Source: Candidatus Komeilibacteria bacterium
Lineage (GTDB): Bacteria > Patescibacteriota > Patescibacteriia > UBA1558 > GWA2-36-10
NCBI GenBank assembly: GCA_018656065.1
Contig: JABHZY010000015.1
Coordinates: 5,622 to 69,621, forward strand
Direction of reading: 5' to 3'
Length of the DNA: 64,000 nucleotides
In this document: one piece after another, positions 1 to 64,000 of the stretch
Position numbering within the stretch: the stretch's first letter is position 1
Layout of the letters: every line of letters starts with the position of its first letter
Notes under the pieces: model-generated
What the model saw: the letters and a program-made list of their open reading frames with translations, nothing else
Told to the model about the DNA's origin: nothing
Databases searched by the model: none
Program-made: the position numbers and the translations under genes

Positions 1-247
1 CCAATTCTTCTTTTAATTCAATTGTGAGATTTCCTGGACCGCAAGCTAAATCAATCCCTGTAATTTCATCTGGATTTTCTAGTTCTTCTTCTGAAAAAGC
101 TAAAGTAGAATCTATAACTTTATGACCTATAGTTTTTTGAGAAGAGGAGTGGCGTTCATATTCATCACTCATGTGAAAATGTTGGTCTGATTCAGCTTCT
201 GCACTTTTTGATTTATTTCCTTTTAGCTCAAATGTTGGTTCTTTCAT
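1..247 (-). CDS. Class I SAM-dependent methyltransferase, N-terminal part (gene continues beyond window start)
   Basis: Minus-strand ATG at 245-247, open to position 1. My translation MKEPTFELKGNKSKS...ITGIDLACGPGNLTIELKEEL contains a motif-I-like IDLACGPGN (hhDhGxGxG). Not in the supplied ORF track. Confidence 0.5.
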   Translation of the reverse strand, partial: MKEPTFELKGNKSKSAEAESDQHFHMSDEYERHSSSQKTIGHKVIDSTLAFSEEELENPDEITGIDLACGPGNLTIELKEEL

Positions 248-291
248 ATGTTTGAATTTATATTATTAGCTTACTTCATTCAATAAAAAAT

Positions 292-324
292 GACAAACAA
301 AATAGCCCTCGGAGGGGAGGGCTA
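292..324 (-). terminator. Intrinsic terminator of the Tmk-like::DUF1846 gene (TAGCCC...GGGCTA stem family)
   Basis: Stem TAGCCCTC (303-310) / GAGGGCTA (317-324), followed on the minus strand by ATTTTGTTTGTCATTTTTT. Confidence 0.6.
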
Positions 325-337
325 AAATGGGAAGTAT

Positions 338-2038
338 TTATTTTATTTGATAAATTTCATTAAATTTACCTAATACTTTACGAGCAATATCTACAGTTTC
401 AATTTTTTCTATACCTTGGTCTACTTCACCCTCGTATCTTAATATTCTAGCAATAATTTCTTGACGGCAAGATTCCACTACAAGGTCCATATCAGCTATT
501 CCATCAACTATTCTATTAATACCCATATCTACAGCATCTTTTGTATCAGATAATTCTTCATTTTTCCCGAAGAGTTTAAATAATTTTTTTAATAAAATAA
601 AATTTTCTATATCTTTATCATAACTTGTTCTAAATTTTTTTTGTCCTTTGGTTCTAACATCTAAAACATGATTATCAAGATCTGCTGTAGCTGCCTCAAA
701 AGCAAGGTTGAGAGCATGAGTAGTTTCTAGTTGGTAAATTGGGAATGTTTCAAATTTAACATAATTTGGTGTTTGGCCGGAGGTTAATGAACGATACATT
801 TCAGATAATAATACTCCAAATTTACCACTGCCTCCTCCAGGACTTATTACAACTAGATTACCATCATCAACCCTGACAGGGTCATTTTTTTCGAAAGGGT
901 TGTTTCCCTCTGTAAAAATTTCAACATTAGGGTATTTTTCAATTCCAAAATTTGTCAAAAGATTAACATTTATTTTGTGTAAATCTTCTCTAAATTTATC
1001 TATTCTTCTTTTGTTACCCGAAGTCATCTCTCTAGGTGTAACAGCTAGAACAACCTTATCTATTGGGATTTGTTTTTTGTGTGCCTCTTCAATTAATCTA
1101 ATTGTTTCTCTATCATAAATGAGGCCAGAATCTCCACGAATTCTACCTTTTGGCTTTCTCCCGTCTGGCTGAGATAGTATATCAAGAGAATTTACTACCA
1201 TTACAACGTCGGCAAGCTTAACTACTTCTCTTAGTATTTCCGCTTTGCAGTCAGCTTCATATCCAGGCATGACTCTTTCAGCATGGCGGTCGTCAAATGG
1301 CTTTCCACCAAATTCTAAGAAAGCTGGTTTGTTTGGTTTGCTAGTAAGCGCTTCATAAAATTTTTCTGTTTGACTTTCTAGATATTTAGGTGAATTGAAG
1401 CCTTGCTTGGGGTTTTTCTGATTAATAATATGGTCAATAATTTTTTTGGCTACCTGAGTAGCATCTAAAGTGCCCGTGTCTACATGTAATACAGAATCTT
1501 TAGCTGATTCCTCAGATGTTTTTAATAGATAATCTTCAAAATATCCAAGTCGTGTGTCAGGATTTTTCTCTTCCAAATCTCTTTCGTTTAATACCCCTCT
1601 ATCATTAAGTCTTTCGCGTCTTTTAGATTCTTCAAGTAATAATATAACTTTTAAATCTGGCTGTACCATAGGAAATTTAGCCTCTAGCTCTTCTAGCTTT
1701 TCTTTTTCAATGCCAAGGTGTGAAAAATGAGCTTTTATGTCATCAAGGTACCTACTTTTGACCACGTGATAACCTTGAGATAATAATTCTTCTATCTGAT
1801 CACTGTGATACATCATAGATTCTAAGTAGGCAGCTAATTCATCTTCTAATATTCCGGAGTCCCTAGCTTCCTTTTTTCTAGTAGTATGTGGATTTTCAAG
1901 ATCCTCTTTATAATCATCGTAGTTTATAGTTTTTTTACCAGATTTATTTAGGGTTTCTACTAGCTCCTTTGTGGTAGTTGTTTTTCCTGTGCCATCTATT
2001 CCATGTATAGAAACAAATTCTCCCATTTTTTCGGACAT
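338..2038 (-). CDS. Thymidylate-kinase-like P-loop domain fused to a DUF1846/UPF0371 domain
   Basis: 566-aa ORF. The N-terminus has FVSIHGIDGTGKTT, SRYLDD and PDLKVILLL (Tmk/dNK-like). From about residue 210, EFGGKPFDDRHAERVMPGYE, VVISPGGGSGKF and VKFETFPIYQLETTHALNLAFEAATADL match my recollection of UPF0371/DUF1846. Confidence 0.7.
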   Translation of the reverse strand: MSEKMGEFVSIHGIDGTGKTTTTKELVETLNKSGKKTINYDDYKEDLENPHTTRKKEARDSGILEDELAAYLESMMYHSDQIEELLSQGYHVVKSRYLDDIKAHFSHLGIEKEKLEELEAKFPMVQPDLKVILLLEESKRRERLNDRGVLNERDLEEKNPDTRLGYFEDYLLKTSEESAKDSVLHVDTGTLDATQVAKKIIDHIINQKNPKQGFNSPKYLESQTEKFYEALTSKPNKPAFLEFGGKPFDDRHAERVMPGYEADCKAEILREVVKLADVVMVVNSLDILSQPDGRKPKGRIRGDSGLIYDRETIRLIEEAHKKQIPIDKVVLAVTPREMTSGNKRRIDKFREDLHKINVNLLTNFGIEKYPNVEIFTEGNNPFEKNDPVRVDDGNLVVISPGGGSGKFGVLLSEMYRSLTSGQTPNYVKFETFPIYQLETTHALNLAFEAATADLDNHVLDVRTKGQKKFRTSYDKDIENFILLKKLFKLFGKNEELSDTKDAVDMGINRIVDGIADMDLVVESCRQEIIARILRYEGEVDQGIEKIETVDIARKVLGKFNEIYQIK

Positions 2039-2039
2039 A

Positions 2040-2585
2040 TTAGATTATTTTAGACGTATTATGGTAGATATTTTTTATAGAGGTATATTTTGGTTTACAT
2101 TTTTTCTTGTAGGATGTAATAGATATTTTATCAAAGCCTGCTTCTAGGTATTTAATACCCCAAGCTAAGCGTTCTTCGTAGCTAGTTTTTTTACACATTA
2201 GCATAAATGCTTCATGGTATTCTATTTTTGACCCAGCGTCAGCGGAACGAACAATTTGTTCTTCGATAGACTTGGGGGTATTTTTTGAGTTATGTGACAA
2301 AATACAAGCGTATATTTTTTCTTTTTCTTTTTCATTAAATTTAGAATCTTCTAAAATTTTTTCAGCCATTCTTTTTCCGGTTTGAGGGTGTTTTTCGCTT
2401 CCTCTTTCTTTTCCTCTGCCAATATCATGTAATAAACAAGCGGTCTCAATAATCTTAGGATTAACATCGTATTTTTTTGTTATTTCCATGGCAATTTTAA
2501 CTACATATTGTATATGACAAGAATATTCTTTCTTTTTTTCTGATAATAGAATATTTAGTATTCTTTCTTTTAATTTTTTGTTCAT
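2040..2585 (-). CDS. HD-domain phosphohydrolase
   Basis: 181-aa ORF with CLLHDIGR (HD motif). One nt separates it from the downstream fusion gene, so the two are probably co-transcribed. Confidence 0.75.
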   Translation of the reverse strand: MNKKLKERILNILLSEKKKEYSCHIQYVVKIAMEITKKYDVNPKIIETACLLHDIGRGKERGSEKHPQTGKRMAEKILEDSKFNEKEKEKIYACILSHNSKNTPKSIEEQIVRSADAGSKIEYHEAFMLMCKKTSYEERLAWGIKYLEAGFDKISITSYKKKCKPKYTSIKNIYHNTSKII

Positions 2586-2605
2586 AATTTAAGTTTAAAT
2601 TTTAT

Positions 2606-2650
2606 ATGGCCCAGGCCATCCTCTCTGGCTCCGCCATTCACCTTGCACTT
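2606..2650 (-). promoter_or_regulatory. Conserved 45-nt 5' UTR element, copy 1 (second copy at 21396-21440)
   Basis: 36/45 identical to 21396-21440. Both copies are in the sense orientation about 20 nt upstream of a minus-strand start codon and begin a few nt after a plausible -10 (TTGTCT-N17-TAAGAT here). Contains two small hairpins, one with a compensatory G-C to A-U change between copies. Confidence 0.45.
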
Positions 2651-2686
2651 ATCTTACTAGATTAGCCAAAATTAGACAAATAAAAA

Positions 2687-2709
2687 TAGCCCGTCAGAGG
2701 GAAGGGCTA
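2687..2709 (-). terminator. Intrinsic terminator (TAGCCC...GGGCTA stem family)
   Basis: TAGCCC (2687-2692) pairs with GGGCTA (2704-2709). The minus strand continues TATTTTTATTTG. Lies just downstream of the 2724-4148 gene. Confidence 0.6.
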
Positions 2710-2723
2710 AATGGAGGAGGGTA

Positions 2724-4148
2724 TTATTTTATTTTTATTATACCCTTATCGGCATCAACTTTTATTATATCTCCATCTTTTAATAATTTGGTAGCGTTTT
2801 TTGTACCTATGATGCAAGGTTTTTTCATTTCTCTAGCAATAATAGCGGCATGACACGTGATGCCACCTTCGTCAGTTATAAATGCGGCAGCTTTTTCCAG
2901 CGCGGGAATAAAATTGGGTGTGGTCATAATAGCAACAACAATATCTCCTTTTTTGACCTTCATATTATCTTTGGCACTTTTTATTATTTTTACCTTTCCA
3001 GTTGCTTTTCCTAGAAATCCTGTTTGGCCACTTATTTTTTTAGTGGTTTTTAAATTTTGTTTTAATATTGGTCGTTGTTTTATATATTTTAAGGCGTCAG
3101 TAGATTCTAAAACAATATTTTGATTGTAGTCAAAAAATACCAAGAATCCTTTTTTTCTTTTTTTAATGCAAGTTAGATAATTAAACTTATTTTTTAAAGA
3201 TAAGAGTACTTCCGATGCACTAAGGTATAATAAGTCGTTATAAGTAATTTTGAGTTCAGTAGCAATTTTTTTTATAAGTGGCAGAACATAGTATGAAGAT
3301 TCTTGAAAAAAATCAGTGCGTTGAGTTCTTAAAAAAACTATATTTCTTATTAATTCAACTATTTCTTTATCTTTTTTGCTAAAATTTTTAGTAACTTTAT
3401 TTATTTGGAGTTCTCTTGTTTGACGTGAGCTTACTATTTTTTCTAATTCTAGCCTGGCTTTAACAGGAGTATAATTTTTTAATCTTTGAAGAACTAATTC
3501 TTTTGTCCAAGGTTTACCAATAAAGAATCTGAGTGCCAGCCAGCTGTATTTTTTGACGTGCTTATTAATTGAAACTGAATCTTTTTTAACACCAAGACAT
3601 AAAAATTCATTTTTTTCTTTTTCGATAGCCGTCAAACGATTTGAAGTTGTTATTAGTTCTAATAGGGTGTTATATTCTTTTTTATTTTTGCTGTATTTTT
3701 TGACAAGTTTATTGGTTAAATCTGAAATCATATCTTCAAATAAGGCAATGTTTTGAAAAATCATATAATTGTTAGCTTCTGATAAATATTTTTTCAGCAG
3801 TTTATGCATTTGTTTCTTATCGAGATATTTTTTATCAGATTGCTTTTTTATATCTTTTGAAGTTTGAATTAATTGATTACCATATTCAAAACATTTTTTT
3901 ATCAGTTTTTTGGTATATGTTTCGTTATTCTTTTTTAAGAGAGTAGTGTTTATTTTGTCTAAATCAGATTTTTTAATAAAAAAATAATTATTGGTATATA
4001 TCCATCTAACACCATTTTGCCAGCCTAGTATTTTTGTCAGATTTACTTTATCCAACATACCACGAACAATGATAGATGAAGCAAAATATGGCTCAATTCT
4101 TTCGCCAAAGTATACTAAATCTTTATTTTTTATGCTCTCAATTTTCAT
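2724..4148 (-). CDS. PEP-utilising-enzyme mobile (phosphohistidine swivel) domain protein with unrecognised 380-aa N-terminal region
   Basis: 474-aa ORF. The C-terminus has GDIVVAIMTTPNFIPALEKAAAFITDEGGITCHAAIIAREMKKPCIIG, the PEP_mobile signature with catalytic His in TCH. Confidence 0.65.
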   Translation of the reverse strand: MKIESIKNKDLVYFGERIEPYFASSIIVRGMLDKVNLTKILGWQNGVRWIYTNNYFFIKKSDLDKINTTLLKKNNETYTKKLIKKCFEYGNQLIQTSKDIKKQSDKKYLDKKQMHKLLKKYLSEANNYMIFQNIALFEDMISDLTNKLVKKYSKNKKEYNTLLELITTSNRLTAIEKEKNEFLCLGVKKDSVSINKHVKKYSWLALRFFIGKPWTKELVLQRLKNYTPVKARLELEKIVSSRQTRELQINKVTKNFSKKDKEIVELIRNIVFLRTQRTDFFQESSYYVLPLIKKIATELKITYNDLLYLSASEVLLSLKNKFNYLTCIKKRKKGFLVFFDYNQNIVLESTDALKYIKQRPILKQNLKTTKKISGQTGFLGKATGKVKIIKSAKDNMKVKKGDIVVAIMTTPNFIPALEKAAAFITDEGGITCHAAIIAREMKKPCIIGTKNATKLLKDGDIIKVDADKGIIKIK

Positions 4149-4154
4149 GTATTT

Positions 4155-4163
4155 ATTTTAGCA
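4155..4163 (-). promoter_or_regulatory. Extended -10 promoter TGcTAAAAT placed 6 nt before the ATG (leaderless geometry)
   Basis: The minus strand reads TGCTAAAAT-AAATAC-ATG (ATG at 4146-4148). Confidence 0.4.
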
Positions 4164-4295
4164 CAAATTCTTCTCTTTGTACTTTTTTAGAAAAAGTACC
4201 AAAAATTTCTCGCTGCAGAAAAATCTAAATAATTTATTGCTTCTAGTCGCTTTTTTGTGAACTCGCCCTCGCTTCGCTCGAAGCTCAGACAGCAC

Positions 4296-4322
4296 AAAAA
4301 TAGCCCCGCCCAAGGGCGAGGC
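4296..4322 (-). terminator. Intrinsic terminator of the Fic gene
   Basis: GC-rich hairpin at 4303-4322 (GCCCCGCC / GGCGAGGC, one mismatch), followed on the minus strand by TATTTTTGTG. Confidence 0.5.
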
Positions 4323-4373
4323 AAGCGTGACTATACGCAGCTAAATTATAAGATTGTTTATGATGCGAGGGAT

Positions 4374-5573
4374 TTATTTTAAATTTTTTAGTTTATAAAG
4401 ATTTTTATAATCCCGTTCTTTAAATAGGTCTATGTATTTTGTATAGACAAATACTCTATCTCGGAGCTTTATATTTAGAGGTGTAAGGATTTTAAGATCA
4501 ACCATTTTTTCCACTAGGTTATTAGCATTAGCAAAAGTTATACCAGTCATACGACTAGCGTCATTTACAGTGATAATAGGATTACCAAATAATTCTTCTA
4601 AAAGTAATATAGCATTTTTTGATGATTGTGCACTTAATTCTGATAAACGCTTCATGTCTTTTTCTTTGAGAGAGTTAATTTTTTTTGCAGTTATCACAGC
4701 TTGCTCTGCTACAACCCATACACCCTCTAGAAAAAATTTACACCAACTTTCATAATCGCCTTTTTCATGCACATTATCAAGTCTATTGTAATATTCTTTT
4801 TGAAATACTTTGAAATATTCAGATAAATATAAGGCAGGCTTATTTAGTAAACGATAATGACATAATAATAATGTAATTAATAATCTTCCAATTCTACCAT
4901 TTCCATCAAGGAAAGGATGGATATTCTCAAATTGTGTATGAATTAATGCTATTTTAATTAATGGTGGCAACGGATTAGTGTCGTGTAAAAATTTTTCTAG
5001 ATTTGTTAGAGAAGCTTGCATATTATCAACTGTTGGTGGTATATAACTAGCAGTGTTTATGGTTGCACCGCCAATCCAATTTTGAGAAGTTCTAAATTCA
5101 CCAGGAGTTTTATGTTGACCTCTAACGCCAACCATTAATTTATTATGTATATCTTTAATTAATCTTAAGGTTAATGGAAAGTCGTCTTGTCGGATTTTTT
5201 TCAAACCAAAATTTAATGCATCAGTGTAATTAATAATTTCTTCATAATCTTTAGGAATTTCATCGTCAGTAGCACCTGCTTCAGCTTTAGCTACGTCCAT
5301 AAATGTTGCCTGAGTTCCTTCAATTTGACTTGATAGAGTAGCTTCTTTTCTAAGATAAGACAAGATAAAGAAATCAGAGTCTGGTAATAAATCTGTTGCC
5401 ATATCTAATGCACCTAAGGCTCTATCAGCATTTGATAGTAGCGTTTGCATTTTGTCATCTATGATTAATGGAGGGCTAGGGGGTAAGGTGGAGGGAATAA
5501 AAGCCTGATAAGCTGTTTCTTTGCTTTGGACTTGTTGATATTTTCCAGCTCTATTTAAGGAGGTCTTTTTCAT
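4374..5573 (-). CDS. Fic family protein (class II, with N-terminal inhibitory motif and C-terminal wHTH-like region)
   Basis: HPFLDGNGRIGR core motif. SSQIEG matches the [ST]xxxE[GN] inhibitory helix. Start moved to MKKTSLNRAG (ATG at 5571-5573), because the longer track ORF would read through an upstream 13-bp inverted repeat. Confidence 0.8.
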   Translation of the reverse strand: MKKTSLNRAGKYQQVQSKETAYQAFIPSTLPPSPPLIIDDKMQTLLSNADRALGALDMATDLLPDSDFFILSYLRKEATLSSQIEGTQATFMDVAKAEAGATDDEIPKDYEEIINYTDALNFGLKKIRQDDFPLTLRLIKDIHNKLMVGVRGQHKTPGEFRTSQNWIGGATINTASYIPPTVDNMQASLTNLEKFLHDTNPLPPLIKIALIHTQFENIHPFLDGNGRIGRLLITLLLCHYRLLNKPALYLSEYFKVFQKEYYNRLDNVHEKGDYESWCKFFLEGVWVVAEQAVITAKKINSLKEKDMKRLSELSAQSSKNAILLLEELFGNPIITVNDASRMTGITFANANNLVEKMVDLKILTPLNIKLRDRVFVYTKYIDLFKERDYKNLYKLKNLK

Positions 5574-5592
5574 AACGATAATATAGTTTATT

Positions 5593-5626
5593 ATTATTAT
5601 CGATTTTATCAATAATCGATAATAAT
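5593..5626. promoter_or_regulatory. Perfect 13-bp inverted repeat upstream of the Fic gene (candidate operator)
   Basis: ATTATTATCGATT (5593-5605), 8-nt spacer, AATCGATAATAAT (5614-5626). Lies 20-53 nt upstream of the proposed start. Confidence 0.35.
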
Positions 5627-5675
5627 GTCAAGTCTAATTATTGTTGGAAAATTTTGTAAAAATAATTTAAATCAA

Positions 5676-5697
5676 AAACCCCGTTTTCACAGGGTTT
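5676..5697 (-). terminator. Intrinsic terminator of nrdJ
   Basis: AAACCC (5676-5681) / GGGTTT (5692-5697). U-rich on the minus strand downstream. Confidence 0.5.
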
Positions 5698-5705
5698 AAA
5701 TAATT

Positions 5706-8645
5706 TTATTTCATATCACAAGCGCCTTTCATACCACATTGCTTGGAGCATTCGGTACAGCCGCCAAATTTTACCATGATGCCTTTCTTGCACTGTGGGC
5801 AGGTTTGGCCAACGGCAGTGCCGTAGTTGGCGTCGTCATCCTCAGGTAATTCTATATCAGCGTGTTTGCGAGGATTTTGCATTTCAGTAATTTCTTCTTT
5901 AACAGCTTCTTTGAATGGTTCCATTTGTTCTTGCTTGGTAACTTCTCGATCACCATTGTAAGCTAGATTTTTTTCTTCAGTATCAGCTTCGGTAGTAAGG
6001 ACTTGTTCATCACGAGAGCTATCTCTATAAATAGTCACTCCTTTACAACCAAGCTCGTAGGCTTTTTCATAAAGTTGAGCAGTTTGTTCAATAGTATAGT
6101 CAGCTGGAGCATTGGCAGTTTTAGAAATAGAGGAGTCAGTCCATTTTTGAACAGCGGCTTGGACTTTGACATGCTCTAGAGGATCTAGTTCCATAGCTGA
6201 GACAAAGAATTTTGGCAAAGAGCCATTACTCTTATATTCTTGAGCTAGTGGAATCAATACTTCATGGAAACCTAGTCTAGATTGTCTATAGAATTTAAAA
6301 GCATAGTAAGGTTCAATACCAGTTGAAGTTGATAACATTGAACCAACAGTACCAGTTGGAGCTTGAGTAGTTAAAGCAACATTACGGATTCCATTTTCTC
6401 TAACCATTTGTCTAACGTCTTCTGGCATTTTTTTCATAAAGCCAGAGTCTAGGAATTTATCAGCGTTGAATTTAGGGAAAGCGCCTTTTTCAGCAGCAAT
6501 TCTAGATGACTCTTTATACATTTCAGAGGTAATAGCTTTGTATAGCTCGTCTATAAAAACTAGAGATTCATCTGAACCATAACGCATGCGGAGTTTAATT
6601 AGCATTTCGCCTAAGCCTAGAGTACCACCGCCAACTCGACGTTCATTCTTTTGATTATCTTCGTTTTCTTGGAAATGATAGGGAGTTAAATCAATTATAT
6701 TATCTAAGAAGCGAGATAGAGTGCGAGCGGCTTTTTTAAGTTCCTCCCAATTTACTTCATAAGTTGGTCCTAATTCATCTTGACCATTTTCGTCTAGGAA
6801 TGAAGCTAGATATAAGTGGCCTAGATTACATACTCCCCAACCTGGTAAACCTTGTTCGCCACAGGGATTAGTACAAATTACTTTATTAAAATAGTATGAA
6901 TTAGATTCTTTATTATATCTTTCCATGAATACTATACCAGGTTCGGCACTAGCGTGAGCTGAAGCAACTAACTTATTCCAAAGATCACGAGCTTTGATAG
7001 TTTTGTAAACTTTAGTTGGGAAGCCAGCTTCTTTCCAAGCTTCTAGATCGCCAGTCCATTGTTGGTCATAGATATCTGAATAAGCAGGATCTTCATAGTC
7101 GGGGAATTCTAAATCCCAATTACTATCATTTTTAACAGCTTCCATAAAACCATCAGAAATCATGATTGAGATATTAGCATTTTCAATTTGACCAGCTACT
7201 GTTTTAGCAGAAATAAATTCAATCACATCTGGATGCCAATCCCATTGCATAAGCATCAAAGCACCACGACGTGAACCACCTTGTTCGATTAGGCCAGTGG
7301 CATAGGAAAATAGTCCGGCCCATGATACAGAACCAGATGATTTGCCGTGCACACCTTTAACATAAGCATAACGAGGACGAAGGGCTGACAAAGTCATGCC
7401 AACTCCACCGCCACGACTCATTACTTCTACCATTTGGTGTAGACTGTCTTTGACAATGGCTTTTCTAGAATCTAAGGGTGAAGGCAAAACATAGCAATTG
7501 AATAAAGTAAGATTGCCAGTGTAATTACCGTGTGGATCTACATTAGCGCCAGTCATGATACGTCCGCCAGGTTGAATATATTTTTTATCTAAAGCTTCAA
7601 AGAAATCTTCAAAATACTTTGTTTTATTTTCTTCAGTAGTCTCTACAGAAGCTACGGCTTTGGCAATACGACGATGAGCATCAGAAATAGCTTCGCGAGG
7701 TTTATCACATTTAAATATTTCTTGTTCAAATTCAAAATTATTTTCTTTGTCGGCATAGATGCCAGTTAGCATATGTAACTTAGCCTTATCAGCTGTGATC
7801 ATTTCTTTGATAATGCCTAAGTCCTTTTTAGGATATTTACGATCTTCTTTAGTAATAACAATTACTAGATCGCCGACATTAATATCATCTCGTTTGTCTT
7901 TAATAGAATAGCGATCTAAAAAAATAATTCTGCCTAATTCATCAAAATTAGTAGAATTATTAATAATATGTTTGGCTTGCTTAGAAAGATTAACGCCAGC
8001 TTCTTGTAATTTTTTTACTTCTTCAGAGGTAATTTGCTTACCTTCTTCCAAACGGATTTTTTTTCTTTGCTCACGATAGAGGATAAAGTGCTTAGCAGTA
8101 CTAGCCCAATTAGATTGGATTAGAATAATTTCAATAATATCTTGAATCTGCTCTACATTTGGAGTAAGGCGGTCGTTAAATTTGTGTTCTAGGATGGCAG
8201 TTACCACATCAGCCAATCTTTGAGCCTCTTGTCTATTATATTCCCCAGAAGTTTGTCCGCTTTTAAACAAAGCAGAAAAAATCTTGTCTTTATCAAAATC
8301 AACAACAGAGCCGTCTCTCTTTTTGATTTGTCTAACACCAGAAGCCATGTTTTTTTCTTTTACTAGCTTTTTCCCACGAGTTTTAAAGTAAATTTTAGCT
8401 ACTTCAATATGATTATTATCTAGTAGAGCTATATTAACGGCATTTCTAATATCATCAGTAGTAACAGTTTGATCAGCAGAGTAATTTTCTTCCAAATATT
8501 TGGTCACTTGTTTGGCAAGTTTGCCAGAAATTGGATTATCTTTTAGCCCCGTACTAGTAATAGCCTGAGAGAGAGAGGAGATTAGCTTAGATTGGTCAAA
8601 ATTTTCAGTTCGACCGTCTCGTTTTCTGATTTCTTTTAACTGCAT
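5706..8645 (-). CDS. nrdJ: Class II (adenosylcobalamin-dependent) ribonucleotide reductase with two N-terminal ATP-cone domains and a C-terminal Cys-rich zinc-ribbon tail
   Basis: 979-aa ORF. Two ATP-cone-like starts (IRKRDGRTENFD, IKKRDGSVVDFD), active-site TNPCGEQ, and C-terminal CPQCKKG...GGCTECSKQCG. Confidence 0.9.
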   Translation of the reverse strand: MQLKEIRKRDGRTENFDQSKLISSLSQAITSTGLKDNPISGKLAKQVTKYLEENYSADQTVTTDDIRNAVNIALLDNNHIEVAKIYFKTRGKKLVKEKNMASGVRQIKKRDGSVVDFDKDKIFSALFKSGQTSGEYNRQEAQRLADVVTAILEHKFNDRLTPNVEQIQDIIEIILIQSNWASTAKHFILYREQRKKIRLEEGKQITSEEVKKLQEAGVNLSKQAKHIINNSTNFDELGRIIFLDRYSIKDKRDDINVGDLVIVITKEDRKYPKKDLGIIKEMITADKAKLHMLTGIYADKENNFEFEQEIFKCDKPREAISDAHRRIAKAVASVETTEENKTKYFEDFFEALDKKYIQPGGRIMTGANVDPHGNYTGNLTLFNCYVLPSPLDSRKAIVKDSLHQMVEVMSRGGGVGMTLSALRPRYAYVKGVHGKSSGSVSWAGLFSYATGLIEQGGSRRGALMLMQWDWHPDVIEFISAKTVAGQIENANISIMISDGFMEAVKNDSNWDLEFPDYEDPAYSDIYDQQWTGDLEAWKEAGFPTKVYKTIKARDLWNKLVASAHASAEPGIVFMERYNKESNSYYFNKVICTNPCGEQGLPGWGVCNLGHLYLASFLDENGQDELGPTYEVNWEELKKAARTLSRFLDNIIDLTPYHFQENEDNQKNERRVGGGTLGLGEMLIKLRMRYGSDESLVFIDELYKAITSEMYKESSRIAAEKGAFPKFNADKFLDSGFMKKMPEDVRQMVRENGIRNVALTTQAPTGTVGSMLSTSTGIEPYYAFKFYRQSRLGFHEVLIPLAQEYKSNGSLPKFFVSAMELDPLEHVKVQAAVQKWTDSSISKTANAPADYTIEQTAQLYEKAYELGCKGVTIYRDSSRDEQVLTTEADTEEKNLAYNGDREVTKQEQMEPFKEAVKEEITEMQNPRKHADIELPEDDDANYGTAVGQTCPQCKKGIMVKFGGCTECSKQCGMKGACDMK

Positions 8646-8719
8646 GGGGGTATATTTTTATTATTTTTATTGATTTTATCGTTTCAGATAAAAAAAGGAC
8701 AAAAATTTTTAGCTCTTTT

Positions 8720-8767
8720 TTACTATATCTTGTGTCCAGAATCATTATAGCACACAAGATGTAGGTT
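8720..8767 (-). promoter_or_regulatory. Two NrdR boxes upstream of nrdJ
   Basis: ttaCtAtATcTtGtgt (8720-8735) matches the acaCwAtATaTwGtgt consensus at 13/16. acaCaAgATgTaGgtt (8752-8767) matches at 12/16. Box starts are 32 bp apart, the typical tandem spacing. Confidence 0.6.
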
Positions 8768-8839
8768 TGCCAAATTTTCGTCTTTTATTTTTATTTTTGC
8801 CTCAAAATCACTTTAATTTGAGCCTATACATTATAGTGG

Positions 8840-9118
8840 ATGAAAAAACATTTGTCCAATTATGACATTTTTGGGGCTATTGTCACAAGAAAAACTATCT
8901 GCTATGATGTTGGCATGGCTCAATTTTTCAAAAAATTCAATAAAAAGAAGAAAGGTCCACGTCGTGGACCAAAGTCAAAGGTAAAAGAGGATATTATGGA
9001 TCCTATTCTTTATAATGGAGGTTTGGATAAGGAAAAGTTTCCTCAATTGCCATTAGAAAAGAGAGAAAAGCCGGTGGAAGATATAGAAAATCCACTTAAC
9101 CAACGTAGAAGTTTGTAA
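8840..9118 (+). CDS. Hypothetical small basic protein (true start may be the internal ATG giving MAQFFKKFNKKKKG)
   Basis: 92-aa ORF followed by a strong terminator. No recognisable motif. Confidence 0.35.
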   Translation: MKKHLSNYDIFGAIVTRKTICYDVGMAQFFKKFNKKKKGPRRGPKSKVKEDIMDPILYNGGLDKEKFPQLPLEKREKPVEDIENPLNQRRSL

Positions 9119-9144
9119 AGATACTAGAATATTTATAGACAAAA

Positions 9145-9176
9145 CAAAAACCCCGTACATTAGAACGGGGATTTTT
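9145..9176. terminator. Bidirectional intrinsic terminator
   Basis: CCCCGT (9151-9156) / ACGGGG (9165-9170), flanked by an A-run and a T-run. Lies between convergent ORFs. Confidence 0.7.
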
Positions 9177-9179
9177 ATT

Positions 9180-9314
9180 TTAGCTGCAAAGACAATCTTT
9201 AGCTTGTAACCACCAAGTGGCTAATACTACATAAGTAGTTAATAGGAAGCCTATTAGCAAGTAGAGTATTATCCAAGAGAAGGTAAGCTTAGAATCTTTT
9301 TCTTTTTTTGCCAT
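9180..9314 (-). CDS. Unlisted 44-aa small membrane protein downstream of the MBL gene
   Basis: My translation is MAKKEKDSKLTFSWIILYLLIGFLLTTYVVLATWWLQAKDCLCS: a charged N-terminus and one TM helix. Starts 31 nt after the MBL stop and ends at the terminator. Below the ORF-track size cutoff. Confidence 0.35.
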   Translation of the reverse strand: MAKKEKDSKLTFSWIILYLLIGFLLTTYVVLATWWLQAKDCLCS

Positions 9315-9345
9315 AATTTTTTATTTAAGCTTAGTTATTAAATTT

Positions 9346-10701
9346 TTATTTTAATGTTAAAGGATTGTTAAATTTTAATACTTTCGTTTCAAAATTTAAC
9401 TGTTCTGCTATTATTATAGCAAATTTTTCCAAAACCTGCTTGTCACCATGATTTAGCAGTATTTGTTTGGGTTGTTTGAAGCCTCCTAACCATTGTAATA
9501 GGGCAGATTGATCGGCGTGAGCTGAGAAGCCATCTATTTGATCAGCCACTGCTCTTACTTCTATTTTTCGTCCATAATAATCAAAATCAAAAGCACCATT
9601 TAATATTTTATGGCCCAAGGTACCTGGTACTTGGAAACCCATGAATAAAATATTATTATTTCTATCACCAATATATTGGGAGAGGTGATGTATCATTCGT
9701 CCGCCTTCCATCATTCCAGAGCCAGCCATAATAATTTTAGGAGGCGGTACGGTATTTATTTCTTTAGATTGTCGGATGTGGTTAGTAATTTTTAAATGAG
9801 GAAAGTCAAAAATATCTCGATCTCGTTTCATAACATCTTGGGCGTCTTCATTTAGATAATCAAGGTGTTTTTTATAGACTCGAGTAGCTTCGGCGGCCAT
9901 AGGGCTATCTAGAAAGACTGGCACTGCAAAATCTAAATGAGATTCATAATAGTCATTCAAGACCTTAAGAATGTCTTGGGTTCTTTCTAAAGCAAAAATT
10001 GTAATTAATAACGTGGAACGATTAAGGGTGGCTCGTTGAACAGCTTTAATTAATTCTTTATCACGAGTTTTAGTATCATGATGAGCGCGGTCACCATAGG
10101 TGCCTTCACAAATTACATAGTCAGCCTGTTTAATGATATCTATGTCTTTGACTAGCGGCATATCTTCTCCACCAATGTCTCCGGAAAATACTATAGTCTT
10201 ATTGCCAGCTTTAATTTCCACTATAGATGAACCGAGAATATGGCCAGCGTTGTGAAGTTTGAAACTAATATCAGGATTTAAATCTTGCTTCTCATAATAA
10301 TTTAAAGGCACAAAACTTTTCATAGCCCTATTTAAATCTTTTTGCCCAAACATTTTTGGCATTTTTTTACGAAAAGCTTTTTCATCCATTATAAAATAAC
10401 TATCCTCCAAGACTATTTTAGCTAAATCAATAGTAGCTCCAGTAGCATAGATGGGTCCGTTGTATCCTTTGGAGTAGAGCTTTGGTAAACGACCACAATG
10501 ATCTAAATGAGCGTGAGTCAGAATGACAGCGTCTACATTTTGTGGATCAAACAAAAAACTATCCCAGTTTTTGACATAGTTATCCCAATTACCTTGCCAC
10601 ATTCCACAATCAACTAAAATACGATAACCATCTATATTTAGCAGATGACATGAGCCAGTCACTTCTTCGGTAGCACCGTATGATGTTAGTTTTATTTCCA
10701 T
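9346..10701 (-). CDS. MBL-fold beta-CASP family hydrolase (RNA-metabolising, RNase J/CPSF-like)
   Basis: 451-aa ORF with HAHLDHCG motif 2, and beta-CASP-like middle and C-terminal HAD/H motifs (FSAHADQ, LNHGD). Confidence 0.8.
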   Translation of the reverse strand: MEIKLTSYGATEEVTGSCHLLNIDGYRILVDCGMWQGNWDNYVKNWDSFLFDPQNVDAVILTHAHLDHCGRLPKLYSKGYNGPIYATGATIDLAKIVLEDSYFIMDEKAFRKKMPKMFGQKDLNRAMKSFVPLNYYEKQDLNPDISFKLHNAGHILGSSIVEIKAGNKTIVFSGDIGGEDMPLVKDIDIIKQADYVICEGTYGDRAHHDTKTRDKELIKAVQRATLNRSTLLITIFALERTQDILKVLNDYYESHLDFAVPVFLDSPMAAEATRVYKKHLDYLNEDAQDVMKRDRDIFDFPHLKITNHIRQSKEINTVPPPKIIMAGSGMMEGGRMIHHLSQYIGDRNNNILFMGFQVPGTLGHKILNGAFDFDYYGRKIEVRAVADQIDGFSAHADQSALLQWLGGFKQPKQILLNHGDKQVLEKFAIIIAEQLNFETKVLKFNNPLTLK

Positions 10702-10796
10702 CCTCCTAAGATTTTTTTATTTTAGTTTTAACTAAGAAAAGTATAACATTTTTTCCTTTTTTATGCTAAGCTGAAGGTAGTTTTTAAATTAAAATT

Positions 10797-12581
10797 ATGA
10801 AATCTTTTTTATTATTTTTAGCTTTTAGTATTGGTCTACTGTGGGCGCCATCAGCTTTGGCTAATTACGGAGAGACAATAGATAGATATCAAGTCGATAT
10901 AGAAATTTTATCAGACTCTAGTATTAAGGTAACTGAGATTATTGATTATAATTATGGTGCTAATAGCAAGCATGGTATTTATCGTGATATCCCTATGCCA
11001 ACTAGGCATATTTCTGAAAATCCTTTTGAAATAAAATATGTTAAAGTTAAAAATGAAGTAGGTAAAGTATATAGAAAAGAAACTTCTCGACAGTTAAACA
11101 ATTTTAGAATAAAAATTGGCGATCCTAATAAGTATGTTAGCGGGATCAAAACTTATATTATCTCTTATACAGTCCATGGTGCATTTTCTTTTTCTGAAAA
11201 TATCGATGGATTTTTTTGGAATGCCCTTGGTAGTGAATGGGAGGTAGACAGCATAGAAAATATTATAATTAATACTTATTTACCAGAATCTATAGATAAG
11301 GATCAAGTTAGGTCGGCTTGTTATTTTGGATTTCGTGGGAGTAATAAAGAATGTCAGGGGCCATACTACGGAGTATTAGGAGAAGATAGGATTGGAAATA
11401 TAGAGCAAGTCATTTTTCGAGTGCCTAAATTATTTTATACTCAAGGAGCCACTGTAAATTTATATTTTCAAAAAGGTATAATAAGTGAACCACCATTACC
11501 AAATCTTCAGCTAGCGTATTTTAAATTATATGGACCATTGATCTTGCCGATCCTTAGTTTCTTACTGATGCTTTATTTTTGGTATCATCATGGTCGTGAT
11601 CCTAAGGGTCGAGGTAATATTATAGTTCAATATGATTCACCTAAAGATATGATGCCAGCAGAAGTAGGTTCTCTATATGATGAGAGGGTGCATAGTAAAG
11701 ATATTTCAGCTGAAATTATACATTTAGCTATTTTAGGATATATAAAGATTACTCGGATTAAGAAAAAACACGCATTTTCTAAAGATGATTATGTTTTAGA
11801 AAAATTAAAAGAACCAGCTGATCTGCCTAGGCATTATCAGATTAAGTTAATGAATAAATTATTTGGCAGCCCATTAAGTTCTTTTGATCTTAAAGAAATG
11901 AATTTTACTTTGTCTACTGGAGCCAAACAGGTTATTTTACTTTCAGATTTGAAGACAAAGTCTCGTAAATGGATGAAAGAAATTGAATCTGACATATATA
12001 AATTAATGGTTAAGAAAAAATATTTTCATAAAAATCCGCATAAAACCAGACAAGTTTATATGATAGCAGCTGTTGCTTTAATTTTTAGTGTTAAATTATT
12101 TGGAGCTTTTGCTGAAAATGTTGTACAAGGTGACGATTTAGGAATTGTTATTTGGATGATAGCCTTGTTTACATCTTTATTGATTGTAATTATTTTTGGT
12201 ATGGTGATGCCAAAGAAGACTATCAAGGGGGTTTTTGCTAAAGAACATATTTTAGGTCTTAAGGAATATATTAGAGTTGCGGAAAAACATCGTATTAAAT
12301 TTCATAATACTCCTTATAAAGATCCTAAGAATTTTGAAAAATTATTACCTTATGCTATGGCCTTTGGCTTAGAGAAAGAGTGGGCTAAGCAATTTGAAGG
12401 AATCTATAACGAAGAGCCTAATTGGTATGTAGGTAGTGGCGGGGGTCATTTTAGCGCTAGTAGTTTTGGCTCTAGTTTAAATGGTTTTAGATCTTCTGCT
12501 TCTCGTGTAGCTAGCACTAGTTCCTCTGGCGGAGGTAGTTCTGGCGGCGGAGGCGGCGGAGGCGGCGGTGGAAGCTGGTAA
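10797..12581 (+). CDS. DUF2207-like membrane protein with Gly-rich C-terminal tail
   Basis: 594-aa ORF. Signal peptide, large extracytoplasmic N-domain, several TM helices, and C-terminal SSGGGSSGGGGGGGGGGSW, which is typical of DUF2207 proteins. Confidence 0.65.
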   Translation: MKSFLLFLAFSIGLLWAPSALANYGETIDRYQVDIEILSDSSIKVTEIIDYNYGANSKHGIYRDIPMPTRHISENPFEIKYVKVKNEVGKVYRKETSRQLNNFRIKIGDPNKYVSGIKTYIISYTVHGAFSFSENIDGFFWNALGSEWEVDSIENIIINTYLPESIDKDQVRSACYFGFRGSNKECQGPYYGVLGEDRIGNIEQVIFRVPKLFYTQGATVNLYFQKGIISEPPLPNLQLAYFKLYGPLILPILSFLLMLYFWYHHGRDPKGRGNIIVQYDSPKDMMPAEVGSLYDERVHSKDISAEIIHLAILGYIKITRIKKKHAFSKDDYVLEKLKEPADLPRHYQIKLMNKLFGSPLSSFDLKEMNFTLSTGAKQVILLSDLKTKSRKWMKEIESDIYKLMVKKKYFHKNPHKTRQVYMIAAVALIFSVKLFGAFAENVVQGDDLGIVIWMIALFTSLLIVIIFGMVMPKKTIKGVFAKEHILGLKEYIRVAEKHRIKFHNTPYKDPKNFEKLLPYAMAFGLEKEWAKQFEGIYNEEPNWYVGSGGGHFSASSFGSSLNGFRSSASRVASTSSSGGGSSGGGGGGGGGGSW

Positions 12582-12593
12582 GTTTTGAATATT

Positions 12594-12634
12594 AAAAAAC
12601 TCGTCCATTCGACTTTGCTCAGGACGAGTTTTTA
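12594..12634. terminator. Bidirectional terminator with conserved 15-nt loop ATTCGACTTTGCTCA
   Basis: Stem ACTCGTCC (12599-12606) / GGACGAGT (12622-12629), with an A-run before and a T-run after. The loop is shared with the terminators at 31852-31878 and 39984-40010. Confidence 0.7.
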
Positions 12635-12639
12635 GATTT

Positions 12640-13485
12640 TTATTTATATAAGCCCATAATTAATTTGTTAACTGATTCAAAGTCACCATCATTTTCTATT
12701 ATAATATCAAAGTTTTCTAAAAACTGTTTTTTTATTTTAGTATCGTCATAATTTAAAAAGCCAATTTTTATTAAATTATCATAATCAAAGCCAGTAATCA
12801 TATCTATATCAGCTAGATTATCGCCAAGTAAAATTACATTTTTTCTATTAACTATCTCTTTATATATTTTAGGAAAATTTTTAACTATAGTCTCGTCTTT
12901 ATTAAGGGAATGAATTATTGGCTCTTTGATAGAGATAGCATTGCCTTTGTCATCCCAATTGAGAGAATTAGTTATATAGTGGATATTTGCATAATCTTGT
13001 TTTGCATTTTGGAAATATAACGGGACAGCTTCGCCGACACCGCTAGCTGATAGTATTAGCAGAGGAATATTTTGAGTATGTAGATAGTCCACAAACTTAT
13101 TTACTCCTTGGCGGAATTTTATATTACGATCTTTTATGATCTCAACTATATCATTTTTATTTAAACCTGATTCGATTAATAATTGTTTGTGAGTTCTCCA
13201 CCAAGTATCCATGGCTAGCTTTTTATCGGCTAGTTTTATATTAGGGTCAATTTCAATTGGATGATATTTATCAAATAAGGTGTGGGCTTGCTTAGCATAA
13301 TCTGATGTAAGATATTGTCCGTTTCTTAATACAGCTATAATAGAGGGGATTTTTTGGCCATCTACAGAACTATAAGTTAGGGTACGGTCAAAATCAGCTA
13401 AAATATGTAGCTTATCTTTACCTGCTTGTTTGATATTAGATATTGTTTGATCTAATTTTTTTTGATTGGGGATTATTACTGACAT
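12640..13485 (-). CDS. HAD-superfamily hydrolase, pyrimidine 5'-nucleotidase (UMPH-1)-like
   Basis: 281-aa ORF. DFDRTLT (HAD motif I), LILSASG (motif II) and LLGDNLADIDM (motif IV-like). Confidence 0.5.
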   Translation of the reverse strand: MSVIIPNQKKLDQTISNIKQAGKDKLHILADFDRTLTYSSVDGQKIPSIIAVLRNGQYLTSDYAKQAHTLFDKYHPIEIDPNIKLADKKLAMDTWWRTHKQLLIESGLNKNDIVEIIKDRNIKFRQGVNKFVDYLHTQNIPLLILSASGVGEAVPLYFQNAKQDYANIHYITNSLNWDDKGNAISIKEPIIHSLNKDETIVKNFPKIYKEIVNRKNVILLGDNLADIDMITGFDYDNLIKIGFLNYDDTKIKKQFLENFDIIIENDGDFESVNKLIMGLYK

Positions 13486-13495
13486 ATTTTAAATT

Positions 13496-14233
13496 TTATT
13501 TAATCTCTTTGGCAGCGCGCCAAGCTAATAAAAAGAAATTTTTAAATGTTTTAGCTAAATCTTCTGATTCAATCAAAACTCCAAACAAATTATCCAGAGA
13601 AACTATAAAAATTTTATTTTCTGTGATAACTCCATCAGCAAAAACTGGTAAATCTTTAGGCATGGCCTTAATTGGTCTACTAGCTGAGTTATATTCCCTA
13701 GCATATTCAAGACTGTCTTGGTCAGAGGATACAATTTCTTTATAGTCTTTATATTTTTTTGTTTTAATAAATTTTTCAGTTAGATGTTCAAGCATTTCTG
13801 GCCAAACTTTCATTAGTTTTGGTATATCAGTGCCAAAGAAGAATATTTCTTTAGAGGGGAAGAGTGATTTTGTGTAAGCGTGCCATAATTCTTCTTTTCC
13901 TTCGTAGAATTTTATCTTAGGTTTAGAGCCCTTATTAAACTTAGCTTCAAAATAAGGTAATAGATCTTGAAAGTTAGCTATCTTTTCTTTGAATTTATTT
14001 AATACTATTTTAGGATCTTCAGCTGAGTAGAGGGTAGTGCTTTGTTTTTCTATTTTAGTAACTAGGCCCTGATTTTGGAGGCTATCTAAAGTTAAATAAC
14101 AGCTAGGGCGTTTAACCTCAGCCTTTTTGGCGATGTTTTGAACAGTATCAGTGCCCAATTCTAGGATGGCCATATAGGTTTTGGCTTCTATATTTGTCAG
14201 TCCTAGGTCATTTAGTATGCGTTGTTCTATCAT
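13496..14233 (-). CDS. TrmB-family transcriptional regulator
   Basis: The N-terminal wHTH LGLTNIEAKTYMAILELGTDTVQNIAKKAEVKRPSCYLTLDSLQNQGLV is TrmB-like. Confidence 0.7.
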   Translation of the reverse strand: MIEQRILNDLGLTNIEAKTYMAILELGTDTVQNIAKKAEVKRPSCYLTLDSLQNQGLVTKIEKQSTTLYSAEDPKIVLNKFKEKIANFQDLLPYFEAKFNKGSKPKIKFYEGKEELWHAYTKSLFPSKEIFFFGTDIPKLMKVWPEMLEHLTEKFIKTKKYKDYKEIVSSDQDSLEYAREYNSASRPIKAMPKDLPVFADGVITENKIFIVSLDNLFGVLIESEDLAKTFKNFFLLAWRAAKEIK

Positions 14234-14239
14234 GTTTTA

Positions 14240-14268
14240 ATAGTAGCATAGATAGCTAAATCTGTCAA
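14240..14268 (-). promoter_or_regulatory. Sigma-70-type promoter of the TrmB gene, leaderless geometry
   Basis: The minus strand reads TTGACA (14263-14268)-N17-TACTAT (14240-14245)-N6-ATG (14231-14233). Confidence 0.5.
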
Positions 14269-14349
14269 TATTTCTGACAACATGATATATTTTTAGCCCA
14301 TTTTTACTATATTTCTTAAATAATACTTAAAAATAGCTTGTCATTACTA

Positions 14350-14378
14350 TTGACAGAAATAGACAAACATGGTATGAT
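14350..14378 (+). promoter_or_regulatory. Consensus-like sigma-70 promoter in AT-rich host DNA just upstream of the GC-rich insert
   Basis: TTGACA (14350-14355)-N17-TATGAT (14373-14378). Confidence 0.55.
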
Positions 14379-14422
14379 GTTTTATTAATCAAAAAGGCAC
14401 AGATCATTAAAATAAATTACTT

Positions 14423-14439
14423 CAACTGAGTTCTTGAAT
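14423..14439 (+). repeat. Left imperfect direct repeat flanking the GC-rich insert
   Basis: CAACTGAGTTCTTGAAT versus CAACTAAGTTCTTAATT at 15255-15271. 14 of 17 positions are identical. Confidence 0.5.
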
Positions 14440-14481
14440 GGTTCGAGAATTCTGAGAGGTTCTTTTACAAGGAGAGACATC

Positions 14482-15201
14482 ATGCAGAAGTTTAACACTG
14501 TTGCTCAGGTTTTGGCCGCTTACCCCGAAAACGTTGTGATGATTGAGCGTCATGGTTCCTATCTGATGAATCCTGAGGGAGCAAACAACCCTGAGGACGG
14601 ACTGGAGCTGGCGGCTCAGAATTATGCTCGGGTTTATCCGGATCATCACAACCCTTTGGACCAGAACGGTCGTAGCACCTCGGTTCGTCAGGGTCATCAG
14701 TTGGCCGAGACGGGCGTGGAGATCGATCAGATTCTGGTTTCACGGCAGGGTCGTGGTCCGGAGACTGGTCTGTATATGGGTCTGGGTTTTCTCAACGGTC
14801 GTGGCACCATGCCTTCGATCAATCACTGCCTCGGCGCTGATTATCCGGTCTATTCCAGTGCCAAGCTGGTCAAGGACATGCTCGCTGAGCACGACGACTG
14901 GATTACGGTTCGCTGGCTCAACGGGCTGATCCCAGGTTTCTGCACTGAGACTCCCGAGGAGTTCATGGCTCGGGTGGAGCAAATGGTGGCGGATATCTTC
15001 GCCAACGGTCAGGGCCTGACTCTGGTGGCTTCACACTTCGAGATCATCACCTATGCCCAGATTCACTGGGTAGCCAAGGAACAGCCTGGCGAAATCTCAG
15101 ATGATTTCGTTCCCGCCAAGAGTGGTGGCGTCATCCTTTTCCAGGAAGACGGAGAGATTCGTGGCTTGTGCTACGATCCTGACCTGAACATCATGGAGTA
15201 A
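14482..15201 (+). CDS. Histidine phosphatase superfamily (phosphoglycerate-mutase-like) protein, foreign GC-rich gene
   Basis: RHGSYLMN (RHG motif) and LVASHFE (second catalytic His). Start set at MQKFNTV, which is preceded by AAGGAGAG 6-8 nt upstream. About 60% GC on the counted lines versus about 28% in the flanks. Confidence 0.75.
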   Translation: MQKFNTVAQVLAAYPENVVMIERHGSYLMNPEGANNPEDGLELAAQNYARVYPDHHNPLDQNGRSTSVRQGHQLAETGVEIDQILVSRQGRGPETGLYMGLGFLNGRGTMPSINHCLGADYPVYSSAKLVKDMLAEHDDWITVRWLNGLIPGFCTETPEEFMARVEQMVADIFANGQGLTLVASHFEIITYAQIHWVAKEQPGEISDDFVPAKSGGVILFQEDGEIRGLCYDPDLNIME

Positions 15202-15223
15202 GGCTCCAAGAGCCAGACTTCAA

Positions 15224-15251
15224 GCCCGGACTACCTTTTGGTAGTTCGGGC
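15224..15251 (+). terminator. 12-bp GC-rich stem-loop at the 3' end of the foreign gene (no U-tract)
   Basis: GCCCGGACTACC-TTTT-GGTAGTTCGGGC. Confidence 0.45.
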
Positions 15252-15254
15252 ACT

Positions 15255-15271
15255 CAACTAAGTTCTTAATT
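15255..15271 (+). repeat. Right imperfect direct repeat flanking the GC-rich insert
   Basis: See 14423-14439. Confidence 0.5.
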
Positions 15272-15310
15272 AAATATTGAGGCCTTTGAGAGTAAATTAA
15301 GTAAAATCAT

Positions 15311-16711
15311 ATGACTAAGAAAATTATATTAAAAGGAATGCCAGTTAGTAAGGGTATTGCTCAAGGAAGAGTTAAGTTAGTAACTGGAGTTAAAGATTCT
15401 CAAAATTTTAATGAAGGTGATATTTTAGTTACTAAAATTACTGATCCAACTATGGTAATGATGATGTCCAAAGCAGCGGCTATTATTTGTGATGTTGGAG
15501 GTATGACTTCACATCCATCTATTGTCAGTCGTGAAATGGGTACGCCTTGTATAGTTAATACTAAAGAAGGCACTACTAAACTCAAGGATGGTATGCAAGT
15601 TATAGTCGACGGCACTAAAGGTGAAGTTTATCAAGTATTTAGTCAGTCTTTTAATCCGGCATTTGATATTGATAAATATTTAGATACAGTGACTGATGCT
15701 TGCTCATCAATGGATTATGCTACTTTTGATGATACAATATCTTGGTTTTCTTATGATCCATTAATAGCCAAGTCTTGGACTCAAAGAATTTTAAAGTTGA
15801 TTGATGATTGTCAAAAATCAAAGTTAAGCTTTGAAGAAATAGGTCTATTTTTTCCTTCTATTAGTCAATTACGTAATATGATGTTGTTCGATTTATGGAT
15901 GGCTAATTATACAGAGATCAGCGGAGCAGCCAGGAAAAAAATATTTAATTTTTATACTAATATTTTAGAGGCAGCGTGTATAGAAGATCCGCATGCTAGT
16001 AAGTTTAAGAATGTTATTCATAGTCAGGAACAAATTAGCTCACTTGTTTCTGATATGCAAACTGCTGATGAAAAAATTGCTAAAACTCTCGGTAAAATTG
16101 CTAATATTTGTTATCATTTTGGTCATGCTGCTTATTCCGATATGAATCCATCTACTTGTTATGAAAATTATGGTTCTTATGATGTTAGTGGTATTTATGG
16201 CTCAGGTCACATAATGGTAGTTAAAGAGTTTAATCATTTACGTTGTCCTGAGCTTTGGCCAGAAACCAAAGATATTAATTTTAATCGTATACATATAGTG
16301 GCTGTCTACGAAAATGTTAAAGTTAAAGTGGATAATATTTCTCATGTTACTTATCAAGGAGAGCTTATTAAAAACTTGAAATATTATCGTCTCTTAGTTA
16401 ATGGTCAAGATTATCCTATAGAAAAAATAGATCAGATTTTGGAAATTGTTGGTCAGCAGGCAATTAGTTTATTTGAAAAATTTCAAAAATTAGATTTTGA
16501 AGATAGAAAAATGAAATATTATCATATGAAGGCTTATGTTTATAAGTGGTTGTATGATAGATTGGGCCAAGCATGGCAACCTTCTCAGGAAATATTAAAT
16601 GAAGCTAAAAATCAAAAATTATTTAAGATAGAGTGGCCAAAAGATAGACAAGGTAGATGGCAATTAACTAGAAATATTACAGATCCTAGAATAGTTGTTA
16701 GAGAGAAGTAA
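15311..16711 (+). CDS. PEP-utilising-enzyme mobile-domain protein (swivel domain N-terminal, unrecognised 350-aa C-terminal region)
   Basis: GDILVTKITDPTMVMMMSKAAAIICDVGGMTSHPSIVSREMGTPCIV in the first 100 residues. Confidence 0.6.
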   Translation: MTKKIILKGMPVSKGIAQGRVKLVTGVKDSQNFNEGDILVTKITDPTMVMMMSKAAAIICDVGGMTSHPSIVSREMGTPCIVNTKEGTTKLKDGMQVIVDGTKGEVYQVFSQSFNPAFDIDKYLDTVTDACSSMDYATFDDTISWFSYDPLIAKSWTQRILKLIDDCQKSKLSFEEIGLFFPSISQLRNMMLFDLWMANYTEISGAARKKIFNFYTNILEAACIEDPHASKFKNVIHSQEQISSLVSDMQTADEKIAKTLGKIANICYHFGHAAYSDMNPSTCYENYGSYDVSGIYGSGHIMVVKEFNHLRCPELWPETKDINFNRIHIVAVYENVKVKVDNISHVTYQGELIKNLKYYRLLVNGQDYPIEKIDQILEIVGQQAISLFEKFQKLDFEDRKMKYYHMKAYVYKWLYDRLGQAWQPSQEILNEAKNQKLFKIEWPKDRQGRWQLTRNITDPRIVVREK

Positions 16712-16712
16712 T

Positions 16713-16745
16713 AAAAAAATACCCCGCTAGGCGGGGTATTTTTGA
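16713..16745. terminator. Bidirectional intrinsic terminator
   Basis: ATACCCCGC-TAG-GCGGGGTAT, flanked by an A-run and a T-run, between convergent genes. Confidence 0.75.
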
Positions 16746-16754
16746 TGTAAATTT

Positions 16755-17357
16755 TTAAAGTTTTCCTACTAGATCTAAACCAGGCTTTAAAGTATCAGCA
16801 CCAGGCTTCCAGTTAGCCGGACAAACTTGATCACCGTGTTCATGTACAAATTGAGCAGCTTGGAGAGTGCGTAGTAATTCATCGCTACTTCGTCCTATGC
16901 CATTATCATGGACTTCAATGGTTTTTAGTATTCCATCAGGGTTGATAATAAAAGTTCCTCTAAGCGCTAGACCTTCTTCTTCAATTAGGACTCCATATTT
17001 GTATGAGACCTCATGAGTTGGATCAGCTACCATAGGGAATTTTATTTTTTTGATAGTATCGCTGTCTTCATGCCAAGCTTTATGTACAAAGACAGTGTCA
17101 GTTGATACTGATAGTACTTCGGCATTGAGCTTTTTAAGCTCTTCATATTTATCAGCCAAGTCGCCTAACTCAGTAGGACAGACAAAAGTAAAGTCAGCTG
17201 GGTAGAAAAATAGAATTACCCACTTTCCTTTATAGTCAGATAGTTTTACTTTTTTAGTATCATCTTCGTGATAAATTTCTGCTTCAAAATCTGGGGCAGG
17301 ACGGCCAATTTTTAATTCATAGCCACATCCACCACCACAACAATTTTCTTTTTCCAT
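16755..17357 (-). CDS. 2-Cys peroxiredoxin (AhpC/Prx1-type) with Cys-rich N-terminal extension
   Basis: FTFVCPTE peroxidatic Cys motif and a C-terminal resolving-Cys region (GDQVCPANW). The N-terminus is MEKENCCGGGCGYE. Confidence 0.85.
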   Translation of the reverse strand: MEKENCCGGGCGYELKIGRPAPDFEAEIYHEDDTKKVKLSDYKGKWVILFFYPADFTFVCPTELGDLADKYEELKKLNAEVLSVSTDTVFVHKAWHEDSDTIKKIKFPMVADPTHEVSYKYGVLIEEEGLALRGTFIINPDGILKTIEVHDNGIGRSSDELLRTLQAAQFVHEHGDQVCPANWKPGADTLKPGLDLVGKL

Positions 17358-17396
17358 ATATTTTTTCTTTAATATTTATTATGTTTAATTTATTTT

Positions 17397-17454
17397 GTCA
17401 TTTCGACTGTAATGGAGAAATCTAGCTGGATCTCTCGACTACGCTCGAGATGAC
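17397..17454 (-). repeat. Family-A 58-bp quasi-palindromic GC-rich element, copy 1
   Basis: GTCATTTCGACTGTAATGGAGAAATCTAGCTGGATCTCTCGACTACGCTCGAGATGAC. Lies between the patatin stop and the peroxiredoxin start. Confidence 0.8.
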
Positions 17455-17469
17455 AAGCCTATTATTTAT

Positions 17470-18360
17470 TTAATTAATAAAACCAATTTTTTTTAATAAC
17501 TTTTCCCCTTTAGCTACTCCATGTTTGTATGAGGTATAAATTCTTTCTTGACTTCGCTCTCTTTTAGAGGTGTTGGCCTCATCATAGACTACATGGACAT
17601 TTTTATATCTAGCCAGAGTTTCTATGTATGGGTAATTTAGAATACTAAAAAGGTGTTTAAAGCCATACATAGGACCTAGATAACGTGCTTTAAATAATAT
17701 ATCAAGTAAATCCCAAAGTAAGAATTTTAATACTCTTGGTAGAGTCTTTCGGTCATTAAAGATATATAATATTTTTTTATCAGGATATTTACGAACAACA
17801 TTTTTTATAAAATCTCTAGTGGGCATAATACCACCATCATAATATAATTCGTTTTTTATTTTGGTGTAAGCATAAGGTGGTACTTTAGCAGACTGGATTA
17901 GACGATTAATAGTGTCTACTTTGCCATCTAGATATTCTAGACGTAAAGTTTCAGGATTAAAAACACGAGCATAGAAATTGATAGATGAAGTACGAATTTT
18001 CTTTACATCTAATTTGGTATCGCCCATAGTTTCTAATTCTCGAGCATAATCCAAATCAATAATATTAAAAGGTTTTTTGTGAATAAATAATTGCCAACAT
18101 TTATGCCAGATTATTTTAGGTGATAAATCTTTTAAAAATTTGTGTTTTTTATATAAATGCTCGTAGTATATTTTTCCACCTATTTCAGTTTGATGAGCTA
18201 GAAAATAAGCTGCGTTATGAGCGCCAGAAGATACGCCATAAACAGAGTGAACTCGAGGATATAGGTTATGTTTTTGGAAAGCTGCTAATACACCAGCACT
18301 AAAGACGCCTTGGATAGTTCCTCCTTTAACAATAATAATTACATCTCGCTCTGTTTCCAT
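17470..18360 (-). CDS. Patatin-like phospholipase
   Basis: KGGTIQG (oxyanion Gly-rich loop), GVSSGA (GxSxG) and YDGG (catalytic Asp). Confidence 0.75.
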   Translation of the reverse strand: METERDVIIIVKGGTIQGVFSAGVLAAFQKHNLYPRVHSVYGVSSGAHNAAYFLAHQTEIGGKIYYEHLYKKHKFLKDLSPKIIWHKCWQLFIHKKPFNIIDLDYARELETMGDTKLDVKKIRTSSINFYARVFNPETLRLEYLDGKVDTINRLIQSAKVPPYAYTKIKNELYYDGGIMPTRDFIKNVVRKYPDKKILYIFNDRKTLPRVLKFLLWDLLDILFKARYLGPMYGFKHLFSILNYPYIETLARYKNVHVVYDEANTSKRERSQERIYTSYKHGVAKGEKLLKKIGFIN

Positions 18361-18379
18361 TAGATTATAAATTAATATT

Positions 18380-18994
18380 TTATTTAGTAGCTTGGTATTT
18401 CTCCGCTACCTTTAGCCAGTTTATCACATTAAAGAAGTTTTCGACAAATTCGGCTCGTCTATTTTGATATTTTAGATAATATGAGTGCTCCCAAACATCA
18501 ATACTTAATATAGGGATATGACCTAGAGAGTAGGGACTATCTTGTTTACTAGTTTGTTCTATTATCAGTTTACCATCAGCTACTGACAACCAAGCCCAGC
18601 CTGAACCAAAGACAGTCATGGCAGCTTTAGTAAATTCTTCTTTGAATTTTTCTGGTGATCCAAAGGCGTCATTTATAGCTTGTAATAATTCTCCTTCTGG
18701 TTGGCCGCTTTCATTAGCTGGAGCCATGATTTCCCAAAAAAAGCTATGATGGACATGTCCGCCACCGTGATTTTTGACAGCTGAACGAATTTCTTCAGGC
18801 AAAGAATTTATATTAGCTAAGATATCTTCAGCTGATTGTTCAGCAATCTTTGGATAAGCCTCAAGGGCTTTATTAAAATTAGCGGTATAAGCAACATGGT
18901 GCTTGTCATGATGAATTTTCATGGTAGCTTCATCAATATATGGCTCTAGCGCATTGTATTCATATGGTAGAGCTGGTGTTTCAAATTTACTCAT
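18380..18994 (-). CDS. Fe/Mn superoxide dismutase
   Basis: PALPYEYNALEPYIDEATMKIHHDKHH and DVWEHSYYL. Confidence 0.9.
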   Translation of the reverse strand: MSKFETPALPYEYNALEPYIDEATMKIHHDKHHVAYTANFNKALEAYPKIAEQSAEDILANINSLPEEIRSAVKNHGGGHVHHSFFWEIMAPANESGQPEGELLQAINDAFGSPEKFKEEFTKAAMTVFGSGWAWLSVADGKLIIEQTSKQDSPYSLGHIPILSIDVWEHSYYLKYQNRRAEFVENFFNVINWLKVAEKYQATK

Positions 18995-19027
18995 ATATTT
19001 TTATTTAGTTTATTATATTATTAATTT

Positions 19028-19084
19028 GTCATTTCGACCGCAGTGGAGAAATCTAGCAAGATCTCTCGACAAGCTCGAGATGAC
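19028..19084 (-). repeat. Family-A quasi-palindromic element, copy 2
   Basis: GTCATTTCGACCGCAGTGGAGAAATCTAGCAAGATCTCTCGACAAGCTCGAGATGAC. Lies between the nifU stop and the SOD start. Confidence 0.8.
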
Positions 19085-19088
19085 AACA

Positions 19089-19811
19089 CTAGCCAAAATA
19101 TTTTTCAGTATAAAATCTAATTAATTGTTCTACTTCTGGTATCACTTCTGGATTACCAACGCCCACTTTAGTTTTTTTCTGGACAGCTTCTAGGGTGTGA
19201 GCGCCCTCGAGCACTGCTTCTTCTATGTCGTGATCGGTTACTTTAGCTATTTTATCAATTATTCTTACTTGTTCTTTAATAACTCTATCTTTTTGTTTAG
19301 TTTTTATAAAATAATTATTGATCGCAGAACGAAGTGCTTTATCGCCAAGTACTGAACAGTGGATTTTTCTAGTTGGTAAATCTCCTAAGCGCTTGGTAAT
19401 GTCTTGAGGTTTGATAGCTAGAGCTTTATCTATTTTTATACCACCTGCTTCAGATACCATAACAGAAAGCATAGAGGTGGCGGCAATAGCTGAGCCGCAA
19501 CCAAAAGTTTGCCACTTCATTTCTTTAATCTTGTCAGCTTGCTTATCTACTTTGATCCAGATCTTCATCATATCACCACAAGCAGGGGAGCCAACCATAC
19601 CTAAACCATCGTAGCCTTTCATTTTACTAGCGTCAGTCACTAGATTTTTAGGGCTAAAGAAATGTTCTTTAACTGTATCAGTATAGATCCAAGTATCATT
19701 TGTACCCTTAGGCACTACATCTACAGAACTAGCTATATCTGTTTTCCTTCGACTAGGCTTCTTTCCACTTCGGTCAAGATCTTTGACAGGACTTTTAGTC
19801 TTTTTTGGCAT
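19089..19811 (-). CDS. nifU: NifU/IscU-type Fe-S scaffold protein with Lys-rich N-terminal extension and Cys-less BFD-like middle/C-terminal region
   Basis: GSPACGDMM, FGCGSAIA and KIHCSVL (the three IscU Cys ligands). Confidence 0.8.
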   Translation of the reverse strand: MPKKTKSPVKDLDRSGKKPSRRKTDIASSVDVVPKGTNDTWIYTDTVKEHFFSPKNLVTDASKMKGYDGLGMVGSPACGDMMKIWIKVDKQADKIKEMKWQTFGCGSAIAATSMLSVMVSEAGGIKIDKALAIKPQDITKRLGDLPTRKIHCSVLGDKALRSAINNYFIKTKQKDRVIKEQVRIIDKIAKVTDHDIEEAVLEGAHTLEAVQKKTKVGVGNPEVIPEVEQLIRFYTEKYFG

Positions 19812-19830
19812 ATATATAAATGTATATTAA

Positions 19831-21072
19831 TTATAAAGTTTCAATTTTACGTGGAGCATTTTTAATAGCCCTGTCCACTTCTTTCATATCTACTATCACG
19901 GGGGAAGCAGCACGTAAATGTTTAATTATATCTGGTAAATGTTTGAGTACATATTTTATATCAGTCGCTTTAGTATATTTACCCAATGTAAAGCGCATAG
20001 ATCCATGAGCTACTTCATAAGGACAACCCAAAGCTCGGATGACATGGCTAGGGTCTAGAGTAGTTGAAGTACAAGCTGAACCAGTAGAAGCTTGAATACC
20101 TATTTCATCGAGATAGAGGAGCATAGCTTCGCCTTCTACATCTAAGATAGAAATGTTTACATTATTAGGTAGTCTTTTAGTAGTATGGCCATTTAAGATA
20201 GTCTTAGGAATAGTTTTCAAAATACCAGTTATTAGCTGATCTCTTAGTTTAGTAAGGCGTGCGTTTTCTTTATGCTTAGTTTGATTAGTTAATTCCAAAG
20301 CAGTGGCTAATCCAACAATGCCAGGGACATTTTCAGTTCCAGAACGTAGATTTTTTTCTTGACCGCCACCATCTATAATAGCTCTGATGATAGTGCCAGT
20401 TTTAATATATAAGAGACCAACGCCTTTTGGCCCATATATTTTACTACCATTAATAGTCATTAGATCAACATGAAGTTTTTTAACATCTAGATCTAGAGTT
20501 CCTGAGGCTTGGCAAGCATCAGTATGAAAATAAATTCTAGGCAAAGCCTTTTTGGCACGGGCTTTATTTATTTTTTCTATTAAAGCTCCAATTTTTTGAA
20601 TATCTTGAATAACGCCAATTTCATTATTAGCAATCATTATAGAAATTAAGCGAGTATTATCTTGAATAGCTGTTTCAATGTCACTTAATTTAATTAAACC
20701 TTCAGCATCAACTGGTAAAATAGATATAGCCTGGCCAGATTTTTTAAGACTGTCGGCAGTATGAAGTACAGCGTGATGTTCAATAGAGGAGGTAATCATA
20801 TGACCAGCTTCTATTTTATTCATTACGCCTTTGAGAGCTAGATTAACACTTTCAGTGCCACCACCAGTGAATATTATTTCATCAGTTTGGCAATTTAGTA
20901 GCTTACTAATCTTTATTTTGGCCTGACTTATAGCCTCTTTACTTTTTAAGCCTAATTGATAGAGGCTAGAGGGATTTCCATAGTAGGTATTCCAATATGG
21001 TTCCATAGCTTTAACCACTTTAGGGTCAGTAGGGGTAGTGGAGGCATAGTCTAGGTATATTTTTTTTTTCAT
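19831..21072 (-). CDS. nifS: Cysteine desulfurase (NifS/IscS, class V aminotransferase)
   Basis: 413 aa. INGSKIYGPKG (PLP Lys region) and SGSACTS (active-site Cys loop). Confidence 0.9.
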   Translation of the reverse strand: MKKKIYLDYASTTPTDPKVVKAMEPYWNTYYGNPSSLYQLGLKSKEAISQAKIKISKLLNCQTDEIIFTGGGTESVNLALKGVMNKIEAGHMITSSIEHHAVLHTADSLKKSGQAISILPVDAEGLIKLSDIETAIQDNTRLISIMIANNEIGVIQDIQKIGALIEKINKARAKKALPRIYFHTDACQASGTLDLDVKKLHVDLMTINGSKIYGPKGVGLLYIKTGTIIRAIIDGGGQEKNLRSGTENVPGIVGLATALELTNQTKHKENARLTKLRDQLITGILKTIPKTILNGHTTKRLPNNVNISILDVEGEAMLLYLDEIGIQASTGSACTSTTLDPSHVIRALGCPYEVAHGSMRFTLGKYTKATDIKYVLKHLPDIIKHLRAASPVIVDMKEVDRAIKNAPRKIETL

Positions 21073-21152
21073 AATTTATTTTTTTAAATGAGAGTAAAGG
21101 CGCCTAATCATTGATTTTGATAGGTTTAAGATCCTTATAATTTAGCATCTAG

Positions 21153-21371
21153 CTATTTTACAGGTGGATGAATCTGTTTACCATCATCATCAGAGATAAT
21201 AATAGCGTTAACTGGACAGCTTTGAGCTGATTGGAGGATAGTAGCTTCATCATCTCCCTTGGGATCCTTGATAATAGCAATGCCTTCGTCATCTAATTCA
21301 AAGGTGTTTGGAGCTACTGCGACGCAAGTAGCCACACTAGTACAAAGCTCTCTGTCTACTTCAATTTTCAT
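21153..21371 (-). CDS. Small ferredoxin (single-cluster Fer4_13-like)
   Basis: 72 aa. C..TC.AVAP...F......SCP pattern. Confidence 0.7.
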   Translation of the reverse strand: MKIEVDRELCTSVATCVAVAPNTFELDDEGIAIIKDPKGDDEATILQSAQSCPVNAIIISDDDGKQIHPPVK

Positions 21372-21395
21372 ATATAAATATAATTAATTATAATA

Positions 21396-21440
21396 ATGGC
21401 CCAGGCCACCCTCTCTAGCCTTGCTATTCACCTTGTATTA
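21396..21440 (-). promoter_or_regulatory. Conserved 45-nt 5' UTR element, copy 2
   Basis: See 2606-2650. Here it heads the ferredoxin-nifS-nifU-SOD-patatin-prx gene string and follows a TATAAT. Confidence 0.45.
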
Positions 21441-21472
21441 TTATAACCTAAAACAATTTTTTTTTATATACC

Positions 21473-21501
21473 TTGACAAAAGCCATTTTTCATGCTATAC
21501 T
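21473..21501 (+). promoter_or_regulatory. Strong sigma-70 promoter (TTGACA-N17-TGcTATACT)
   Basis: TTGACA at 21473-21478, TG at 21493-21494, TATACT at 21496-21501. Confidence 0.6.
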
Positions 21502-21507
21502 GTCTTT

Positions 21508-21562
21508 GTAAGTTAGAATTGGCAACAAATTCCGAAAGGAGTTGTGCCAATTTTTTATTTTT
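21508..21562 (+). ncRNA. Candidate ~55-nt small RNA or attenuator: single hairpin with GAAA tetraloop plus U-tract
   Basis: AATTGGCAACAAATTCC-GAAA-GGAGTTGTGCCAATT (21517-21552), then TTTTTTATTTTT. Starts about 7 nt after the promoter above. No ORF. Confidence 0.4.
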
Positions 21563-21657
21563 CTAAACTCTTTTAGAAAAATAGCCCCAATATTTAATAA
21601 TTAATTTTCTAACTTATTAAAAAACTTCTAATTAAATTTTATTAAGAAGAATAAAGT

Positions 21658-21801
21658 ATGCTAAATAATAATTTAAAATCATTTAAACTGGTCATCAAAC
21701 CAGGTGATCGGCAATTAAGGAATAGTGATTACTGGGCAATAATTACTTTGTGTTCAGTGGGTGCGTTTACTCTTCTTTTTATAGTAGGAGGATCTATTTA
21801 A
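21658..21801 (+). CDS. 47-aa small membrane peptide, paralog 1 (KSF...WAI family)
   Basis: My translation is MLNNNLKSFKLVIKPGDRQLRNSDYWAIITLCSVGAFTLLFIVGGSI. Shares KSF at residues 7-9 and WAI at 26-28 with the next ORF. Confidence 0.45.
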   Translation: MLNNNLKSFKLVIKPGDRQLRNSDYWAIITLCSVGAFTLLFIVGGSI

Positions 21802-21823
21802 CAAAAATAAAAACAAAAATAAT

Positions 21824-21949
21824 ATGAAAGAGTGTAAATGTAAATCTTTTCAGCTAGCGGGATTTCGAGCTACTCCTGAAATAGAAAGTCATGAGAATTG
21901 GGCAATATTAAGTCTATTTCTCCTTAACCTAACATTTTGGTACGTTTAA
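21824..21949 (+). CDS. 41-aa small membrane peptide, paralog 2 (KSF...WAI family)
   Basis: MKECKCKSFQLAGFRATPEIESHENWAILSLFLLNLTFWYV. Preceded by a (YAAAAA)n tract. Confidence 0.45.
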   Translation: MKECKCKSFQLAGFRATPEIESHENWAILSLFLLNLTFWYV

Positions 21950-21971
21950 AAAAATAAAAACAAAAACAAAA

Positions 21972-22034
21972 ATGTCACAATTAATGTATGTCTTGCTAAT
22001 TTTTAGTTGGACACCAATCACCTTGTATTGTTAA
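21972..22034 (+). CDS. Possible 20-aa hydrophobic mini-ORF
   Basis: MSQLMYVLLIFSWTPITLYC. Preceded by the same (YAAAAA)n tract as paralog 2. Very short, so weak. Confidence 0.2.
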   Translation: MSQLMYVLLIFSWTPITLYC

Positions 22035-22170
22035 AAATACAATCTAGGTGCCTCTCAATTAATACTTGAGATGAAAACAAAAATAAAAACAACCTGCCTC
22101 GACTTGACCCGCGTCGCTGCGAGGCATAAGTCGATTCAAGGTGGGAAAAGAACATTAAAAATTTAAAATT

Positions 22171-22347
22171 ATGTCATTTTGGAAAAATCTATTCGGAGCT
22201 TCCAAAAAGGAAACTCAAATAATGGAGGAGCCAGAGCATGACCTAAGGGTAGCCCCTCCTGATGATCTGATGATCGTCAAAGATGAAGAAGAATCTAATA
22301 TCTCAGAAGATAAAAAAGAAAATTTAGATAATAGGGACTCTCCCTGA
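22171..22347 (+). CDS. 58-aa acidic hypothetical protein
   Basis: MSFWKNLFGASKKETQIMEEPEHDLRVAPPDDLMIVKDEEESNISEDKKENLDNRDSP. Just under the ORF-track cutoff. Confidence 0.35.
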   Translation: MSFWKNLFGASKKETQIMEEPEHDLRVAPPDDLMIVKDEEESNISEDKKENLDNRDSP

Positions 22348-22426
22348 TAAGAAATATTAGCTTTCTATCTTATATGGAGAGCTTGGAAAATTTGAAAGAG
22401 TTAATTAATAAAATAAAAATAAACAT

Positions 22427-22657
22427 ATGGGATTTGGAATGAGTGGTCTTGGGCCTGATGCGGCGAAAAAGATATCTATAAGTGAAGAAGAAAGTAAAAT
22501 ACTTATAGAAAAACATATAGCCAAAAAAGCAGCAGCTAAGTCTGCGCCAGAAGCTGTTGTTGATAAAGCGGCAATTCAAGAGCAGGAAGCAATTCAAGAA
22601 GAGGAAGAAGTTGGTCAAATGGAAGATATTCGTGAACAAATTGACAGAAGTTCTTGA
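22427..22657 (+). CDS. 76-aa acidic/Lys-rich hypothetical protein
   Basis: Track ORF. Preferred over the antisense 22370-22666 ORF, whose translation is low-complexity F/L/N junk. Confidence 0.4.
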   Translation: MGFGMSGLGPDAAKKISISEEESKILIEKHIAKKAAAKSAPEAVVDKAAIQEQEAIQEEEEVGQMEDIREQIDRSS

Positions 22658-22845
22658 TTCTAACAAAGAACCCTCAGAGATAAAAAGTGCTTAAAATTAT
22701 ATGTAGCAAAAACAAAAACAAAAATTAAAAGCTAATCCTAGGCTAGATAATTAGGATAATAAAAAAACTCCCGAAAAATGGAGAAAATAAAATTTTAAAA
22801 AGATTTTTAGAGTAAAAATAAACTCTAAACAAAAATTAAATAAAA

Positions 22846-22895
22846 AACTTTGTTATATAACAGAGTTTTTTATTTTGGCTTAAAAATGTTATAAT
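22846..22895 (+). repeat. Terminator-promoter junction (hairpin + T-run + TGtTATAAT) ahead of korA
   Basis: AACTTTGTTA-TA-TAACAGAGTT (22846-22867), TTTTTTATTTT, TG at 22887-22888 and TATAAT at 22890-22895. Confidence 0.6.
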
Positions 22896-22925
22896 AATAA
22901 TAAAGTTTTAATCTTAAAAATTCCC

Positions 22926-24665
22926 ATGCAAAACAAAAATAATTTGACTTGGAAGATCGCCGGTGAAGCCGGTTTTGGTATTAAGTCAGCTGGTATGATG
23001 TTTGGAAAAATATTTATGCGAGCTGGTTACGAAATTTTTGATTTTACAGAATATCCATCGCTAATTAGAGGTGGACACAACACTTATCAATTAGTAGTAG
23101 ATACCAGGCCAGTCAATAGTGTATTCAAAAAAAATGATATTTTGGTGGCTCTGAATCAAAATACCATTAAACAAAATTTAGCAGAGCTAAACAGTGGCGG
23201 AGCTCTAATTTATGACAGTGATAAAGTAAAAGTAAGTCCTGCTAAACTAAAAAATGATCATGTTCAAAACATTGGTATTCCTTTGACTAGTATAGCTAAG
23301 GAGGCTGGTGGCGAACTCATGAGAAACGTAGTGGCCTTAGGAGCTACTATGTATTTAGTTGGTCAAAAACTTACTATTGCTAATAAGGTGGTTAAAGAGA
23401 CTTTTTCTAAAAAAGGAAAAAAGATTGTAGACAATAATCTTAAGGCTCTAAAAGCTGGCTATGACTTTGTAAAAGAAAATAGTAAAGATGAATTTATGTG
23501 TCAGCTACCAACTTTGGCAGCCAAAGATAATATTTTTATTACAGCTAATGAATCTATGGCTCTGGGTGCAGTAGCTGGAGGTCTAGGATTTTACGCTGCT
23601 TATCCAATGACCCCTTCTTCATCAATACTTCATTATTTGGCTAAGATTGCCAGTAAGACAGGATTAGTAGTTAAGCATGCTGAAGATGAAATATCAGTCG
23701 CTAATATGGCTTTAGGGGCTTCTCATATGGGAGCTAGGTCAATGGTGGCTACCTCTGGAGGAGGTTTTGCCTTAATGACTGAAACTTTAGGTTTGATGGG
23801 CTTAACCGAAACACCAATGGTACTTATTAATGTGCAAAGAGGAGGTCCAGCAACTGGACTACCTACTTGGACAGAGCAGGCTGATTTACAATTTATGCTT
23901 CACGCTGCTCAAGGTGATTTTCCTAGAATAGTAATGGCTCCCGGAGATGCTGGCGAAGCCTTTGAGATGGGCCACCAAGCACTTAATTGGGCCGATATGT
24001 ATCAAGCGCCAGTACTTATTTTATCTGACAAATTGATTGGCGAGGGGAATACTACAGTGCCAAGATTTAATACTAAAAATGTAAAAATAAACAGAGGTAA
24101 GATTTTGACTCAAGCACAGTTAAGTAAGATAAAAGAGTATGGTCGTTATAAAGTAACTCCAGATGGTATTTCACCAAGAGCTTTGCCGGGTATGAAGGGT
24201 GGGCTTTTTATTGCTAATAGTGATGAGCACGATGCCTATGGATTTTCTAACGAAGATAGTCAGAATCGTATTGACCAAGTTGATAAAAGATATAGAAAAT
24301 TAGATCAGTTTAGAAAAATAATGCCAAAGCCTTTGATCTATGGAAATCCTAAGGCTAAAAAAACTGTAGTTTTTTGGGGATCAAATAAAGGTGTAGTTTT
24401 AGATTCTTATGTAGCTCTGCCTGACAAGATAAAGTCTAAAATTAGAATAATGCAGTATCAATATCTATGGCCTTTTGATGCAGATTTTACTAAAAAGATT
24501 TTGGATAGCTCTAAAGACATATTACTTATAGAAAATAATCCTAATGGTCAGCTGGCTAATCTTATTGCTCAAGAAACTGGCATTATGATTGAAAATAAAT
24601 TACTCAAATATGATGGACGCCCTTTCTTTAGGGAAGAAATAATTAGTGCTTTAAAAAAATTATAA
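22926..24665 (+). CDS. korA: 2-oxoacid:ferredoxin oxidoreductase, alpha subunit (gamma+alpha fused)
   Basis: 579 aa. The N-terminal gamma-like domain (KIAGEAGFGIKSAG) is followed by an alpha domain (AAYPMTPSS). Confidence 0.85.
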   Translation: MQNKNNLTWKIAGEAGFGIKSAGMMFGKIFMRAGYEIFDFTEYPSLIRGGHNTYQLVVDTRPVNSVFKKNDILVALNQNTIKQNLAELNSGGALIYDSDKVKVSPAKLKNDHVQNIGIPLTSIAKEAGGELMRNVVALGATMYLVGQKLTIANKVVKETFSKKGKKIVDNNLKALKAGYDFVKENSKDEFMCQLPTLAAKDNIFITANESMALGAVAGGLGFYAAYPMTPSSSILHYLAKIASKTGLVVKHAEDEISVANMALGASHMGARSMVATSGGGFALMTETLGLMGLTETPMVLINVQRGGPATGLPTWTEQADLQFMLHAAQGDFPRIVMAPGDAGEAFEMGHQALNWADMYQAPVLILSDKLIGEGNTTVPRFNTKNVKINRGKILTQAQLSKIKEYGRYKVTPDGISPRALPGMKGGLFIANSDEHDAYGFSNEDSQNRIDQVDKRYRKLDQFRKIMPKPLIYGNPKAKKTVVFWGSNKGVVLDSYVALPDKIKSKIRIMQYQYLWPFDADFTKKILDSSKDILLIENNPNGQLANLIAQETGIMIENKLLKYDGRPFFREEIISALKKL

Positions 24666-24677
24666 ATTATATATCCT

Positions 24678-24735
24678 GTCATCTCGAGCGTAGTCGAGAG
24701 ATCTTGATAGATTTCTCCGCTTCGGTCGAAATGAC
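24678..24735 (+). repeat. Family-A quasi-palindromic element, copy 3 (same orientation relative to transcription as copies 1-2)
   Basis: GTCATCTCGAGCGTAGTCGAGAGATCTTGATAGATTTCTCCGCTTCGGTCGAAATGAC. Lies between korA and korB. Confidence 0.8.
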
Positions 24736-24752
24736 AAATTAAAAATAAAATT

Positions 24753-25610
24753 ATGCAGGAAAAAGATTTTAACACAAGTTATGAACCAAGTTGGTGTCCA
24801 GGATGTGGAAATTTTGGCATATTCATAGCTTTAAAAAATGCCTTAGTAGAATTAGGGCTTAAGCCAGACAATGTTTTATTAGTAGCTGGCATTGGCTGTT
24901 CGGGCAATGGAGTTAATTTTCTCAAAGCTTACGGTTGGCATTCACTTCATGGTCGGGCACTTCCTACTGCAGTAGGAGCTAAGCTAGCTAATCAAAATAT
25001 GACGGTCATAGTTATGGCTGGTGATGGTGATAGTTATGGTGAAGGTATGGCTCATTTTATTCACGCTGTGCGTGGTAACGCTAATATCACTTATATTACA
25101 CACGACAATAGTTTGTATTCTTTGACTACTGGTCAATCAGCTCCAACTACAGATAAAGGTACTAGAACTAAATCTACTCCAGATGGTTTGATAGAAGTAA
25201 GAGCCAATCCAATGAGCTTAGCTTTATCCGCTGGAGGCGGTTTTGTGTCTCGTGGTTTTTCTGGTCAAGCTGATCATCTTACTAGTTTAATTAAAAAAGC
25301 TATTAACCACGAAGGATTTTCATTAGTCGACGTTTTTCAACCTTGCGTGACTTTTAATAAGATAAATACTTTTAAATATTATCTTGATAGATTATATAAT
25401 TTAGATGAGCAATCTAATTATAAAGCAAATAATCTAGAAGCGGCTCATAAAGAAGCACTTGTCTGGGGTAATAAAATTCCTTATGGATTGTTTTATCAAG
25501 ATAAGCGTCGTAGTTATGGCGACCATCTACCACAACTCAAAGGTCAGCCTTTAGCTAAACGACCAGTTAAAGTTAGAAATATTGATCAATTAACTCGTGA
25601 GTTTGCTTAA
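24753..25610 (+). CDS. korB: 2-oxoacid:ferredoxin oxidoreductase, beta (TPP-binding) subunit
   Basis: WCPGCGNFG and GDGDSYGEG (TPP motif). Confidence 0.85.
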   Translation: MQEKDFNTSYEPSWCPGCGNFGIFIALKNALVELGLKPDNVLLVAGIGCSGNGVNFLKAYGWHSLHGRALPTAVGAKLANQNMTVIVMAGDGDSYGEGMAHFIHAVRGNANITYITHDNSLYSLTTGQSAPTTDKGTRTKSTPDGLIEVRANPMSLALSAGGGFVSRGFSGQADHLTSLIKKAINHEGFSLVDVFQPCVTFNKINTFKYYLDRLYNLDEQSNYKANNLEAAHKEALVWGNKIPYGLFYQDKRRSYGDHLPQLKGQPLAKRPVKVRNIDQLTREFA

Positions 25611-25616
25611 ACAGTT

Positions 25617-26510
25617 ATGATGTTTTTTCGGAACAGACAACCCATTCGACTACGCTCTCGTTCGAGCCTGAGCGACGAGGTCGTCAGGCCTCAGAGCCGA
25701 ACGGCAGGGCAAGCGGGATTCACTATGCTGCAATTGATTATTGTGGTAGCTATTATTTTGGTATTATCGGCAGCTGTTTTTACGTGGATTGATCCAGTAG
25801 CCAAGATAGGGGAGACTAAAAATAATAAAAGAACACAAGACATAAATATTATAGCTACGGCCATTGCCGAATATAGTGGAGATCACAAAGGAGTTTTGCC
25901 AGTTATAGGAGAAGTGGCTACTAGCACTAAAAAAGTTTTATGTTCATCTCAGAGTGGCTCAACTTTGGACTGTGATGGCGATAGTGCTATTTGTTTGAAG
26001 GTTGATGATCCGGATTTTTACAAATATTTATCTGAATTTCCTTATGATCCAGATAAAGATAGCAGTGAAGACACTGGCTATTATTTATTTAAAGATAGTA
26101 ATGGACAATTAGAGGTGGGTGCTTGTGATACTTATGATAATGAGTCTATTTCTCGCACATTATCAATTAAGGTAACTTGTCCGGCTTATGCTGGAGGGGA
26201 GTGTTGGTATGTATCATATGATAGGGTAGGAGATGATTGTGACGATGTTTGTGCTGAGTATAATTTAACTTGTGTAAATAATGCTGTTTATGGCCCAGAT
26301 GTTGATAGTGAAGAAACGGGTTTTTGTGCATTAAACCAAGCTTTTGGTTATATGGGTGAGTTGAGATGTGCCTCTGGCTGTTCTTCCAGTGATAGTTCCT
26401 CTGGACCACCGGCAAATCAAAATGGTGCTTCAGCCTGTTATTATCGTACACATCCGGTTGTTTGTTCTGGCTCAACTTCTGGATTTTTCTCAGTTTGTCC
26501 TTGCGAGTAG
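25617..26510 (+). CDS. Prepilin-like protein with long unusual leader and Cys-rich C-terminal domain
   Basis: AGQAG/FTMLQLIIVVAIILVLSAAVF resembles the G/FTLIE class III signal, with Gln at +5. The C-terminal 130 aa contain many Cys. Confidence 0.6.
   Translation: MMFFRNRQPIRLRSRSSLSDEVVRPQSRTAGQAGFTMLQLIIVVAIILVLSAAVFTWIDPVAKIGETKNNKRTQDINIIATAIAEYSGDHKGVLPVIGEVATSTKKVLCSSQSGSTLDCDGDSAICLKVDDPDFYKYLSEFPYDPDKDSSEDTGYYLFKDSNGQLEVGACDTYDNESISRTLSIKVTCPAYAGGECWYVSYDRVGDDCDDVCAEYNLTCVNNAVYGPDVDSEETGFCALNQAFGYMGELRCASGCSSSDSSSGPPANQNGASACYYRTHPVVCSGSTSGFFSVCPCE
25629..25718 (+). repeat. GC-rich nested-palindrome element lying inside the 5' coding end of the prepilin-like gene
   Basis: Contains CATTCGACTACGCTC (the family-C core) and CCTGAGCGA (its reverse complement). 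Nested stems are CGAC-GAG-GTCG, GCCTGA...TCAGGC and CGTTCG...CGAACG. Confidence 0.65.
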
Positions 26511-26526
26511 TATTATTTTTTTTAAA

Positions 26527-26576
26527 AGCTCTATTGTTAGGTAGAGTTTTTTTGTTTATTTGATTTGTGGTATAAT
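26527..26576 (+). repeat. Terminator-promoter junction ahead of the giant surface-protein gene
   Basis: GCTCTA-TTGTTAGG-TAGAGT, then TTTTTTTGTTTATTTGATTTG-TGGTATAAT (TATAAT at 26571-26576). Confidence 0.55.
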
Positions 26577-26603
26577 AAACCAATATAAAGTAATAAATTT
26601 ATT

Positions 26604-29600
26604 ATGATTTTAGATCGAATTCAACACTATCTAGGTATTATTTTTTTCACTACCTTAGTACTTACTCAAGCTTTAATTTTTGTAGCGGTTAGCGCTTCTA
26701 ATAATGATGAAACATTGCCAGTAGTTTTTGTAGAGCCCATTAGTGAAAATATGAATATTGGAGATAGCGTTTATTTTCAAGCCATGATTTCTGATCAAGA
26801 AGATCAGCAATATGATTTGGTTTATTTTAATCTTAAAAATTTCGCCACAGGTTTAGATGAAAATTATCAAGCTAGTTTGGTAGATGATGGCACTTGGACA
26901 GCCCAAAATATTTGGGATACTGACGATGCTTATCAGCCAGGACAATATTATTTATCAGTTGTAGCTCATGAGAATTTAGGTGATTTACCAGTTGATATTT
27001 ATTACTCTCAAGAAAAACTTATTAATCTAAATGGAGAATATCAAATTGCTGCTTTGGGTGATCCAGTATTTTTTGGTTATCCTGTAGCTGGTGATAGTAT
27101 TAATGCTATAACAGAGCCTAATTTAACGGCTGTATTGTATATAGATACCTTGATTAGTCAACAGGTAGGTGATATGAGATTTGAATTACGAGGGCAGATT
27201 GAAACTGACGACGACGACGGTAATCCAACATTTTTTGTATTACCCTTTAATGGCTTCGCTGATCATATTGAATCAGGCGGTGATTACCCTGGTTATGACA
27301 GGTGGGAATCTGATATTAGTATATTACTTGTGGAGGAGGGTTTTTATTCTATAACTGTTACTGCAACGGGCGGTGGTGTAATTTTAGACCCTAGTGTAGA
27401 GGTTTTTGAAATATTCAGACCCATGCAGGGAATACCACTAACTGGAGATATAGATGTCATTTCGCCAATATCAGGACAAGAATTTAGTATTACAGATACT
27501 ATGAATATCCAAGTAGAGACAGCTCCGGAAGATTCTGAAGCATATGCCGTCGTGGCAGAAATTCATCATAATAACGCTGGTCTTATTTTAGAGACAGTAT
27601 TAGCATTAGATGGTAATCAGCACAGCATTTTAGTAGATTTTGATGAGCATATAGTAGGTGATGATGGAAGCGGAGGCACGGATTTAGACAGTATTTTTTT
27701 TACAGGCGATTATAATATACAATTTTATTTAGCATCACGTGATGATCCGAATGCAGATAGAATTGCAAAAGATAGAATTGCTTTTTCTATATTTGATGAA
27801 GAGCCGGAACCAGTTTATGAAATAATTCCAAATAGTCCTTTGCCTGACTCTATTGTGGAAGGTAATGATTTAGCTTTAAATTTTACTACTAGTTTTGAGG
27901 CTGACAATTTTAATTTTGTTTTAGTTAAGGATGGAGATACCACTGAAGGAATAGACCACGTTATTGATTTAGTAGCCGGTGGTACTTCCTGGCAATATAG
28001 TGTCTCGGCCGAGAATAATGGTTTAAGCAATGGTAGATATATATTGTCAGCTTCTGTTGATAATATAGAGGGAGCTACGGTTAATTTAGAGCCATTTACT
28101 TTTTATTGGGAAATTACAGAGGATGAAGTTGAGCCAAATTTAATTTCTTATCAACCGCCTGGAGGACAATTAGGATTGGGAGGCGTATTAGTAGCCAGCT
28201 CTAATATCTTAGATATTGATTTTATTTTACGCGGTGTAGCAGGCATGGAGAATGCATATTATTTGGAACACAACTTAGTTGATTGTAGTAGCGAAATATT
28301 TTTTACGTCTGAGATGAGAGAACTTATGGAGCTCGCAGGCCATGATTATTGTTTTTATTCTACTATTTCGTCTGATGTAGCTACAGAGATAGTAAATGGG
28401 AATTATAATTTTTATATTGAATATATAACAACGGGGTTTACTAGTTCTAGTACCCCGGTGCTTTTAACATATTTTAATGAACTAAGTTTAGATGAGGATT
28501 TATTCGGTACCTTGGAAATTGATTCTGCATTTGCAGGAGAGAGCTCAATAGAAATTACGTTTGCAGACCAAATTTACGAAGGTGTGTTTTTCCTTGAAAA
28601 TATAGAAGATCAAACACTTTATAATTTTGATAATATTGCTTTTTCATTACAGAATAATTATTACGTAGCGCTTGAGTTTAGTCGTATTAGCATTCCTATA
28701 GGCACCTATAAAATTTATTTTAAAACATTTATAGATGGTGAGGCTAAATGGACAAATCACTTACCTTATTTTTTTAAAGTAGATGTTGATGAATCTAAAT
28801 TTATACCTGAGAATGAAGAAGAATTATCTGAACCTGGATCATATAGAATTTATAGATTGGTTGATGAAAAAAGTGGTGATTTTGATTTATTAATTGCTTC
28901 AAACTTATCTAGTGATAGTCTAGAAGTAGAATTAAAACATTTAGATTCTGAAGAAGTCTTTAGTTTTATTGTTGAACAATCTTCTTGGGCAGCGATGGAT
29001 GCCTTGGGTGTGGCTCATGGACTTATTACTGATGTACCTTTTGCTTATATTCGGGAAGGAGTTGATTCTACTCTTTTGCCAAATGGTTCATATAGTCTTT
29101 CAATTGGAAATACTCCGGTTGCTTCATTGGTAGTTAGAATAAATAATAGAACAGAAGATGAAAATGAAGACAATGAAGAAGAACAAAATGATTCAGAAGA
29201 AAGTGATGATCATTCAATAGCAGAAGATATAGTGATTGATTATTATAGTACTTGTATAGAACAAGGCATATCAGATGAAGAGACCTGTATGTGGTTTAGG
29301 GCAACTATGGATTTATTAGATCAGACTTGTATAGAACAAGGTATATATGAAGATGTGGCTTGTGAAGATTACTTATTTAGAATTGAAACTGATTTAGAAT
29401 GTCAGGCAAATAATGTGATTGATAGAGAAGAATGTAAAAATTATTTATTAGAAAAATATGGAGGGCAAGTTGATTGTCAGTTGGATGATATGAATTTATG
29501 TAATAGCATTTTGCGAAATGAATATCTCAATAGATTGGTATCTGGACAGCGTTTGAGTAATAATATTAATCAGGCGGTTGATTCATTGCTCGGTAAAAAT

Positions 29601-30431
29601 ATTAGTACACAAGAATTAAGTGATAGTTTAGAGAGTAGAGGTATAGATAGTCTAGAGGTTTTACCGCTACCACCAAGTAATAGTACTAAAGTCTTAGTAG
29701 CTAAAGCACAAAAAGAAATAGTCCTTGAAGAAAAAGACAAGTTAACCATTCTCAATCAGGCCGTTATTATTTTAGATGCAGATGGCGATGGGCTTTCTGA
29801 TGATTTAGAAAAATATTATGGTACGGAAGTTAATAACTCAGATACTGACGGAGATGGTTATTCAGATGGTGAGGAAATTAGCAATGGTTATGATCCTTTG
29901 GGGCCTGGTAAATTAATTAAAGAGAGAACAGATTTTGATAAAGTTACACTAGATGATGAAAAAATTATCGAACAACCAAAAGTAAAATCTAATAAGATTG
30001 ACAGGGTTATGAGAGTGACTGATGTTGATACTTCTGAAGAAGAATTAAAGTTGACTGGTAAGGCAGAGGCTAATTCCTGGGTTAATCTATATTTATATAG
30101 TGGCTTACCATTAGTAATGACTACTAAAACAGACGCTAGTGGTAACTGGTCATATGATATTAAAAATTCTTTAACTGATGGTCATCACAGAGTTTTTGTA
30201 ACAGTTAATGATGATACAGGTAAGATAGTTAAGCAATCAAGACCAATATCATTCTTAATTAAAGAGGCAAAAGCGGTGACAGCTGATGATTATTTTGATG
30301 AAGCCTCTAGTTCCACAGCGGTAAATAATCTATTTATATATTATATATTAGGAGGAGCCTTTTTAGTATTTTTAGCCTTAGGAGCTATAATTTATCTGCA
30401 TAAAGGTAAAAATCAAAATTTAGAAATATAA
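26604..30431 (+). CDS. 1275-aa cell-surface protein (signal/anchor N-terminus, Cys-rich repeats, Ca-binding TSP3-like repeats, Ig-like domain, C-terminal TM anchor)
   Basis: DADGDGLSDDLE...DTDGDGYSDGEE, repeated TCIEQGI..E..C, and the C-terminal TM LFIYYILGGAFLVFLALGAIIYL. Confidence 0.7.
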   Translation: MILDRIQHYLGIIFFTTLVLTQALIFVAVSASNNDETLPVVFVEPISENMNIGDSVYFQAMISDQEDQQYDLVYFNLKNFATGLDENYQASLVDDGTWTAQNIWDTDDAYQPGQYYLSVVAHENLGDLPVDIYYSQEKLINLNGEYQIAALGDPVFFGYPVAGDSINAITEPNLTAVLYIDTLISQQVGDMRFELRGQIETDDDDGNPTFFVLPFNGFADHIESGGDYPGYDRWESDISILLVEEGFYSITVTATGGGVILDPSVEVFEIFRPMQGIPLTGDIDVISPISGQEFSITDTMNIQVETAPEDSEAYAVVAEIHHNNAGLILETVLALDGNQHSILVDFDEHIVGDDGSGGTDLDSIFFTGDYNIQFYLASRDDPNADRIAKDRIAFSIFDEEPEPVYEIIPNSPLPDSIVEGNDLALNFTTSFEADNFNFVLVKDGDTTEGIDHVIDLVAGGTSWQYSVSAENNGLSNGRYILSASVDNIEGATVNLEPFTFYWEITEDEVEPNLISYQPPGGQLGLGGVLVASSNILDIDFILRGVAGMENAYYLEHNLVDCSSEIFFTSEMRELMELAGHDYCFYSTISSDVATEIVNGNYNFYIEYITTGFTSSSTPVLLTYFNELSLDEDLFGTLEIDSAFAGESSIEITFADQIYEGVFFLENIEDQTLYNFDNIAFSLQNNYYVALEFSRISIPIGTYKIYFKTFIDGEAKWTNHLPYFFKVDVDESKFIPENEEELSEPGSYRIYRLVDEKSGDFDLLIASNLSSDSLEVELKHLDSEEVFSFIVEQSSWAAMDALGVAHGLITDVPFAYIREGVDSTLLPNGSYSLSIGNTPVASLVVRINNRTEDENEDNEEEQNDSEESDDHSIAEDIVIDYYSTCIEQGISDEETCMWFRATMDLLDQTCIEQGIYEDVACEDYLFRIETDLECQANNVIDREECKNYLLEKYGGQVDCQLDDMNLCNSILRNEYLNRLVSGQRLSNNINQAVDSLLGKNISTQELSDSLESRGIDSLEVLPLPPSNSTKVLVAKAQKEIVLEEKDKLTILNQAVIILDADGDGLSDDLEKYYGTEVNNSDTDGDGYSDGEEISNGYDPLGPGKLIKERTDFDKVTLDDEKIIEQPKVKSNKIDRVMRVTDVDTSEEELKLTGKAEANSWVNLYLYSGLPLVMTTKTDASGNWSYDIKNSLTDGHHRVFVTVNDDTGKIVKQSRPISFLIKEAKAVTADDYFDEASSSTAVNNLFIYYILGGAFLVFLALGAIIYLHKGKNQNLEI

Positions 30432-30434
30432 TTC

Positions 30435-31838
30435 ATGCCAAAAATTAAAAATACTTTTTTACTTAGGCAAAGTCATCAGGTAATATATGCTATTGTCCTA
30501 ATTCTTTTGATTCCCTTGGCGATTATTTTGAATACTATTTGGTCTGTAAAATCTTTTCAGACTAATATTGACATATCTTTACAGAGACAAGCTTTGATGA
30601 TTGGGCAACTTTTTGATAGTGCTGTTTATAATGACTTAGATTCATTAGAGGAAATGCAGGCTCGGGTGAAGAGTATAGAAAATTCAGGAGTAGAGGTGCG
30701 TAATTTTGATATATTAGTTAAAGAGGGCGATGATTTTAGGATAGCAGCAAGTTTTGATGAAGAAATTATTGGCAATTCTACTAATGATTTAAATTATGTG
30801 ATTGCCTGGCATCAAAATGAAGCAGTGGCCACATTAGTGTCAGGCGCTTTGAATGCCGGAGAAGACTCAGAGCGTCTTTGGGAGATAGCTATGCCACTTA
30901 AAAATTCTCAAGGCGAGAAAGAAGCTTTGCTTAGTTTGCGATTATCATTAAAGCTTATTGATGAATTAGTTAGAGATACATTAACACAATCTTATGCCAT
31001 ATTATCTATTACAGTTTTAATTGTTATTTTACTGTTAGCTCTTAATACTAGATTATTTGAGCATGCTATATTATTTAGGAAACTCAAAGAAGTAGACAAG
31101 ATGAAAGATGAGTTTATTTCCATTGCTTCTCATGAGTTAAGGACACCTATTACCACTTTGAAGGGATTTGTGTCCATGGCTATCGAGGGCGATTACGGTG
31201 AACTTAATGAACAGGGCAGAAAAGGCTTTAAAATCATGGAAGCGTCAGCCAATCGACTAGGTGCTTTAGTTGAAGATCTTCTGAATGTTAGTCGAATAGA
31301 ACAGAATCGCTTATCTATATCACCTAAAATAATTGATTTATCAAATATACTAGAAAGTTTAGAAGCAGAATTTGAATTTCGTGTTCAAGAAAAAGGTCTT
31401 AAGTTTAAATTAGTTAAAGAAGGAAAATTACCCAATGTTTGGGCTGACGAAGATAAACTTAGACAAATCTTGGTTAACTTGATTGGTAATGCAGTTAAAT
31501 ATACTAAACAGGGTGAAATAGAATTGATAGCTAAAATAGATGACACTAAATTTGTTACTTTAAATGTTAAAGATACTGGCTTAGGTATGAATGCCAAAGA
31601 GAGAGAGGGGCTATTTGAAAAATTCTATCGTATTCAAGATGCAGAGACTAAAGGTATTGTAGGTACAGGCTTAGGACTTTGGATTACTAAGCAGTTAGTA
31701 GAGCTCATGGGTGGAAATATTTATGTAGACAGTATTAAACATGTTGGTTCGCAGTTTTATTTTACAGTGCCAGTTTATAATGAGTTAGTTCATAAAACCA
31801 AAGGATCCGAAGAGCTTAAGCAAATAGTCAAAAAATAA
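30435..31838 (+). CDS. Sensor histidine kinase (no cognate response regulator adjacent)
   Basis: H-box SIASHELRTPIT, N-box LIGNAVKYT, and G-boxes DTGLGM and GTGLGLWI. Two TM helices bracket a 150-aa extracytoplasmic loop. Confidence 0.85.
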   Translation: MPKIKNTFLLRQSHQVIYAIVLILLIPLAIILNTIWSVKSFQTNIDISLQRQALMIGQLFDSAVYNDLDSLEEMQARVKSIENSGVEVRNFDILVKEGDDFRIAASFDEEIIGNSTNDLNYVIAWHQNEAVATLVSGALNAGEDSERLWEIAMPLKNSQGEKEALLSLRLSLKLIDELVRDTLTQSYAILSITVLIVILLLALNTRLFEHAILFRKLKEVDKMKDEFISIASHELRTPITTLKGFVSMAIEGDYGELNEQGRKGFKIMEASANRLGALVEDLLNVSRIEQNRLSISPKIIDLSNILESLEAEFEFRVQEKGLKFKLVKEGKLPNVWADEDKLRQILVNLIGNAVKYTKQGEIELIAKIDDTKFVTLNVKDTGLGMNAKEREGLFEKFYRIQDAETKGIVGTGLGLWITKQLVELMGGNIYVDSIKHVGSQFYFTVPVYNELVHKTKGSEELKQIVKK

Positions 31839-31846
31839 TTTATATT

Positions 31847-31880
31847 AAAAAACACCCATTCGACTACGCTCAGGGTGTTT
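31847..31880. terminator. Bidirectional terminator with conserved 15-nt loop ATTCGACTACGCTCA
   Basis: Stem ACACCC (31852-31857) / GGGTGT (31873-31878), flanked by an A-run and a T-run. Confidence 0.7.
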
Positions 31881-32528
31881 TTATTTTAGTTTAGCTAAGG
31901 CTTCTTTGATGCTATCAGCTTTTTGAAAATACGATCCAGGGCAGACTATATTGGCGCCAGCTTTAGTGATAGCCTTAAAAGTTTTATCATTAACTGCGCC
32001 ATCCACCTCTATATTGATGTTAGGATATTTATAGCGCAAAGCTTTTATTTTAGTGATTACCTTAGATTGAAATTTTTGACCTTGTTTGCCAGGAGTGACA
32101 CCCATGATTTGTATTGTATCAAAGTCAGAAATTATATTTTTGATACTAGCTAGTGATGTATTAGGATTGATGGCCAGGCCGGTTTTTATTTTTTTATTTT
32201 TTAAATAATTATTGATAGCAGCTATACGCTGAGTATTTTTATTGGCTTCGTAATGCCAAATAATTTTTTTAACATTTTTAAGCTTAGCCCAGCGAGTTAT
32301 ATATTTACTAACTCCATCTACCATTAGATGAATTTCTAATTTATGTTTTTTAGTCAGTAGACGCACAGTTTCAGGAGTAATAGAATTTTTTTGTTTAGTA
32401 AATTCTCCATCCATAATATCTATTTGAGCGTAGCTAAAATAAGGGCTGATTTTTTTCCAGTGCTTGATAAATTCAGCTTTATTTTTTGATAGTATAGAAG
32501 GAATTATTTTTATTTTCTTTTTAGGCAT
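31881..32528 (-). CDS. rpe: Ribulose-phosphate 3-epimerase-like
   Basis: PSILS, DIMDGEF, HLMV and VDGAVN motifs in the expected order. Confidence 0.7.
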   Translation of the reverse strand: MPKKKIKIIPSILSKNKAEFIKHWKKISPYFSYAQIDIMDGEFTKQKNSITPETVRLLTKKHKLEIHLMVDGVSKYITRWAKLKNVKKIIWHYEANKNTQRIAAINNYLKNKKIKTGLAINPNTSLASIKNIISDFDTIQIMGVTPGKQGQKFQSKVITKIKALRYKYPNINIEVDGAVNDKTFKAITKAGANIVCPGSYFQKADSIKEALAKLK

Positions 32529-32958
32529 ATTTTTTTAGTATATAAAGTGCCATATTACGTACGTTATCAGGACAATTTTTTAATTTTTTTATATCTTCTT
32601 TTCCTAGCCAAGCTATGTCATGACTTTCATGACTTTTAATTAATTTGGTATTTTTTGTTTTACAAGCATAAAATAGCGCCCAATGATCGTGATCACCTAC
32701 ACTGTGAAAGCTGGTATGAAATGGGAAGGCACTAGGAGTTAATTCTTCTTTTGCTTTTCCTAAAGGAGAGTATTCTAAGAATTCTACTTCTAGACCAGTT
32801 TCTTCCATAGCTTCTCGAAGAGCTGCTTGATCTGGTGTTTCATCTGGATCTATGTGTCCACCGGGAAAAAGCCAAAGATTCAGCTTGGTATGCAAGACAA
32901 AAAGAATTTTATCTTCATTTATTATGCAAGTGCCGACTGTTAGGTCTATTTTAGACAT
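32521..32958 (-). CDS. NUDIX hydrolase
   Basis: Nudix box GGHIDPDETPDQAALREAMEETGL fits Gx5Ex7REUxEExGU. Confidence 0.85.
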   Translation of the reverse strand: MSKIDLTVGTCIINEDKILFVLHTKLNLWLFPGGHIDPDETPDQAALREAMEETGLEVEFLEYSPLGKAKEELTPSAFPFHTSFHSVGDHDHWALFYACKTKNTKLIKSHESHDIAWLGKEDIKKLKNCPDNVRNMALYILKKYA

Positions 32959-33382
32959 TGATTTTTTTAATACGTCTTTTGTAGCGAGCTAAATTACCAA
33001 AATCAGTTGATAGCCAAGCTTTGACAACTTGTAAAGCTTTTTGATTGGTGAGCCTCCAAGCAGGTAAGCATAAAATATTAGCATCATCATCGTGGCGAGC
33101 TCGGCGAGCGGCTGCTGATGACCAACCTAGAATGGCTCGAATGTTTTTAAACTTATTAGCTACTATAGACATGCCTTGTCCAGAGCCACAGAGGAGTATG
33201 CCAGTAGCATTTTTGGATCTTTGAACTTTCTTAGCTACCAGTTTGGCAAAATCAGGATAATCGTCAGTTGGTTTAAATTTTGTATTGCCCAAATCAGTAT
33301 ATTTGATATTTTTATCATCAAAATATTTTTTGAGGTATTCTTTGGTTTTAAAACCATTATGGTCTGCTCCAAGATATATCAT
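32951..33382 (-). CDS. rpiB: Ribose-5-phosphate isomerase B (RpiB/LacAB family)
   Basis: MIYLGADHNGF and LLCGSGQGMSIVANK. Confidence 0.85.
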   Translation of the reverse strand: MIYLGADHNGFKTKEYLKKYFDDKNIKYTDLGNTKFKPTDDYPDFAKLVAKKVQRSKNATGILLCGSGQGMSIVANKFKNIRAILGWSSAAARRARHDDDANILCLPAWRLTNQKALQVVKAWLSTDFGNLARYKRRIKKINV

Positions 33383-33386
33383 ATAT

Positions 33387-33773
33387 TTATCTTAATTTTA
33401 AAGATTTTGATTTTCGTGAAATAGCAAATATACCTAGCACAGATATATAGGTAGCCTTAAATTCAGTGGCTAATGTATATTGATTTTTATCGATGGCAGT
33501 CATTAGTACAAATATCAGTATTATTAATGTCCAAGCAATTACAAAGATTTCTCCATAATAACGAGAAAGAAATTTTTTATTTTTCCAGCGATTGAATTCT
33601 TTTAAGCCAGTAAATATAGATAGTATAGACAAATAGATTATACTAGCGTCTGCCAAAACATGAGATAGATCATAATATCTGAAAAATGTTAGTAAAAAGA
33701 ATATAGCAGTTATTATACCCCAAAGATCACTTAGTACTTTCCAAAAAAATAATTCTTTATTGTTTCTTTTCAT
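33387..33773 (-). CDS. Hypothetical 4-TM membrane protein
   Basis: 128-aa hydrophobic ORF with no motif. Confidence 0.5.
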   Translation of the reverse strand: MKRNNKELFFWKVLSDLWGIITAIFFLLTFFRYYDLSHVLADASIIYLSILSIFTGLKEFNRWKNKKFLSRYYGEIFVIAWTLIILIFVLMTAIDKNQYTLATEFKATYISVLGIFAISRKSKSLKLR

Positions 33774-33786
33774 GTCTTTATTTTAG

Positions 33787-33820
33787 CACCCGCCTAGACT
33801 CGAGTCCAGTCGGGGCTGGT
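33787..33820 (+). repeat. Family-F GC-rich element, copy 1 (CACCCGCCTAGACTCG-N11-GGCTGGT)
   Basis: The 16-nt and 7-nt blocks are identical to those at 39943-39976, while the centre differs. Confidence 0.6.
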
Positions 33821-33828
33821 ATTTTATC

Positions 33829-33857
33829 TTGACTTAAAAGCAATTTATTGTTATAGT
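33829..33857 (+). promoter_or_regulatory. Promoter of the tRNA pair
   Basis: TTGACT (33829-33834)-N17-TATAGT (33852-33857), 20 nt before tRNA-Arg. Confidence 0.5.
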
Positions 33858-33877
33858 TGTTCGTGTTTAAAATATCC

Positions 33878-33952
33878 GCTCCCATAGTTCAACGGATAGA
33901 ACAGCGGCCTTCTAAGCCGTAGATGTAGGTTCGATTCCTACTGGGGGTACCA
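33878..33952 (+). tRNA. tRNA-Arg (anticodon UCU), CCA encoded
   Basis: Hand-folded cloverleaf. Acceptor GCTCCCA/TGGGGGT (2 G-U pairs), D stem GTTC/GAAC, anticodon stem GCGGC/GCCGT, loop CTTCTAA, T arm GTAGG-TTCGATT-CCTAC. Confidence 0.85.
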
Positions 33953-33985
33953 TTTTATTTTGAGTAAGTAAAATTTATTAACCAT

Positions 33986-34061
33986 GGTGCCCATGGTGTA
34001 ACGGTTAACACAGCGGCTTGTGGTGCCGCTAATGAGGGTTCGATTCCCTCTGGGCACCCCA
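33986..34061 (+). tRNA. tRNA-His (anticodon GUG) with encoded G-1 and CCA
   Basis: Acceptor GTGCCCA/TGGGCAC, with an extra 5' G opposite discriminator C. D stem GTGT/ACAC, anticodon loop TTGTGGT, T arm GAGGG-TTCGATT-CCCTC. Confidence 0.85.
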
Positions 34062-34108
34062 TCAAAGAATGAGCTAGTATTAGCTCGTTTTTTGTTTTGT
34101 GGTATAAT
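34062..34108 (+). repeat. Junction cassette J1 (abuts the tRNA-His CCA): TCAAAGAAT-GAGCTA-GTAT-TAGCTC-T-run-TGGTATAAT
   Basis: Hairpin at 34071-34086 and TATAAT at 34103-34108. The ATG follows 6 nt later (leaderless geometry). Confidence 0.75.
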
Positions 34109-34114
34109 TTATTT

Positions 34115-35107
34115 ATGGAAAATAACGAAATTTCTTTTATATGTGACGATTCTTTTTCTGAAAAAGAAAAAGATTATATTTATGAAAATATTCATAAGGC
34201 CGAGAAGCATATAGATTCTTTTTTAGGAAAACCAGAAAAAAATAAATGGACTATTTCTAGGTTTAAACATGGTCAATCTTACTATGAGACCGATTATAAT
34301 AAAAAAACTATATATTTGGGCAGGGATATATTTTTAGATGCTTTAATGCACGAGATTATTCACGCTTGGCATGGATTAAATCTGTCATATGATTTTATAG
34401 AGGAGGGCATAACATGCGTAGCCGTTAATAACTTGTCTAGTAAGTTAAATTTTATTGATAATAATTCTACTAATTTTTCTAAAAGTAATAATTTTTCTGA
34501 GCTTATTTGTTTTGATCCAGTTCAAGGCACCAAGTCTAATATTCATCTTTTAGATTTTTACAGAACAAGAATTATTTTTGATGTTTGGATGAAGTATGAA
34601 AAAAAGACCCCCGGATTAGTTTATAACATTATTAATGAATTAAAGAGATTAGGAAAACAAGAGGATGGTCTAAAGGTCTTTATGAAAATCATAAACAAGT
34701 ATAATAAAGATTTATTCAAAGAGTTTGATAATATTTTTTCAGTCAATTTAAGATTAATAAAAAGAAGTATTAAATTTAGTACTTCTTTGAATATTTTGGG
34801 TGGAGTAGTAGATTATGGAATTAACAAAGCTATTTTGTTTGTAGCAGTTAAAAAAGTATTATCACAGATCATATTGAAAAATAACAAGGTCTATCCAGGA
34901 TTAGTTGATCATATACTAAAATTACCCAATGATGAATTATTATTCACAATAGAGTCATTTGAATCAAAAAAAACTAAATTTAAAGTTAAAGTTCTAGAAG
35001 ATGGCACCTTTGGTTTTAAATATGATAATTTATCACCTGGTATATATAATATTTATGCTGAATCAAACGATGGAAAATTAAAAGATAAAATAATATTAAG
35101 TATATGA
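34115..35107 (+). CDS. Hypothetical HExxH protein (SprT-like zinc-peptidase motif LMHEIIHAWH)
   Basis: Start set at MENNEISF, because the track start at 34097 overlaps the promoter. There is no signal peptide. Confidence 0.55.
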   Translation: MENNEISFICDDSFSEKEKDYIYENIHKAEKHIDSFLGKPEKNKWTISRFKHGQSYYETDYNKKTIYLGRDIFLDALMHEIIHAWHGLNLSYDFIEEGITCVAVNNLSSKLNFIDNNSTNFSKSNNFSELICFDPVQGTKSNIHLLDFYRTRIIFDVWMKYEKKTPGLVYNIINELKRLGKQEDGLKVFMKIINKYNKDLFKEFDNIFSVNLRLIKRSIKFSTSLNILGGVVDYGINKAILFVAVKKVLSQIILKNNKVYPGLVDHILKLPNDELLFTIESFESKKTKFKVKVLEDGTFGFKYDNLSPGIYNIYAESNDGKLKDKIILSI

Positions 35108-35661
35108 AAATATTAGCAATTGCAGACAGGCCCCCTAAAAATTTAATTAAGACTACAGTTGTATCAGAAAAAATAGACATTATATGCACTTTGGGCGATT
35201 TAGATTTTTTTGACATAAAAGAACTAAAGGAAATTAATGATATCCCCAAAATAGGTGTATATGGAAATCATTGTTCAGGTAAATATTTTGAAAGTTTAGG
35301 CATTAAGAACCTGCATTTGACTACTTTTAAGTTTATGGGCTATACCTTCGGTGGTTTTGAGGGCTCTCTACGATATAAGCAGGGCAAACACATCATGTAT
35401 ACTCAAGCGGAGGCAGAAAGAAAACTTTTTAATTATGAATATGTTGATATAATGTTAGCTCATAGCCCACCATATGGAGTAAATGATGACATTAACGACA
35501 ATACACATACTGGCCTTATAGGGTTAAAAAGATATATAGAAGCCAAATGCCCAAAATTTTTTTTACATGGACATACATATCCATCAGATCCAAATAAAAT
35601 TGTTGAATTAGGCGACACCAAAATAATTTATGTTTATCAGGATAAAGTTATAAATTTATAA
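35104..35661 (+). CDS. Calcineurin-like metallophosphoesterase
   Basis: ILAIADRP, GDLD, GNHC and HGHTY motifs. ATGA overlap with the upstream gene. Confidence 0.7.
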   Translation: MKILAIADRPPKNLIKTTVVSEKIDIICTLGDLDFFDIKELKEINDIPKIGVYGNHCSGKYFESLGIKNLHLTTFKFMGYTFGGFEGSLRYKQGKHIMYTQAEAERKLFNYEYVDIMLAHSPPYGVNDDINDNTHTGLIGLKRYIEAKCPKFFLHGHTYPSDPNKIVELGDTKIIYVYQDKVINL

Positions 35662-35792
35662 AATCAGGATTCTCCATCAAAAAAGTTCTGAAAGTGTCCC
35701 ATAGGGCACCCCATTTGTCCTGAGCGAGAGTAACGAGTCGAAGGGTCAAAAAGTGAGCTAACCTTAGCTCGTTTTTTGTTTTGTGGTATACT
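35661..35792 (+). repeat. Composite junction J2: E-box + tRNA-His-like minihelix + GC-rich insert + GAGCTA-ACCT-TAGCTC terminator + TGGTATACT
   Basis: AAATCAGGATTCTCCATCAAAAAAGTTCTGAAA, then GTGTCCCATAGGGCACCCCA (35694-35713), TTGTCCTGAGCGAGAGTAACGAGTCGAAGGGT, a hairpin at 35755-35770 and the -10 at 35787-35792. Confidence 0.75.
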
Positions 35793-35822
35793 TAAGGTGT
35801 TATTAAAATTTAAATTAAATTT

Positions 35823-36062
35823 ATGAAAAAAGTTTTATTAGTAGTTATTATTTTAGGTGCAGGATATTATTTTTGGCAACAATTTCAAAATAATAAACTT
35901 CAAGTATGTCCTGATAGATGGACTGATAATCAAGAATTGCCAATCGTACCAGGCAAAGAAACACAATATTTTATAATTGATGGAGCTAGAAGGGAATTAG
36001 ATGAATTTGATTTAGATTGGGTAAAAGAAAATTGTGATATTGAACCTATTATAGTTCAATAA
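35823..36062 (+). CDS. Small secreted/anchored hypothetical protein
   Basis: 79 aa with an N-terminal hydrophobic helix MKKVLLVVIILGAGYYFW. Confidence 0.5.
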   Translation: MKKVLLVVIILGAGYYFWQQFQNNKLQVCPDRWTDNQELPIVPGKETQYFIIDGARRELDEFDLDWVKENCDIEPIIVQ

Positions 36063-36070
36063 AATTTATT

Positions 36071-36221
36071 TTATTCTCCACTAAAAAAGTTCTGAAAGTG
36101 TCCCACCCTTCGGCTTCGCTCAGGGTCTACGATAGGACCCCATTTGTCCTGAGCGAGAGTAACGAGTCGAAGGGTCAAAAAGTGAGCTAGCAATAGCTCG
36201 TTTTTTGTTTTGTGGTATAAT
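36071..36221 (+). repeat. Composite junction J3 (as J2, with an extra GC-rich insertion splitting the minihelix)
   Basis: TTATTCTCCACTAAAAAAGTTCTGAAAGTGTCCCA, then CCCTTCGGCTTCGCTCAGGGTCTACGA, TAGGACCCCAT, TTGTCCTGAGCGAG..., a hairpin at 36184-36199 (loop GCAA) and TATAAT at 36216-36221. Confidence 0.75.
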
Positions 36222-36248
36222 TAAAGTATTATTAAAATAGAAAAAATA

Positions 36249-37832
36249 ATGAGTAAAATAAAAAGTAAGGTAAAAATAAAAAGTGGATTAACTATAGATG
36301 TTAGATTAGCTTTGTCTATAATGATAGTATCTACTGCTATGCTAGCCTTTAATTTTGCAGCAGCAATGTTTTCTTTGCCAGATAAGGAAGTAGTAGTTAA
36401 ACAAAACATAAACCAAAAAATAACAGGTATCGTAGAGTTACTTACTACGGATGATTTTGAAAATAATATAGCAACATATTTATATAGTATTAATGTAGAT
36501 GGTGTGCGATATGATTTACAATCACCTGACAAGCAGTTAAGTGATTATGTTGGTAAAGAAGTCATTATAGATGGTTCAATCAAAAGTGATGTTATTATAG
36601 CAAATTCTATTCAAGATACTTTATCAAAGAATATCTATCCAGCTGTATTGGGGGAACAAAAATATGTGGTTGTATATTTACTTGATGGGACAGAAGACCC
36701 TAGTTTTGATGCACAAGCTTATACAAATTTACATTTTGAGGGAGCTAATGATTTTATTATCCAAGAATCTATGGGTGGGGCTAACATAAGTGCGTTAACA
36801 AAAACCGTATTCTTTACAACTCCTTTATGTTCGTCTTTCGATGTTAAAAATTATGCAATCGAAGCAATTGACGCAGAGGTTGATTTTAATCAGTATGATG
36901 GAATAATTATTTATTTACCATACAATAGTTGTCTTAATTATACGGCTGTAGGAAGTGTTGGTAAGTGGGAGGTTAGCACAGATGATGGTCTTTTACCACT
37001 ATATTATGTCATAATGAATGGATATAGTAGTTCTGTTGTACCATCAGCTGTGCTTGGACATGAGATAGGGCATAATTTTGGATTTGCTCATTCTGCAAGT
37101 TTAGAATGTGGAGAATTTCCATATAGGAAGCCATTGGATAGTGAGTGTTATTACTATTCCTATGGAGATAGGTTTAATATAATGGGTGGAGGAACATATA
37201 GTACCCACTACAGTCTTAGTAATAAATTGAAAGCTGGTTGGATTGCTGACAAAGAAGTTATTATTGCAAATTTAGGGACTTATGCCTTGGCTTCTATTGA
37301 AAATTCAGATGGCTTCATGCCGCGTGGTATAAAAATTCCTATTTTATGGGATGCAGAAGATATAAAAGCAATAGAGTTATATTATCAATCATATTATCTT
37401 TATTTAGCAGAATATGGAGTTACAGATTATTTTTTAGAATATTGGAGTGATATTGATATGAGTTGGTTTTCAGATGAGGTATTTGATTGTCCAGATAATA
37501 CTTATGGCTTAAGCCCCTCGGACGTAGAGAGAGGCTTATTAATAAGAGTGGGGGCAGATCCTGAATATAAACTTGATTTTAGTTTAACTATGCATCCCAA
37601 TACTGAGGTTTGTTGGGGTTCAGATATTCAAGATTCTTGTCGTCCTGATTCTTGTTTAAATATGGCCATGTTCTCTGAACCATTTAAGTTTCTTTTGGAA
37701 GGAGAGACTTATTATGATCAATTTAATAATATGAAAATAACTTTATTATCCGCTGGAGACGAAACGGCGACAGTAAAGATTTCTAGAATATATGATGATA
37801 TAGATGCATATGAGATATATGAAGATCTTTAG
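36249..37832 (+). CDS. Membrane-anchored/secreted metzincin-type zinc metalloprotease
   Basis: HEIGHNFGFAHS (HExxHxxGxxH). The N-terminus has a K-rich segment plus a TM helix. Confidence 0.65.
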   Translation: MSKIKSKVKIKSGLTIDVRLALSIMIVSTAMLAFNFAAAMFSLPDKEVVVKQNINQKITGIVELLTTDDFENNIATYLYSINVDGVRYDLQSPDKQLSDYVGKEVIIDGSIKSDVIIANSIQDTLSKNIYPAVLGEQKYVVVYLLDGTEDPSFDAQAYTNLHFEGANDFIIQESMGGANISALTKTVFFTTPLCSSFDVKNYAIEAIDAEVDFNQYDGIIIYLPYNSCLNYTAVGSVGKWEVSTDDGLLPLYYVIMNGYSSSVVPSAVLGHEIGHNFGFAHSASLECGEFPYRKPLDSECYYYSYGDRFNIMGGGTYSTHYSLSNKLKAGWIADKEVIIANLGTYALASIENSDGFMPRGIKIPILWDAEDIKAIELYYQSYYLYLAEYGVTDYFLEYWSDIDMSWFSDEVFDCPDNTYGLSPSDVERGLLIRVGADPEYKLDFSLTMHPNTEVCWGSDIQDSCRPDSCLNMAMFSEPFKFLLEGETYYDQFNNMKITLLSAGDETATVKISRIYDDIDAYEIYEDL

Positions 37833-37860
37833 TAAATGATAGAGCTTTTATATATAGTTA

Positions 37861-37999
37861 TAACCAAGGTCCGAATGGGACCCTCGCCCGCTATGCTAGT
37901 GCAAGCGTGGCGAGTGGGCCAGCAAAAAGTGAGCTAACATTAGCTCGTTTTTTGTTTGCTGTATTTTTTTATTATTTATTGTTAATATATAAGTATAAT
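37861..37999 (+). repeat. Composite junction J4 (different GC-rich inserts, GAGCTA-ACAT-TAGCTC terminator, relocated TATAAT)
   Basis: GGTCC-GAAT-GGGACC and CTCGCC...GGCGAG hairpins. Terminator at 37931-37946 and TATAAT at 37994-37999. Confidence 0.65.
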
Positions 38000-38015
38000 A
38001 ATTTATTATAATTAT

Positions 38016-38291
38016 ATGAGTAAATGGGAAAAAATTAAAAATCTTGTTACTAATAAGTCAACTAGTGAGCAAAAGGAAGAGATGCCAAAAGAGTTAAGAA
38101 CGGCATCTGAAATAACTGAAAGTGGCACGGGTGAATTAGAAGGACAAATAGATGAAAAAGTAGAGTCAGAAAAACAAGAAGCTGCAGATTTAGAACATAG
38201 AGAAAGAGTAAGAAGAAGAATCGCAGAAATAGCAGGCCCCCCTGGCAAACTTGAAACCATAGGAGAGGACTCTGAAGAAAAGGAGAAATAA
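38016..38291 (+). CDS. Acidic, probably disordered hypothetical protein
   Basis: 91-aa ORF in the same orientation as the junction promoters. The overlapping antisense ORF is rejected. Confidence 0.45.
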   Translation: MSKWEKIKNLVTNKSTSEQKEEMPKELRTASEITESGTGELEGQIDEKVESEKQEAADLEHRERVRRRIAEIAGPPGKLETIGEDSEEKEK

Positions 38292-38342
38292 ATAATCAAA
38301 GAATGAGCTAATGTTAGCTCGTTTTTTGTTTTGTGGTATAAT
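38292..38342 (+). repeat. Junction cassette J5 (TCAAAGAAT-GAGCTA-ATGT-TAGCTC-T-run-TGGTATAAT)
   Basis: The 15 nt TCAAAGAATGAGCTA are identical to J1. Hairpin at 38305-38320 and TATAAT at 38337-38342. Confidence 0.75.
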
Positions 38343-38366
38343 TAGAGTGTTATTAAAATTTAAATC

Positions 38367-39101
38367 ATGACAAGCACAACAAAGAAAATTTTATCTATTA
38401 TTATTATAGTTATTATTATTATTTTTGTACTAGTATTAACTATAGGCCTTGATAGTGATGCTGGAGGTTCTCCATTTATGACTCCGCTTTTGGGTTTTTT
38501 AATATTTAGTATACCATTGGTATTTGTGGCTTTAGTTTCTATTATTCAGCTGAAGAGGGGTAGGTCATTTTGGAAAGGTTTACTACAAGGAATAGTATTG
38601 TGTGTAGTGTTGAGCGCTTTACTTACAATGGGTATGAGAATTTATGAGGCTGTAGATTATAATAATAAGAGACAAGAGAGATTAGATGCAATGAGATCTT
38701 TTAATCAGACAGAGCATTATAAAAAAGATCAATTAAAAATTAGTCAAATTGAATTTAGATTATATACTGAATCTAATCAAACTGTAATCTCAGTTGGTGA
38801 TGGCTTTATTACTAATAATTTAAAAAGAGATACGCAAATTTTAGGTGAGAAATCATTTTCTGAATATATGGAATTAGTTCAAACAAGTGAATTTTTAGAT
38901 TTAGACGAGATATATAAAAATAAAACAAGTCCAGCCAACACCGAAGAGAATTTATATATTATTACTTTATTTTCTGGCAGTAAGTCTTTTAAGATAGTGA
39001 GGTGTTCTGGTGATTATAACGATTGTCCACTGGTCATGAGAAAAGTTATGGATAAAATTGAAAATGATTTAGGGGAAGATCTTTTTTCTGAAAATAATTA
39101 A
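38367..39101 (+). CDS. Hypothetical multi-TM membrane protein with soluble C-terminal domain
   Basis: 244 aa. Three or four N-terminal TM helices and no motif. Confidence 0.55.
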   Translation: MTSTTKKILSIIIIVIIIIFVLVLTIGLDSDAGGSPFMTPLLGFLIFSIPLVFVALVSIIQLKRGRSFWKGLLQGIVLCVVLSALLTMGMRIYEAVDYNNKRQERLDAMRSFNQTEHYKKDQLKISQIEFRLYTESNQTVISVGDGFITNNLKRDTQILGEKSFSEYMELVQTSEFLDLDEIYKNKTSPANTEENLYIITLFSGSKSFKIVRCSGDYNDCPLVMRKVMDKIENDLGEDLFSENN

Positions 39102-39110
39102 ATTAGGATT

Positions 39111-39317
39111 ATGAATCAAGAATTACAAAATTATATTAACGAAGAAAAAAATATAGGTACTGATGATGAGGCTATTAAACAGAAATTAAGAGACAGTGGA
39201 TGGGAAGATAAAATGTTTAACGAGTATTTTATTACGCCCACTAATCAACAAGAACCACACGCAGAGAATGGAGGAGAGTGGACTTATAGTTTAAATACTG
39301 ATGCACGTTGTAAGTAA
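39111..39317 (+). CDS. Hypothetical small protein
   Basis: 68-aa ORF, 9 nt after the previous gene. Confidence 0.4.
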   Translation: MNQELQNYINEEKNIGTDDEAIKQKLRDSGWEDKMFNEYFITPTNQQEPHAENGGEWTYSLNTDARCK

Positions 39318-39336
39318 TTAGATATTTAAGACTTTA

Positions 39337-39502
39337 AAATCAGGATTCTCCACCAAAAAAGTGCTCCGCCCGACATCGCCTAACGACGAAGTCGTTGGCG
39401 GACGGGTGAAAGTGTTCCACCCCCTCCCTCGGGGGTTATAATAGAGGATCCCAGTCAAAGAATTACCTCATATTGAAGTGGTTTTTTGTTTTGTGCTATA
39501 CT
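39337..39502 (+). repeat. Composite junction J6 (E-box, two GC-rich palindromic inserts, degenerate hairpin, TGCTATACT)
   Basis: AAAATCAGGATTCTCCACCAAAAAAGT, an insert with AACGAC-GAA-GTCGTT, then GAAAGTGTTCCA, CCCCC-TCCCTC-GGGGG, ...CCCAGTCAAAGAAT. The -10 is at 39497-39502. Confidence 0.65.
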
Positions 39503-39525
39503 GAAGATGTTATTAAAATAAAGTT

Positions 39526-39825
39526 ATGAAAGTCAGTAAAAAAGAATGGGTAAATAGAGGGTTATTGAGAGAAAAAGCCTATCAATCAATTAAAGAAAGT
39601 GAATTAAAAAAACTAGTAAAAGTTGGTTTAAAAAATAATAAACTTAAAAAATATTTACTAGATTATTTTAGTTACAGAGAATATGACTATACAGTTTGCT
39701 ATAACTGTTATAAGTCTATGGATAAAGATGAAAATATTTCTGCTAACGGATGGGGTTTGATAGTCAATTATTGTAATGAGTGTGGAGACGAAAGAATGGA
39801 TCAGATTAAATCCAAGAATTTTTAA
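39526..39825 (+). CDS. Small Cys4 zinc-ribbon-like hypothetical protein
   Basis: CYNCYKS...YCNECGD pairs. Confidence 0.45.
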   Translation: MKVSKKEWVNRGLLREKAYQSIKESELKKLVKVGLKNNKLKKYLLDYFSYREYDYTVCYNCYKSMDKDENISANGWGLIVNYCNECGDERMDQIKSKNF

Positions 39826-39942
39826 AATATATGAATCAATAAATAACGAAGAATCGTGGGAAATAGAAAGAATTGGAGATTATCAATAACTTAAAACATA
39901 AGTAAACATAGCCAGAGCTCCGAACTTATCCCTTAGGGGCCC

Positions 39943-40041
39943 CACCCGCCTAGACTCGCATTTATGCGAGGCTGGTCAAAAAGTGACCTATTCGACTTCG
40001 CTCAGGGTCATTTTTTGTTTTTGTAGCATATATGATATAAT
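39943..40041 (+). repeat. Composite junction J7 (family-F copy 2 + conserved-loop terminator + TGaTATAAT)
   Basis: CACCCGCCTAGACTCG...GGCTGGT, then CAAAAAGTGACCT-ATTCGACTTCGCTCA-GGGTCA, a T-run, and TATAAT at 40036-40041. Confidence 0.65.
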
Positions 40042-40078
40042 TATATCGTAATAATTTAATAATTTAATAAATAAAATT

Positions 40079-40753
40079 ATGGCAATAACAAACAATTTTG
40101 GCCAAGAAACTATCAATATTGGCCAAGAAATCACCGCCTCTTTATTAGGAGTAGTTTATACAATAATTGATTGGGTGCCTCGAGTTATTGGGGTTCTTAT
40201 TATCTTAATTATTGGGCATTATCTAGCTAAAGGAGTTAAGCAGCTTATAAAAAAGGTTTTAAAAACCATCAAATTTGAAGATTTTATGGTTAAGCTTAAA
40301 GTTACTGACATGATAAAATCTCAAGGAGTGTCTTTAACTATTAGTGATATCGCTGTTTGGTTAATTTATTGGCTAGTATTTTTAGCATTTATTAGTGCAG
40401 CAGCTGATGTATTAGCTGTGCCTAGTATTACAGAATTTATAGCAATGGTTATATCATATATTCCATCTATATTTGCTGGGCTGATCATTATTCTTTTAGG
40501 TATTATAGCTGCTAATACTTTAAGCTCCTTTGTTAAAAATTTTAAAGGCGGCGATACATATAAACAATTGGTTCGTTGGTTTATTTTAGTTATTGCTTTT
40601 ATAGCTGCCATAGAGCAACTAGGTTTAGACATTAGTTTTGTTACCAATAATTTATTTATTATTCTAGCTGGAGTAATGCTGGCCTTTGGTTTAGCTTTTG
40701 GACTTGGTGGGCGTGATAAAGCCAGAGAAATTATAGATAGACATATTAGATAA
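40079..40753 (+). CDS. Hypothetical membrane protein (repeated TM-helix modules)
   Basis: 224 aa with about 5 TM helices. Faint resemblance to conserved-TM-helix repeat proteins. Confidence 0.5.
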   Translation: MAITNNFGQETINIGQEITASLLGVVYTIIDWVPRVIGVLIILIIGHYLAKGVKQLIKKVLKTIKFEDFMVKLKVTDMIKSQGVSLTISDIAVWLIYWLVFLAFISAAADVLAVPSITEFIAMVISYIPSIFAGLIIILLGIIAANTLSSFVKNFKGGDTYKQLVRWFILVIAFIAAIEQLGLDISFVTNNLFIILAGVMLAFGLAFGLGGRDKAREIIDRHIR

Positions 40754-40770
40754 CCAATTTATAACTTATC

Positions 40771-40826
40771 AAAAAAACCATTCTATTCGGAATGGTTTTT
40801 TGTTTTGTTTAAAATGATGGTATAAT
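40771..40826 (+). repeat. Junction cassette J8 (AACCATTC...GAATGGTT subfamily + TGGTATAATAAATACAT)
   Basis: Hairpin at 40776-40797 and TATAAT at 40821-40826. Confidence 0.7.
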
Positions 40827-40859
40827 AAATACATTAAAATAAAGATATAAAAGATAATT

Positions 40860-41789
40860 ATGTTGAAAGCATATTTTAAAACGGCTCAAAGTAAAAGATT
40901 AAGAAAGATTAAAAAAATTCGAGAAGGCTCTTGGATAAATATTAATCACGCAGAGCATGATGATTTAGAGGCTATTACTAAATTAACTGATTTAAGCCTT
41001 TTAGATTTACAGGATACCCTAGATCTACAAGAATTGCCTCGTATTGAAAGACACAATAAGAGTATCATTTTATTTATTAGAACACCGATAGCAAAAAATA
41101 GCGGTCATCAATTTATTCATACCGTGCCATTAGCTATTATTATTAATAGTAAATATTTTATTACTATTTCTGCTGAGAAGAATAGTATAATAAAAGAGAT
41201 ACAAAAAAACAGCCTATCAATTGCTACCACCCAAAGAGGTAAAATGTTAGTTTATGTGCTTTTGAGAGTTTCTAAAAGTTTTACTAATAGAGTTAAAGAA
41301 ATTAGCTATGAAGTTTTATCCAAAAAGAAGCACATTGAAAATATTAAAAATTCTGATATTAGTGAATTGATTAAACATGAGGATGTTCTTAATCAGTATA
41401 TTTCAGCTTTAATACCTATGAGAACTTTATTTGAAAATTTAATGAGTAGTAGTTACTTAAAATTTTATAGAGAAGATCAAGATTTATTTGATGATATGTT
41501 AAATAGCATTCGACAATCAGTAGATATTTGTCAGGTTAATCTAAAAAGTATTAAAAGTTTGCGGGAATCTTATCAGATTGTTTTTACTAATCGTTTAAAT
41601 AAAGTTATTCAGTTTCTTACAGCCTTTACTATTGTTATGACTATTCCTACTATTATAGCTAGTCTTTATGGTATGAATGTTGAATTGCCTTTAGCGGGCA
41701 GTAAGTTTGCTTTTCTATATGTCTTGTTTTTTTCTTCATTTGGAATAGCGGCCTTTCTTTTCTTTTTTTATAAGAAAAAGTGGTTGTAA
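40860..41789 (+). CDS. corA: CorA-family magnesium/cobalt transporter
   Basis: YGMNV motif, followed by two C-terminal TM helices. Confidence 0.8.
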   Translation: MLKAYFKTAQSKRLRKIKKIREGSWININHAEHDDLEAITKLTDLSLLDLQDTLDLQELPRIERHNKSIILFIRTPIAKNSGHQFIHTVPLAIIINSKYFITISAEKNSIIKEIQKNSLSIATTQRGKMLVYVLLRVSKSFTNRVKEISYEVLSKKKHIENIKNSDISELIKHEDVLNQYISALIPMRTLFENLMSSSYLKFYREDQDLFDDMLNSIRQSVDICQVNLKSIKSLRESYQIVFTNRLNKVIQFLTAFTIVMTIPTIIASLYGMNVELPLAGSKFAFLYVLFFSSFGIAAFLFFFYKKKWL

Positions 41790-41790
41790 T

Positions 41791-41881
41791 TAGGATTTCC
41801 AATCAAAAAAGTTATTATAGTATTCTAAAGTTTTTATATTTTTAAAAAACCATTCCATTTGGAATGGTTTTTTGGTATAAT
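41791..41881 (+). repeat. Junction J9 (degenerate E-box TAGGATTTCCAATCAAAAAAGTT + AACCATTCC-ATTT-GGAATGGTT terminator + TGGTATAATAAATATAT)
   Basis: Hairpin at 41848-41869 and TATAAT at 41876-41881. Confidence 0.7.
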
Positions 41882-41907
41882 AAATATATAATATTTAAAT
41901 TTAAAAT

Positions 41908-43569
41908 ATGATTGAAGTAAAAACTAAAGTCAAAAATGCCTTAGGCATTAAAACTAAATTATCATTATTACTTATAGCGGCTACAGCCCTATCATTTAGT
42001 GTTACATCTTTTGCTATGCTGTCTGTTAATTTTGAAAAACTCAAAGCTAAAAAAAATGTCCCATCTAGTATTACAAAACAAGTTAGTAATGAGGTTTCAG
42101 GGCAGGTGAAAGATATATTGACAGGAGAAGCTCTATCTAATGTCACTGTAACTTTCACTAATTCAAATGATCCTGGTGAAATTTATAATACGGTTGTTGA
42201 CGCTGACGGTAATTATGAATTAGTTTTGGGTGCAGCTGGAGAGTATGATGTATATACAAATTATAATACAGTAGAATATTATGGTTATCAAGATTCTTAT
42301 TTACAAATAAATACATTCCCGTTTGTTTATAATGTAAATTTATTGCAATATGAAGATTATGACATGGAGGCTAATTGGGATTGTAGCAGTGAATTTAATA
42401 TTACACCAGGAGATTTTCCATTAATTACTTATATGGACAGATACTATGAATTACTTAATATTTATATTAATAATGGAACATTAACTCAAGCAGAATGGGA
42501 TGAATTAATAGCTCTTAAATGGGGCACTATTAATAGTATTAAATCTGAATTACAAATAATAAATAATGATATTAGTAATCAGCTGTATGTAGATGGTGAA
42601 TATGCCTCAATTCTTCTGGACAAAACTTTATGTAATTATCGTACAGAAATCGACTTTTATTATAGTTTAGATCATTCAGCGTGGCCACCAGTATATCCGA
42701 ATGAATTAAATCCTCATTCACATATTAGTACTAATTATTGGTACGATAATGACAATCGTAGTATTTTGAATACTATCAATGAAATAATAAAAGCTAATCC
42801 AAGTATTGTTGCACAAGAATTATTTGATAATCAAGCAATAGAAAAGATAGCGAGTATTTTGGACTGGCAAATAAAATTTAGTTCAGAAGGTGATAAAATA
42901 AAAGGTAGGCATCCTTGGACTTTTTGGGATGATTATGCAGAACATTTAAGATTAGATGATATGAGCTGGGTTCATCCATCTGACGCTATTTATCCTAATA
43001 CTCAACGCAGGTTGATGCTTTTTTATACAAATGGAATAGATGCTTTATTAAGTATGTTAGTAAATATAGCAGATAATAGTGATAAAGAATTATTAAATGA
43101 TTCATTGAAGAATAATGGTATATTTGCAAAAAATTATAAATTAATGACCTTACCTTCTATTACCGACGCCACAATGCCTGCCTATAGAGTACATGTAATA
43201 GGTCGAAATTTAGATCTTTTGAATATAATGTATCCCTATGTATTTAGAAATGAAAATGTTCAAGATATTGTAGCCTGGAACAATGAAAATAAAAATCAAA
43301 ATAGTCATTTCTGGACATATATAGCTACAGATAAAGTTTTTACGCATCATGATCAAGAGATGATAGAGATTTCAAATTTATTTAATAATTTTTGTACCAG
43401 CACTAGCACTACAGGATTAAATGGTGTTTGTTCACCTATAGAAAAACCATTATTTTGTGATAATGGAAATATTGTAAACAATTGTCAACGTTGCGGTTGT
43501 GTAAGTGGAGCAGAGTGTCATGACCGTGGTTATTGCTATATTGATGAAATACCCGCAATACATTTTTAA
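41908..43569 (+). CDS. Secreted/anchored protein with CarboxypepD_reg-like domain and Cys-rich C-terminus
   Basis: SGQVKDILTGEALSNVTVTF...DADGNYEL, and C-terminal CSPIEKPLFCDNGNIVNNCQRCGCVSGAECHDRGYCY. Confidence 0.55.
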   Translation: MIEVKTKVKNALGIKTKLSLLLIAATALSFSVTSFAMLSVNFEKLKAKKNVPSSITKQVSNEVSGQVKDILTGEALSNVTVTFTNSNDPGEIYNTVVDADGNYELVLGAAGEYDVYTNYNTVEYYGYQDSYLQINTFPFVYNVNLLQYEDYDMEANWDCSSEFNITPGDFPLITYMDRYYELLNIYINNGTLTQAEWDELIALKWGTINSIKSELQIINNDISNQLYVDGEYASILLDKTLCNYRTEIDFYYSLDHSAWPPVYPNELNPHSHISTNYWYDNDNRSILNTINEIIKANPSIVAQELFDNQAIEKIASILDWQIKFSSEGDKIKGRHPWTFWDDYAEHLRLDDMSWVHPSDAIYPNTQRRLMLFYTNGIDALLSMLVNIADNSDKELLNDSLKNNGIFAKNYKLMTLPSITDATMPAYRVHVIGRNLDLLNIMYPYVFRNENVQDIVAWNNENKNQNSHFWTYIATDKVFTHHDQEMIEISNLFNNFCTSTSTTGLNGVCSPIEKPLFCDNGNIVNNCQRCGCVSGAECHDRGYCYIDEIPAIHF

Positions 43570-43592
43570 TTAATTTTAAAATAAAGAATACT

Positions 43593-43631
43593 AAAAAAAC
43601 CATTCCACTGAGAGTGGTTTTTTGATATAAT
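43593..43631 (+). repeat. Junction cassette J10 (near-duplicate of J9)
   Basis: AAAAAAACCATTCCACTGAGAGTGGTTTTTTGATATAATAAATACAT. TATAAT at 43626-43631. Confidence 0.7.
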
Positions 43632-43657
43632 AAATACATAAGATTTAAATTTAAATT

Positions 43658-43921
43658 ATGAAAAAATTATTATTAATTTTAGCCATTCCTTTGTTAATGG
43701 GTGTAGGCTGTGTCAAAACAGAAACTTTAACCAATAAGGAGATTAATGAAGGCTTAGCTAGTGGTGAGCTCGCTTGTAACACAGCTAAACATTGCGCCGA
43801 TTTGGGCTTTGTCTGTGAAGATGAATTAAATTCTCCACGATGTTTAACGGATTATGATTTAGCTGGGCGTATAATTGAGTATCCTGTATGTATTTGTATT
43901 AATCCAAATTTAGATTATTAA
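43658..43921 (+). CDS. Small Cys-rich putative lipoprotein
   Basis: Signal peptide ending LMGVGC, with 7 further Cys. Confidence 0.5.
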   Translation: MKKLLLILAIPLLMGVGCVKTETLTNKEINEGLASGELACNTAKHCADLGFVCEDELNSPRCLTDYDLAGRIIEYPVCICINPNLDY

Positions 43922-43925
43922 AATA

Positions 43926-44363
43926 ATGAAAAAATTTTGCTGCAGTAACTATTTAAAAATAACTCAAGAAGCTTTTACGCTCGTTGAGTTATTGGTCGTT
44001 ATAGCAATAATTGGTATTTTATCTACAGCGGCAGTAGTTAATTTTAATACTACACGAGAAAAAGCTAAAGTTGCTGGAGCAAAGGCTTGGGGTTCAGCTC
44101 TTAAACCAGCAGTTATATTTTGTGATAGTCAAGGGTCTATTCTTACTGATCCAATGAACACGCCAACAGTTTATGGCGGTGGTGGTGCTCTTTGTATGCC
44201 AGATGTAGGCGTAGACTGGCCAACTGAAATGCCAGAAGGTTATAATCGTATAAATGTATTAAGTAATGGTCAGGGTTTGTGGGTTTTTGAAATTCGTACT
44301 TTTAATGTGACGCCTTTGTTACCAGAAGTTATTTGCAATAATTTTGAGGGTTGTGCTGGATAA
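43926..44363 (+). CDS. Type IV pilin-like protein (Ala at -1)
   Basis: QEA/FTLVELLVVIAIIGILS N-terminal methylation-type motif. Confidence 0.7.
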   Translation: MKKFCCSNYLKITQEAFTLVELLVVIAIIGILSTAAVVNFNTTREKAKVAGAKAWGSALKPAVIFCDSQGSILTDPMNTPTVYGGGGALCMPDVGVDWPTEMPEGYNRINVLSNGQGLWVFEIRTFNVTPLLPEVICNNFEGCAG

Positions 44364-44463
44364 AATAATAAATTAAATAATATTAATATAAAAATTAAAA
44401 GCCAAAATAAATGTTAATCGGTCATTTTTAACTGCTGAGCGATTTTTTATTTTGTTTATTTTA

Positions 44464-44472
44464 TGTTATAAT
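44464..44472 (+). promoter_or_regulatory. Extended -10 promoter TGtTATAAT of the repeat-protein gene
   Basis: TG at 44464-44465 and TATAAT at 44467-44472, preceded by TTTTTTATTTTGTTTATTTT. Confidence 0.45.
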
Positions 44473-44527
44473 AATTATATTATAGTATAAAAATTTTAAA
44501 ATATATTAAACACTCTAAAATTAAATT

Positions 44528-46801
44528 ATGAAAAAAGTTAAAACACAAACTAAGAGTCGTGTGGCAACTAAAGCTGGTGTATCAGTTGGACATAAGATAG
44601 CTCTTTCTATGTTGATTGCTTCAGCTTTTGCGTTGGGATTAAATTTTGCAGGCATGGCAATGCAATTGCCCAAAAAGCTAAAAGTCAAAAAAGTAAGAGT
44701 GAGTGCACCAACACCTCTTACAGTAAATATTACTAATGCGGCAATAAATGTTCCAATTTTTTATCCCGATGGATCCACAGCTTCATTTAGTAGCAGTGGC
44801 ATAGATCAGGGTAGCCTAGATATGGGGTCTAATAATTATTCTCATGCATCAGGTTCAGGTGGCGGTATATTACGAGGGCCATTAAAATTATCTTTGTCTC
44901 ATATGGAAGAAGGGCCTATTACTTTACCAGCTAGAATTATCAGATTAGAAGAGTTTGATATTAATGTATACAATCTTTGTGTACCAGAAACTACAGTATT
45001 TAATGAAGAATTAAATTATCCAGCTTCATATTATTATGATATCAATGGTACGCCGTATCATGATGTCAATCTTACACAAAGAGCTATTCCAGCACCATGT
45101 AACGTATTATTGGCCAATGCTTATGATCCAAGTGCTGTCACAGACGCCAAAGCAAATTTAGCTTTATCTGGATATTCAGAAGATGTTTACGCGGATTTTT
45201 ATTCTAATTTTAATAACTATCAGCAGAGTGCACACGGTCATCTTAATATTAGAAACAATACCTTTCAAAATTATAACACAACACATTTTCCAGGCGCGCC
45301 TTTGTCAATACTTTTATTTAATAATGAAGCTGACAATTTAACAGGATTTACTATACCATCTAGGATAGTAAAAGTCTTTAACTATGATCTAGAAAAAAAT
45401 CTTTGTCTTCCAGGAACAGTAATTTCTACATCTAGATATAGTCCGTCAATTTATTTCTACGATAACAACGGTACTCCATATTATGACTCTTTATTGACCG
45501 ACATGGCTACACCAGCTCCATGTAATCAACTCTTAGCTAATCGTTTTGAAACATATGATGGTATAAATGAAGCATTGATTAATTATATTGATTATGAGTT
45601 AGAATATGGTTCTCTATATTTTAATAATAATTTTGATGTCAATTTTAATGGTCAAGGAAATTTGTGGTTAGACTCTAATTACTATGACAATTATCCACCA
45701 ACAGTGTTGGGAGGACATTTAGAAGGTGCACCAATGGCCATTTCTATTTTACAAGATTCAAATAACGGAGCTATTTTAGCTCCTAGAGTTGTAAAGTTAA
45801 GCATGGATGATCAATCAGAGCATATAATTTGTGTACCAGAAACATATGTTCCTGGCGGCTCAGATTATCCAGAGATTAAAACTCCAGTATATTTTTATGA
45901 TAATAATGGCACCCCATATCACGATTCTTTATTGACTGATATGGCTACACCGGCTCCATGTAATCAACTTTTAGTAAATAAACTTGATGTTGGAATCAGT
46001 GATGTAAATGTTAATATCCCAGTTTGGAACCCTACTATTTCTTCAGCTGGATTCTTATATAATTTTGGTGCGCCAGATATGCATAAGGGCAACCTTAATT
46101 TACGTATGAGTCAATATGATCTTTTTACAGAATCAAATCAAGTAGGAGCACCTTTGGCCATAGAAGTGCTTCATGGCGAAGGTTCGAGTGCTATTGTGCC
46201 AGCTAGAGTATTGGTAATGCAAAGTTTTGACGGTGATTATTATACACTTTGTTTACCAGATTCTTTGATTAGGTCAGAGGAAAGAGAATTATATTTTTAT
46301 GACAATAATGGTACTCCATACTATGATTCGTTGATGACTGATATGGCAACTCCTAAAGCATGTAATCAATTATTAGCCAATGCTTTAGATATAGATCATG
46401 TATCTAATGCTAGTGTGGCTAGTACTCTTGATAGTCCGGATATAGCGGAAGTTCATTTTATACAAAATGGAGCACCAATTGGGAGTTTAGATTTAAATAC
46501 AAATATTTTTGATGAAAATGAATGGGGCAGTAATGATTTATTTATAAATCCATTGGTAATATTTTTGACTCATGGCGAAGAGGGAGATCAAAGATTCCCA
46601 AATATGAGACTTGGCGTTGAATCAGGTGATTCTAGATATTCTCTTTGTGTACCACCCTCTTTGGTAACAGACTATACTCATACAGGGCCGATTCATTATT
46701 TCTATGATAGTGAAGGTAATCCGTATAGAGATAGTATATTAACTCAAAGAATTACTTGTCCACCAATAAACACTCATTATAATATACAAGAATTGCCTTA
46801 A
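44528..46801 (+). CDS. 757-aa secreted/anchored protein built from five tandem ~135-145-aa repeats
   Basis: The motif [LC.P]...YFYDNNGTPY[YH]DSLLTDMATPAPCNQLLAN recurs at about nt 45030, 45463, 45889, 46291 and 46693. The N-terminus has a K-rich segment plus a TM helix. Confidence 0.7.
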   Translation: MKKVKTQTKSRVATKAGVSVGHKIALSMLIASAFALGLNFAGMAMQLPKKLKVKKVRVSAPTPLTVNITNAAINVPIFYPDGSTASFSSSGIDQGSLDMGSNNYSHASGSGGGILRGPLKLSLSHMEEGPITLPARIIRLEEFDINVYNLCVPETTVFNEELNYPASYYYDINGTPYHDVNLTQRAIPAPCNVLLANAYDPSAVTDAKANLALSGYSEDVYADFYSNFNNYQQSAHGHLNIRNNTFQNYNTTHFPGAPLSILLFNNEADNLTGFTIPSRIVKVFNYDLEKNLCLPGTVISTSRYSPSIYFYDNNGTPYYDSLLTDMATPAPCNQLLANRFETYDGINEALINYIDYELEYGSLYFNNNFDVNFNGQGNLWLDSNYYDNYPPTVLGGHLEGAPMAISILQDSNNGAILAPRVVKLSMDDQSEHIICVPETYVPGGSDYPEIKTPVYFYDNNGTPYHDSLLTDMATPAPCNQLLVNKLDVGISDVNVNIPVWNPTISSAGFLYNFGAPDMHKGNLNLRMSQYDLFTESNQVGAPLAIEVLHGEGSSAIVPARVLVMQSFDGDYYTLCLPDSLIRSEERELYFYDNNGTPYYDSLMTDMATPKACNQLLANALDIDHVSNASVASTLDSPDIAEVHFIQNGAPIGSLDLNTNIFDENEWGSNDLFINPLVIFLTHGEEGDQRFPNMRLGVESGDSRYSLCVPPSLVTDYTHTGPIHYFYDSEGNPYRDSILTQRITCPPINTHYNIQELP

Positions 46802-46806
46802 AATAT

Positions 46807-47736
46807 ATGGAATTAAATTACCCATTAGTATTTAGTTTTTTATTTATAATTTTTGCTGCGTTCTATTTATTACGCGGTAAAACATCAGGCGCTGCTGGCA
46901 ATAAAGCTAGCGGTGGTTCAGCTACTTTTGTAAATAATTTTTCTACAGATTTAACAGCTTTAGCCAGAGAAGACAAGTTGGATCCAGTTATTGGAAGAGA
47001 TAAGGAAATAAAAAAGGTTGTTCAGGTTTTGTCTCGTCGTCGTAAAAATAATATCATTATTTTTGGTAAAGCCGGTATTGGTAAGACAGCCATTGCTGAA
47101 GGACTGGCTATTGCTATTGCCCAAGGCTTAGTTCCTAAGAATTTGGCAGACAAGATAGTACTCAAGATTGAATTATCATCTGTTTTGGCTGGCACAAAGT
47201 ATCGAGGTGAATTTGAGAAAAGATTTAAAAGCCTTATAGACAATGTTATATCTATGGATAAGCGCATTATTGTCTTTATGGATGAAATTCATACCATAGT
47301 GCAAGCTGGGGGCACAGAGGGGTCAGTAGATGCTGATGATATTATTAAGGCACCACTCGCTAGGGGTGAATTACAGATGATAGGTACTACTACTACCGAG
47401 GAGTATAAAAAATACATAGAGCCAGATAAGACTTTGACTAGGCGATTTGAAGGCTATCTCATGAAAGAGCCGGATAAAAAGACTACAGTTAAAATGCTAG
47501 AAGCTCTTAAGAAAAATTATGAAGAATATCATCGAGTATCTATTGGCAGTGATATCATAAAACAGATAGTGGAAGGTACAGCCAAGATAAAAGACAGATC
47601 TTTCCCAGATAAAGCTATAGATATTTTAGATGAAGTTTGCGCTCAGGTTAGACTTAATAATTCAGATTCAGAAAAAATTATAAAAGTGACAAGTAAAGAT
47701 TTAAAAGAAGCGATAAAAGAATATCACAATTACTAA
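46807..47736 (+). CDS. Membrane-anchored single-domain Clp/Hsp100 D1-type AAA+ ATPase
   Basis: N-terminal TM helix (LVFSFLFIIFAAFYLL), then LDPVIGRDKEIKKVVQVLSRRRKNN, Walker A GKAGIGKT, Walker B IVFMDEIH, GTTT and RRFE. It ends after D1. Confidence 0.7.
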   Translation: MELNYPLVFSFLFIIFAAFYLLRGKTSGAAGNKASGGSATFVNNFSTDLTALAREDKLDPVIGRDKEIKKVVQVLSRRRKNNIIIFGKAGIGKTAIAEGLAIAIAQGLVPKNLADKIVLKIELSSVLAGTKYRGEFEKRFKSLIDNVISMDKRIIVFMDEIHTIVQAGGTEGSVDADDIIKAPLARGELQMIGTTTTEEYKKYIEPDKTLTRRFEGYLMKEPDKKTTVKMLEALKKNYEEYHRVSIGSDIIKQIVEGTAKIKDRSFPDKAIDILDEVCAQVRLNNSDSEKIIKVTSKDLKEAIKEYHNY

Positions 47737-47744
47737 AACAAAAA

Positions 47745-47774
47745 ATCGCCCTTAGGGCGATTTTTTGGTATAAT
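47745..47774 (+). repeat. Terminator-promoter junction J12 (ATCGCCC-TTA-GGGCGAT + TTTTTTGGTATAAT)
   Basis: Hairpin at 47745-47761 and TATAAT at 47769-47774. Confidence 0.7.
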
Positions 47775-47780
47775 AAAATT

Positions 47781-47837
47781 ATGGAAAAGTCTTTAAAATT
47801 AAGTAAAGGCAAGATAATATTAACTATGGTTTTATGA
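47781..47837 (+). CDS. Possible leaderless 18-codon upstream ORF overlapping the patatin start (ATGA)
   Basis: ATG lies 6 nt after TATAAT. The peptide is MEKSLKLSKGKIILTMVL. Its TGA (47835-47837) overlaps the patatin ATG (47834-47836). Confidence 0.3.
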   Translation: MEKSLKLSKGKIILTMVL

Positions 47838-48613
47838 AAAAAGTTGGTCTAGTATTATCTGGTGGAGGAGCTAGAGGTATGGCGCACATTGGAGCGCTTA
47901 AAGTTTTTGATGATTTAGGTATAAAATTTTCGGCTATATCCGGCTGTAGTATTGGGGCGGTGATAGGAGCTTTTTATGCAGCTGGTAAAAGTGGTCAAGA
48001 AATTGAAAATTTTGTTTTGAATAATAAAATTTACAGAAATTTTGATTTTTCTTTTTCTACCTTAGGCGTTAAGAATATTGCCAAGTTGGAAAAAATTATG
48101 CTTGATTTTATAGGAGTTGATAGTTTTCATAAATTAAATACACCTTTGTATATTAATGCTACTAATATATCAAAAGGTAAAGAATTAGTATTTAAAAATG
48201 GAAAATTAATGGAAGCTATTAGAGCTAGTATTTCTGTGCCAGGAGTTTTTAGTCCTATAAGAATAAAAGAGGAATATCATATTGATGGAGGAGTATTAAA
48301 TGAAGTTCCTTTTTCTATATTGCCCGAAGAGATAGATCATTATATAATAGTAGATGTATCACCTTATCAAGGCTTGGGAGATAAACAAAGAATTAATATA
48401 GTGGATGTATTACAGGCCAGTATTAAGATAATGCAAAAACAAATTTTTTGGGAAAAATTAAAGAATATTCCTGAAGAAAAATATGTATTAATTAGTCCTC
48501 AGTTGAATAAGTATCACCTTTTAGAAAGTGAGAGAAAATTTAAAGATATATTAAATACAGGAAGAGTGTCAGCTATAAGCCATAAAAATGAAATATTAAA
48601 TTTATTTAAATAA
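47834..48613 (+). CDS. Patatin-like phospholipase
   Basis: GGGARG, GCSIGA (GxSxG) and DGG. Confidence 0.85.
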   Translation: MKKVGLVLSGGGARGMAHIGALKVFDDLGIKFSAISGCSIGAVIGAFYAAGKSGQEIENFVLNNKIYRNFDFSFSTLGVKNIAKLEKIMLDFIGVDSFHKLNTPLYINATNISKGKELVFKNGKLMEAIRASISVPGVFSPIRIKEEYHIDGGVLNEVPFSILPEEIDHYIIVDVSPYQGLGDKQRINIVDVLQASIKIMQKQIFWEKLKNIPEEKYVLISPQLNKYHLLESERKFKDILNTGRVSAISHKNEILNLFK

Positions 48614-48618
48614 ATCAT

Positions 48619-49245
48619 ATGCCTAAAACAAAAAATAAATACAAAGCTATACACACTATTATTACTTTTCTCTTGATGTATATAATAGGCGCTTTATTCA
48701 TTACTAGTGTTTTTGTTTGGACTGAGGTACGTACTCAACAAATTGTTAGTAATATTTTTGCGACCGCTAAATCAAAATATTTTAACAGAAAGGTTACTAA
48801 ACCTATTGATGGTTTTAAAAAATGTGTAGCCGTAGGACGGCCAATATTAGAATCTCATCCTAGGCGGTGTGTTGGTCTGGCTGGTCAGATTTTTGTAGAA
48901 GATTCAGAGGAAATAGTAGTTGATAATACAGTGATTAGAATAGGGCAACCATTAGCGGGTACTTTTATCACTAGTCCTTTGATAATTCAGGGAGAAGCAG
49001 TCGGAACTTGGTTTTTTGAAGGTGATTTTGCGGTGACTTTAATTGATGAACAACAAGAAGAGGTTGCTGTTACTATTGCCACTGCCCAAGGAGAATGGAT
49101 GACAGAAGATTTCGTAGATTTTGAAGCAGAGCTTATTTTTGAACAACCAGATACAAATATTGGTTTCTTAGTATTTAAGAAAGACAATCCATCTGGATTA
49201 ACAGAGTATGATGACGCAATAACTATTCCAGTATTTTTTAAATAA
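48619..49245 (+). CDS. Membrane-anchored Gmad2 Ig-like domain protein
   Basis: N-terminal TM helix. The C-terminal ITSPLIIQGEAVGTWFFEGDFAVTLIDE...GEWMTEDFVDFEAEL is typical of Gmad2. Confidence 0.6.
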   Translation: MPKTKNKYKAIHTIITFLLMYIIGALFITSVFVWTEVRTQQIVSNIFATAKSKYFNRKVTKPIDGFKKCVAVGRPILESHPRRCVGLAGQIFVEDSEEIVVDNTVIRIGQPLAGTFITSPLIIQGEAVGTWFFEGDFAVTLIDEQQEEVAVTIATAQGEWMTEDFVDFEAELIFEQPDTNIGFLVFKKDNPSGLTEYDDAITIPVFFK

Positions 49246-49262
49246 TATAATTTATAGGTATT

Positions 49263-49290
49263 AAAAAACTCCCTAATAAGGGAGTTTTTG
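49263..49290. terminator. Bidirectional intrinsic terminator
   Basis: ACTCCCT-AATA-AGGGAGT, flanked by an A-run and a T-run. Confidence 0.7.
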
Positions 49291-49325
49291 TTTTTTATAA
49301 ATTAAACTTCGTTGGCGTAACCTTA

Positions 49326-50057
49326 TTATTGATTAAGGGCGGCCATAAATAGATCTTCATTTGGTTTATGTGGTAGGTGACCAATATTATTAATATAATT
49401 TATCTTTATATAACCATCACGATCAATTACTAGCTTAGTAACAGAAGATTGATATATTTCCATAGAAAGAAAACCAATGACATCAGTATTAAGTACGCTA
49501 GTGACCATAGAGCGAATCAGATTACCATGACAAAATAGGCCAATTTTTTTACCTTTATTTTTTTTATAGATATCAGCTAGCATACGACGGGATTTATCAT
49601 GTAATTTATGCATTTCCTTATCCATACTTTTATATTCTTTTACTTTCTTCATGCGAGTTTTTTCTGACATGCGAAAATATTTTATTTTATACCATTCAGT
49701 CCAATCTACTTCATTAAGCCGTTTATCTACATATATTCTTTTTTTATGTTTTTTGGCAAAATCTTGAGCAGTTTCTTTGGCGCGGGTTAATTCGCTAACA
49801 TATATTTTCTCTAATTGGATTTGTTTTAGTTTTTTATTTAATAATTTTCTTTGTCCACGACCTAACTCAGATAAAGGCATGTTAGCATCGCCCAAGGCTT
49901 CTTTGAGAGCGTAGTCAGGATGACAATGACGAATTAAATATATTCTAGTGTAAGGCCCATTAATGGGTTGCCTAGTTTTAGCGTATGGAGTTTGCTCATT
50001 TATAGAAGGGTTTTTGAATCCTACTTTTACAAAAGGTGTTCTTAATTTTAATCCCAT
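49326..50057 (-). CDS. Histidine phosphatase family protein (native, AT-rich)
   Basis: LIRHCHPDY (RHG-like) and FCHGNLIRS. Confidence 0.65.
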   Translation of the reverse strand: MGLKLRTPFVKVGFKNPSINEQTPYAKTRQPINGPYTRIYLIRHCHPDYALKEALGDANMPLSELGRGQRKLLNKKLKQIQLEKIYVSELTRAKETAQDFAKKHKKRIYVDKRLNEVDWTEWYKIKYFRMSEKTRMKKVKEYKSMDKEMHKLHDKSRRMLADIYKKNKGKKIGLFCHGNLIRSMVTSVLNTDVIGFLSMEIYQSSVTKLVIDRDGYIKINYINNIGHLPHKPNEDLFMAALNQ

Positions 50058-50170
50058 ATTTTTATTTATTTTATAGTACTTATTTTAATATTATTTGAGT
50101 AAAAAAGCAATCTTATTATATATGAAATAAATTGCATTTTAATACGTATTATATAATAATAAGAATAGCT

Positions 50171-50752
50171 ATGTCTGATATTGTGAATAAAGAAAATTTA
50201 TCTGATGAGCAATTAGTTGAATTAACCTTGGAAAATCAAGAGGATTTTTTGTATTTAATAAATAGATATGAGGCTAAATTAGCTAGATATATAAAGCGTA
50301 TAGCAGGACTTGGCAAAGAAGATACAGAAGATTTATTGCAAGAGGTTTTTATTAAGATTTATCAAAATATAAATAACTTTGATAAAGATTTGAAATTTTC
50401 TTCTTGGGCTTATCGTATAACCCATAATGAAGTCATAGATAATTATAGAAAAAAACAGTCCAGACCTCAAGAGATGACCTTTGATGCAGAAAATATATTG
50501 AATAATATAATCAGTGAATTTAATATTTCTAAAGAATTAGATCATAAATATTTACAAGCTAATATTAGTCAGGTTTTAAATAGTTTAGATTTGAAGTATC
50601 GAGAGGTATTAGTGCTTAAATTTTTAGAAGAAAAAGAGTATAAAGAAATTTCAGACATTTTGAAAAAACCCATGGGAACTGTTGCAACTTTAATTAGTCG
50701 AGCTAAAAAGCAATTTTTACAAAAAATGAAAGAACAAGAGATTAAATTATAA
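50171..50752 (+). CDS. ECF-type RNA polymerase sigma factor
   Basis: Region 2 (FSSWAYRITHNEVIDNYRK) and region 4.2 (YKEISDILKKPMGTVATLISRAKKQF). Start set at MSDIVNKEN. Confidence 0.8.
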   Translation: MSDIVNKENLSDEQLVELTLENQEDFLYLINRYEAKLARYIKRIAGLGKEDTEDLLQEVFIKIYQNINNFDKDLKFSSWAYRITHNEVIDNYRKKQSRPQEMTFDAENILNNIISEFNISKELDHKYLQANISQVLNSLDLKYREVLVLKFLEEKEYKEISDILKKPMGTVATLISRAKKQFLQKMKEQEIKL

Positions 50753-50756
50753 ATAT

Positions 50757-51515
50757 ATGAGTGAAAAAAATATTTCTGAACAAATACTGGATAAAATAAA
50801 AGATGTCAAACCAAAACCACGTTGGCAGTTTTTGCTTAAAGATTATATTATTTGGTTAGCCGCTAGCCTAGCTTTGATTATTAGTAGTTTAGCTTTCGCA
50901 GTTGTTCTATATATGATGATAGATAATGATTGGGATATTTATTCTAATATTAGCAATAGTTTATTAGAATTTGTGTTTTTAACTCTGCCATATTTTTGGT
51001 TATTGTTTTTAGGGGCTTTTATTTTAATAGCTTATTATTATTTTAGGCATACTAAAAAGGGTTATAAATTTTCATTGAGTAAAATATTCTTAGTAAGTTT
51101 AGCAATTAATATATTTATTGGAGCTTTTTTATATAACGCGGGAGTCGGTCAGGCTATTGATGGTATAGTTGCTCAGAGAGTACCTTTTTACAAAGAACTT
51201 ATTAATAGAAGACAGCATATTTGGTCTAGGGTTGACGATGGTCTTTTAGGTGGAGTAGTGGTAGGCATCGAAGATGAACATCTCTCTTTAGAGGATATGG
51301 AAGGTAATATTTGGATTATTCAACATTTTAATACTACTACACCTAATTTTATAAATTTACAAATAGGTGATCATGTTCGTATGATTGGTCAGAAAATAGA
51401 TAGCCAAAATTTTAAGATGTATAGAATCATGCCAATGCGTGGTATGCATTGGATGAAAGAACATTGTCCTGTGGACAAGGAACATTGTCCGTTTATGAAT
51501 GAAAGAAAATTTTGA
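50757..51515 (+). CDS. 3-TM membrane protein co-transcribed with the ECF sigma (candidate anti-sigma/sensor) with C-terminal KEHCP tandem motif
   Basis: 4-nt gap to the sigma gene. The C-terminus is MKEHCPVDKEHCPFMNERKF. There is no canonical ZAS motif. Confidence 0.45.
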   Translation: MSEKNISEQILDKIKDVKPKPRWQFLLKDYIIWLAASLALIISSLAFAVVLYMMIDNDWDIYSNISNSLLEFVFLTLPYFWLLFLGAFILIAYYYFRHTKKGYKFSLSKIFLVSLAINIFIGAFLYNAGVGQAIDGIVAQRVPFYKELINRRQHIWSRVDDGLLGGVVVGIEDEHLSLEDMEGNIWIIQHFNTTTPNFINLQIGDHVRMIGQKIDSQNFKMYRIMPMRGMHWMKEHCPVDKEHCPFMNERKF

Positions 51516-51582
51516 GATACACGTAGTAATTAATACAAGATGGTTAATCAACTTAATAATTAATTACTAACTAATAAGAAGT

Positions 51583-51990
51583 ATGAAAAATAACAAATTT
51601 TATGCCTTGGCTGGGTTTTTAGGTCTAGTGATTACCACTTTAGTGGTTTCCAATATGGCTTCTGCCTACCGAGGTGATTCAAGTGTGCAGGGTCCAAATT
51701 TTGATCCGGCTAGGCACGAGGCAATGCAAGAAGCTATCGACAGCCAAGACTATGCTGCCTGGGCAGAGCTACACAATGGTCGTGGTAGAATAACAGAAGT
51801 GGTGACGGAAGAAAATTTTGATAGATTTATTGCTATGCATGATTTGATGATGGCTGGAGATAAAGAAGGAGCTCAAGAAATTCGAGAAGAGTTAGGTCTG
51901 GGGCAAGGACACAGAGGCAAAGGAGATTTTGTTAAAGGTTTTCATAGAGGATATGAAAAAGGAGCAGGCGATTGTCCGTTTCAGAAATAA
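51583..51990 (+). CDS. Secreted hypothetical protein ending in DCPF
   Basis: Signal peptide, helical acidic core, and C-terminal GAGDCPFQK. Confidence 0.5.
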   Translation: MKNNKFYALAGFLGLVITTLVVSNMASAYRGDSSVQGPNFDPARHEAMQEAIDSQDYAAWAELHNGRGRITEVVTEENFDRFIAMHDLMMAGDKEGAQEIREELGLGQGHRGKGDFVKGFHRGYEKGAGDCPFQK

Positions 51991-52016
51991 TACATAAAAG
52001 ACATTTTTTCACAAAT

Positions 52017-52048
52017 AAAAAACACCTTGGCGCGATGAGGTGTTTTTT
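52017..52048. terminator. Bidirectional intrinsic terminator
   Basis: AACACCT (52021-52027) / AGGTGTT (52038-52044), flanked by an A-run and a T-run. Confidence 0.65.
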
Positions 52049-52054
52049 GATTAT

Positions 52055-52543
52055 CTATTTTAGACAAGGATATTTTTGGACTAGTGAGCTTTGAGACCAT
52101 TTACGGCCTAAGCCCCAGTCATTACCAGCTCCATTGAGATATAGGCCTATTAAAACCAAGGCGTATATAATATGGTCATCCATGAAAGGGTTATTACTTG
52201 GCAGTAGAAGAGCCAGATACATTAATAGCATCATTAGAACGCCACCGATAGCAGCTAGTTTCATAGCAATGCCAAGGATGAGCGCTAAACCTATTAATAA
52301 TAGTCCTAGCATAAATGCCCAATCTACCCAAGCTTGTCCAGCTAAAGATTGAAACATTACTTTTAATGGTCCAGTGCTCGCATGTTCTAAAAACCCTGTT
52401 GTAGGAGAGCCTTCATTAAGCCAAGCCTTTTTAGTCGTAGTGGCAAAACCTAGGCCAAAGAGCTTATCTATAAAAGCCCAAAAGAAAATCCAACCCATAG
52501 AAATTCTTAAAATGCCGCGTATGTATTTTATGTTTTCTCGCAT
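52055..52543 (-). CDS. DoxX-like membrane protein
   Basis: 162 aa with 4 TM helices. The N-terminus LRISMGWIFFWAFIDKLFG resembles the DoxX/DoxD family. Confidence 0.5.
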   Translation of the reverse strand: MRENIKYIRGILRISMGWIFFWAFIDKLFGLGFATTTKKAWLNEGSPTTGFLEHASTGPLKVMFQSLAGQAWVDWAFMLGLLLIGLALILGIAMKLAAIGGVLMMLLMYLALLLPSNNPFMDDHIIYALVLIGLYLNGAGNDWGLGRKWSQSSLVQKYPCLK

Positions 52544-52550
52544 ATTTTCA

Positions 52551-53222
52551 TTATTTAATTTTTTTATTTGTAAATGGTATACATTTTTTTGAAATGTCTA
52601 TGGATATTCTAAAAATCAGTACAGCGATTACCAGGAGAGAGAGTAGTAGTCTTGGTGGTGGAAATCCTGAAAAATCTTCTAAATAGTCTAACCAAATTTC
52701 TTTTTCTACAAACCAGGCTCTAAGCGCTAAGAGTATCCAAGCTAGATAACCAAGTCGTAATGTGTAGCGCCATTTATGTGGGCCCATGGCCAGCATTATT
52801 TTATCTCGAGAAATTATAGCTATGAAAGTAAAAATAAGCATGGATATTCCACCCAGTAAAACATCAGCTGTGAAAAGATTATCGGTTAGATGGAATAAAT
52901 ATTTGTCAGGGTTTATTAATAAGATAGAAATACTATAGGCCAGAGCCAGCCAATAGGCTATTAGTCCTAAGTATTTACGATAGCCTATTTTAGTATCTAG
53001 AAAATCCCACCAATAACAAAATCCACTAAGTGAAAACGAAGCGGTAAACATTAGAGCTGAGGCGCCGGCCAGAGCTTTAGAGAATTGTAAAAAGCTATAT
53101 TCCTTGTCTAAGGTGGAAGTAAAAATAAGCATCAATATAAAGATAACAAAAGCTATAACAAGACTATTTCGCCATATTATTTGTTTAACATGTTTTTGGA
53201 ATATATCAGCTTTTTGTTTCAT
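52551..53222 (-). CDS. Hypothetical 6-TM membrane protein
   Basis: 223-aa hydrophobic ORF. TGaTATAAT lies 7 nt upstream of the ATG. Confidence 0.5.
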   Translation of the reverse strand: MKQKADIFQKHVKQIIWRNSLVIAFVIFILMLIFTSTLDKEYSFLQFSKALAGASALMFTASFSLSGFCYWWDFLDTKIGYRKYLGLIAYWLALAYSISILLINPDKYLFHLTDNLFTADVLLGGISMLIFTFIAIISRDKIMLAMGPHKWRYTLRLGYLAWILLALRAWFVEKEIWLDYLEDFSGFPPPRLLLSLLVIAVLIFRISIDISKKCIPFTNKKIK

Positions 53223-53283
53223 TATTTATATTATATCATAAATTATTTACAAAAGCTTTATATAAGGTATAATATATATACTT

Positions 53284-53661
53284 ATGAAACTAGCTAGAAA
53301 CAAAATAATTATCCTATCTTTATTTATTGCTTTGGCAAATTTATTTGCTTTAGGATGTTTTTTTATTGGGCAGAGTTTGCACAGTGACCATCATCAAACT
53401 ATGAGCTCCATGAAATGTTGTACTATGGGTGCTTATAATGAAACAGAGCATGCCGGATATAATTTGCAGTATAACATTTCTAACGGAGCTTCTGTCAGTT
53501 TAAATTTGATTTTATTTTCAGTTGTATTGGCATTATTCATTTTAAAAGAAACTAAATTTTCTAATTATTATTTAGTTAAAGATAGGTACGGTGGTTTTAA
53601 ATTGTTACATAAATTTTTATTTTTGTTTAAAACTGGAATATTGCATCCTAAAATTTATTAA
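53284..53661 (+). CDS. Hypothetical membrane protein with His/Cys-rich loop
   Basis: SDHHQTMSSMKCCTMG lies between two TM helices. Confidence 0.45.
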   Translation: MKLARNKIIILSLFIALANLFALGCFFIGQSLHSDHHQTMSSMKCCTMGAYNETEHAGYNLQYNISNGASVSLNLILFSVVLALFILKETKFSNYYLVKDRYGGFKLLHKFLFLFKTGILHPKIY

Positions 53662-53754
53662 TTTTTAGTAAAGCCTTATTTTTATATTATCAAAATATAA
53701 ATAATTAAGGTTTTTTTTGATATTTAAAAAATAAACTTATAATAATTTATTAAT

Positions 53755-55086
53755 ATGAAAAATAAACAATGTAAATTGATATACATATCAGGTATGACTT
53801 GTACGTCCTGTGAAATGTTGATTAAAGATTCTCTAGAAGAGGTAAAGGCAGTCAAATATGTAAAAATTAGTCACAGACATGGCAAAGCCGAACTAGGTCA
53901 TGATGGCGAAAAATTACCTCTTAAAGATATTTTAGAAAAAATAGAAGATTTGGGCTATCAAGCCTCTCTTGAGCCCATTAAAGAAAAAAAATCAAAGGCT
54001 TCAGCTGAGCAGTGGTTCCATTCCATATTACTAGTAGCTGGTTTGTATTTAGTCTATAAATATTTACAATGGATTGGACTCCTAAATTGGATAGAAGCAG
54101 ATACTAGCGACATAAATTATGGCGCGGCCTTTATTATAGGTATAGTGGCTTCAGTTTCTAGTTGTCTGGTAGTAGTGGGAGCAGTGGTAATGTCTTTTGC
54201 TAGTAAGTATCAGGCTCGTGGGACTTTTTATCAGCGTAATTTGAAACCGCATTTACTATTTCATATTGGACGACTAGCCACTTTTTTTATATTAGGTGGA
54301 GTATTAGGCATGATTGGTTCTTGGTTTAATATTTCAGATGTTTTCATGAGTTGGTTTACAATATTTATTGCTGTAGTTTTACTTTGGATGGCTTTAAATA
54401 TTTTAGGCTTTGTACCATCTATGACTATTTTGGGCATAAGAATGCCTAAGCGTAGTATGGGAGCTTGGAAAAAACTACAAAAATCAGAACATGCTATGGC
54501 GCCAGTAGTTCTAGGAGCTTTTACATTCTTCTTACCGTGCGGTTTTACTCAGAGCATGCAACTTTTTGCTATGTCGTCAGGCGATTTTATGACTGGAGGG
54601 CTGACTTTATTTCTTTTTGCTCTTGGTACTTCGCCAGTCTTACTGGGATTGGGAGTGGCTACTACCAAATTTAAAAATATGGAGACAGTAGTGCTACAAA
54701 AAGCAATTGGATTCATAGTTTTATTTTTTGCTTTTTTTACTATGTCTTCAGGCTTAGCTATTCGAGGAGTAGATATTGATATTTTTGCTAAAAAAGAAGT
54801 AGGGCAAGTAATAAATACTGCTAATGCACAAATCATTAATATGACAGTAGATTATAGAGGTTATACGCCCAGTGTATTTAAATTACAGAAAGATGTGCCT
54901 GTAAAATGGATTATAGATGGTGATGGTGCTACTGGTTGTACTAATGAAATAATTGTTCCAGATTTAGGTATTAGGGAGCCTATACGTTCTGGTGAAAATA
55001 TTATTGAATTTACACCAACCAAAGTAGGAAATATTAATTTTTCTTGTTGGATGGGTATGGTTCGTGGTAGGTTTATTGTAGAATAA
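53755..55086 (+). CDS. HMA domain + TauE/SafE-like permease + C-terminal cupredoxin-like domain protein
   Basis: GMTCTSCE, FFLPCGFTQ inside a polytopic core, and a C-terminal beta-sandwich (KWIIDGDGATGCTNEIIVPDLG...FSCWMGMVRG). Confidence 0.7.
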   Translation: MKNKQCKLIYISGMTCTSCEMLIKDSLEEVKAVKYVKISHRHGKAELGHDGEKLPLKDILEKIEDLGYQASLEPIKEKKSKASAEQWFHSILLVAGLYLVYKYLQWIGLLNWIEADTSDINYGAAFIIGIVASVSSCLVVVGAVVMSFASKYQARGTFYQRNLKPHLLFHIGRLATFFILGGVLGMIGSWFNISDVFMSWFTIFIAVVLLWMALNILGFVPSMTILGIRMPKRSMGAWKKLQKSEHAMAPVVLGAFTFFLPCGFTQSMQLFAMSSGDFMTGGLTLFLFALGTSPVLLGLGVATTKFKNMETVVLQKAIGFIVLFFAFFTMSSGLAIRGVDIDIFAKKEVGQVINTANAQIINMTVDYRGYTPSVFKLQKDVPVKWIIDGDGATGCTNEIIVPDLGIREPIRSGENIIEFTPTKVGNINFSCWMGMVRGRFIVE

Positions 55087-55097
55087 TTAATAATTAT

Positions 55098-57260
55098 ATG
55101 AAAAATATAAATTTAAAAATCTCTGGCATGCATTGTGCTTCCTGTGCTTTGAATATTGAAAAAACTATCAAAAAAAAGTCAGGCATAAAAAGTGCTAGTG
55201 TTAATTATGCTAATAATCAAGCCAAGGTGGAGTTTGATGCTGAGCAAATTAACCAAAGTGAAATAGCCGAAGTTATTTCTCAGGCTGGTGATTATAAAGT
55301 AATAGATGATAGTGATCAAAATATGGAGCAAGATTTAACTAAGCGCGCTTATTATAGGTTTATCTGGGCATTGATTTTTACTTTGCCGTTGTTTATTTCT
55401 ATGTTCTATATGTCAAATTTTTCTTCTAGTTTTTGGGGCGTAAGTTTAGAGAAGTGGATAATGCATGATTTGGCTTTTATAGTAGTATTTATTATTGGCT
55501 GGCAGTTTCACAAGGGAATGTTTTTGCAGCTCAAGCAATTTAAGTCAAACATGGATACTCTGATATCTATTGGCACTTTGTCTGCTTATTTTTATAGTCT
55601 CTATGCTATGTTTAGCGGTGGTCATGTCTATTTTGAGACTGCAGCTACGATTATTACTTTGATATTACTGGGTAAATATTTTGAAGAAAAATCTAAAGGC
55701 CGAGCTTCAACTGCTATTAAGCAATTGTTGTCTCTAGGAGTAAAACAGGCAACAGTCTTAGCTGGTGATACAGAAGTTAAAACAGATATCAAAGATATTA
55801 ATATAGGCGATATAGTTTTAGTTAAGGCTGGCGAGAAAATTCCTTTAGATGGAGAGGTGATTGAAGGCAAGACTTCTATCGATGAATCAATGCTAACTGG
55901 GGAGAGTATTCCAGTTAATAAGAAAAAGGGAAGTGTAGTTTACGGAGCCACTATTAATAATCAAGGAGTTATAAAAGTAAAAGTTAATAAAATTGGCGAA
56001 GATACGGTTTTGTCACAAATCATCAAGCTAGTGGAAAATGCTCAGGCTTCCAAGGCACCTATTCAAAAATTAGCTGATAAGGTATCTGGTATTTTTGTGC
56101 CAACGGTTATTGTTGTATCTATACTTACTTTTGTGGTTTGGTATTGGCTTGTCGGAGCTGGATTTGAAGTTAGCTTAATCAATGCAGTGGCTGTGATAGT
56201 GATCGCCTGCCCTTGTGCTTTGGGCTTGGCTACGCCTACGGCCATCATGGTTGGTTCTGGTAAGGGCGCTGCCAATGGCATACTGATCAAAGATTCACAG
56301 AGTTTAGAAGTTGCTCATAAAGTAGACGTAGTAGTTTTTGACAAGACAGGCACTTTGACTAAAGGTAAGCCAACGGTGACAGATATTAATACTACTAGTC
56401 ACGATTTAACAACCAGTCAGCTTATGGAGTTAGCATGTTCTCTAGAAGCTAGCAGCGAACATTCTTTGGCTAATGCCTTTGTAAAATACGCCAAAGATAA
56501 TAACTTAAATCTCAAAAAAGCAACTAATATAGAAGCTATCAAAGGTAAGGGTGTAAAAGGCTTAGTAGACAATCAAGAAATACATCTTGGTAACAAAGAA
56601 TTATTGAAAGATTTAGGCGTAGAAGAAAATCCAATTTATCAGGCAGCTTTTGAAGATTATGCGGAGCAAGCTAAAACTCCTATTTATTTTATAAAAGACA
56701 AAAAATTGATGGGAGTAGTAGCTGTTGCTGATGTGATTAGAGATTCTTCCAAAGAGGTTATTAAGAATTTACGGGAAAATATTGAAGTATATATGTTAAC
56801 TGGCGATCATAAATTAACAGCGCAAGCCATTGCCAAAGAGTTGGGCATTAAAAATGTGATTGCCGAAGTTTTACCTGATCAAAAAGTTGAAGAGATAAGA
56901 AAACTTCAATCAGAAGGCAAGGTAGTAGCTTTTGTGGGTGACGGTATTAATGATGCTCCAGCGCTTACTTTAGCAGATTTAGGTATTGCAGTCGGAGGAG
57001 GCACAGACATTGCCATGGAAAGCGGTAATGTAGTACTGATGAACAGCGATCCCATGAAAGTTATTAGTGCTATTAATTTATCTAAAAAAACTTTTAGTAC
57101 TATCAAGCAAAATTTATTTTTTGCCTTTGGCTATAATGTCATTGCTATTCCTTTGGCTGCTTTAGGATTACTCAACCCAATGATTGCTGCCGCGGCTATG
57201 AGTTTTAGTAGTGTTTCGGTAGTGACTAATAGTCTGAGGATCAAACGAGCTAAAATATAA
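55098..57260 (+). CDS. copA: Copper-translocating P1B-type ATPase
   Basis: GMHCASCA, CPC, DKTGTLT and GDGINDAP. Confidence 0.9.
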   Translation: MKNINLKISGMHCASCALNIEKTIKKKSGIKSASVNYANNQAKVEFDAEQINQSEIAEVISQAGDYKVIDDSDQNMEQDLTKRAYYRFIWALIFTLPLFISMFYMSNFSSSFWGVSLEKWIMHDLAFIVVFIIGWQFHKGMFLQLKQFKSNMDTLISIGTLSAYFYSLYAMFSGGHVYFETAATIITLILLGKYFEEKSKGRASTAIKQLLSLGVKQATVLAGDTEVKTDIKDINIGDIVLVKAGEKIPLDGEVIEGKTSIDESMLTGESIPVNKKKGSVVYGATINNQGVIKVKVNKIGEDTVLSQIIKLVENAQASKAPIQKLADKVSGIFVPTVIVVSILTFVVWYWLVGAGFEVSLINAVAVIVIACPCALGLATPTAIMVGSGKGAANGILIKDSQSLEVAHKVDVVVFDKTGTLTKGKPTVTDINTTSHDLTTSQLMELACSLEASSEHSLANAFVKYAKDNNLNLKKATNIEAIKGKGVKGLVDNQEIHLGNKELLKDLGVEENPIYQAAFEDYAEQAKTPIYFIKDKKLMGVVAVADVIRDSSKEVIKNLRENIEVYMLTGDHKLTAQAIAKELGIKNVIAEVLPDQKVEEIRKLQSEGKVVAFVGDGINDAPALTLADLGIAVGGGTDIAMESGNVVLMNSDPMKVISAINLSKKTFSTIKQNLFFAFGYNVIAIPLAALGLLNPMIAAAAMSFSSVSVVTNSLRIKRAKI

Positions 57261-57333
57261 TAATATTTTACAGACAAAAATGTTCTATTAGGGCGTTTTT
57301 GTTTTTGACTCAAAAATGATATAATCTTTATAT

Positions 57334-57879
57334 ATGATTAATAATATTTTACCAGCTTTTAGGTTGGTTTTTAGCAGATGGCATTACATTTTATTAGTTT
57401 TTGTTGTGGCCATTATATTCTTTTGGGGAACTGTTTTGTTGCAAAGTATTTCTTTTTTAAAATTTGCATCTACTTATACGCCTTCAGAATTTTGGGCACG
57501 ATTTAGAATTATCTTTCAAGTTTGGGGATTTTTTAAAATTAATTCTACCCTGTGGAGTCGATGGTTAGTTTTCTTAGTATCTATATTGGCAGGTATTAAT
57601 TTTTCTATGTTGATATTTTATTTAAAACGTAAAATTAAGTTAGAAAAATCAGCTGGCACTGGCTTTGTCGGTATAATAGTGGGAATTTTTGGGGTGGGTT
57701 GTGCTTCTTGTGGTTCAGTAGTTTTATCTTCTATCTTTGGTTATACAGCAACAACTAATTTTTTAGCTACTTTACCTTTTCATGGTATAGAGATTGGAAT
57801 TCTTGGTTTATTGTTGCTTTTATTATCTATTTATTTATTAGCCTCTAAAATACAAAATCCATCTGTTTGTAAAATATAA
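57334..57879 (+). CDS. Hypothetical membrane protein with CxxC in a TM helix
   Basis: GVGCASCGSV. Confidence 0.5.
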   Translation: MINNILPAFRLVFSRWHYILLVFVVAIIFFWGTVLLQSISFLKFASTYTPSEFWARFRIIFQVWGFFKINSTLWSRWLVFLVSILAGINFSMLIFYLKRKIKLEKSAGTGFVGIIVGIFGVGCASCGSVVLSSIFGYTATTNFLATLPFHGIEIGILGLLLLLLSIYLLASKIQNPSVCKI

Positions 57880-57882
57880 TAT

Positions 57883-58212
57883 ATGATAAATTCTAAAAGA
57901 GTAAAACAAATTATTGGCGTTCTTATTTTATTATACGTATTATATTTCGCTTATTTATTTTTTAAGCCAATACATCCAGTATTTGTTGGTGTAAGTATAA
58001 AGGATAATTGTATATCTGAAGGTAATGATTATACGCTCCCAATACCTCCAGGGCAGTTTGGAAAATTTGATAATCTTTGTTGTAAAGATTTAGTGGCAGT
58101 AGATTTAGAAAATATTTGGGGCGCCACTCATCACTATCATTGCATAAGTTATAATGATTATAAATGGCGTCAAATAAAAAATGATATATTTTTTGGTTTT
58201 ATAAAATATTAA
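57883..58212 (+). CDS. Hypothetical anchored protein
   Basis: 109 aa with one N-terminal TM helix. Confidence 0.45.
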   Translation: MINSKRVKQIIGVLILLYVLYFAYLFFKPIHPVFVGVSIKDNCISEGNDYTLPIPPGQFGKFDNLCCKDLVAVDLENIWGATHHYHCISYNDYKWRQIKNDIFFGFIKY

Positions 58213-58216
58213 TATT

Positions 58217-58579
58217 ATGGTAAAAAATGATTACGGTTTAATTTTCTGGATACATCTACTAGTAATTTTAGCTTATTTAATTACGCCTTTTGTATTGGGA
58301 TGGCAATGGATACTTTTAATAGTAGCCTTGTTTTATGTTCAGAATTTCTTTTTCAAAAATTGTATTTTAACAAAAGCCCAATTAGACAATAGAGGAGATG
58401 TAGATGAAAGTGAAAAAAGTTTTTATGCTTATTATTTCAAAAAGATGAGTCCAAAAGTAGATCCTAGGTGGGTTAAAAAATATTTTGCTTACTCATTAAT
58501 GTGGACAGTTTTTACTATATCTTTGATATGGCAGTTAGTTTTTAGTCACCAACCTTATTGGTTCAGTAATTTATTTTAG
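58217..58579 (+). CDS. Hypothetical membrane protein
   Basis: 120 aa with 3-4 TM helices. Confidence 0.45.
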   Translation: MVKNDYGLIFWIHLLVILAYLITPFVLGWQWILLIVALFYVQNFFFKNCILTKAQLDNRGDVDESEKSFYAYYFKKMSPKVDPRWVKKYFAYSLMWTVFTISLIWQLVFSHQPYWFSNLF

Positions 58580-58584
58580 GGAAT

Positions 58585-59355
58585 ATGAAGTATCGTAAAT
58601 TAGATATTTTAATTTTAATATTTTTTCCATTATTTGCCATGGTTACTTCTATAGCTCTGGAGGCAAATTATTTGATTTCTACACTATTATTTTTTGGTGC
58701 GCCTAGTCTTTATCTTTCTGTTCGTAATTATAAAATAATACTTAAGAGTTTTATATTTTCCATGCTACTAGGCTTTCCTTTTGCAACGATTATAAATTCA
58801 GTGGCTGTGCTTAGTAAATCTTGGCTTACTTATTCCATATTTGATTTTAGATTTTTAGGTTTAATTCCCATTGAGGATTTTGTTTTTGGTACACTTTTTG
58901 TTTATTTAACTATTATGTTTTATGAGCATCTTCTAGATAAAGGTAAAGATAACAAAATTGATAAAAAATTGAGATTATTTATAATACCGTTGACAATTAT
59001 TTTTTTAATATTTTTGATTATTATATTTAAGAATTCAGAGCTTTTAAATATTCCTTATGCTTATTTTTGGATTGGATTATTAGCTGGTTTATTACCATTA
59101 GCCGCTATGCTATCTTTTTTCCCTCGTTTATTTTGTAAGTTTATAAAAGCAGCTAGTTATTTTTTCTTTTTAACTTTACTTTTTGAATTAACTGCACTTC
59201 ATTTAGATCAGTGGGTTTTTCCAGGGGATCAATTTATATTTTGGGTAGATATTGCTGGTAATCGGTTTCCTTTTGAGGAGTTATTTTTTTGGGTAATATT
59301 AGCTTCAATTTCAGTATTAACTTATTATGAATTCTTTGCTGATGATAGAAAATAA
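58585..59355 (+). CDS. Lycopene-cyclase-domain (CrtYc/d-like) membrane protein, two internal repeats
   Basis: Two copies of the P.EE/P.ED..F motif (LIPIEDFVFG, FPFEELFFW) in a 7-TM protein. Confidence 0.45.
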   Translation: MKYRKLDILILIFFPLFAMVTSIALEANYLISTLLFFGAPSLYLSVRNYKIILKSFIFSMLLGFPFATIINSVAVLSKSWLTYSIFDFRFLGLIPIEDFVFGTLFVYLTIMFYEHLLDKGKDNKIDKKLRLFIIPLTIIFLIFLIIIFKNSELLNIPYAYFWIGLLAGLLPLAAMLSFFPRLFCKFIKAASYFFFLTLLFELTALHLDQWVFPGDQFIFWVDIAGNRFPFEELFFWVILASISVLTYYEFFADDRK

Positions 59356-59383
59356 TTTTAATTAATATATTAACTATAAACAT

Positions 59384-60031
59384 ATGCCAAAAGTAAAAAA
59401 AAGAAAATTACCAGCCAAAGTTATAAAGTATTTAAAAAAGGCTGGTGTAAAACATGACATGCTCGAACACAAAACAATCTATACTGCTATTGACGCAGCT
59501 AATACCATGAAGAAAAAAATGAATGAGATCGCTAAATCATTATTGGTCAAAGCAGATAAGGATTATTTTATGATTATTTTACCCGCTGATCAAAATCTTG
59601 ATATTAATAAGTTGAAAAAAACCTTGAGTAAGTCTCAGCAAAAACAAATCAAGGTAGTTAAGATTCCTGGTGAAAAAATTGCTAGAGATGTGCTTAAGGT
59701 CAAAAAAGATTCTATTTCTGCTTTTGGGTCTCTATATAAACTACCTGTTATAATGGAAAAGAGAATTGCCAAGGTTAAAAAAGCAGTTTTTTCTTCAGAT
59801 AGCTTCAATCATTCAGTAGAGATGGTAGTTAAAGACTTTATTAATTTGGAAGAAGCAGTGGTTGATACTTTTGGAGTTAAGAAAAAAATAAAAAAACCAA
59901 TTCCTTCTAAATCTGCCCGTAAAACTAGCAGGGCAGGCGGGAAATCTCCAGTGTCAAAAAAGAAAAAGCCAGTTAAGAAAAAAATTGTAAAGAAAAAAGT
60001 AAGTAAAAAGAGAGTAGTAAAAAAGAAATAA
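59384..60031 (+). CDS. YbaK/aminoacyl-tRNA-editing-domain-like protein with Lys-rich C-terminal tail
   Basis: The N-terminal 150 aa are YbaK-like (IAKSLLVKADKDYFMIILPADQNLDINKL). The tail is KKKKPVKKKIVKKKVSKKRVVKKK. Confidence 0.5.
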   Translation: MPKVKKRKLPAKVIKYLKKAGVKHDMLEHKTIYTAIDAANTMKKKMNEIAKSLLVKADKDYFMIILPADQNLDINKLKKTLSKSQQKQIKVVKIPGEKIARDVLKVKKDSISAFGSLYKLPVIMEKRIAKVKKAVFSSDSFNHSVEMVVKDFINLEEAVVDTFGVKKKIKKPIPSKSARKTSRAGGKSPVSKKKKPVKKKIVKKKVSKKRVVKKK

Positions 60032-60113
60032 GATAAAATAATGTGGTTTTCCTAGGCTACTCAGCATCAAGAAGATGGAGTGGTTTGAGAAGTCAAATAA
60101 ATTTTTATAAAAA

Positions 60114-60177
60114 ACTCTTCTTAATATATTGGGGAAGAGTTTTTTATTTTGTAAAAGACCCTGATTTCTGGTATAAT
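60114..60177 (+). repeat. Terminator-promoter junction ahead of pilB
   Basis: ACTCTTC...GAAGAGT hairpin, TTTTTTATTTTG, TG at 60169-60170 and TATAAT at 60172-60177. Confidence 0.55.
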
Positions 60178-60207
60178 ATTATATATAAATTATATTTTTA
60201 GATTAAT

Positions 60208-61938
60208 ATGGCATCTCGTTTACCAATACCACAAGACGAATTAAAAAAAATACTTTTTGAGGCGAAAATAGTTAAAGAAGAAGAGTGGAAAGAAGCAGAA
60301 GATAATGCACATCGTCGCCGTAGAGGAGTAGAGGAAGTTTTAATAGAACGTGGATTTTTGAATTCGCGTTATTTATATGAATTAATTAGCGATAAGTTAA
60401 AAGTTCCTTTTATTAACTTACGTAAAAGAAAATTAGATCATGAAGTTTTAAATATTATTGATGAAAAAACAGCTCGTCAGGCTAAAGCTATACCTTTTGC
60501 ATTAGAAAAAGGCAAACTTAAAGTAGCCTTTGTTGATCCAAAAGATAAAGATAAGATAAGTCTAATAAAAAAAGCTAGTAAAAAGAGAGTAGAAGTCTTT
60601 ATGACTAGCTACAAAAATTTTCTTTTTGCTTCTCGTTTGTATCAAAAGGATATACAAGAGGAGCTTAATCAAATATTAGATGACAAAATATTAAAAGTAG
60701 ATGGTAAGCCCACAGAAGTAGAAGTTCCTATTATAAAAATTATTGATGCTATTTTAGAATCAGCTTTATTTGAACAAGCCTCCGATGTTCATATAGAAGC
60801 CTTGCCTGATGCAGTAGTAGTTCGTTTTAGAGTAGATGGTGATCTTCATGATGTAGTAGAGTTGCCATCGTCTACGCATGATGCTTTGATAGCTCGTATT
60901 AAAATTTTGTCTAATTTGCGTATTGATGAACATCGTGTTCCTCAAGATGGTCGTTTTTCTTTTAAAATAGAAGATGAGGAAGAATCAGTTAGGGTTTCTG
61001 TTTTACCAGCTTTTTATGGAGAAAAGATAGTTATGCGTATGATGACAGATGACGCTCAAAACCTTAGTTTAGAAGATTTAGGATTTTTGGAACATAATCA
61101 AGAGATTATGATTAGGCAGGTAAAGAAGCCATTTGGTATGATACTTGTGGTAGGGCCAACTGGTTCTGGTAAAACCACCACTCTTTATTCAGTGCTGAAT
61201 ATTTTGAATACGGAGGAAGTAAATATTTCTACAATTGAAGATCCAATAGAATACGGCGTGCATAGAGTTAACCAAACTCAAACTAATACAAAAGCAGGCT
61301 ATGATTTTGCTAATGGTTTACGGGCTTTGCTTCGTCAAGATCCAGATATTATAATGATTGGTGAAATTAGAGATAATGACACAGCTCAAATTGCTGTTAG
61401 AGCTGGTTTGACTGGTCATTTAGTATTATCTACTCTTCATACCAATAATGCTAGTGGCGCGCCGCCTAGGTTAGCAGATATGGGGGTAGAGCCTTTTCTG
61501 GTGGCGTCTACACTTAATTTAGTGATTGCACAGAGATTGGTAAGGCGTATTTGTTTGAATTGTATTGAAAGTTTTAAATTAACTAAAGATCAATTAAAAA
61601 GTCTTAATCAAGAATTTGATTTGGAAGAAATGTTTAATCGTTTTAAAGAACTTAAGTTAATTGAAGATAATATTGTATCTTTTTCTAAACTAACTTTTTA
61701 TAAAGGAAAGGGTTGTTCTAGATGTAATGGTTCTGGTTATCACAAGCGGATTGCAGTTTTAGAATTATTAGAAAATAATAAAAAAATAGGAGATTGTATT
61801 ATCCAAAATTCTACATCTGCCGAAATAGAGAGTGTCGCCAAAGAACAGGGGATGATTACTATTTTTGAAGATGGTATGCAAAAAGTTCTTTTGGGTATGA
61901 CAACTATAGAAGAAGTATTACGTATTAAAAGAGTATAA
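60208..61938 (+). CDS. pilB: Type IV pilus assembly ATPase (PilB/GspE family)
   Basis: T2SSE_N-like N-terminus, Walker A GPTGSGKTTT, a tetracysteine CLNC...CSRCNG, and Asp/His boxes. Confidence 0.9.
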   Translation: MASRLPIPQDELKKILFEAKIVKEEEWKEAEDNAHRRRRGVEEVLIERGFLNSRYLYELISDKLKVPFINLRKRKLDHEVLNIIDEKTARQAKAIPFALEKGKLKVAFVDPKDKDKISLIKKASKKRVEVFMTSYKNFLFASRLYQKDIQEELNQILDDKILKVDGKPTEVEVPIIKIIDAILESALFEQASDVHIEALPDAVVVRFRVDGDLHDVVELPSSTHDALIARIKILSNLRIDEHRVPQDGRFSFKIEDEEESVRVSVLPAFYGEKIVMRMMTDDAQNLSLEDLGFLEHNQEIMIRQVKKPFGMILVVGPTGSGKTTTLYSVLNILNTEEVNISTIEDPIEYGVHRVNQTQTNTKAGYDFANGLRALLRQDPDIIMIGEIRDNDTAQIAVRAGLTGHLVLSTLHTNNASGAPPRLADMGVEPFLVASTLNLVIAQRLVRRICLNCIESFKLTKDQLKSLNQEFDLEEMFNRFKELKLIEDNIVSFSKLTFYKGKGCSRCNGSGYHKRIAVLELLENNKKIGDCIIQNSTSAEIESVAKEQGMITIFEDGMQKVLLGMTTIEEVLRIKRV

Positions 61939-61940
61939 GT

Positions 61941-63230
61941 ATGGAATATTTAGATAATAGAAATAAAAAGACTAATACTAATGCTAATTTAGATATTGGT
62001 AAATTAACAGGTGACGGTGAATTAACAAAGACTAAGCCTAATATGTCATCTTTTAAACTTTATACTGGTAAAAAGAAAAAGGTTGCTAAGAAAAAAGCTT
62101 CTAAACTTAAAGTGGACAAAAAAGATCAAAAAAAAATTACAAAGAAATCAGTCGCACCAAAGCATAAATATAAAATTGAGATGTTTAATATAGTATCTCT
62201 GACAGACAAAATGCTTTTTATGGATAATATGTCTACTATGCTTAGGGCCGGCTTATCACTTACTCCAGCTCTTAAAACTATTAAGAACGAAATAAAAAAT
62301 AAATATTTTAAAGAAGTATTAGAATATTTAGTTTATCATATTGAAAATGGACAATCACTTTCTAGTGGTATGAAAAATTATCCAAAAGTATTTTCAGGTA
62401 TGATTATAGCCACTATAGAAGTGGGTGAAAATACTGGCATGTTGTCTGATACTTTTGGACATTTGGCAGACATTATGAAACGTCAAAAAGAACTTCGTAA
62501 TAAGGTAATAGGAGCCATGATGTATCCAGTAATAGTTATTTTGGCTTTATTGGTAGTTAGTGGTTTTTTAGCGATGGTTATATTTCCACAGTTGATAGAT
62601 CTTTTTCAGTCAGGTGGAGTAAAATTACCATTTGTTTTAGTGGCTGTTCAGACTTTTAACTTTATAGTAAGAAATTATTGGCATCTTTGTTTGGGTGGTT
62701 TATTTGGTTTAATAGTATTATTTAAAATTATATTTTCTAAACAAGGGCCAAAATTATTATTAAGTAGAGCTATTTTAAAAACACCTTTTTTAGGTAAAAT
62801 TAATCAAGAATTAGCCTTGACTCGTTTCGCAGGTAATCTTAACGCTCTATTAGCAGCAGGATTAGGAATTGTTCAGTCAATGGAGATTGTTGCTAAGACA
62901 GTTGGCAATCTACAATATAAAGAAGAAATTTTGTTAATGGCTAAAGAACTGGAAAAAGGTCAGTCATTACAAATAGCTATGGCTAAAAGACCGGATTTAT
63001 TTCCATCTTTAACTATACAGTTGGTACAGGTAGGGGAAACTACGGGTCAGTTAGAAGAGATATTAGCAAAGATTTCTGAATTTTATGGCGATAGAGTTGA
63101 TAGTGTTTTGAATAATTTATCTACAATTTTAGAACCTGTTTTGTTAGTGATAGTTGGAATAGCAGTAGGTTTTATTGCTGTATCAGTTATTGGGCCAATG
63201 TATGAACTAACCAATTCTTTTGCCGAGTAA
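61941..63230 (+). CDS. pilC: Type IV pilus platform protein (PilC/GspF family)
   Basis: Two GspF-type repeats and 3 TM helices. GE.TG motifs (EVGENTGML, QVGETTGQL). Confidence 0.85.
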   Translation: MEYLDNRNKKTNTNANLDIGKLTGDGELTKTKPNMSSFKLYTGKKKKVAKKKASKLKVDKKDQKKITKKSVAPKHKYKIEMFNIVSLTDKMLFMDNMSTMLRAGLSLTPALKTIKNEIKNKYFKEVLEYLVYHIENGQSLSSGMKNYPKVFSGMIIATIEVGENTGMLSDTFGHLADIMKRQKELRNKVIGAMMYPVIVILALLVVSGFLAMVIFPQLIDLFQSGGVKLPFVLVAVQTFNFIVRNYWHLCLGGLFGLIVLFKIIFSKQGPKLLLSRAILKTPFLGKINQELALTRFAGNLNALLAAGLGIVQSMEIVAKTVGNLQYKEEILLMAKELEKGQSLQIAMAKRPDLFPSLTIQLVQVGETTGQLEEILAKISEFYGDRVDSVLNNLSTILEPVLLVIVGIAVGFIAVSVIGPMYELTNSFAE

Positions 63231-63235
63231 TCTTT

Positions 63236-63712
63236 ATGTTTATAAAAAATCAAAGAGGAGTAAGTATATTGGAAGTATTATTTATTCTTATGATTGTTGC
63301 TATTGTTATGAGTATGGGTTTTTCAGCATATCGTGTTTGGCAAAGACAGGTTTTACTTACTAATACTCGTGATGAGCTTAAAAGCGCCTTGGTTAGAGCT
63401 CAGCAATTAGCTACAGCTGCTGCTGATAACCGTGCTTGGGGTATGCGCTTAGCTACTAGCTCCTATACTATTTTTCCAGGTAATTTTTATAATGACTCAG
63501 ATCCTGATAATAAAACTTGGGAGTTAAGAGATATAGAAATAGTAGATTCATATATTACTTTCGCTGATGGTGCTGGAGGTTATTCCTCCGATGTAGTATT
63601 TTCTAAATTCGATGGTGATACCTATAATACGGGCACTGTTAGTATTATAGTATCAGCTCAAGCGGAGCTTAGTAAAAACATAACAGTTTTATCTTCAGGA
63701 CAAATTGATTAA
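63236..63712 (+). CDS. Pseudopilin / minor pilin-like protein
   Basis: NQRG/VSILEVLFILMIVAIV prepilin-type signal. Confidence 0.7.
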   Translation: MFIKNQRGVSILEVLFILMIVAIVMSMGFSAYRVWQRQVLLTNTRDELKSALVRAQQLATAAADNRAWGMRLATSSYTIFPGNFYNDSDPDNKTWELRDIEIVDSYITFADGAGGYSSDVVFSKFDGDTYNTGTVSIIVSAQAELSKNITVLSSGQID

Positions 63713-63716
63713 TATG

Positions 63717-63825
63717 AACCCCGTTAGAAATTTACTCTAATGGGGCTAGGAATAATAATATTAAATAATTGAGTACTAATTTTACTTTATGCTAAAAGTA
63801 AAACGAAAAAGAATTTCTAACGGGG
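63717..63825 (+). promoter_or_regulatory. 15-bp perfect inverted repeat bracketing the start of the next pilin gene, with a competing local hairpin
   Basis: ACCCCGTTAGAAATT (63717-63731) and AATTTCTAACGGGGT (63811-63825). The first arm can alternatively pair with CTAATGGGG (63736-63744). Confidence 0.45.
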
Positions 63826-64000
63826 TGAAAAAGTTAGCAAAACAAGAAGGTTTTTCTTTAATGGAATTATTAATAGTAATTTCTTTTGTTAGTGCTATGA
63901 CTTTATTAATTGTAGCTGTGTCTGTTTCAAATAATAAATTAAGATATATAAACGAAGAAAGAACGCAGGCTTTATTTTATTCTACAGAAGCTTTAGAAGC
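63788..64000 (+). CDS. Pilin-like protein, 5' part (runs off window)
   Basis: My translation is MLKVKRKRISNGVKKLAKQEG/FSLMELLIVISFVSAMTLL, with a class III signal and Glu at +5. Not in the ORF track. Confidence 0.65.

Follow-up and report, generated by a model that had tools for sequence, protein, structure and literature searches.

The last bases of a tRNA-His gene reappear, in degenerate form, between the small genes that follow it, which raises the question of what these copies are and how they came to lie there. The locus belongs to the window, the whole stretch of 64 kb of DNA that we analyzed, which is AT-rich (approximately 32% GC) and whose closest public relatives are Parcubacteria metagenome bins, for example "Candidatus Parcubacteria bacterium SI039_bin36" (L019). 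An earlier reading, made from the sequence alone, had proposed that the copies are either att-like scars of repeated integration into tRNA-His or functional tRNA-like signals, substrates of RNase P or RNase Z, that process the transcripts of the gene cassettes. We find that the att-scar reading is essentially right and that it can now be tied to a specific recombinase family, the large serine recombinases (LSRs), in a system of which our literature search returned no earlier description.

Modular junctions 3' of tRNA-His

Downstream of tRNA-His lies a series of small genes, all on the + strand and most of them without annotation. The gaps between them are modular: the stop codon is followed by a left part (..GGATTCTCCAYCAAAAAAGTTCTGAAAGT), a remnant (RYCCCATAGRGGAYCCCA(T/G)), a right part and the next ATG. 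The right part leads from (T)CAAAGAAT through a hairpin and a T-run fused to TGnTATAMT to GTTATTAAAAT, and scores as a long, strong bidirectional terminator in the terminator scan. Overall, the array region contains 24 terminator-like sites, compared with 4.0 +/- 1.8 expected, and a TGnTATAAT motif stands in the right arm ahead of every gene. Many junctions are broken up by GC-rich hairpin inserts of 22-42 nt. Within the 64-kb window the junction modules are confined to 34-42 kb, and the family-B modules (J8-J10; repeat family D6) are similar terminator/promoter units without any remnant. The tRNA genes and the junctions are as follows:

33878-33952, + strand: tRNA-Arg
33987-34061, + strand: tRNA-His (GTG) with encoded CCA (ARAGORN; Rfam tRNA, 64 bits)
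34052-34061, + strand: last bases of tRNA-His, GGGCACCCCA, the putative left arm of an unoccupied attB; in L040 and L009 an LSR element directly adjoins the same tRNA
34063-34108, + strand: J1 right arm, with CAAAGAAT, hairpin GAGCTAGTATTAGCTC, T-run (bidirectional intrinsic terminator) and fused TGnTATAAT extended -10; 14-pair stem at 34063-34094 (terminator scan)
35662-35714, + strand: J2 left arm, a putative P-type att arm (AATCAGGATTCTCCATCAAAAAAGTTCTGAAAGTGTCCCATAGGGCACCCCAT), holding the hairpin at 35694-35709 and the 11-mer at 35704-35714
35715-35746, + strand: 32-nt GC-rich insert in J2, located precisely where the CCCCAT core would meet the right arm; identical copy at 36144-36175
35747-35792, + strand: J2 right arm, with CAAAAAGT, terminator hairpin, T-run and TGGTATACT (repeat and terminator scans)
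36073-36143, + strand: J3 left arm, with a GC-rich hairpin insert of 27 nt (36106-36132) in its CCCA^TAG loop that divides it into the pieces 36073-36105 and 36133-36143 (TAGGACCCCAT)
36144-36221, + strand: J3, second copy of the 32-nt insert (36144-36175) followed by the right arm (36176-36221) (repeat and terminator scans)
37856-37954, + strand: J4, type-2 left arm AGTTATAACCAAGGTCCGAATGGGACCC (37856-37883; remnant GGTCCGAATGGGACCC), 36-nt GC-rich insert (37884-37919), then CAG and right arm (37920-37954)
38296-38342, + strand: J5, right arm only (TCAAAGAAT, terminator, promoter), with no left-arm remnant and an abutting stop codon
39338-39502, + strand: J6, left arm in three pieces (39338-39365, 39408-39419 and 39442-39454, the last being TAGAGGATCCCAG) kept apart by GC-rich inserts (39366-39407 and 39420-39441); right arm 39455-39502
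39917-40023, + strand: J7, degenerate left arm GCTCCGAACTTATCCCTTAGGGGCCCCA (39917-39944), 31-nt insert (39945-39975) and right arm (39976-40023) (repeat family D12)
41788-41813, + strand: J9, outer part of the left arm only (AATTAGGATTTCCAATCAAAAAAGTT), with the CCCA core lost (repeat family D7)

The right arm of J1 belongs to repeat families D3/D4, with other copies at 35746, 36175, 37919 and 38293. The 32-nt insert (TTGTCCTGAGCGAGAGTAACGAGTCGAAGGGT), which had been noticed earlier in both J2 and J3, is indeed identical in the two (35715-35746 and 36144-36175) and is missing at the insert-free junctions of L019; in J2 it would split an att site. The 31-nt insert of J7 is a member of the CCCGCCTAGACTCG..GGCTGG family.

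Two scans, of metagenomes for the left-part motif and of genomes for the neighbouring one, led to related loci. True relatives were few (L011, L015 and L019); L012-L014, L016-L018, L020 and L021 were discarded as chance pattern matches. L019 is an 8-kb array of approximately nine single-gene units with the same junction architecture as the window. Its junction Ji repeats the left-arm architecture of J3 (insert and TCTACGAT), J4 is homologous to its junction Ja, to L038 8340-8372 (GTTATAACCAAGGTCCGTAAGGGACCCCAG) and to L037 IG9615, the left arm of J6 is homologous to Jd (..ATAGAGGATCCCAGTCAAAGAAT), and that of J7 aligns with Jf and Je. Syntenic loci were reached through homologs of the 553-aa protein encoded at 41908-43569. 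L038 and L039, from the same species as L019, read HisK-Rpe-RpiB-127aa-tRNA-Arg-tRNA-His and then the array, and L037 has the same left flank and wholly different cargo. The order HisK-Rpe-RpiB-tRNA-Arg-tRNA-His is common to the three syntenic species (the window, L038 with L019, and L037). The cargo 3' of tRNA-His is nearly all different among them, and the junction modules are 75-90% identical. In an all-against-all BLASTP of the array proteins, the cassettes shared between species came down to the 553-aa gene and one weak pair. With cargo that varies and modules that do not, the region 3' of tRNA-His is a hot spot of gene content with conserved punctuation.

The tRNA-His-like remnants

In J2, GTGTCCCATAGGGCACCCCA occupies positions 35694-35713, as the sequence-only reading had it. 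The 11-mer GGGCACCCCAT, through which this stretch had been linked to the tRNA, occurs exactly twice in the 64 kb, at 34052-34062 (the 3' end of tRNA-His plus one base) and at 35704-35714 in J2. When one mismatch is permitted there are 3 matches (0.27 expected), a number that none of 100 shuffles reaches. Degenerate versions of the J2 remnant are present in J3, J4, J6 and J7. Both halves that had been described in J3 are there, separated by the 27-nt GC-rich insert and with TAGGACCCCAT at 36133-36143, but GTGTCCCA lies at 36098-36105 and not, as had been given, at 36097-36104. The J6 sequences that had been quoted are present too (GTGTTCCA at 39412-39419 and GGATCCCAGTCAAAGAAT at 39446-39463). 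The remnants of J4 and J7 had gone unlisted. Shuffle counts and recurrence in relatives rule out that the 11-mer is a chance match. Moreover, the match runs colinearly with the homology in the module behind it (CAAAGAAT, terminator and promoter) and is therefore not a free-floating word.

How closely the remnants follow the tRNA depends on the species. Where tRNA-His ends in GGCACCCCA, matches of at least 9 nt to the local gene are found for one of five remnants in the window, one of four in L040/L011 and four of seven in L037, and the match in L037 includes a species-specific base (AGGCAC versus GGGCAC in the window). The count is 0 of 9 in the L019/L038 species, where tRNA-His is a different gene that ends in ATCACCCCA. 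Other remnants read GGGAC or GAGGAC followed by CCCA. The remnants thus seem to derive from the tRNA in part, and the GGGCAC copies may be host ends that were displaced, or else arms of elements that follow the host sequence. On this point the earlier reading may need correction: instead of being pieces of the host tRNA that moved, many remnants are perhaps P arms, from the element side, with a likeness to the tRNA end.

Reassorted arms and large serine recombinase elements

When 19 junctions are aligned on the final base of CCCA(T/G/C), each of the four possible pairings of a left with a right arm is represented, and the switch falls immediately after this base:

B-B', tRNA-His arm with CAAAGAAT-terminator-promoter arm: window, L038, L037
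B-P', tRNA-His arm with AAGAAC-hairpin-LSR arm: L040, L045, L009
P-P', remnant arm with AAGAAC-hairpin-LSR arm: L040, L044, L011
P-B', remnant arm with CAAAGAAT-terminator-promoter arm: window J6, L019, L037

The occurrence of all four pairings with a switch at one base is the signature of site-specific exchange at one point. Identity between partner sites is short and involves no long direct repeats; with the local tRNA-His it measures 3-10 nt up to CCCA and 11-13 nt if the bases beyond are included. With a caret at the switch, the P-P' site reads GGGACCCCAT^AAGAACTCCTTCC.., and the putative attP is GTTCTGAAAGTACCCCATAAGGGACCCCAT^AAGAACTCCTTCC(T/C)TTTGGAAGGTG.

The right arms that do not resemble the window lead to a recombinase. 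L009 shares the left flank of the window at 99.9% identity and, directly after ..GGGCACCCCAT, diverges into AAGAACTCCTTCCTTTTGGAAGG.., a sequence that is also found after the junction remnant of L011 and encodes a convergent LSR of 514 aa. The corresponding stretch of L011 (1866-3410) has Resolvase (1.4e-20), Recombinase (4e-16) and Zn_ribbon_recom (4e-9) domains, and the LSR of L040 matches the PHROG integrase phrog_95 (5e-73) as well as the integrase structures of TP901-1 and A118. The contig L040 (167 kb, with replicates in L041-L043) reads in window orientation RpiB, tRNA-Arg, a GIY-YIG gene and a tRNA-His identical to that of the window. Element 1 follows with LSR#1 (L040 10001-11518), genes of 50 aa, 187 aa (DnaD-like) and 267 aa, a methylase, a 302-aa gene, MazG and a 202-aa gene; it is closed by an arm ..GTTCTGAAAGTACCCCATAAGGGACCCCAT, after which come LSR#2 (L040 3209-4753) and its element, in the tandem arrangement tRNA-His, element 1, element 2. 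L011, 100% identical to L040 in the overlap, covers element 2 up to TTCCATAATGGGGTCCTAT^CAAAAAACGAGCC.. and enters more small cassettes beyond it.

All lineages examined have an LSR ORF that ends inside the convergent tRNA, and in L040, L041 and L043 it overlaps tRNA-His by 33 nt. Homologs are found at tRNA-His in L045 (59% identity) and L046/L047 (56%), which brings to three the genome types, apart from that of the window, with an LSR at this gene, and a more distant one at tRNA-Asn in L048-L050 (52%). Overall, LSRs adjoin att-like sites in L011/L040 (two LSRs), L044, L045, L046/L047 and L048-L050, and CPR genomes contain a large clade of them (3269 homologs, E<1e-20).

If the copies were scars of integration, some element should carry the motif in its attP. 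The far end of LSR element 1 (..GTTCTGAAAGTACCCCATAAGGGACCCCAT; L011 1877-1926) is 92% identical over 50 nt to the left arm of J2. It is because of this identity and of the four arm pairings that we read the remnants as left arms of att sites; the arm homology and the LSR that abuts the 3' end of tRNA-His in relatives both support the earlier idea of scars. The remnants are thus likely to be left arms of att sites of LSR elements that insert at the 3' end of tRNA-His. The LSR would catalyze the exchange of arms, the crossover presumably falling inside the 6-13-nt identity block that ends at CCCA(T), and the array of the window would result from repeated integration and decay.

In the mechanism that we propose, attB would consist of the 3' end of tRNA-His (..GGGCACCCCA) and the bidirectional terminator after it (CAAAGAAT, hairpin and T-run). 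Its users would be small integrative elements of approximately 7-8 kb, which encode an LSR, a DnaD-like loader, C5 methylases, MazG and HNH. At the tRNA-proximal end of the element sits the LSR gene, convergent with the tRNA and with an ORF that spans the junction, and the far end carries ..GGATTCTCCAYCAAAAAAGTTCTGAAAGT-RYCCCATARGGRACCCCAT. Recombination would exchange the flanks on either side of the CCCA(T) core, and integration would join an element-side arm to the host-type CAAAGAAT-terminator-promoter arm, which would give J2, J3, J4, J6 and J7 their look. The window would then represent an unoccupied attB (tRNA-His followed by J1) and, behind it, an accreted array of recombinase-less units of one or two genes, each with its own terminator/promoter arm and closed by an element-type left arm, and several of its sites would since have been split by GC-rich mini-inserts.

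Units of the window such as 34063-35714 and 35747-36143 have arms homologous to those of LSR elements and no recombinase inside. GC-rich inserts split J2, J3, J4 and J7 at or near the core, which would inactivate the sites and is in keeping with a fossil array. The canonical reaction of LSRs is between attP and attB and does not extend to hybrid sites; tandem P-P' junctions therefore require either relaxed specificity or another route. Apparently empty and occupied sites in one genetic background can be paired as L056 with L040 and as the window with L009, where L009 and L056 may be chimeric assemblies across the shared 77-nt tRNA-His: L009 combines a window-type left flank with an LSR end, L056 an L040-type left flank with a window cassette, and both fit a chimera that spans the tRNA.

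Neither the window nor the 8 kb past its end contains an LSR gene, and tblastn with the LSR returned only the junction-encoded tail. Protein-guided and attP-pattern scans of viral contigs yielded no excised or viral form of an LSR element (attP circle), and the 26 matches to the attP pattern are all unrelated coding sequence. Beyond the window the sole recombinase seen is a tyrosine recombinase of 270 aa, approximately 6.4 kb past the window end.

Alternative readings and known systems

According to the second proposal of the sequence-only reading, the remnants are functional tRNA-like minihelices in 3' UTRs, whose recognition by RNase P, RNase Z or the CCA-adding enzyme punctuates or stabilises the cassette transcripts. 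J2 does form the 6-bp hairpin that had been described (-8.0 kcal/mol, with z-scores of -1.7 against dinucleotide and -2.8 against mononucleotide shuffles). Hairpins of 5-6 bp followed by CCCA are shared by J2, J4, L038-J and L019-Ja, stem sequences differ between copies (GTGTCC/GGGCAC, GTCCCC/GGGGAC, GGTCC/GGACC, CTCC/GGAG), and the remnants lie upstream of each terminator and hence would be transcribed. However, the helix does not extend to the junctions as a group. Over 17 aligned homologous arms from five genome types, 64.7% of the cells pair, a value equalled by 104 of 500 shuffles, and the covariation score is equalled by 93 of 500, so that the alignment holds no excess of pairing or covariation over shuffles. 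Of the 23 arms folded, approximately 9 lack a stable hairpin; z-scores average -0.9. What is conserved across the arms is primary sequence, ..GGRNCCCCA(T/G), and not structure. ARAGORN detects only the two real tRNAs, Rfam returns no tRNA match at 34063-44600 even at E<=10, and the remnants of the L019/L038 species are unlike the local tRNA-His acceptor stem (GTGGTAG/CTATCAC). The left arm resembles two or three degenerate tandem copies of the core (TCTCCAY^CAAAAAAGT, ACCCCAT^AAGG and GGGACCCCAT^), and such copies alone yield CCCC/GGGG complementarity, so we do not take the minihelix as a conserved functional structure. The hairpin of J2 is a property of some copies of the arm and not of the whole family, and a role of the remnants in transcript processing is very improbable. 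Known RNA families were also considered at the remnants, with nothing in Rfam at the gathering threshold or at E<=10. A possible outer stem, GUUCU/AGAAU, surrounds the hairpin; its CAAAGAA is better read as the A-tract of a bidirectional terminator.

The junction modules might also be primarily regulatory, composed of a conserved 3'-UTR motif, a bidirectional terminator and an extended -10, and, rather than being scars, have spread by local duplication or gene conversion, so that LSR elements only mimic and target them for their resemblance to the tRNA-His end and its terminator. This we regard as unlikely, if less so than the minihelix. It agrees with the strength of the terminator in the right arm and the excess of terminator-like sites (24 versus 4.0 +/- 1.8), with TGnTATAAT ahead of every gene, with the stable order of the array in the population and with the similarity of the remnant-free modules J8-J10, but it leaves unexplained why arms are reassorted at a single nucleotide, why LSR elements terminate in the left-arm sequence, and why the modules cluster 3' of tRNA-His, at 34-42 kb of the window, rather than genome-wide. 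An integron-type array, in which the hairpins would be attC-like sites that fold single-stranded and are used by a tyrosine integron integrase, can scarcely be maintained. Small genes on the same strand, each with an imperfect palindrome of variable length behind it, are what such an array would look like, and the GC-rich inserts, placed at the hairpin apex, are reminiscent of attC with its variable terminal structure. Yet no IntI-like gene adjoins the array (Pfam scans, ORFs at 26.6-47 kb), and J1-J7 contain neither GTTRRRY nor a GTTRRRY/RYYYAAC core pair, the single RYYYAAC lying inside a GC-rich insert. In addition, every unit has its own promoter-like motif and terminator, the hairpins have just 4-6 bp and are unconserved, and the recombinase tied to these sites in relatives is a serine recombinase.

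The preferred reading, integration by LSR elements at tRNA-His, can be compared with known att sites of serine recombinases (phiC31, Bxb1, TP901-1, A118, SCCmec CcrAB). The combination of Resolvase, Recombinase and zinc-ribbon domains is the same, as are the position of the recombinase gene at one element end beside the att site and the short identity of partner sites whose arms are exchanged at one point. Here, however, the target is the 3' end of a tRNA gene with its terminator, the LSR ORF crosses the crossover point, and att-like sites, hybrid or repeated, are retained in long arrays. Integration at tRNA genes is typical of tyrosine integrases; for serine integrases the usual target is a protein-coding gene or an intergenic site. 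Our literature search returned no report of a serine integrase at a tRNA 3' end and terminator, and no description of this system.

Tandem accretion and cis-mobilisable systems at tRNA genes include the CIMEs of Streptococcus (ICESt1/ICESt3), tRNA-anchored genomic islands and the tycheposons of Prochlorococcus. Their integrases are of the tyrosine type, and a longer piece of the tRNA 3' end is duplicated at each event. The locus shares with them the proposed repeated integration at one tRNA 3' end that would build arrays of att-bounded units, many of which have no recombinase of their own, and the presence of autonomous elements in tandem at the site (in L040, tRNA-His, element 1, element 2 and cassettes). 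It differs in its serine recombinase, in units that are mostly single genes (0.3-1.7 kb) and in att arms that double as terminator and promoter. Integron arrays (IntI, attI, attC) likewise consist of same-strand small cassettes of unrelated function beside a fixed primary site, each with an imperfect palindrome resembling a recombination site; here there are no IntI and no attC core sites, the recombinase is a serine recombinase, and the units have their own promoters and terminators. Processing elements that resemble tRNAs are represented by the t-elements of plant mitochondria, mascRNA and the tRNA punctuation model of mitochondria. Some junction copies are similar to these, with an acceptor-like hairpin and CCA downstream of an ORF, whereas conserved structure and tRNA-model signal are lacking here.

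What began as an odd 11-mer has thereby become a testable system, a large clade of CPR serine integrases that apparently targets tRNA 3' ends and whose natural attB, attL and attP-like sequences are readable directly from metagenomes. Since serine integrases are sought-after tools for genome engineering, a short conserved target based on a tRNA, with many natural pseudo-sites, would interest that field. The system could also explain how genomes that are otherwise very reduced come to have a highly variable gene region. More tentatively, the tRNA-His locus could be an integron-like platform of gene capture by serine recombinases, where the LSRs of co-resident elements capture, stack and possibly excise single-gene cassettes in trans. 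In such a platform, which we think possible but doubtful, the arms would double as terminator and promoter, the tRNA 3' end would be the primary site and every junction a secondary one. Should the cassettes turn out to be mobile, integron-like gene capture would have a second route, mechanistically unrelated to the first. In the window's own species the order of the array genes is identical in approximately 20 independent contigs, which gives no sign of current cassette mobility there; the exceptions are the two possible chimeras, L009 and L056.

Inserts and possible repeated cores at the att-like sites

At two of the junctions between the small genes downstream of tRNA-His, J2 and J3, the att-like site is split by a 32-nt GC-rich insert, TTGTCCTGAGCGAGAGTAACGAGTCGAAGGGT, since each of its two identical copies directly follows the CCCCAT core and directly precedes the right arm. 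A relative of this insert in inverted orientation could pair with the second copy, and the long stem predicted for this pairing has a z-score of -4.9.

Copies and relative of the 32-nt insert (window)
35715-35746: first copy
36144-36175: second copy
36106-36127: inverted-orientation relative

Farther out, the left arm (35662-35693 in the window, and the homologous arms) reads GGATTCTCCAY followed by CAAAAAAGT. This stretch resembles one more copy, of a more degenerate kind, of the remnant together with CAAAGAAT (comparison sequence, GAGGATCCCAG followed by TCAAAGAAT). This resemblance suggests that the att cores in the left arms are nested or stuttered.

We also observed a family of GC-rich mini-inserts of the form CCCGCCTAGACTCG-loop-CGAGGCTGG, preceded by CA and followed by T, some of which lie directly at the att core. 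Where the window has a mini-insert, the related contig L038 carries an uninterrupted TTTTAGCATATATTG. The mini-inserts have the appearance of very small mobile hairpins that target CA^T.

Mini-inserts
Window: 33787-33820, 39945-39975, 22091-22124
L037 (another syntenic species): IG6903, IG14153
L045 (relative with a large serine recombinase, LSR, against the tRNA): about 2870-2910

The tRNA genes and the recombinase reading frame

In four relatives, the LSR stop codon lies inside the tRNA gene and the ORF traverses the recombination point, so that the final 4-14 recombinase codons depend on the location of the element.

LSR ORF ends crossing the recombination point
L040: 11486-11518
L045: 2566-2577
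L046: 3610-3621
L048: 5475-5515

Three of the ten contigs with the RpiB of the window terminate within or shortly past tRNA-His (L002 at window position 34152, L003 at 34040 and L006 at 34050). These ends are compatible with a branching of the assembly graph here, which would mean a heterogeneous population or repeats located at the att site.

Directly upstream of the intact tRNA-Arg, relatives carry pieces of the 5' part of tRNA-Arg, such as GCCCCCA..TAGTTCAACGGA, broken up by GC-rich inserts. Some genome types host a GIY-YIG nuclease gene of 90-101 aa between tRNA-Arg and tRNA-His, flanked by CACGTGG-type inverted repeats; it is absent between these two genes in the window.

tRNA-Arg 5' fragments
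L037: about 4280-4360
L040: about 12150-12210
L045: about 2860-2910

GIY-YIG nuclease gene
L037: 4538-4813
L040: 11629-11901
L056 (L040-type left flank with the window cassette): 367-672

Other repeats and genes

The genes that come next (MscS-like, CorA and the 553-aa protein) are punctuated by another terminator-promoter family, AAAAAACCATTCC-loop-GGAATGGTTTTTTG..TATAAT, and none of its three modules (40772-40839, 41844-41911 and 43594-43661) carries a tRNA-like remnant. Elsewhere in the window, further GC-rich repeat families occur, GTCATTTCGAC..GGAGAAATCT and ATGGCCCAGGCCA..CTCTCT (17390-17439, 19021-19070 and 24671-24720; also 2606-2645 and 21396-21435). The ATGGCCCAGGCCA family is akin to inserts that L038 carries in its 5' UTRs, as does junction Ji in L019, a contig of the same species. 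A 757-aa ORF (44528-46801) gave no Pfam domain; within it, a repeat of about 420 nt occurs four times, at 63-73% identity (family D1).

In the more distant genome L036, rpsP/KH and trmD flank the pair formed by the 553-aa CarboxypepD_reg-like gene and the 87-aa gene next to it (6313-8302). There the pair is outside the tRNA-His array, which indicates that it has itself moved.
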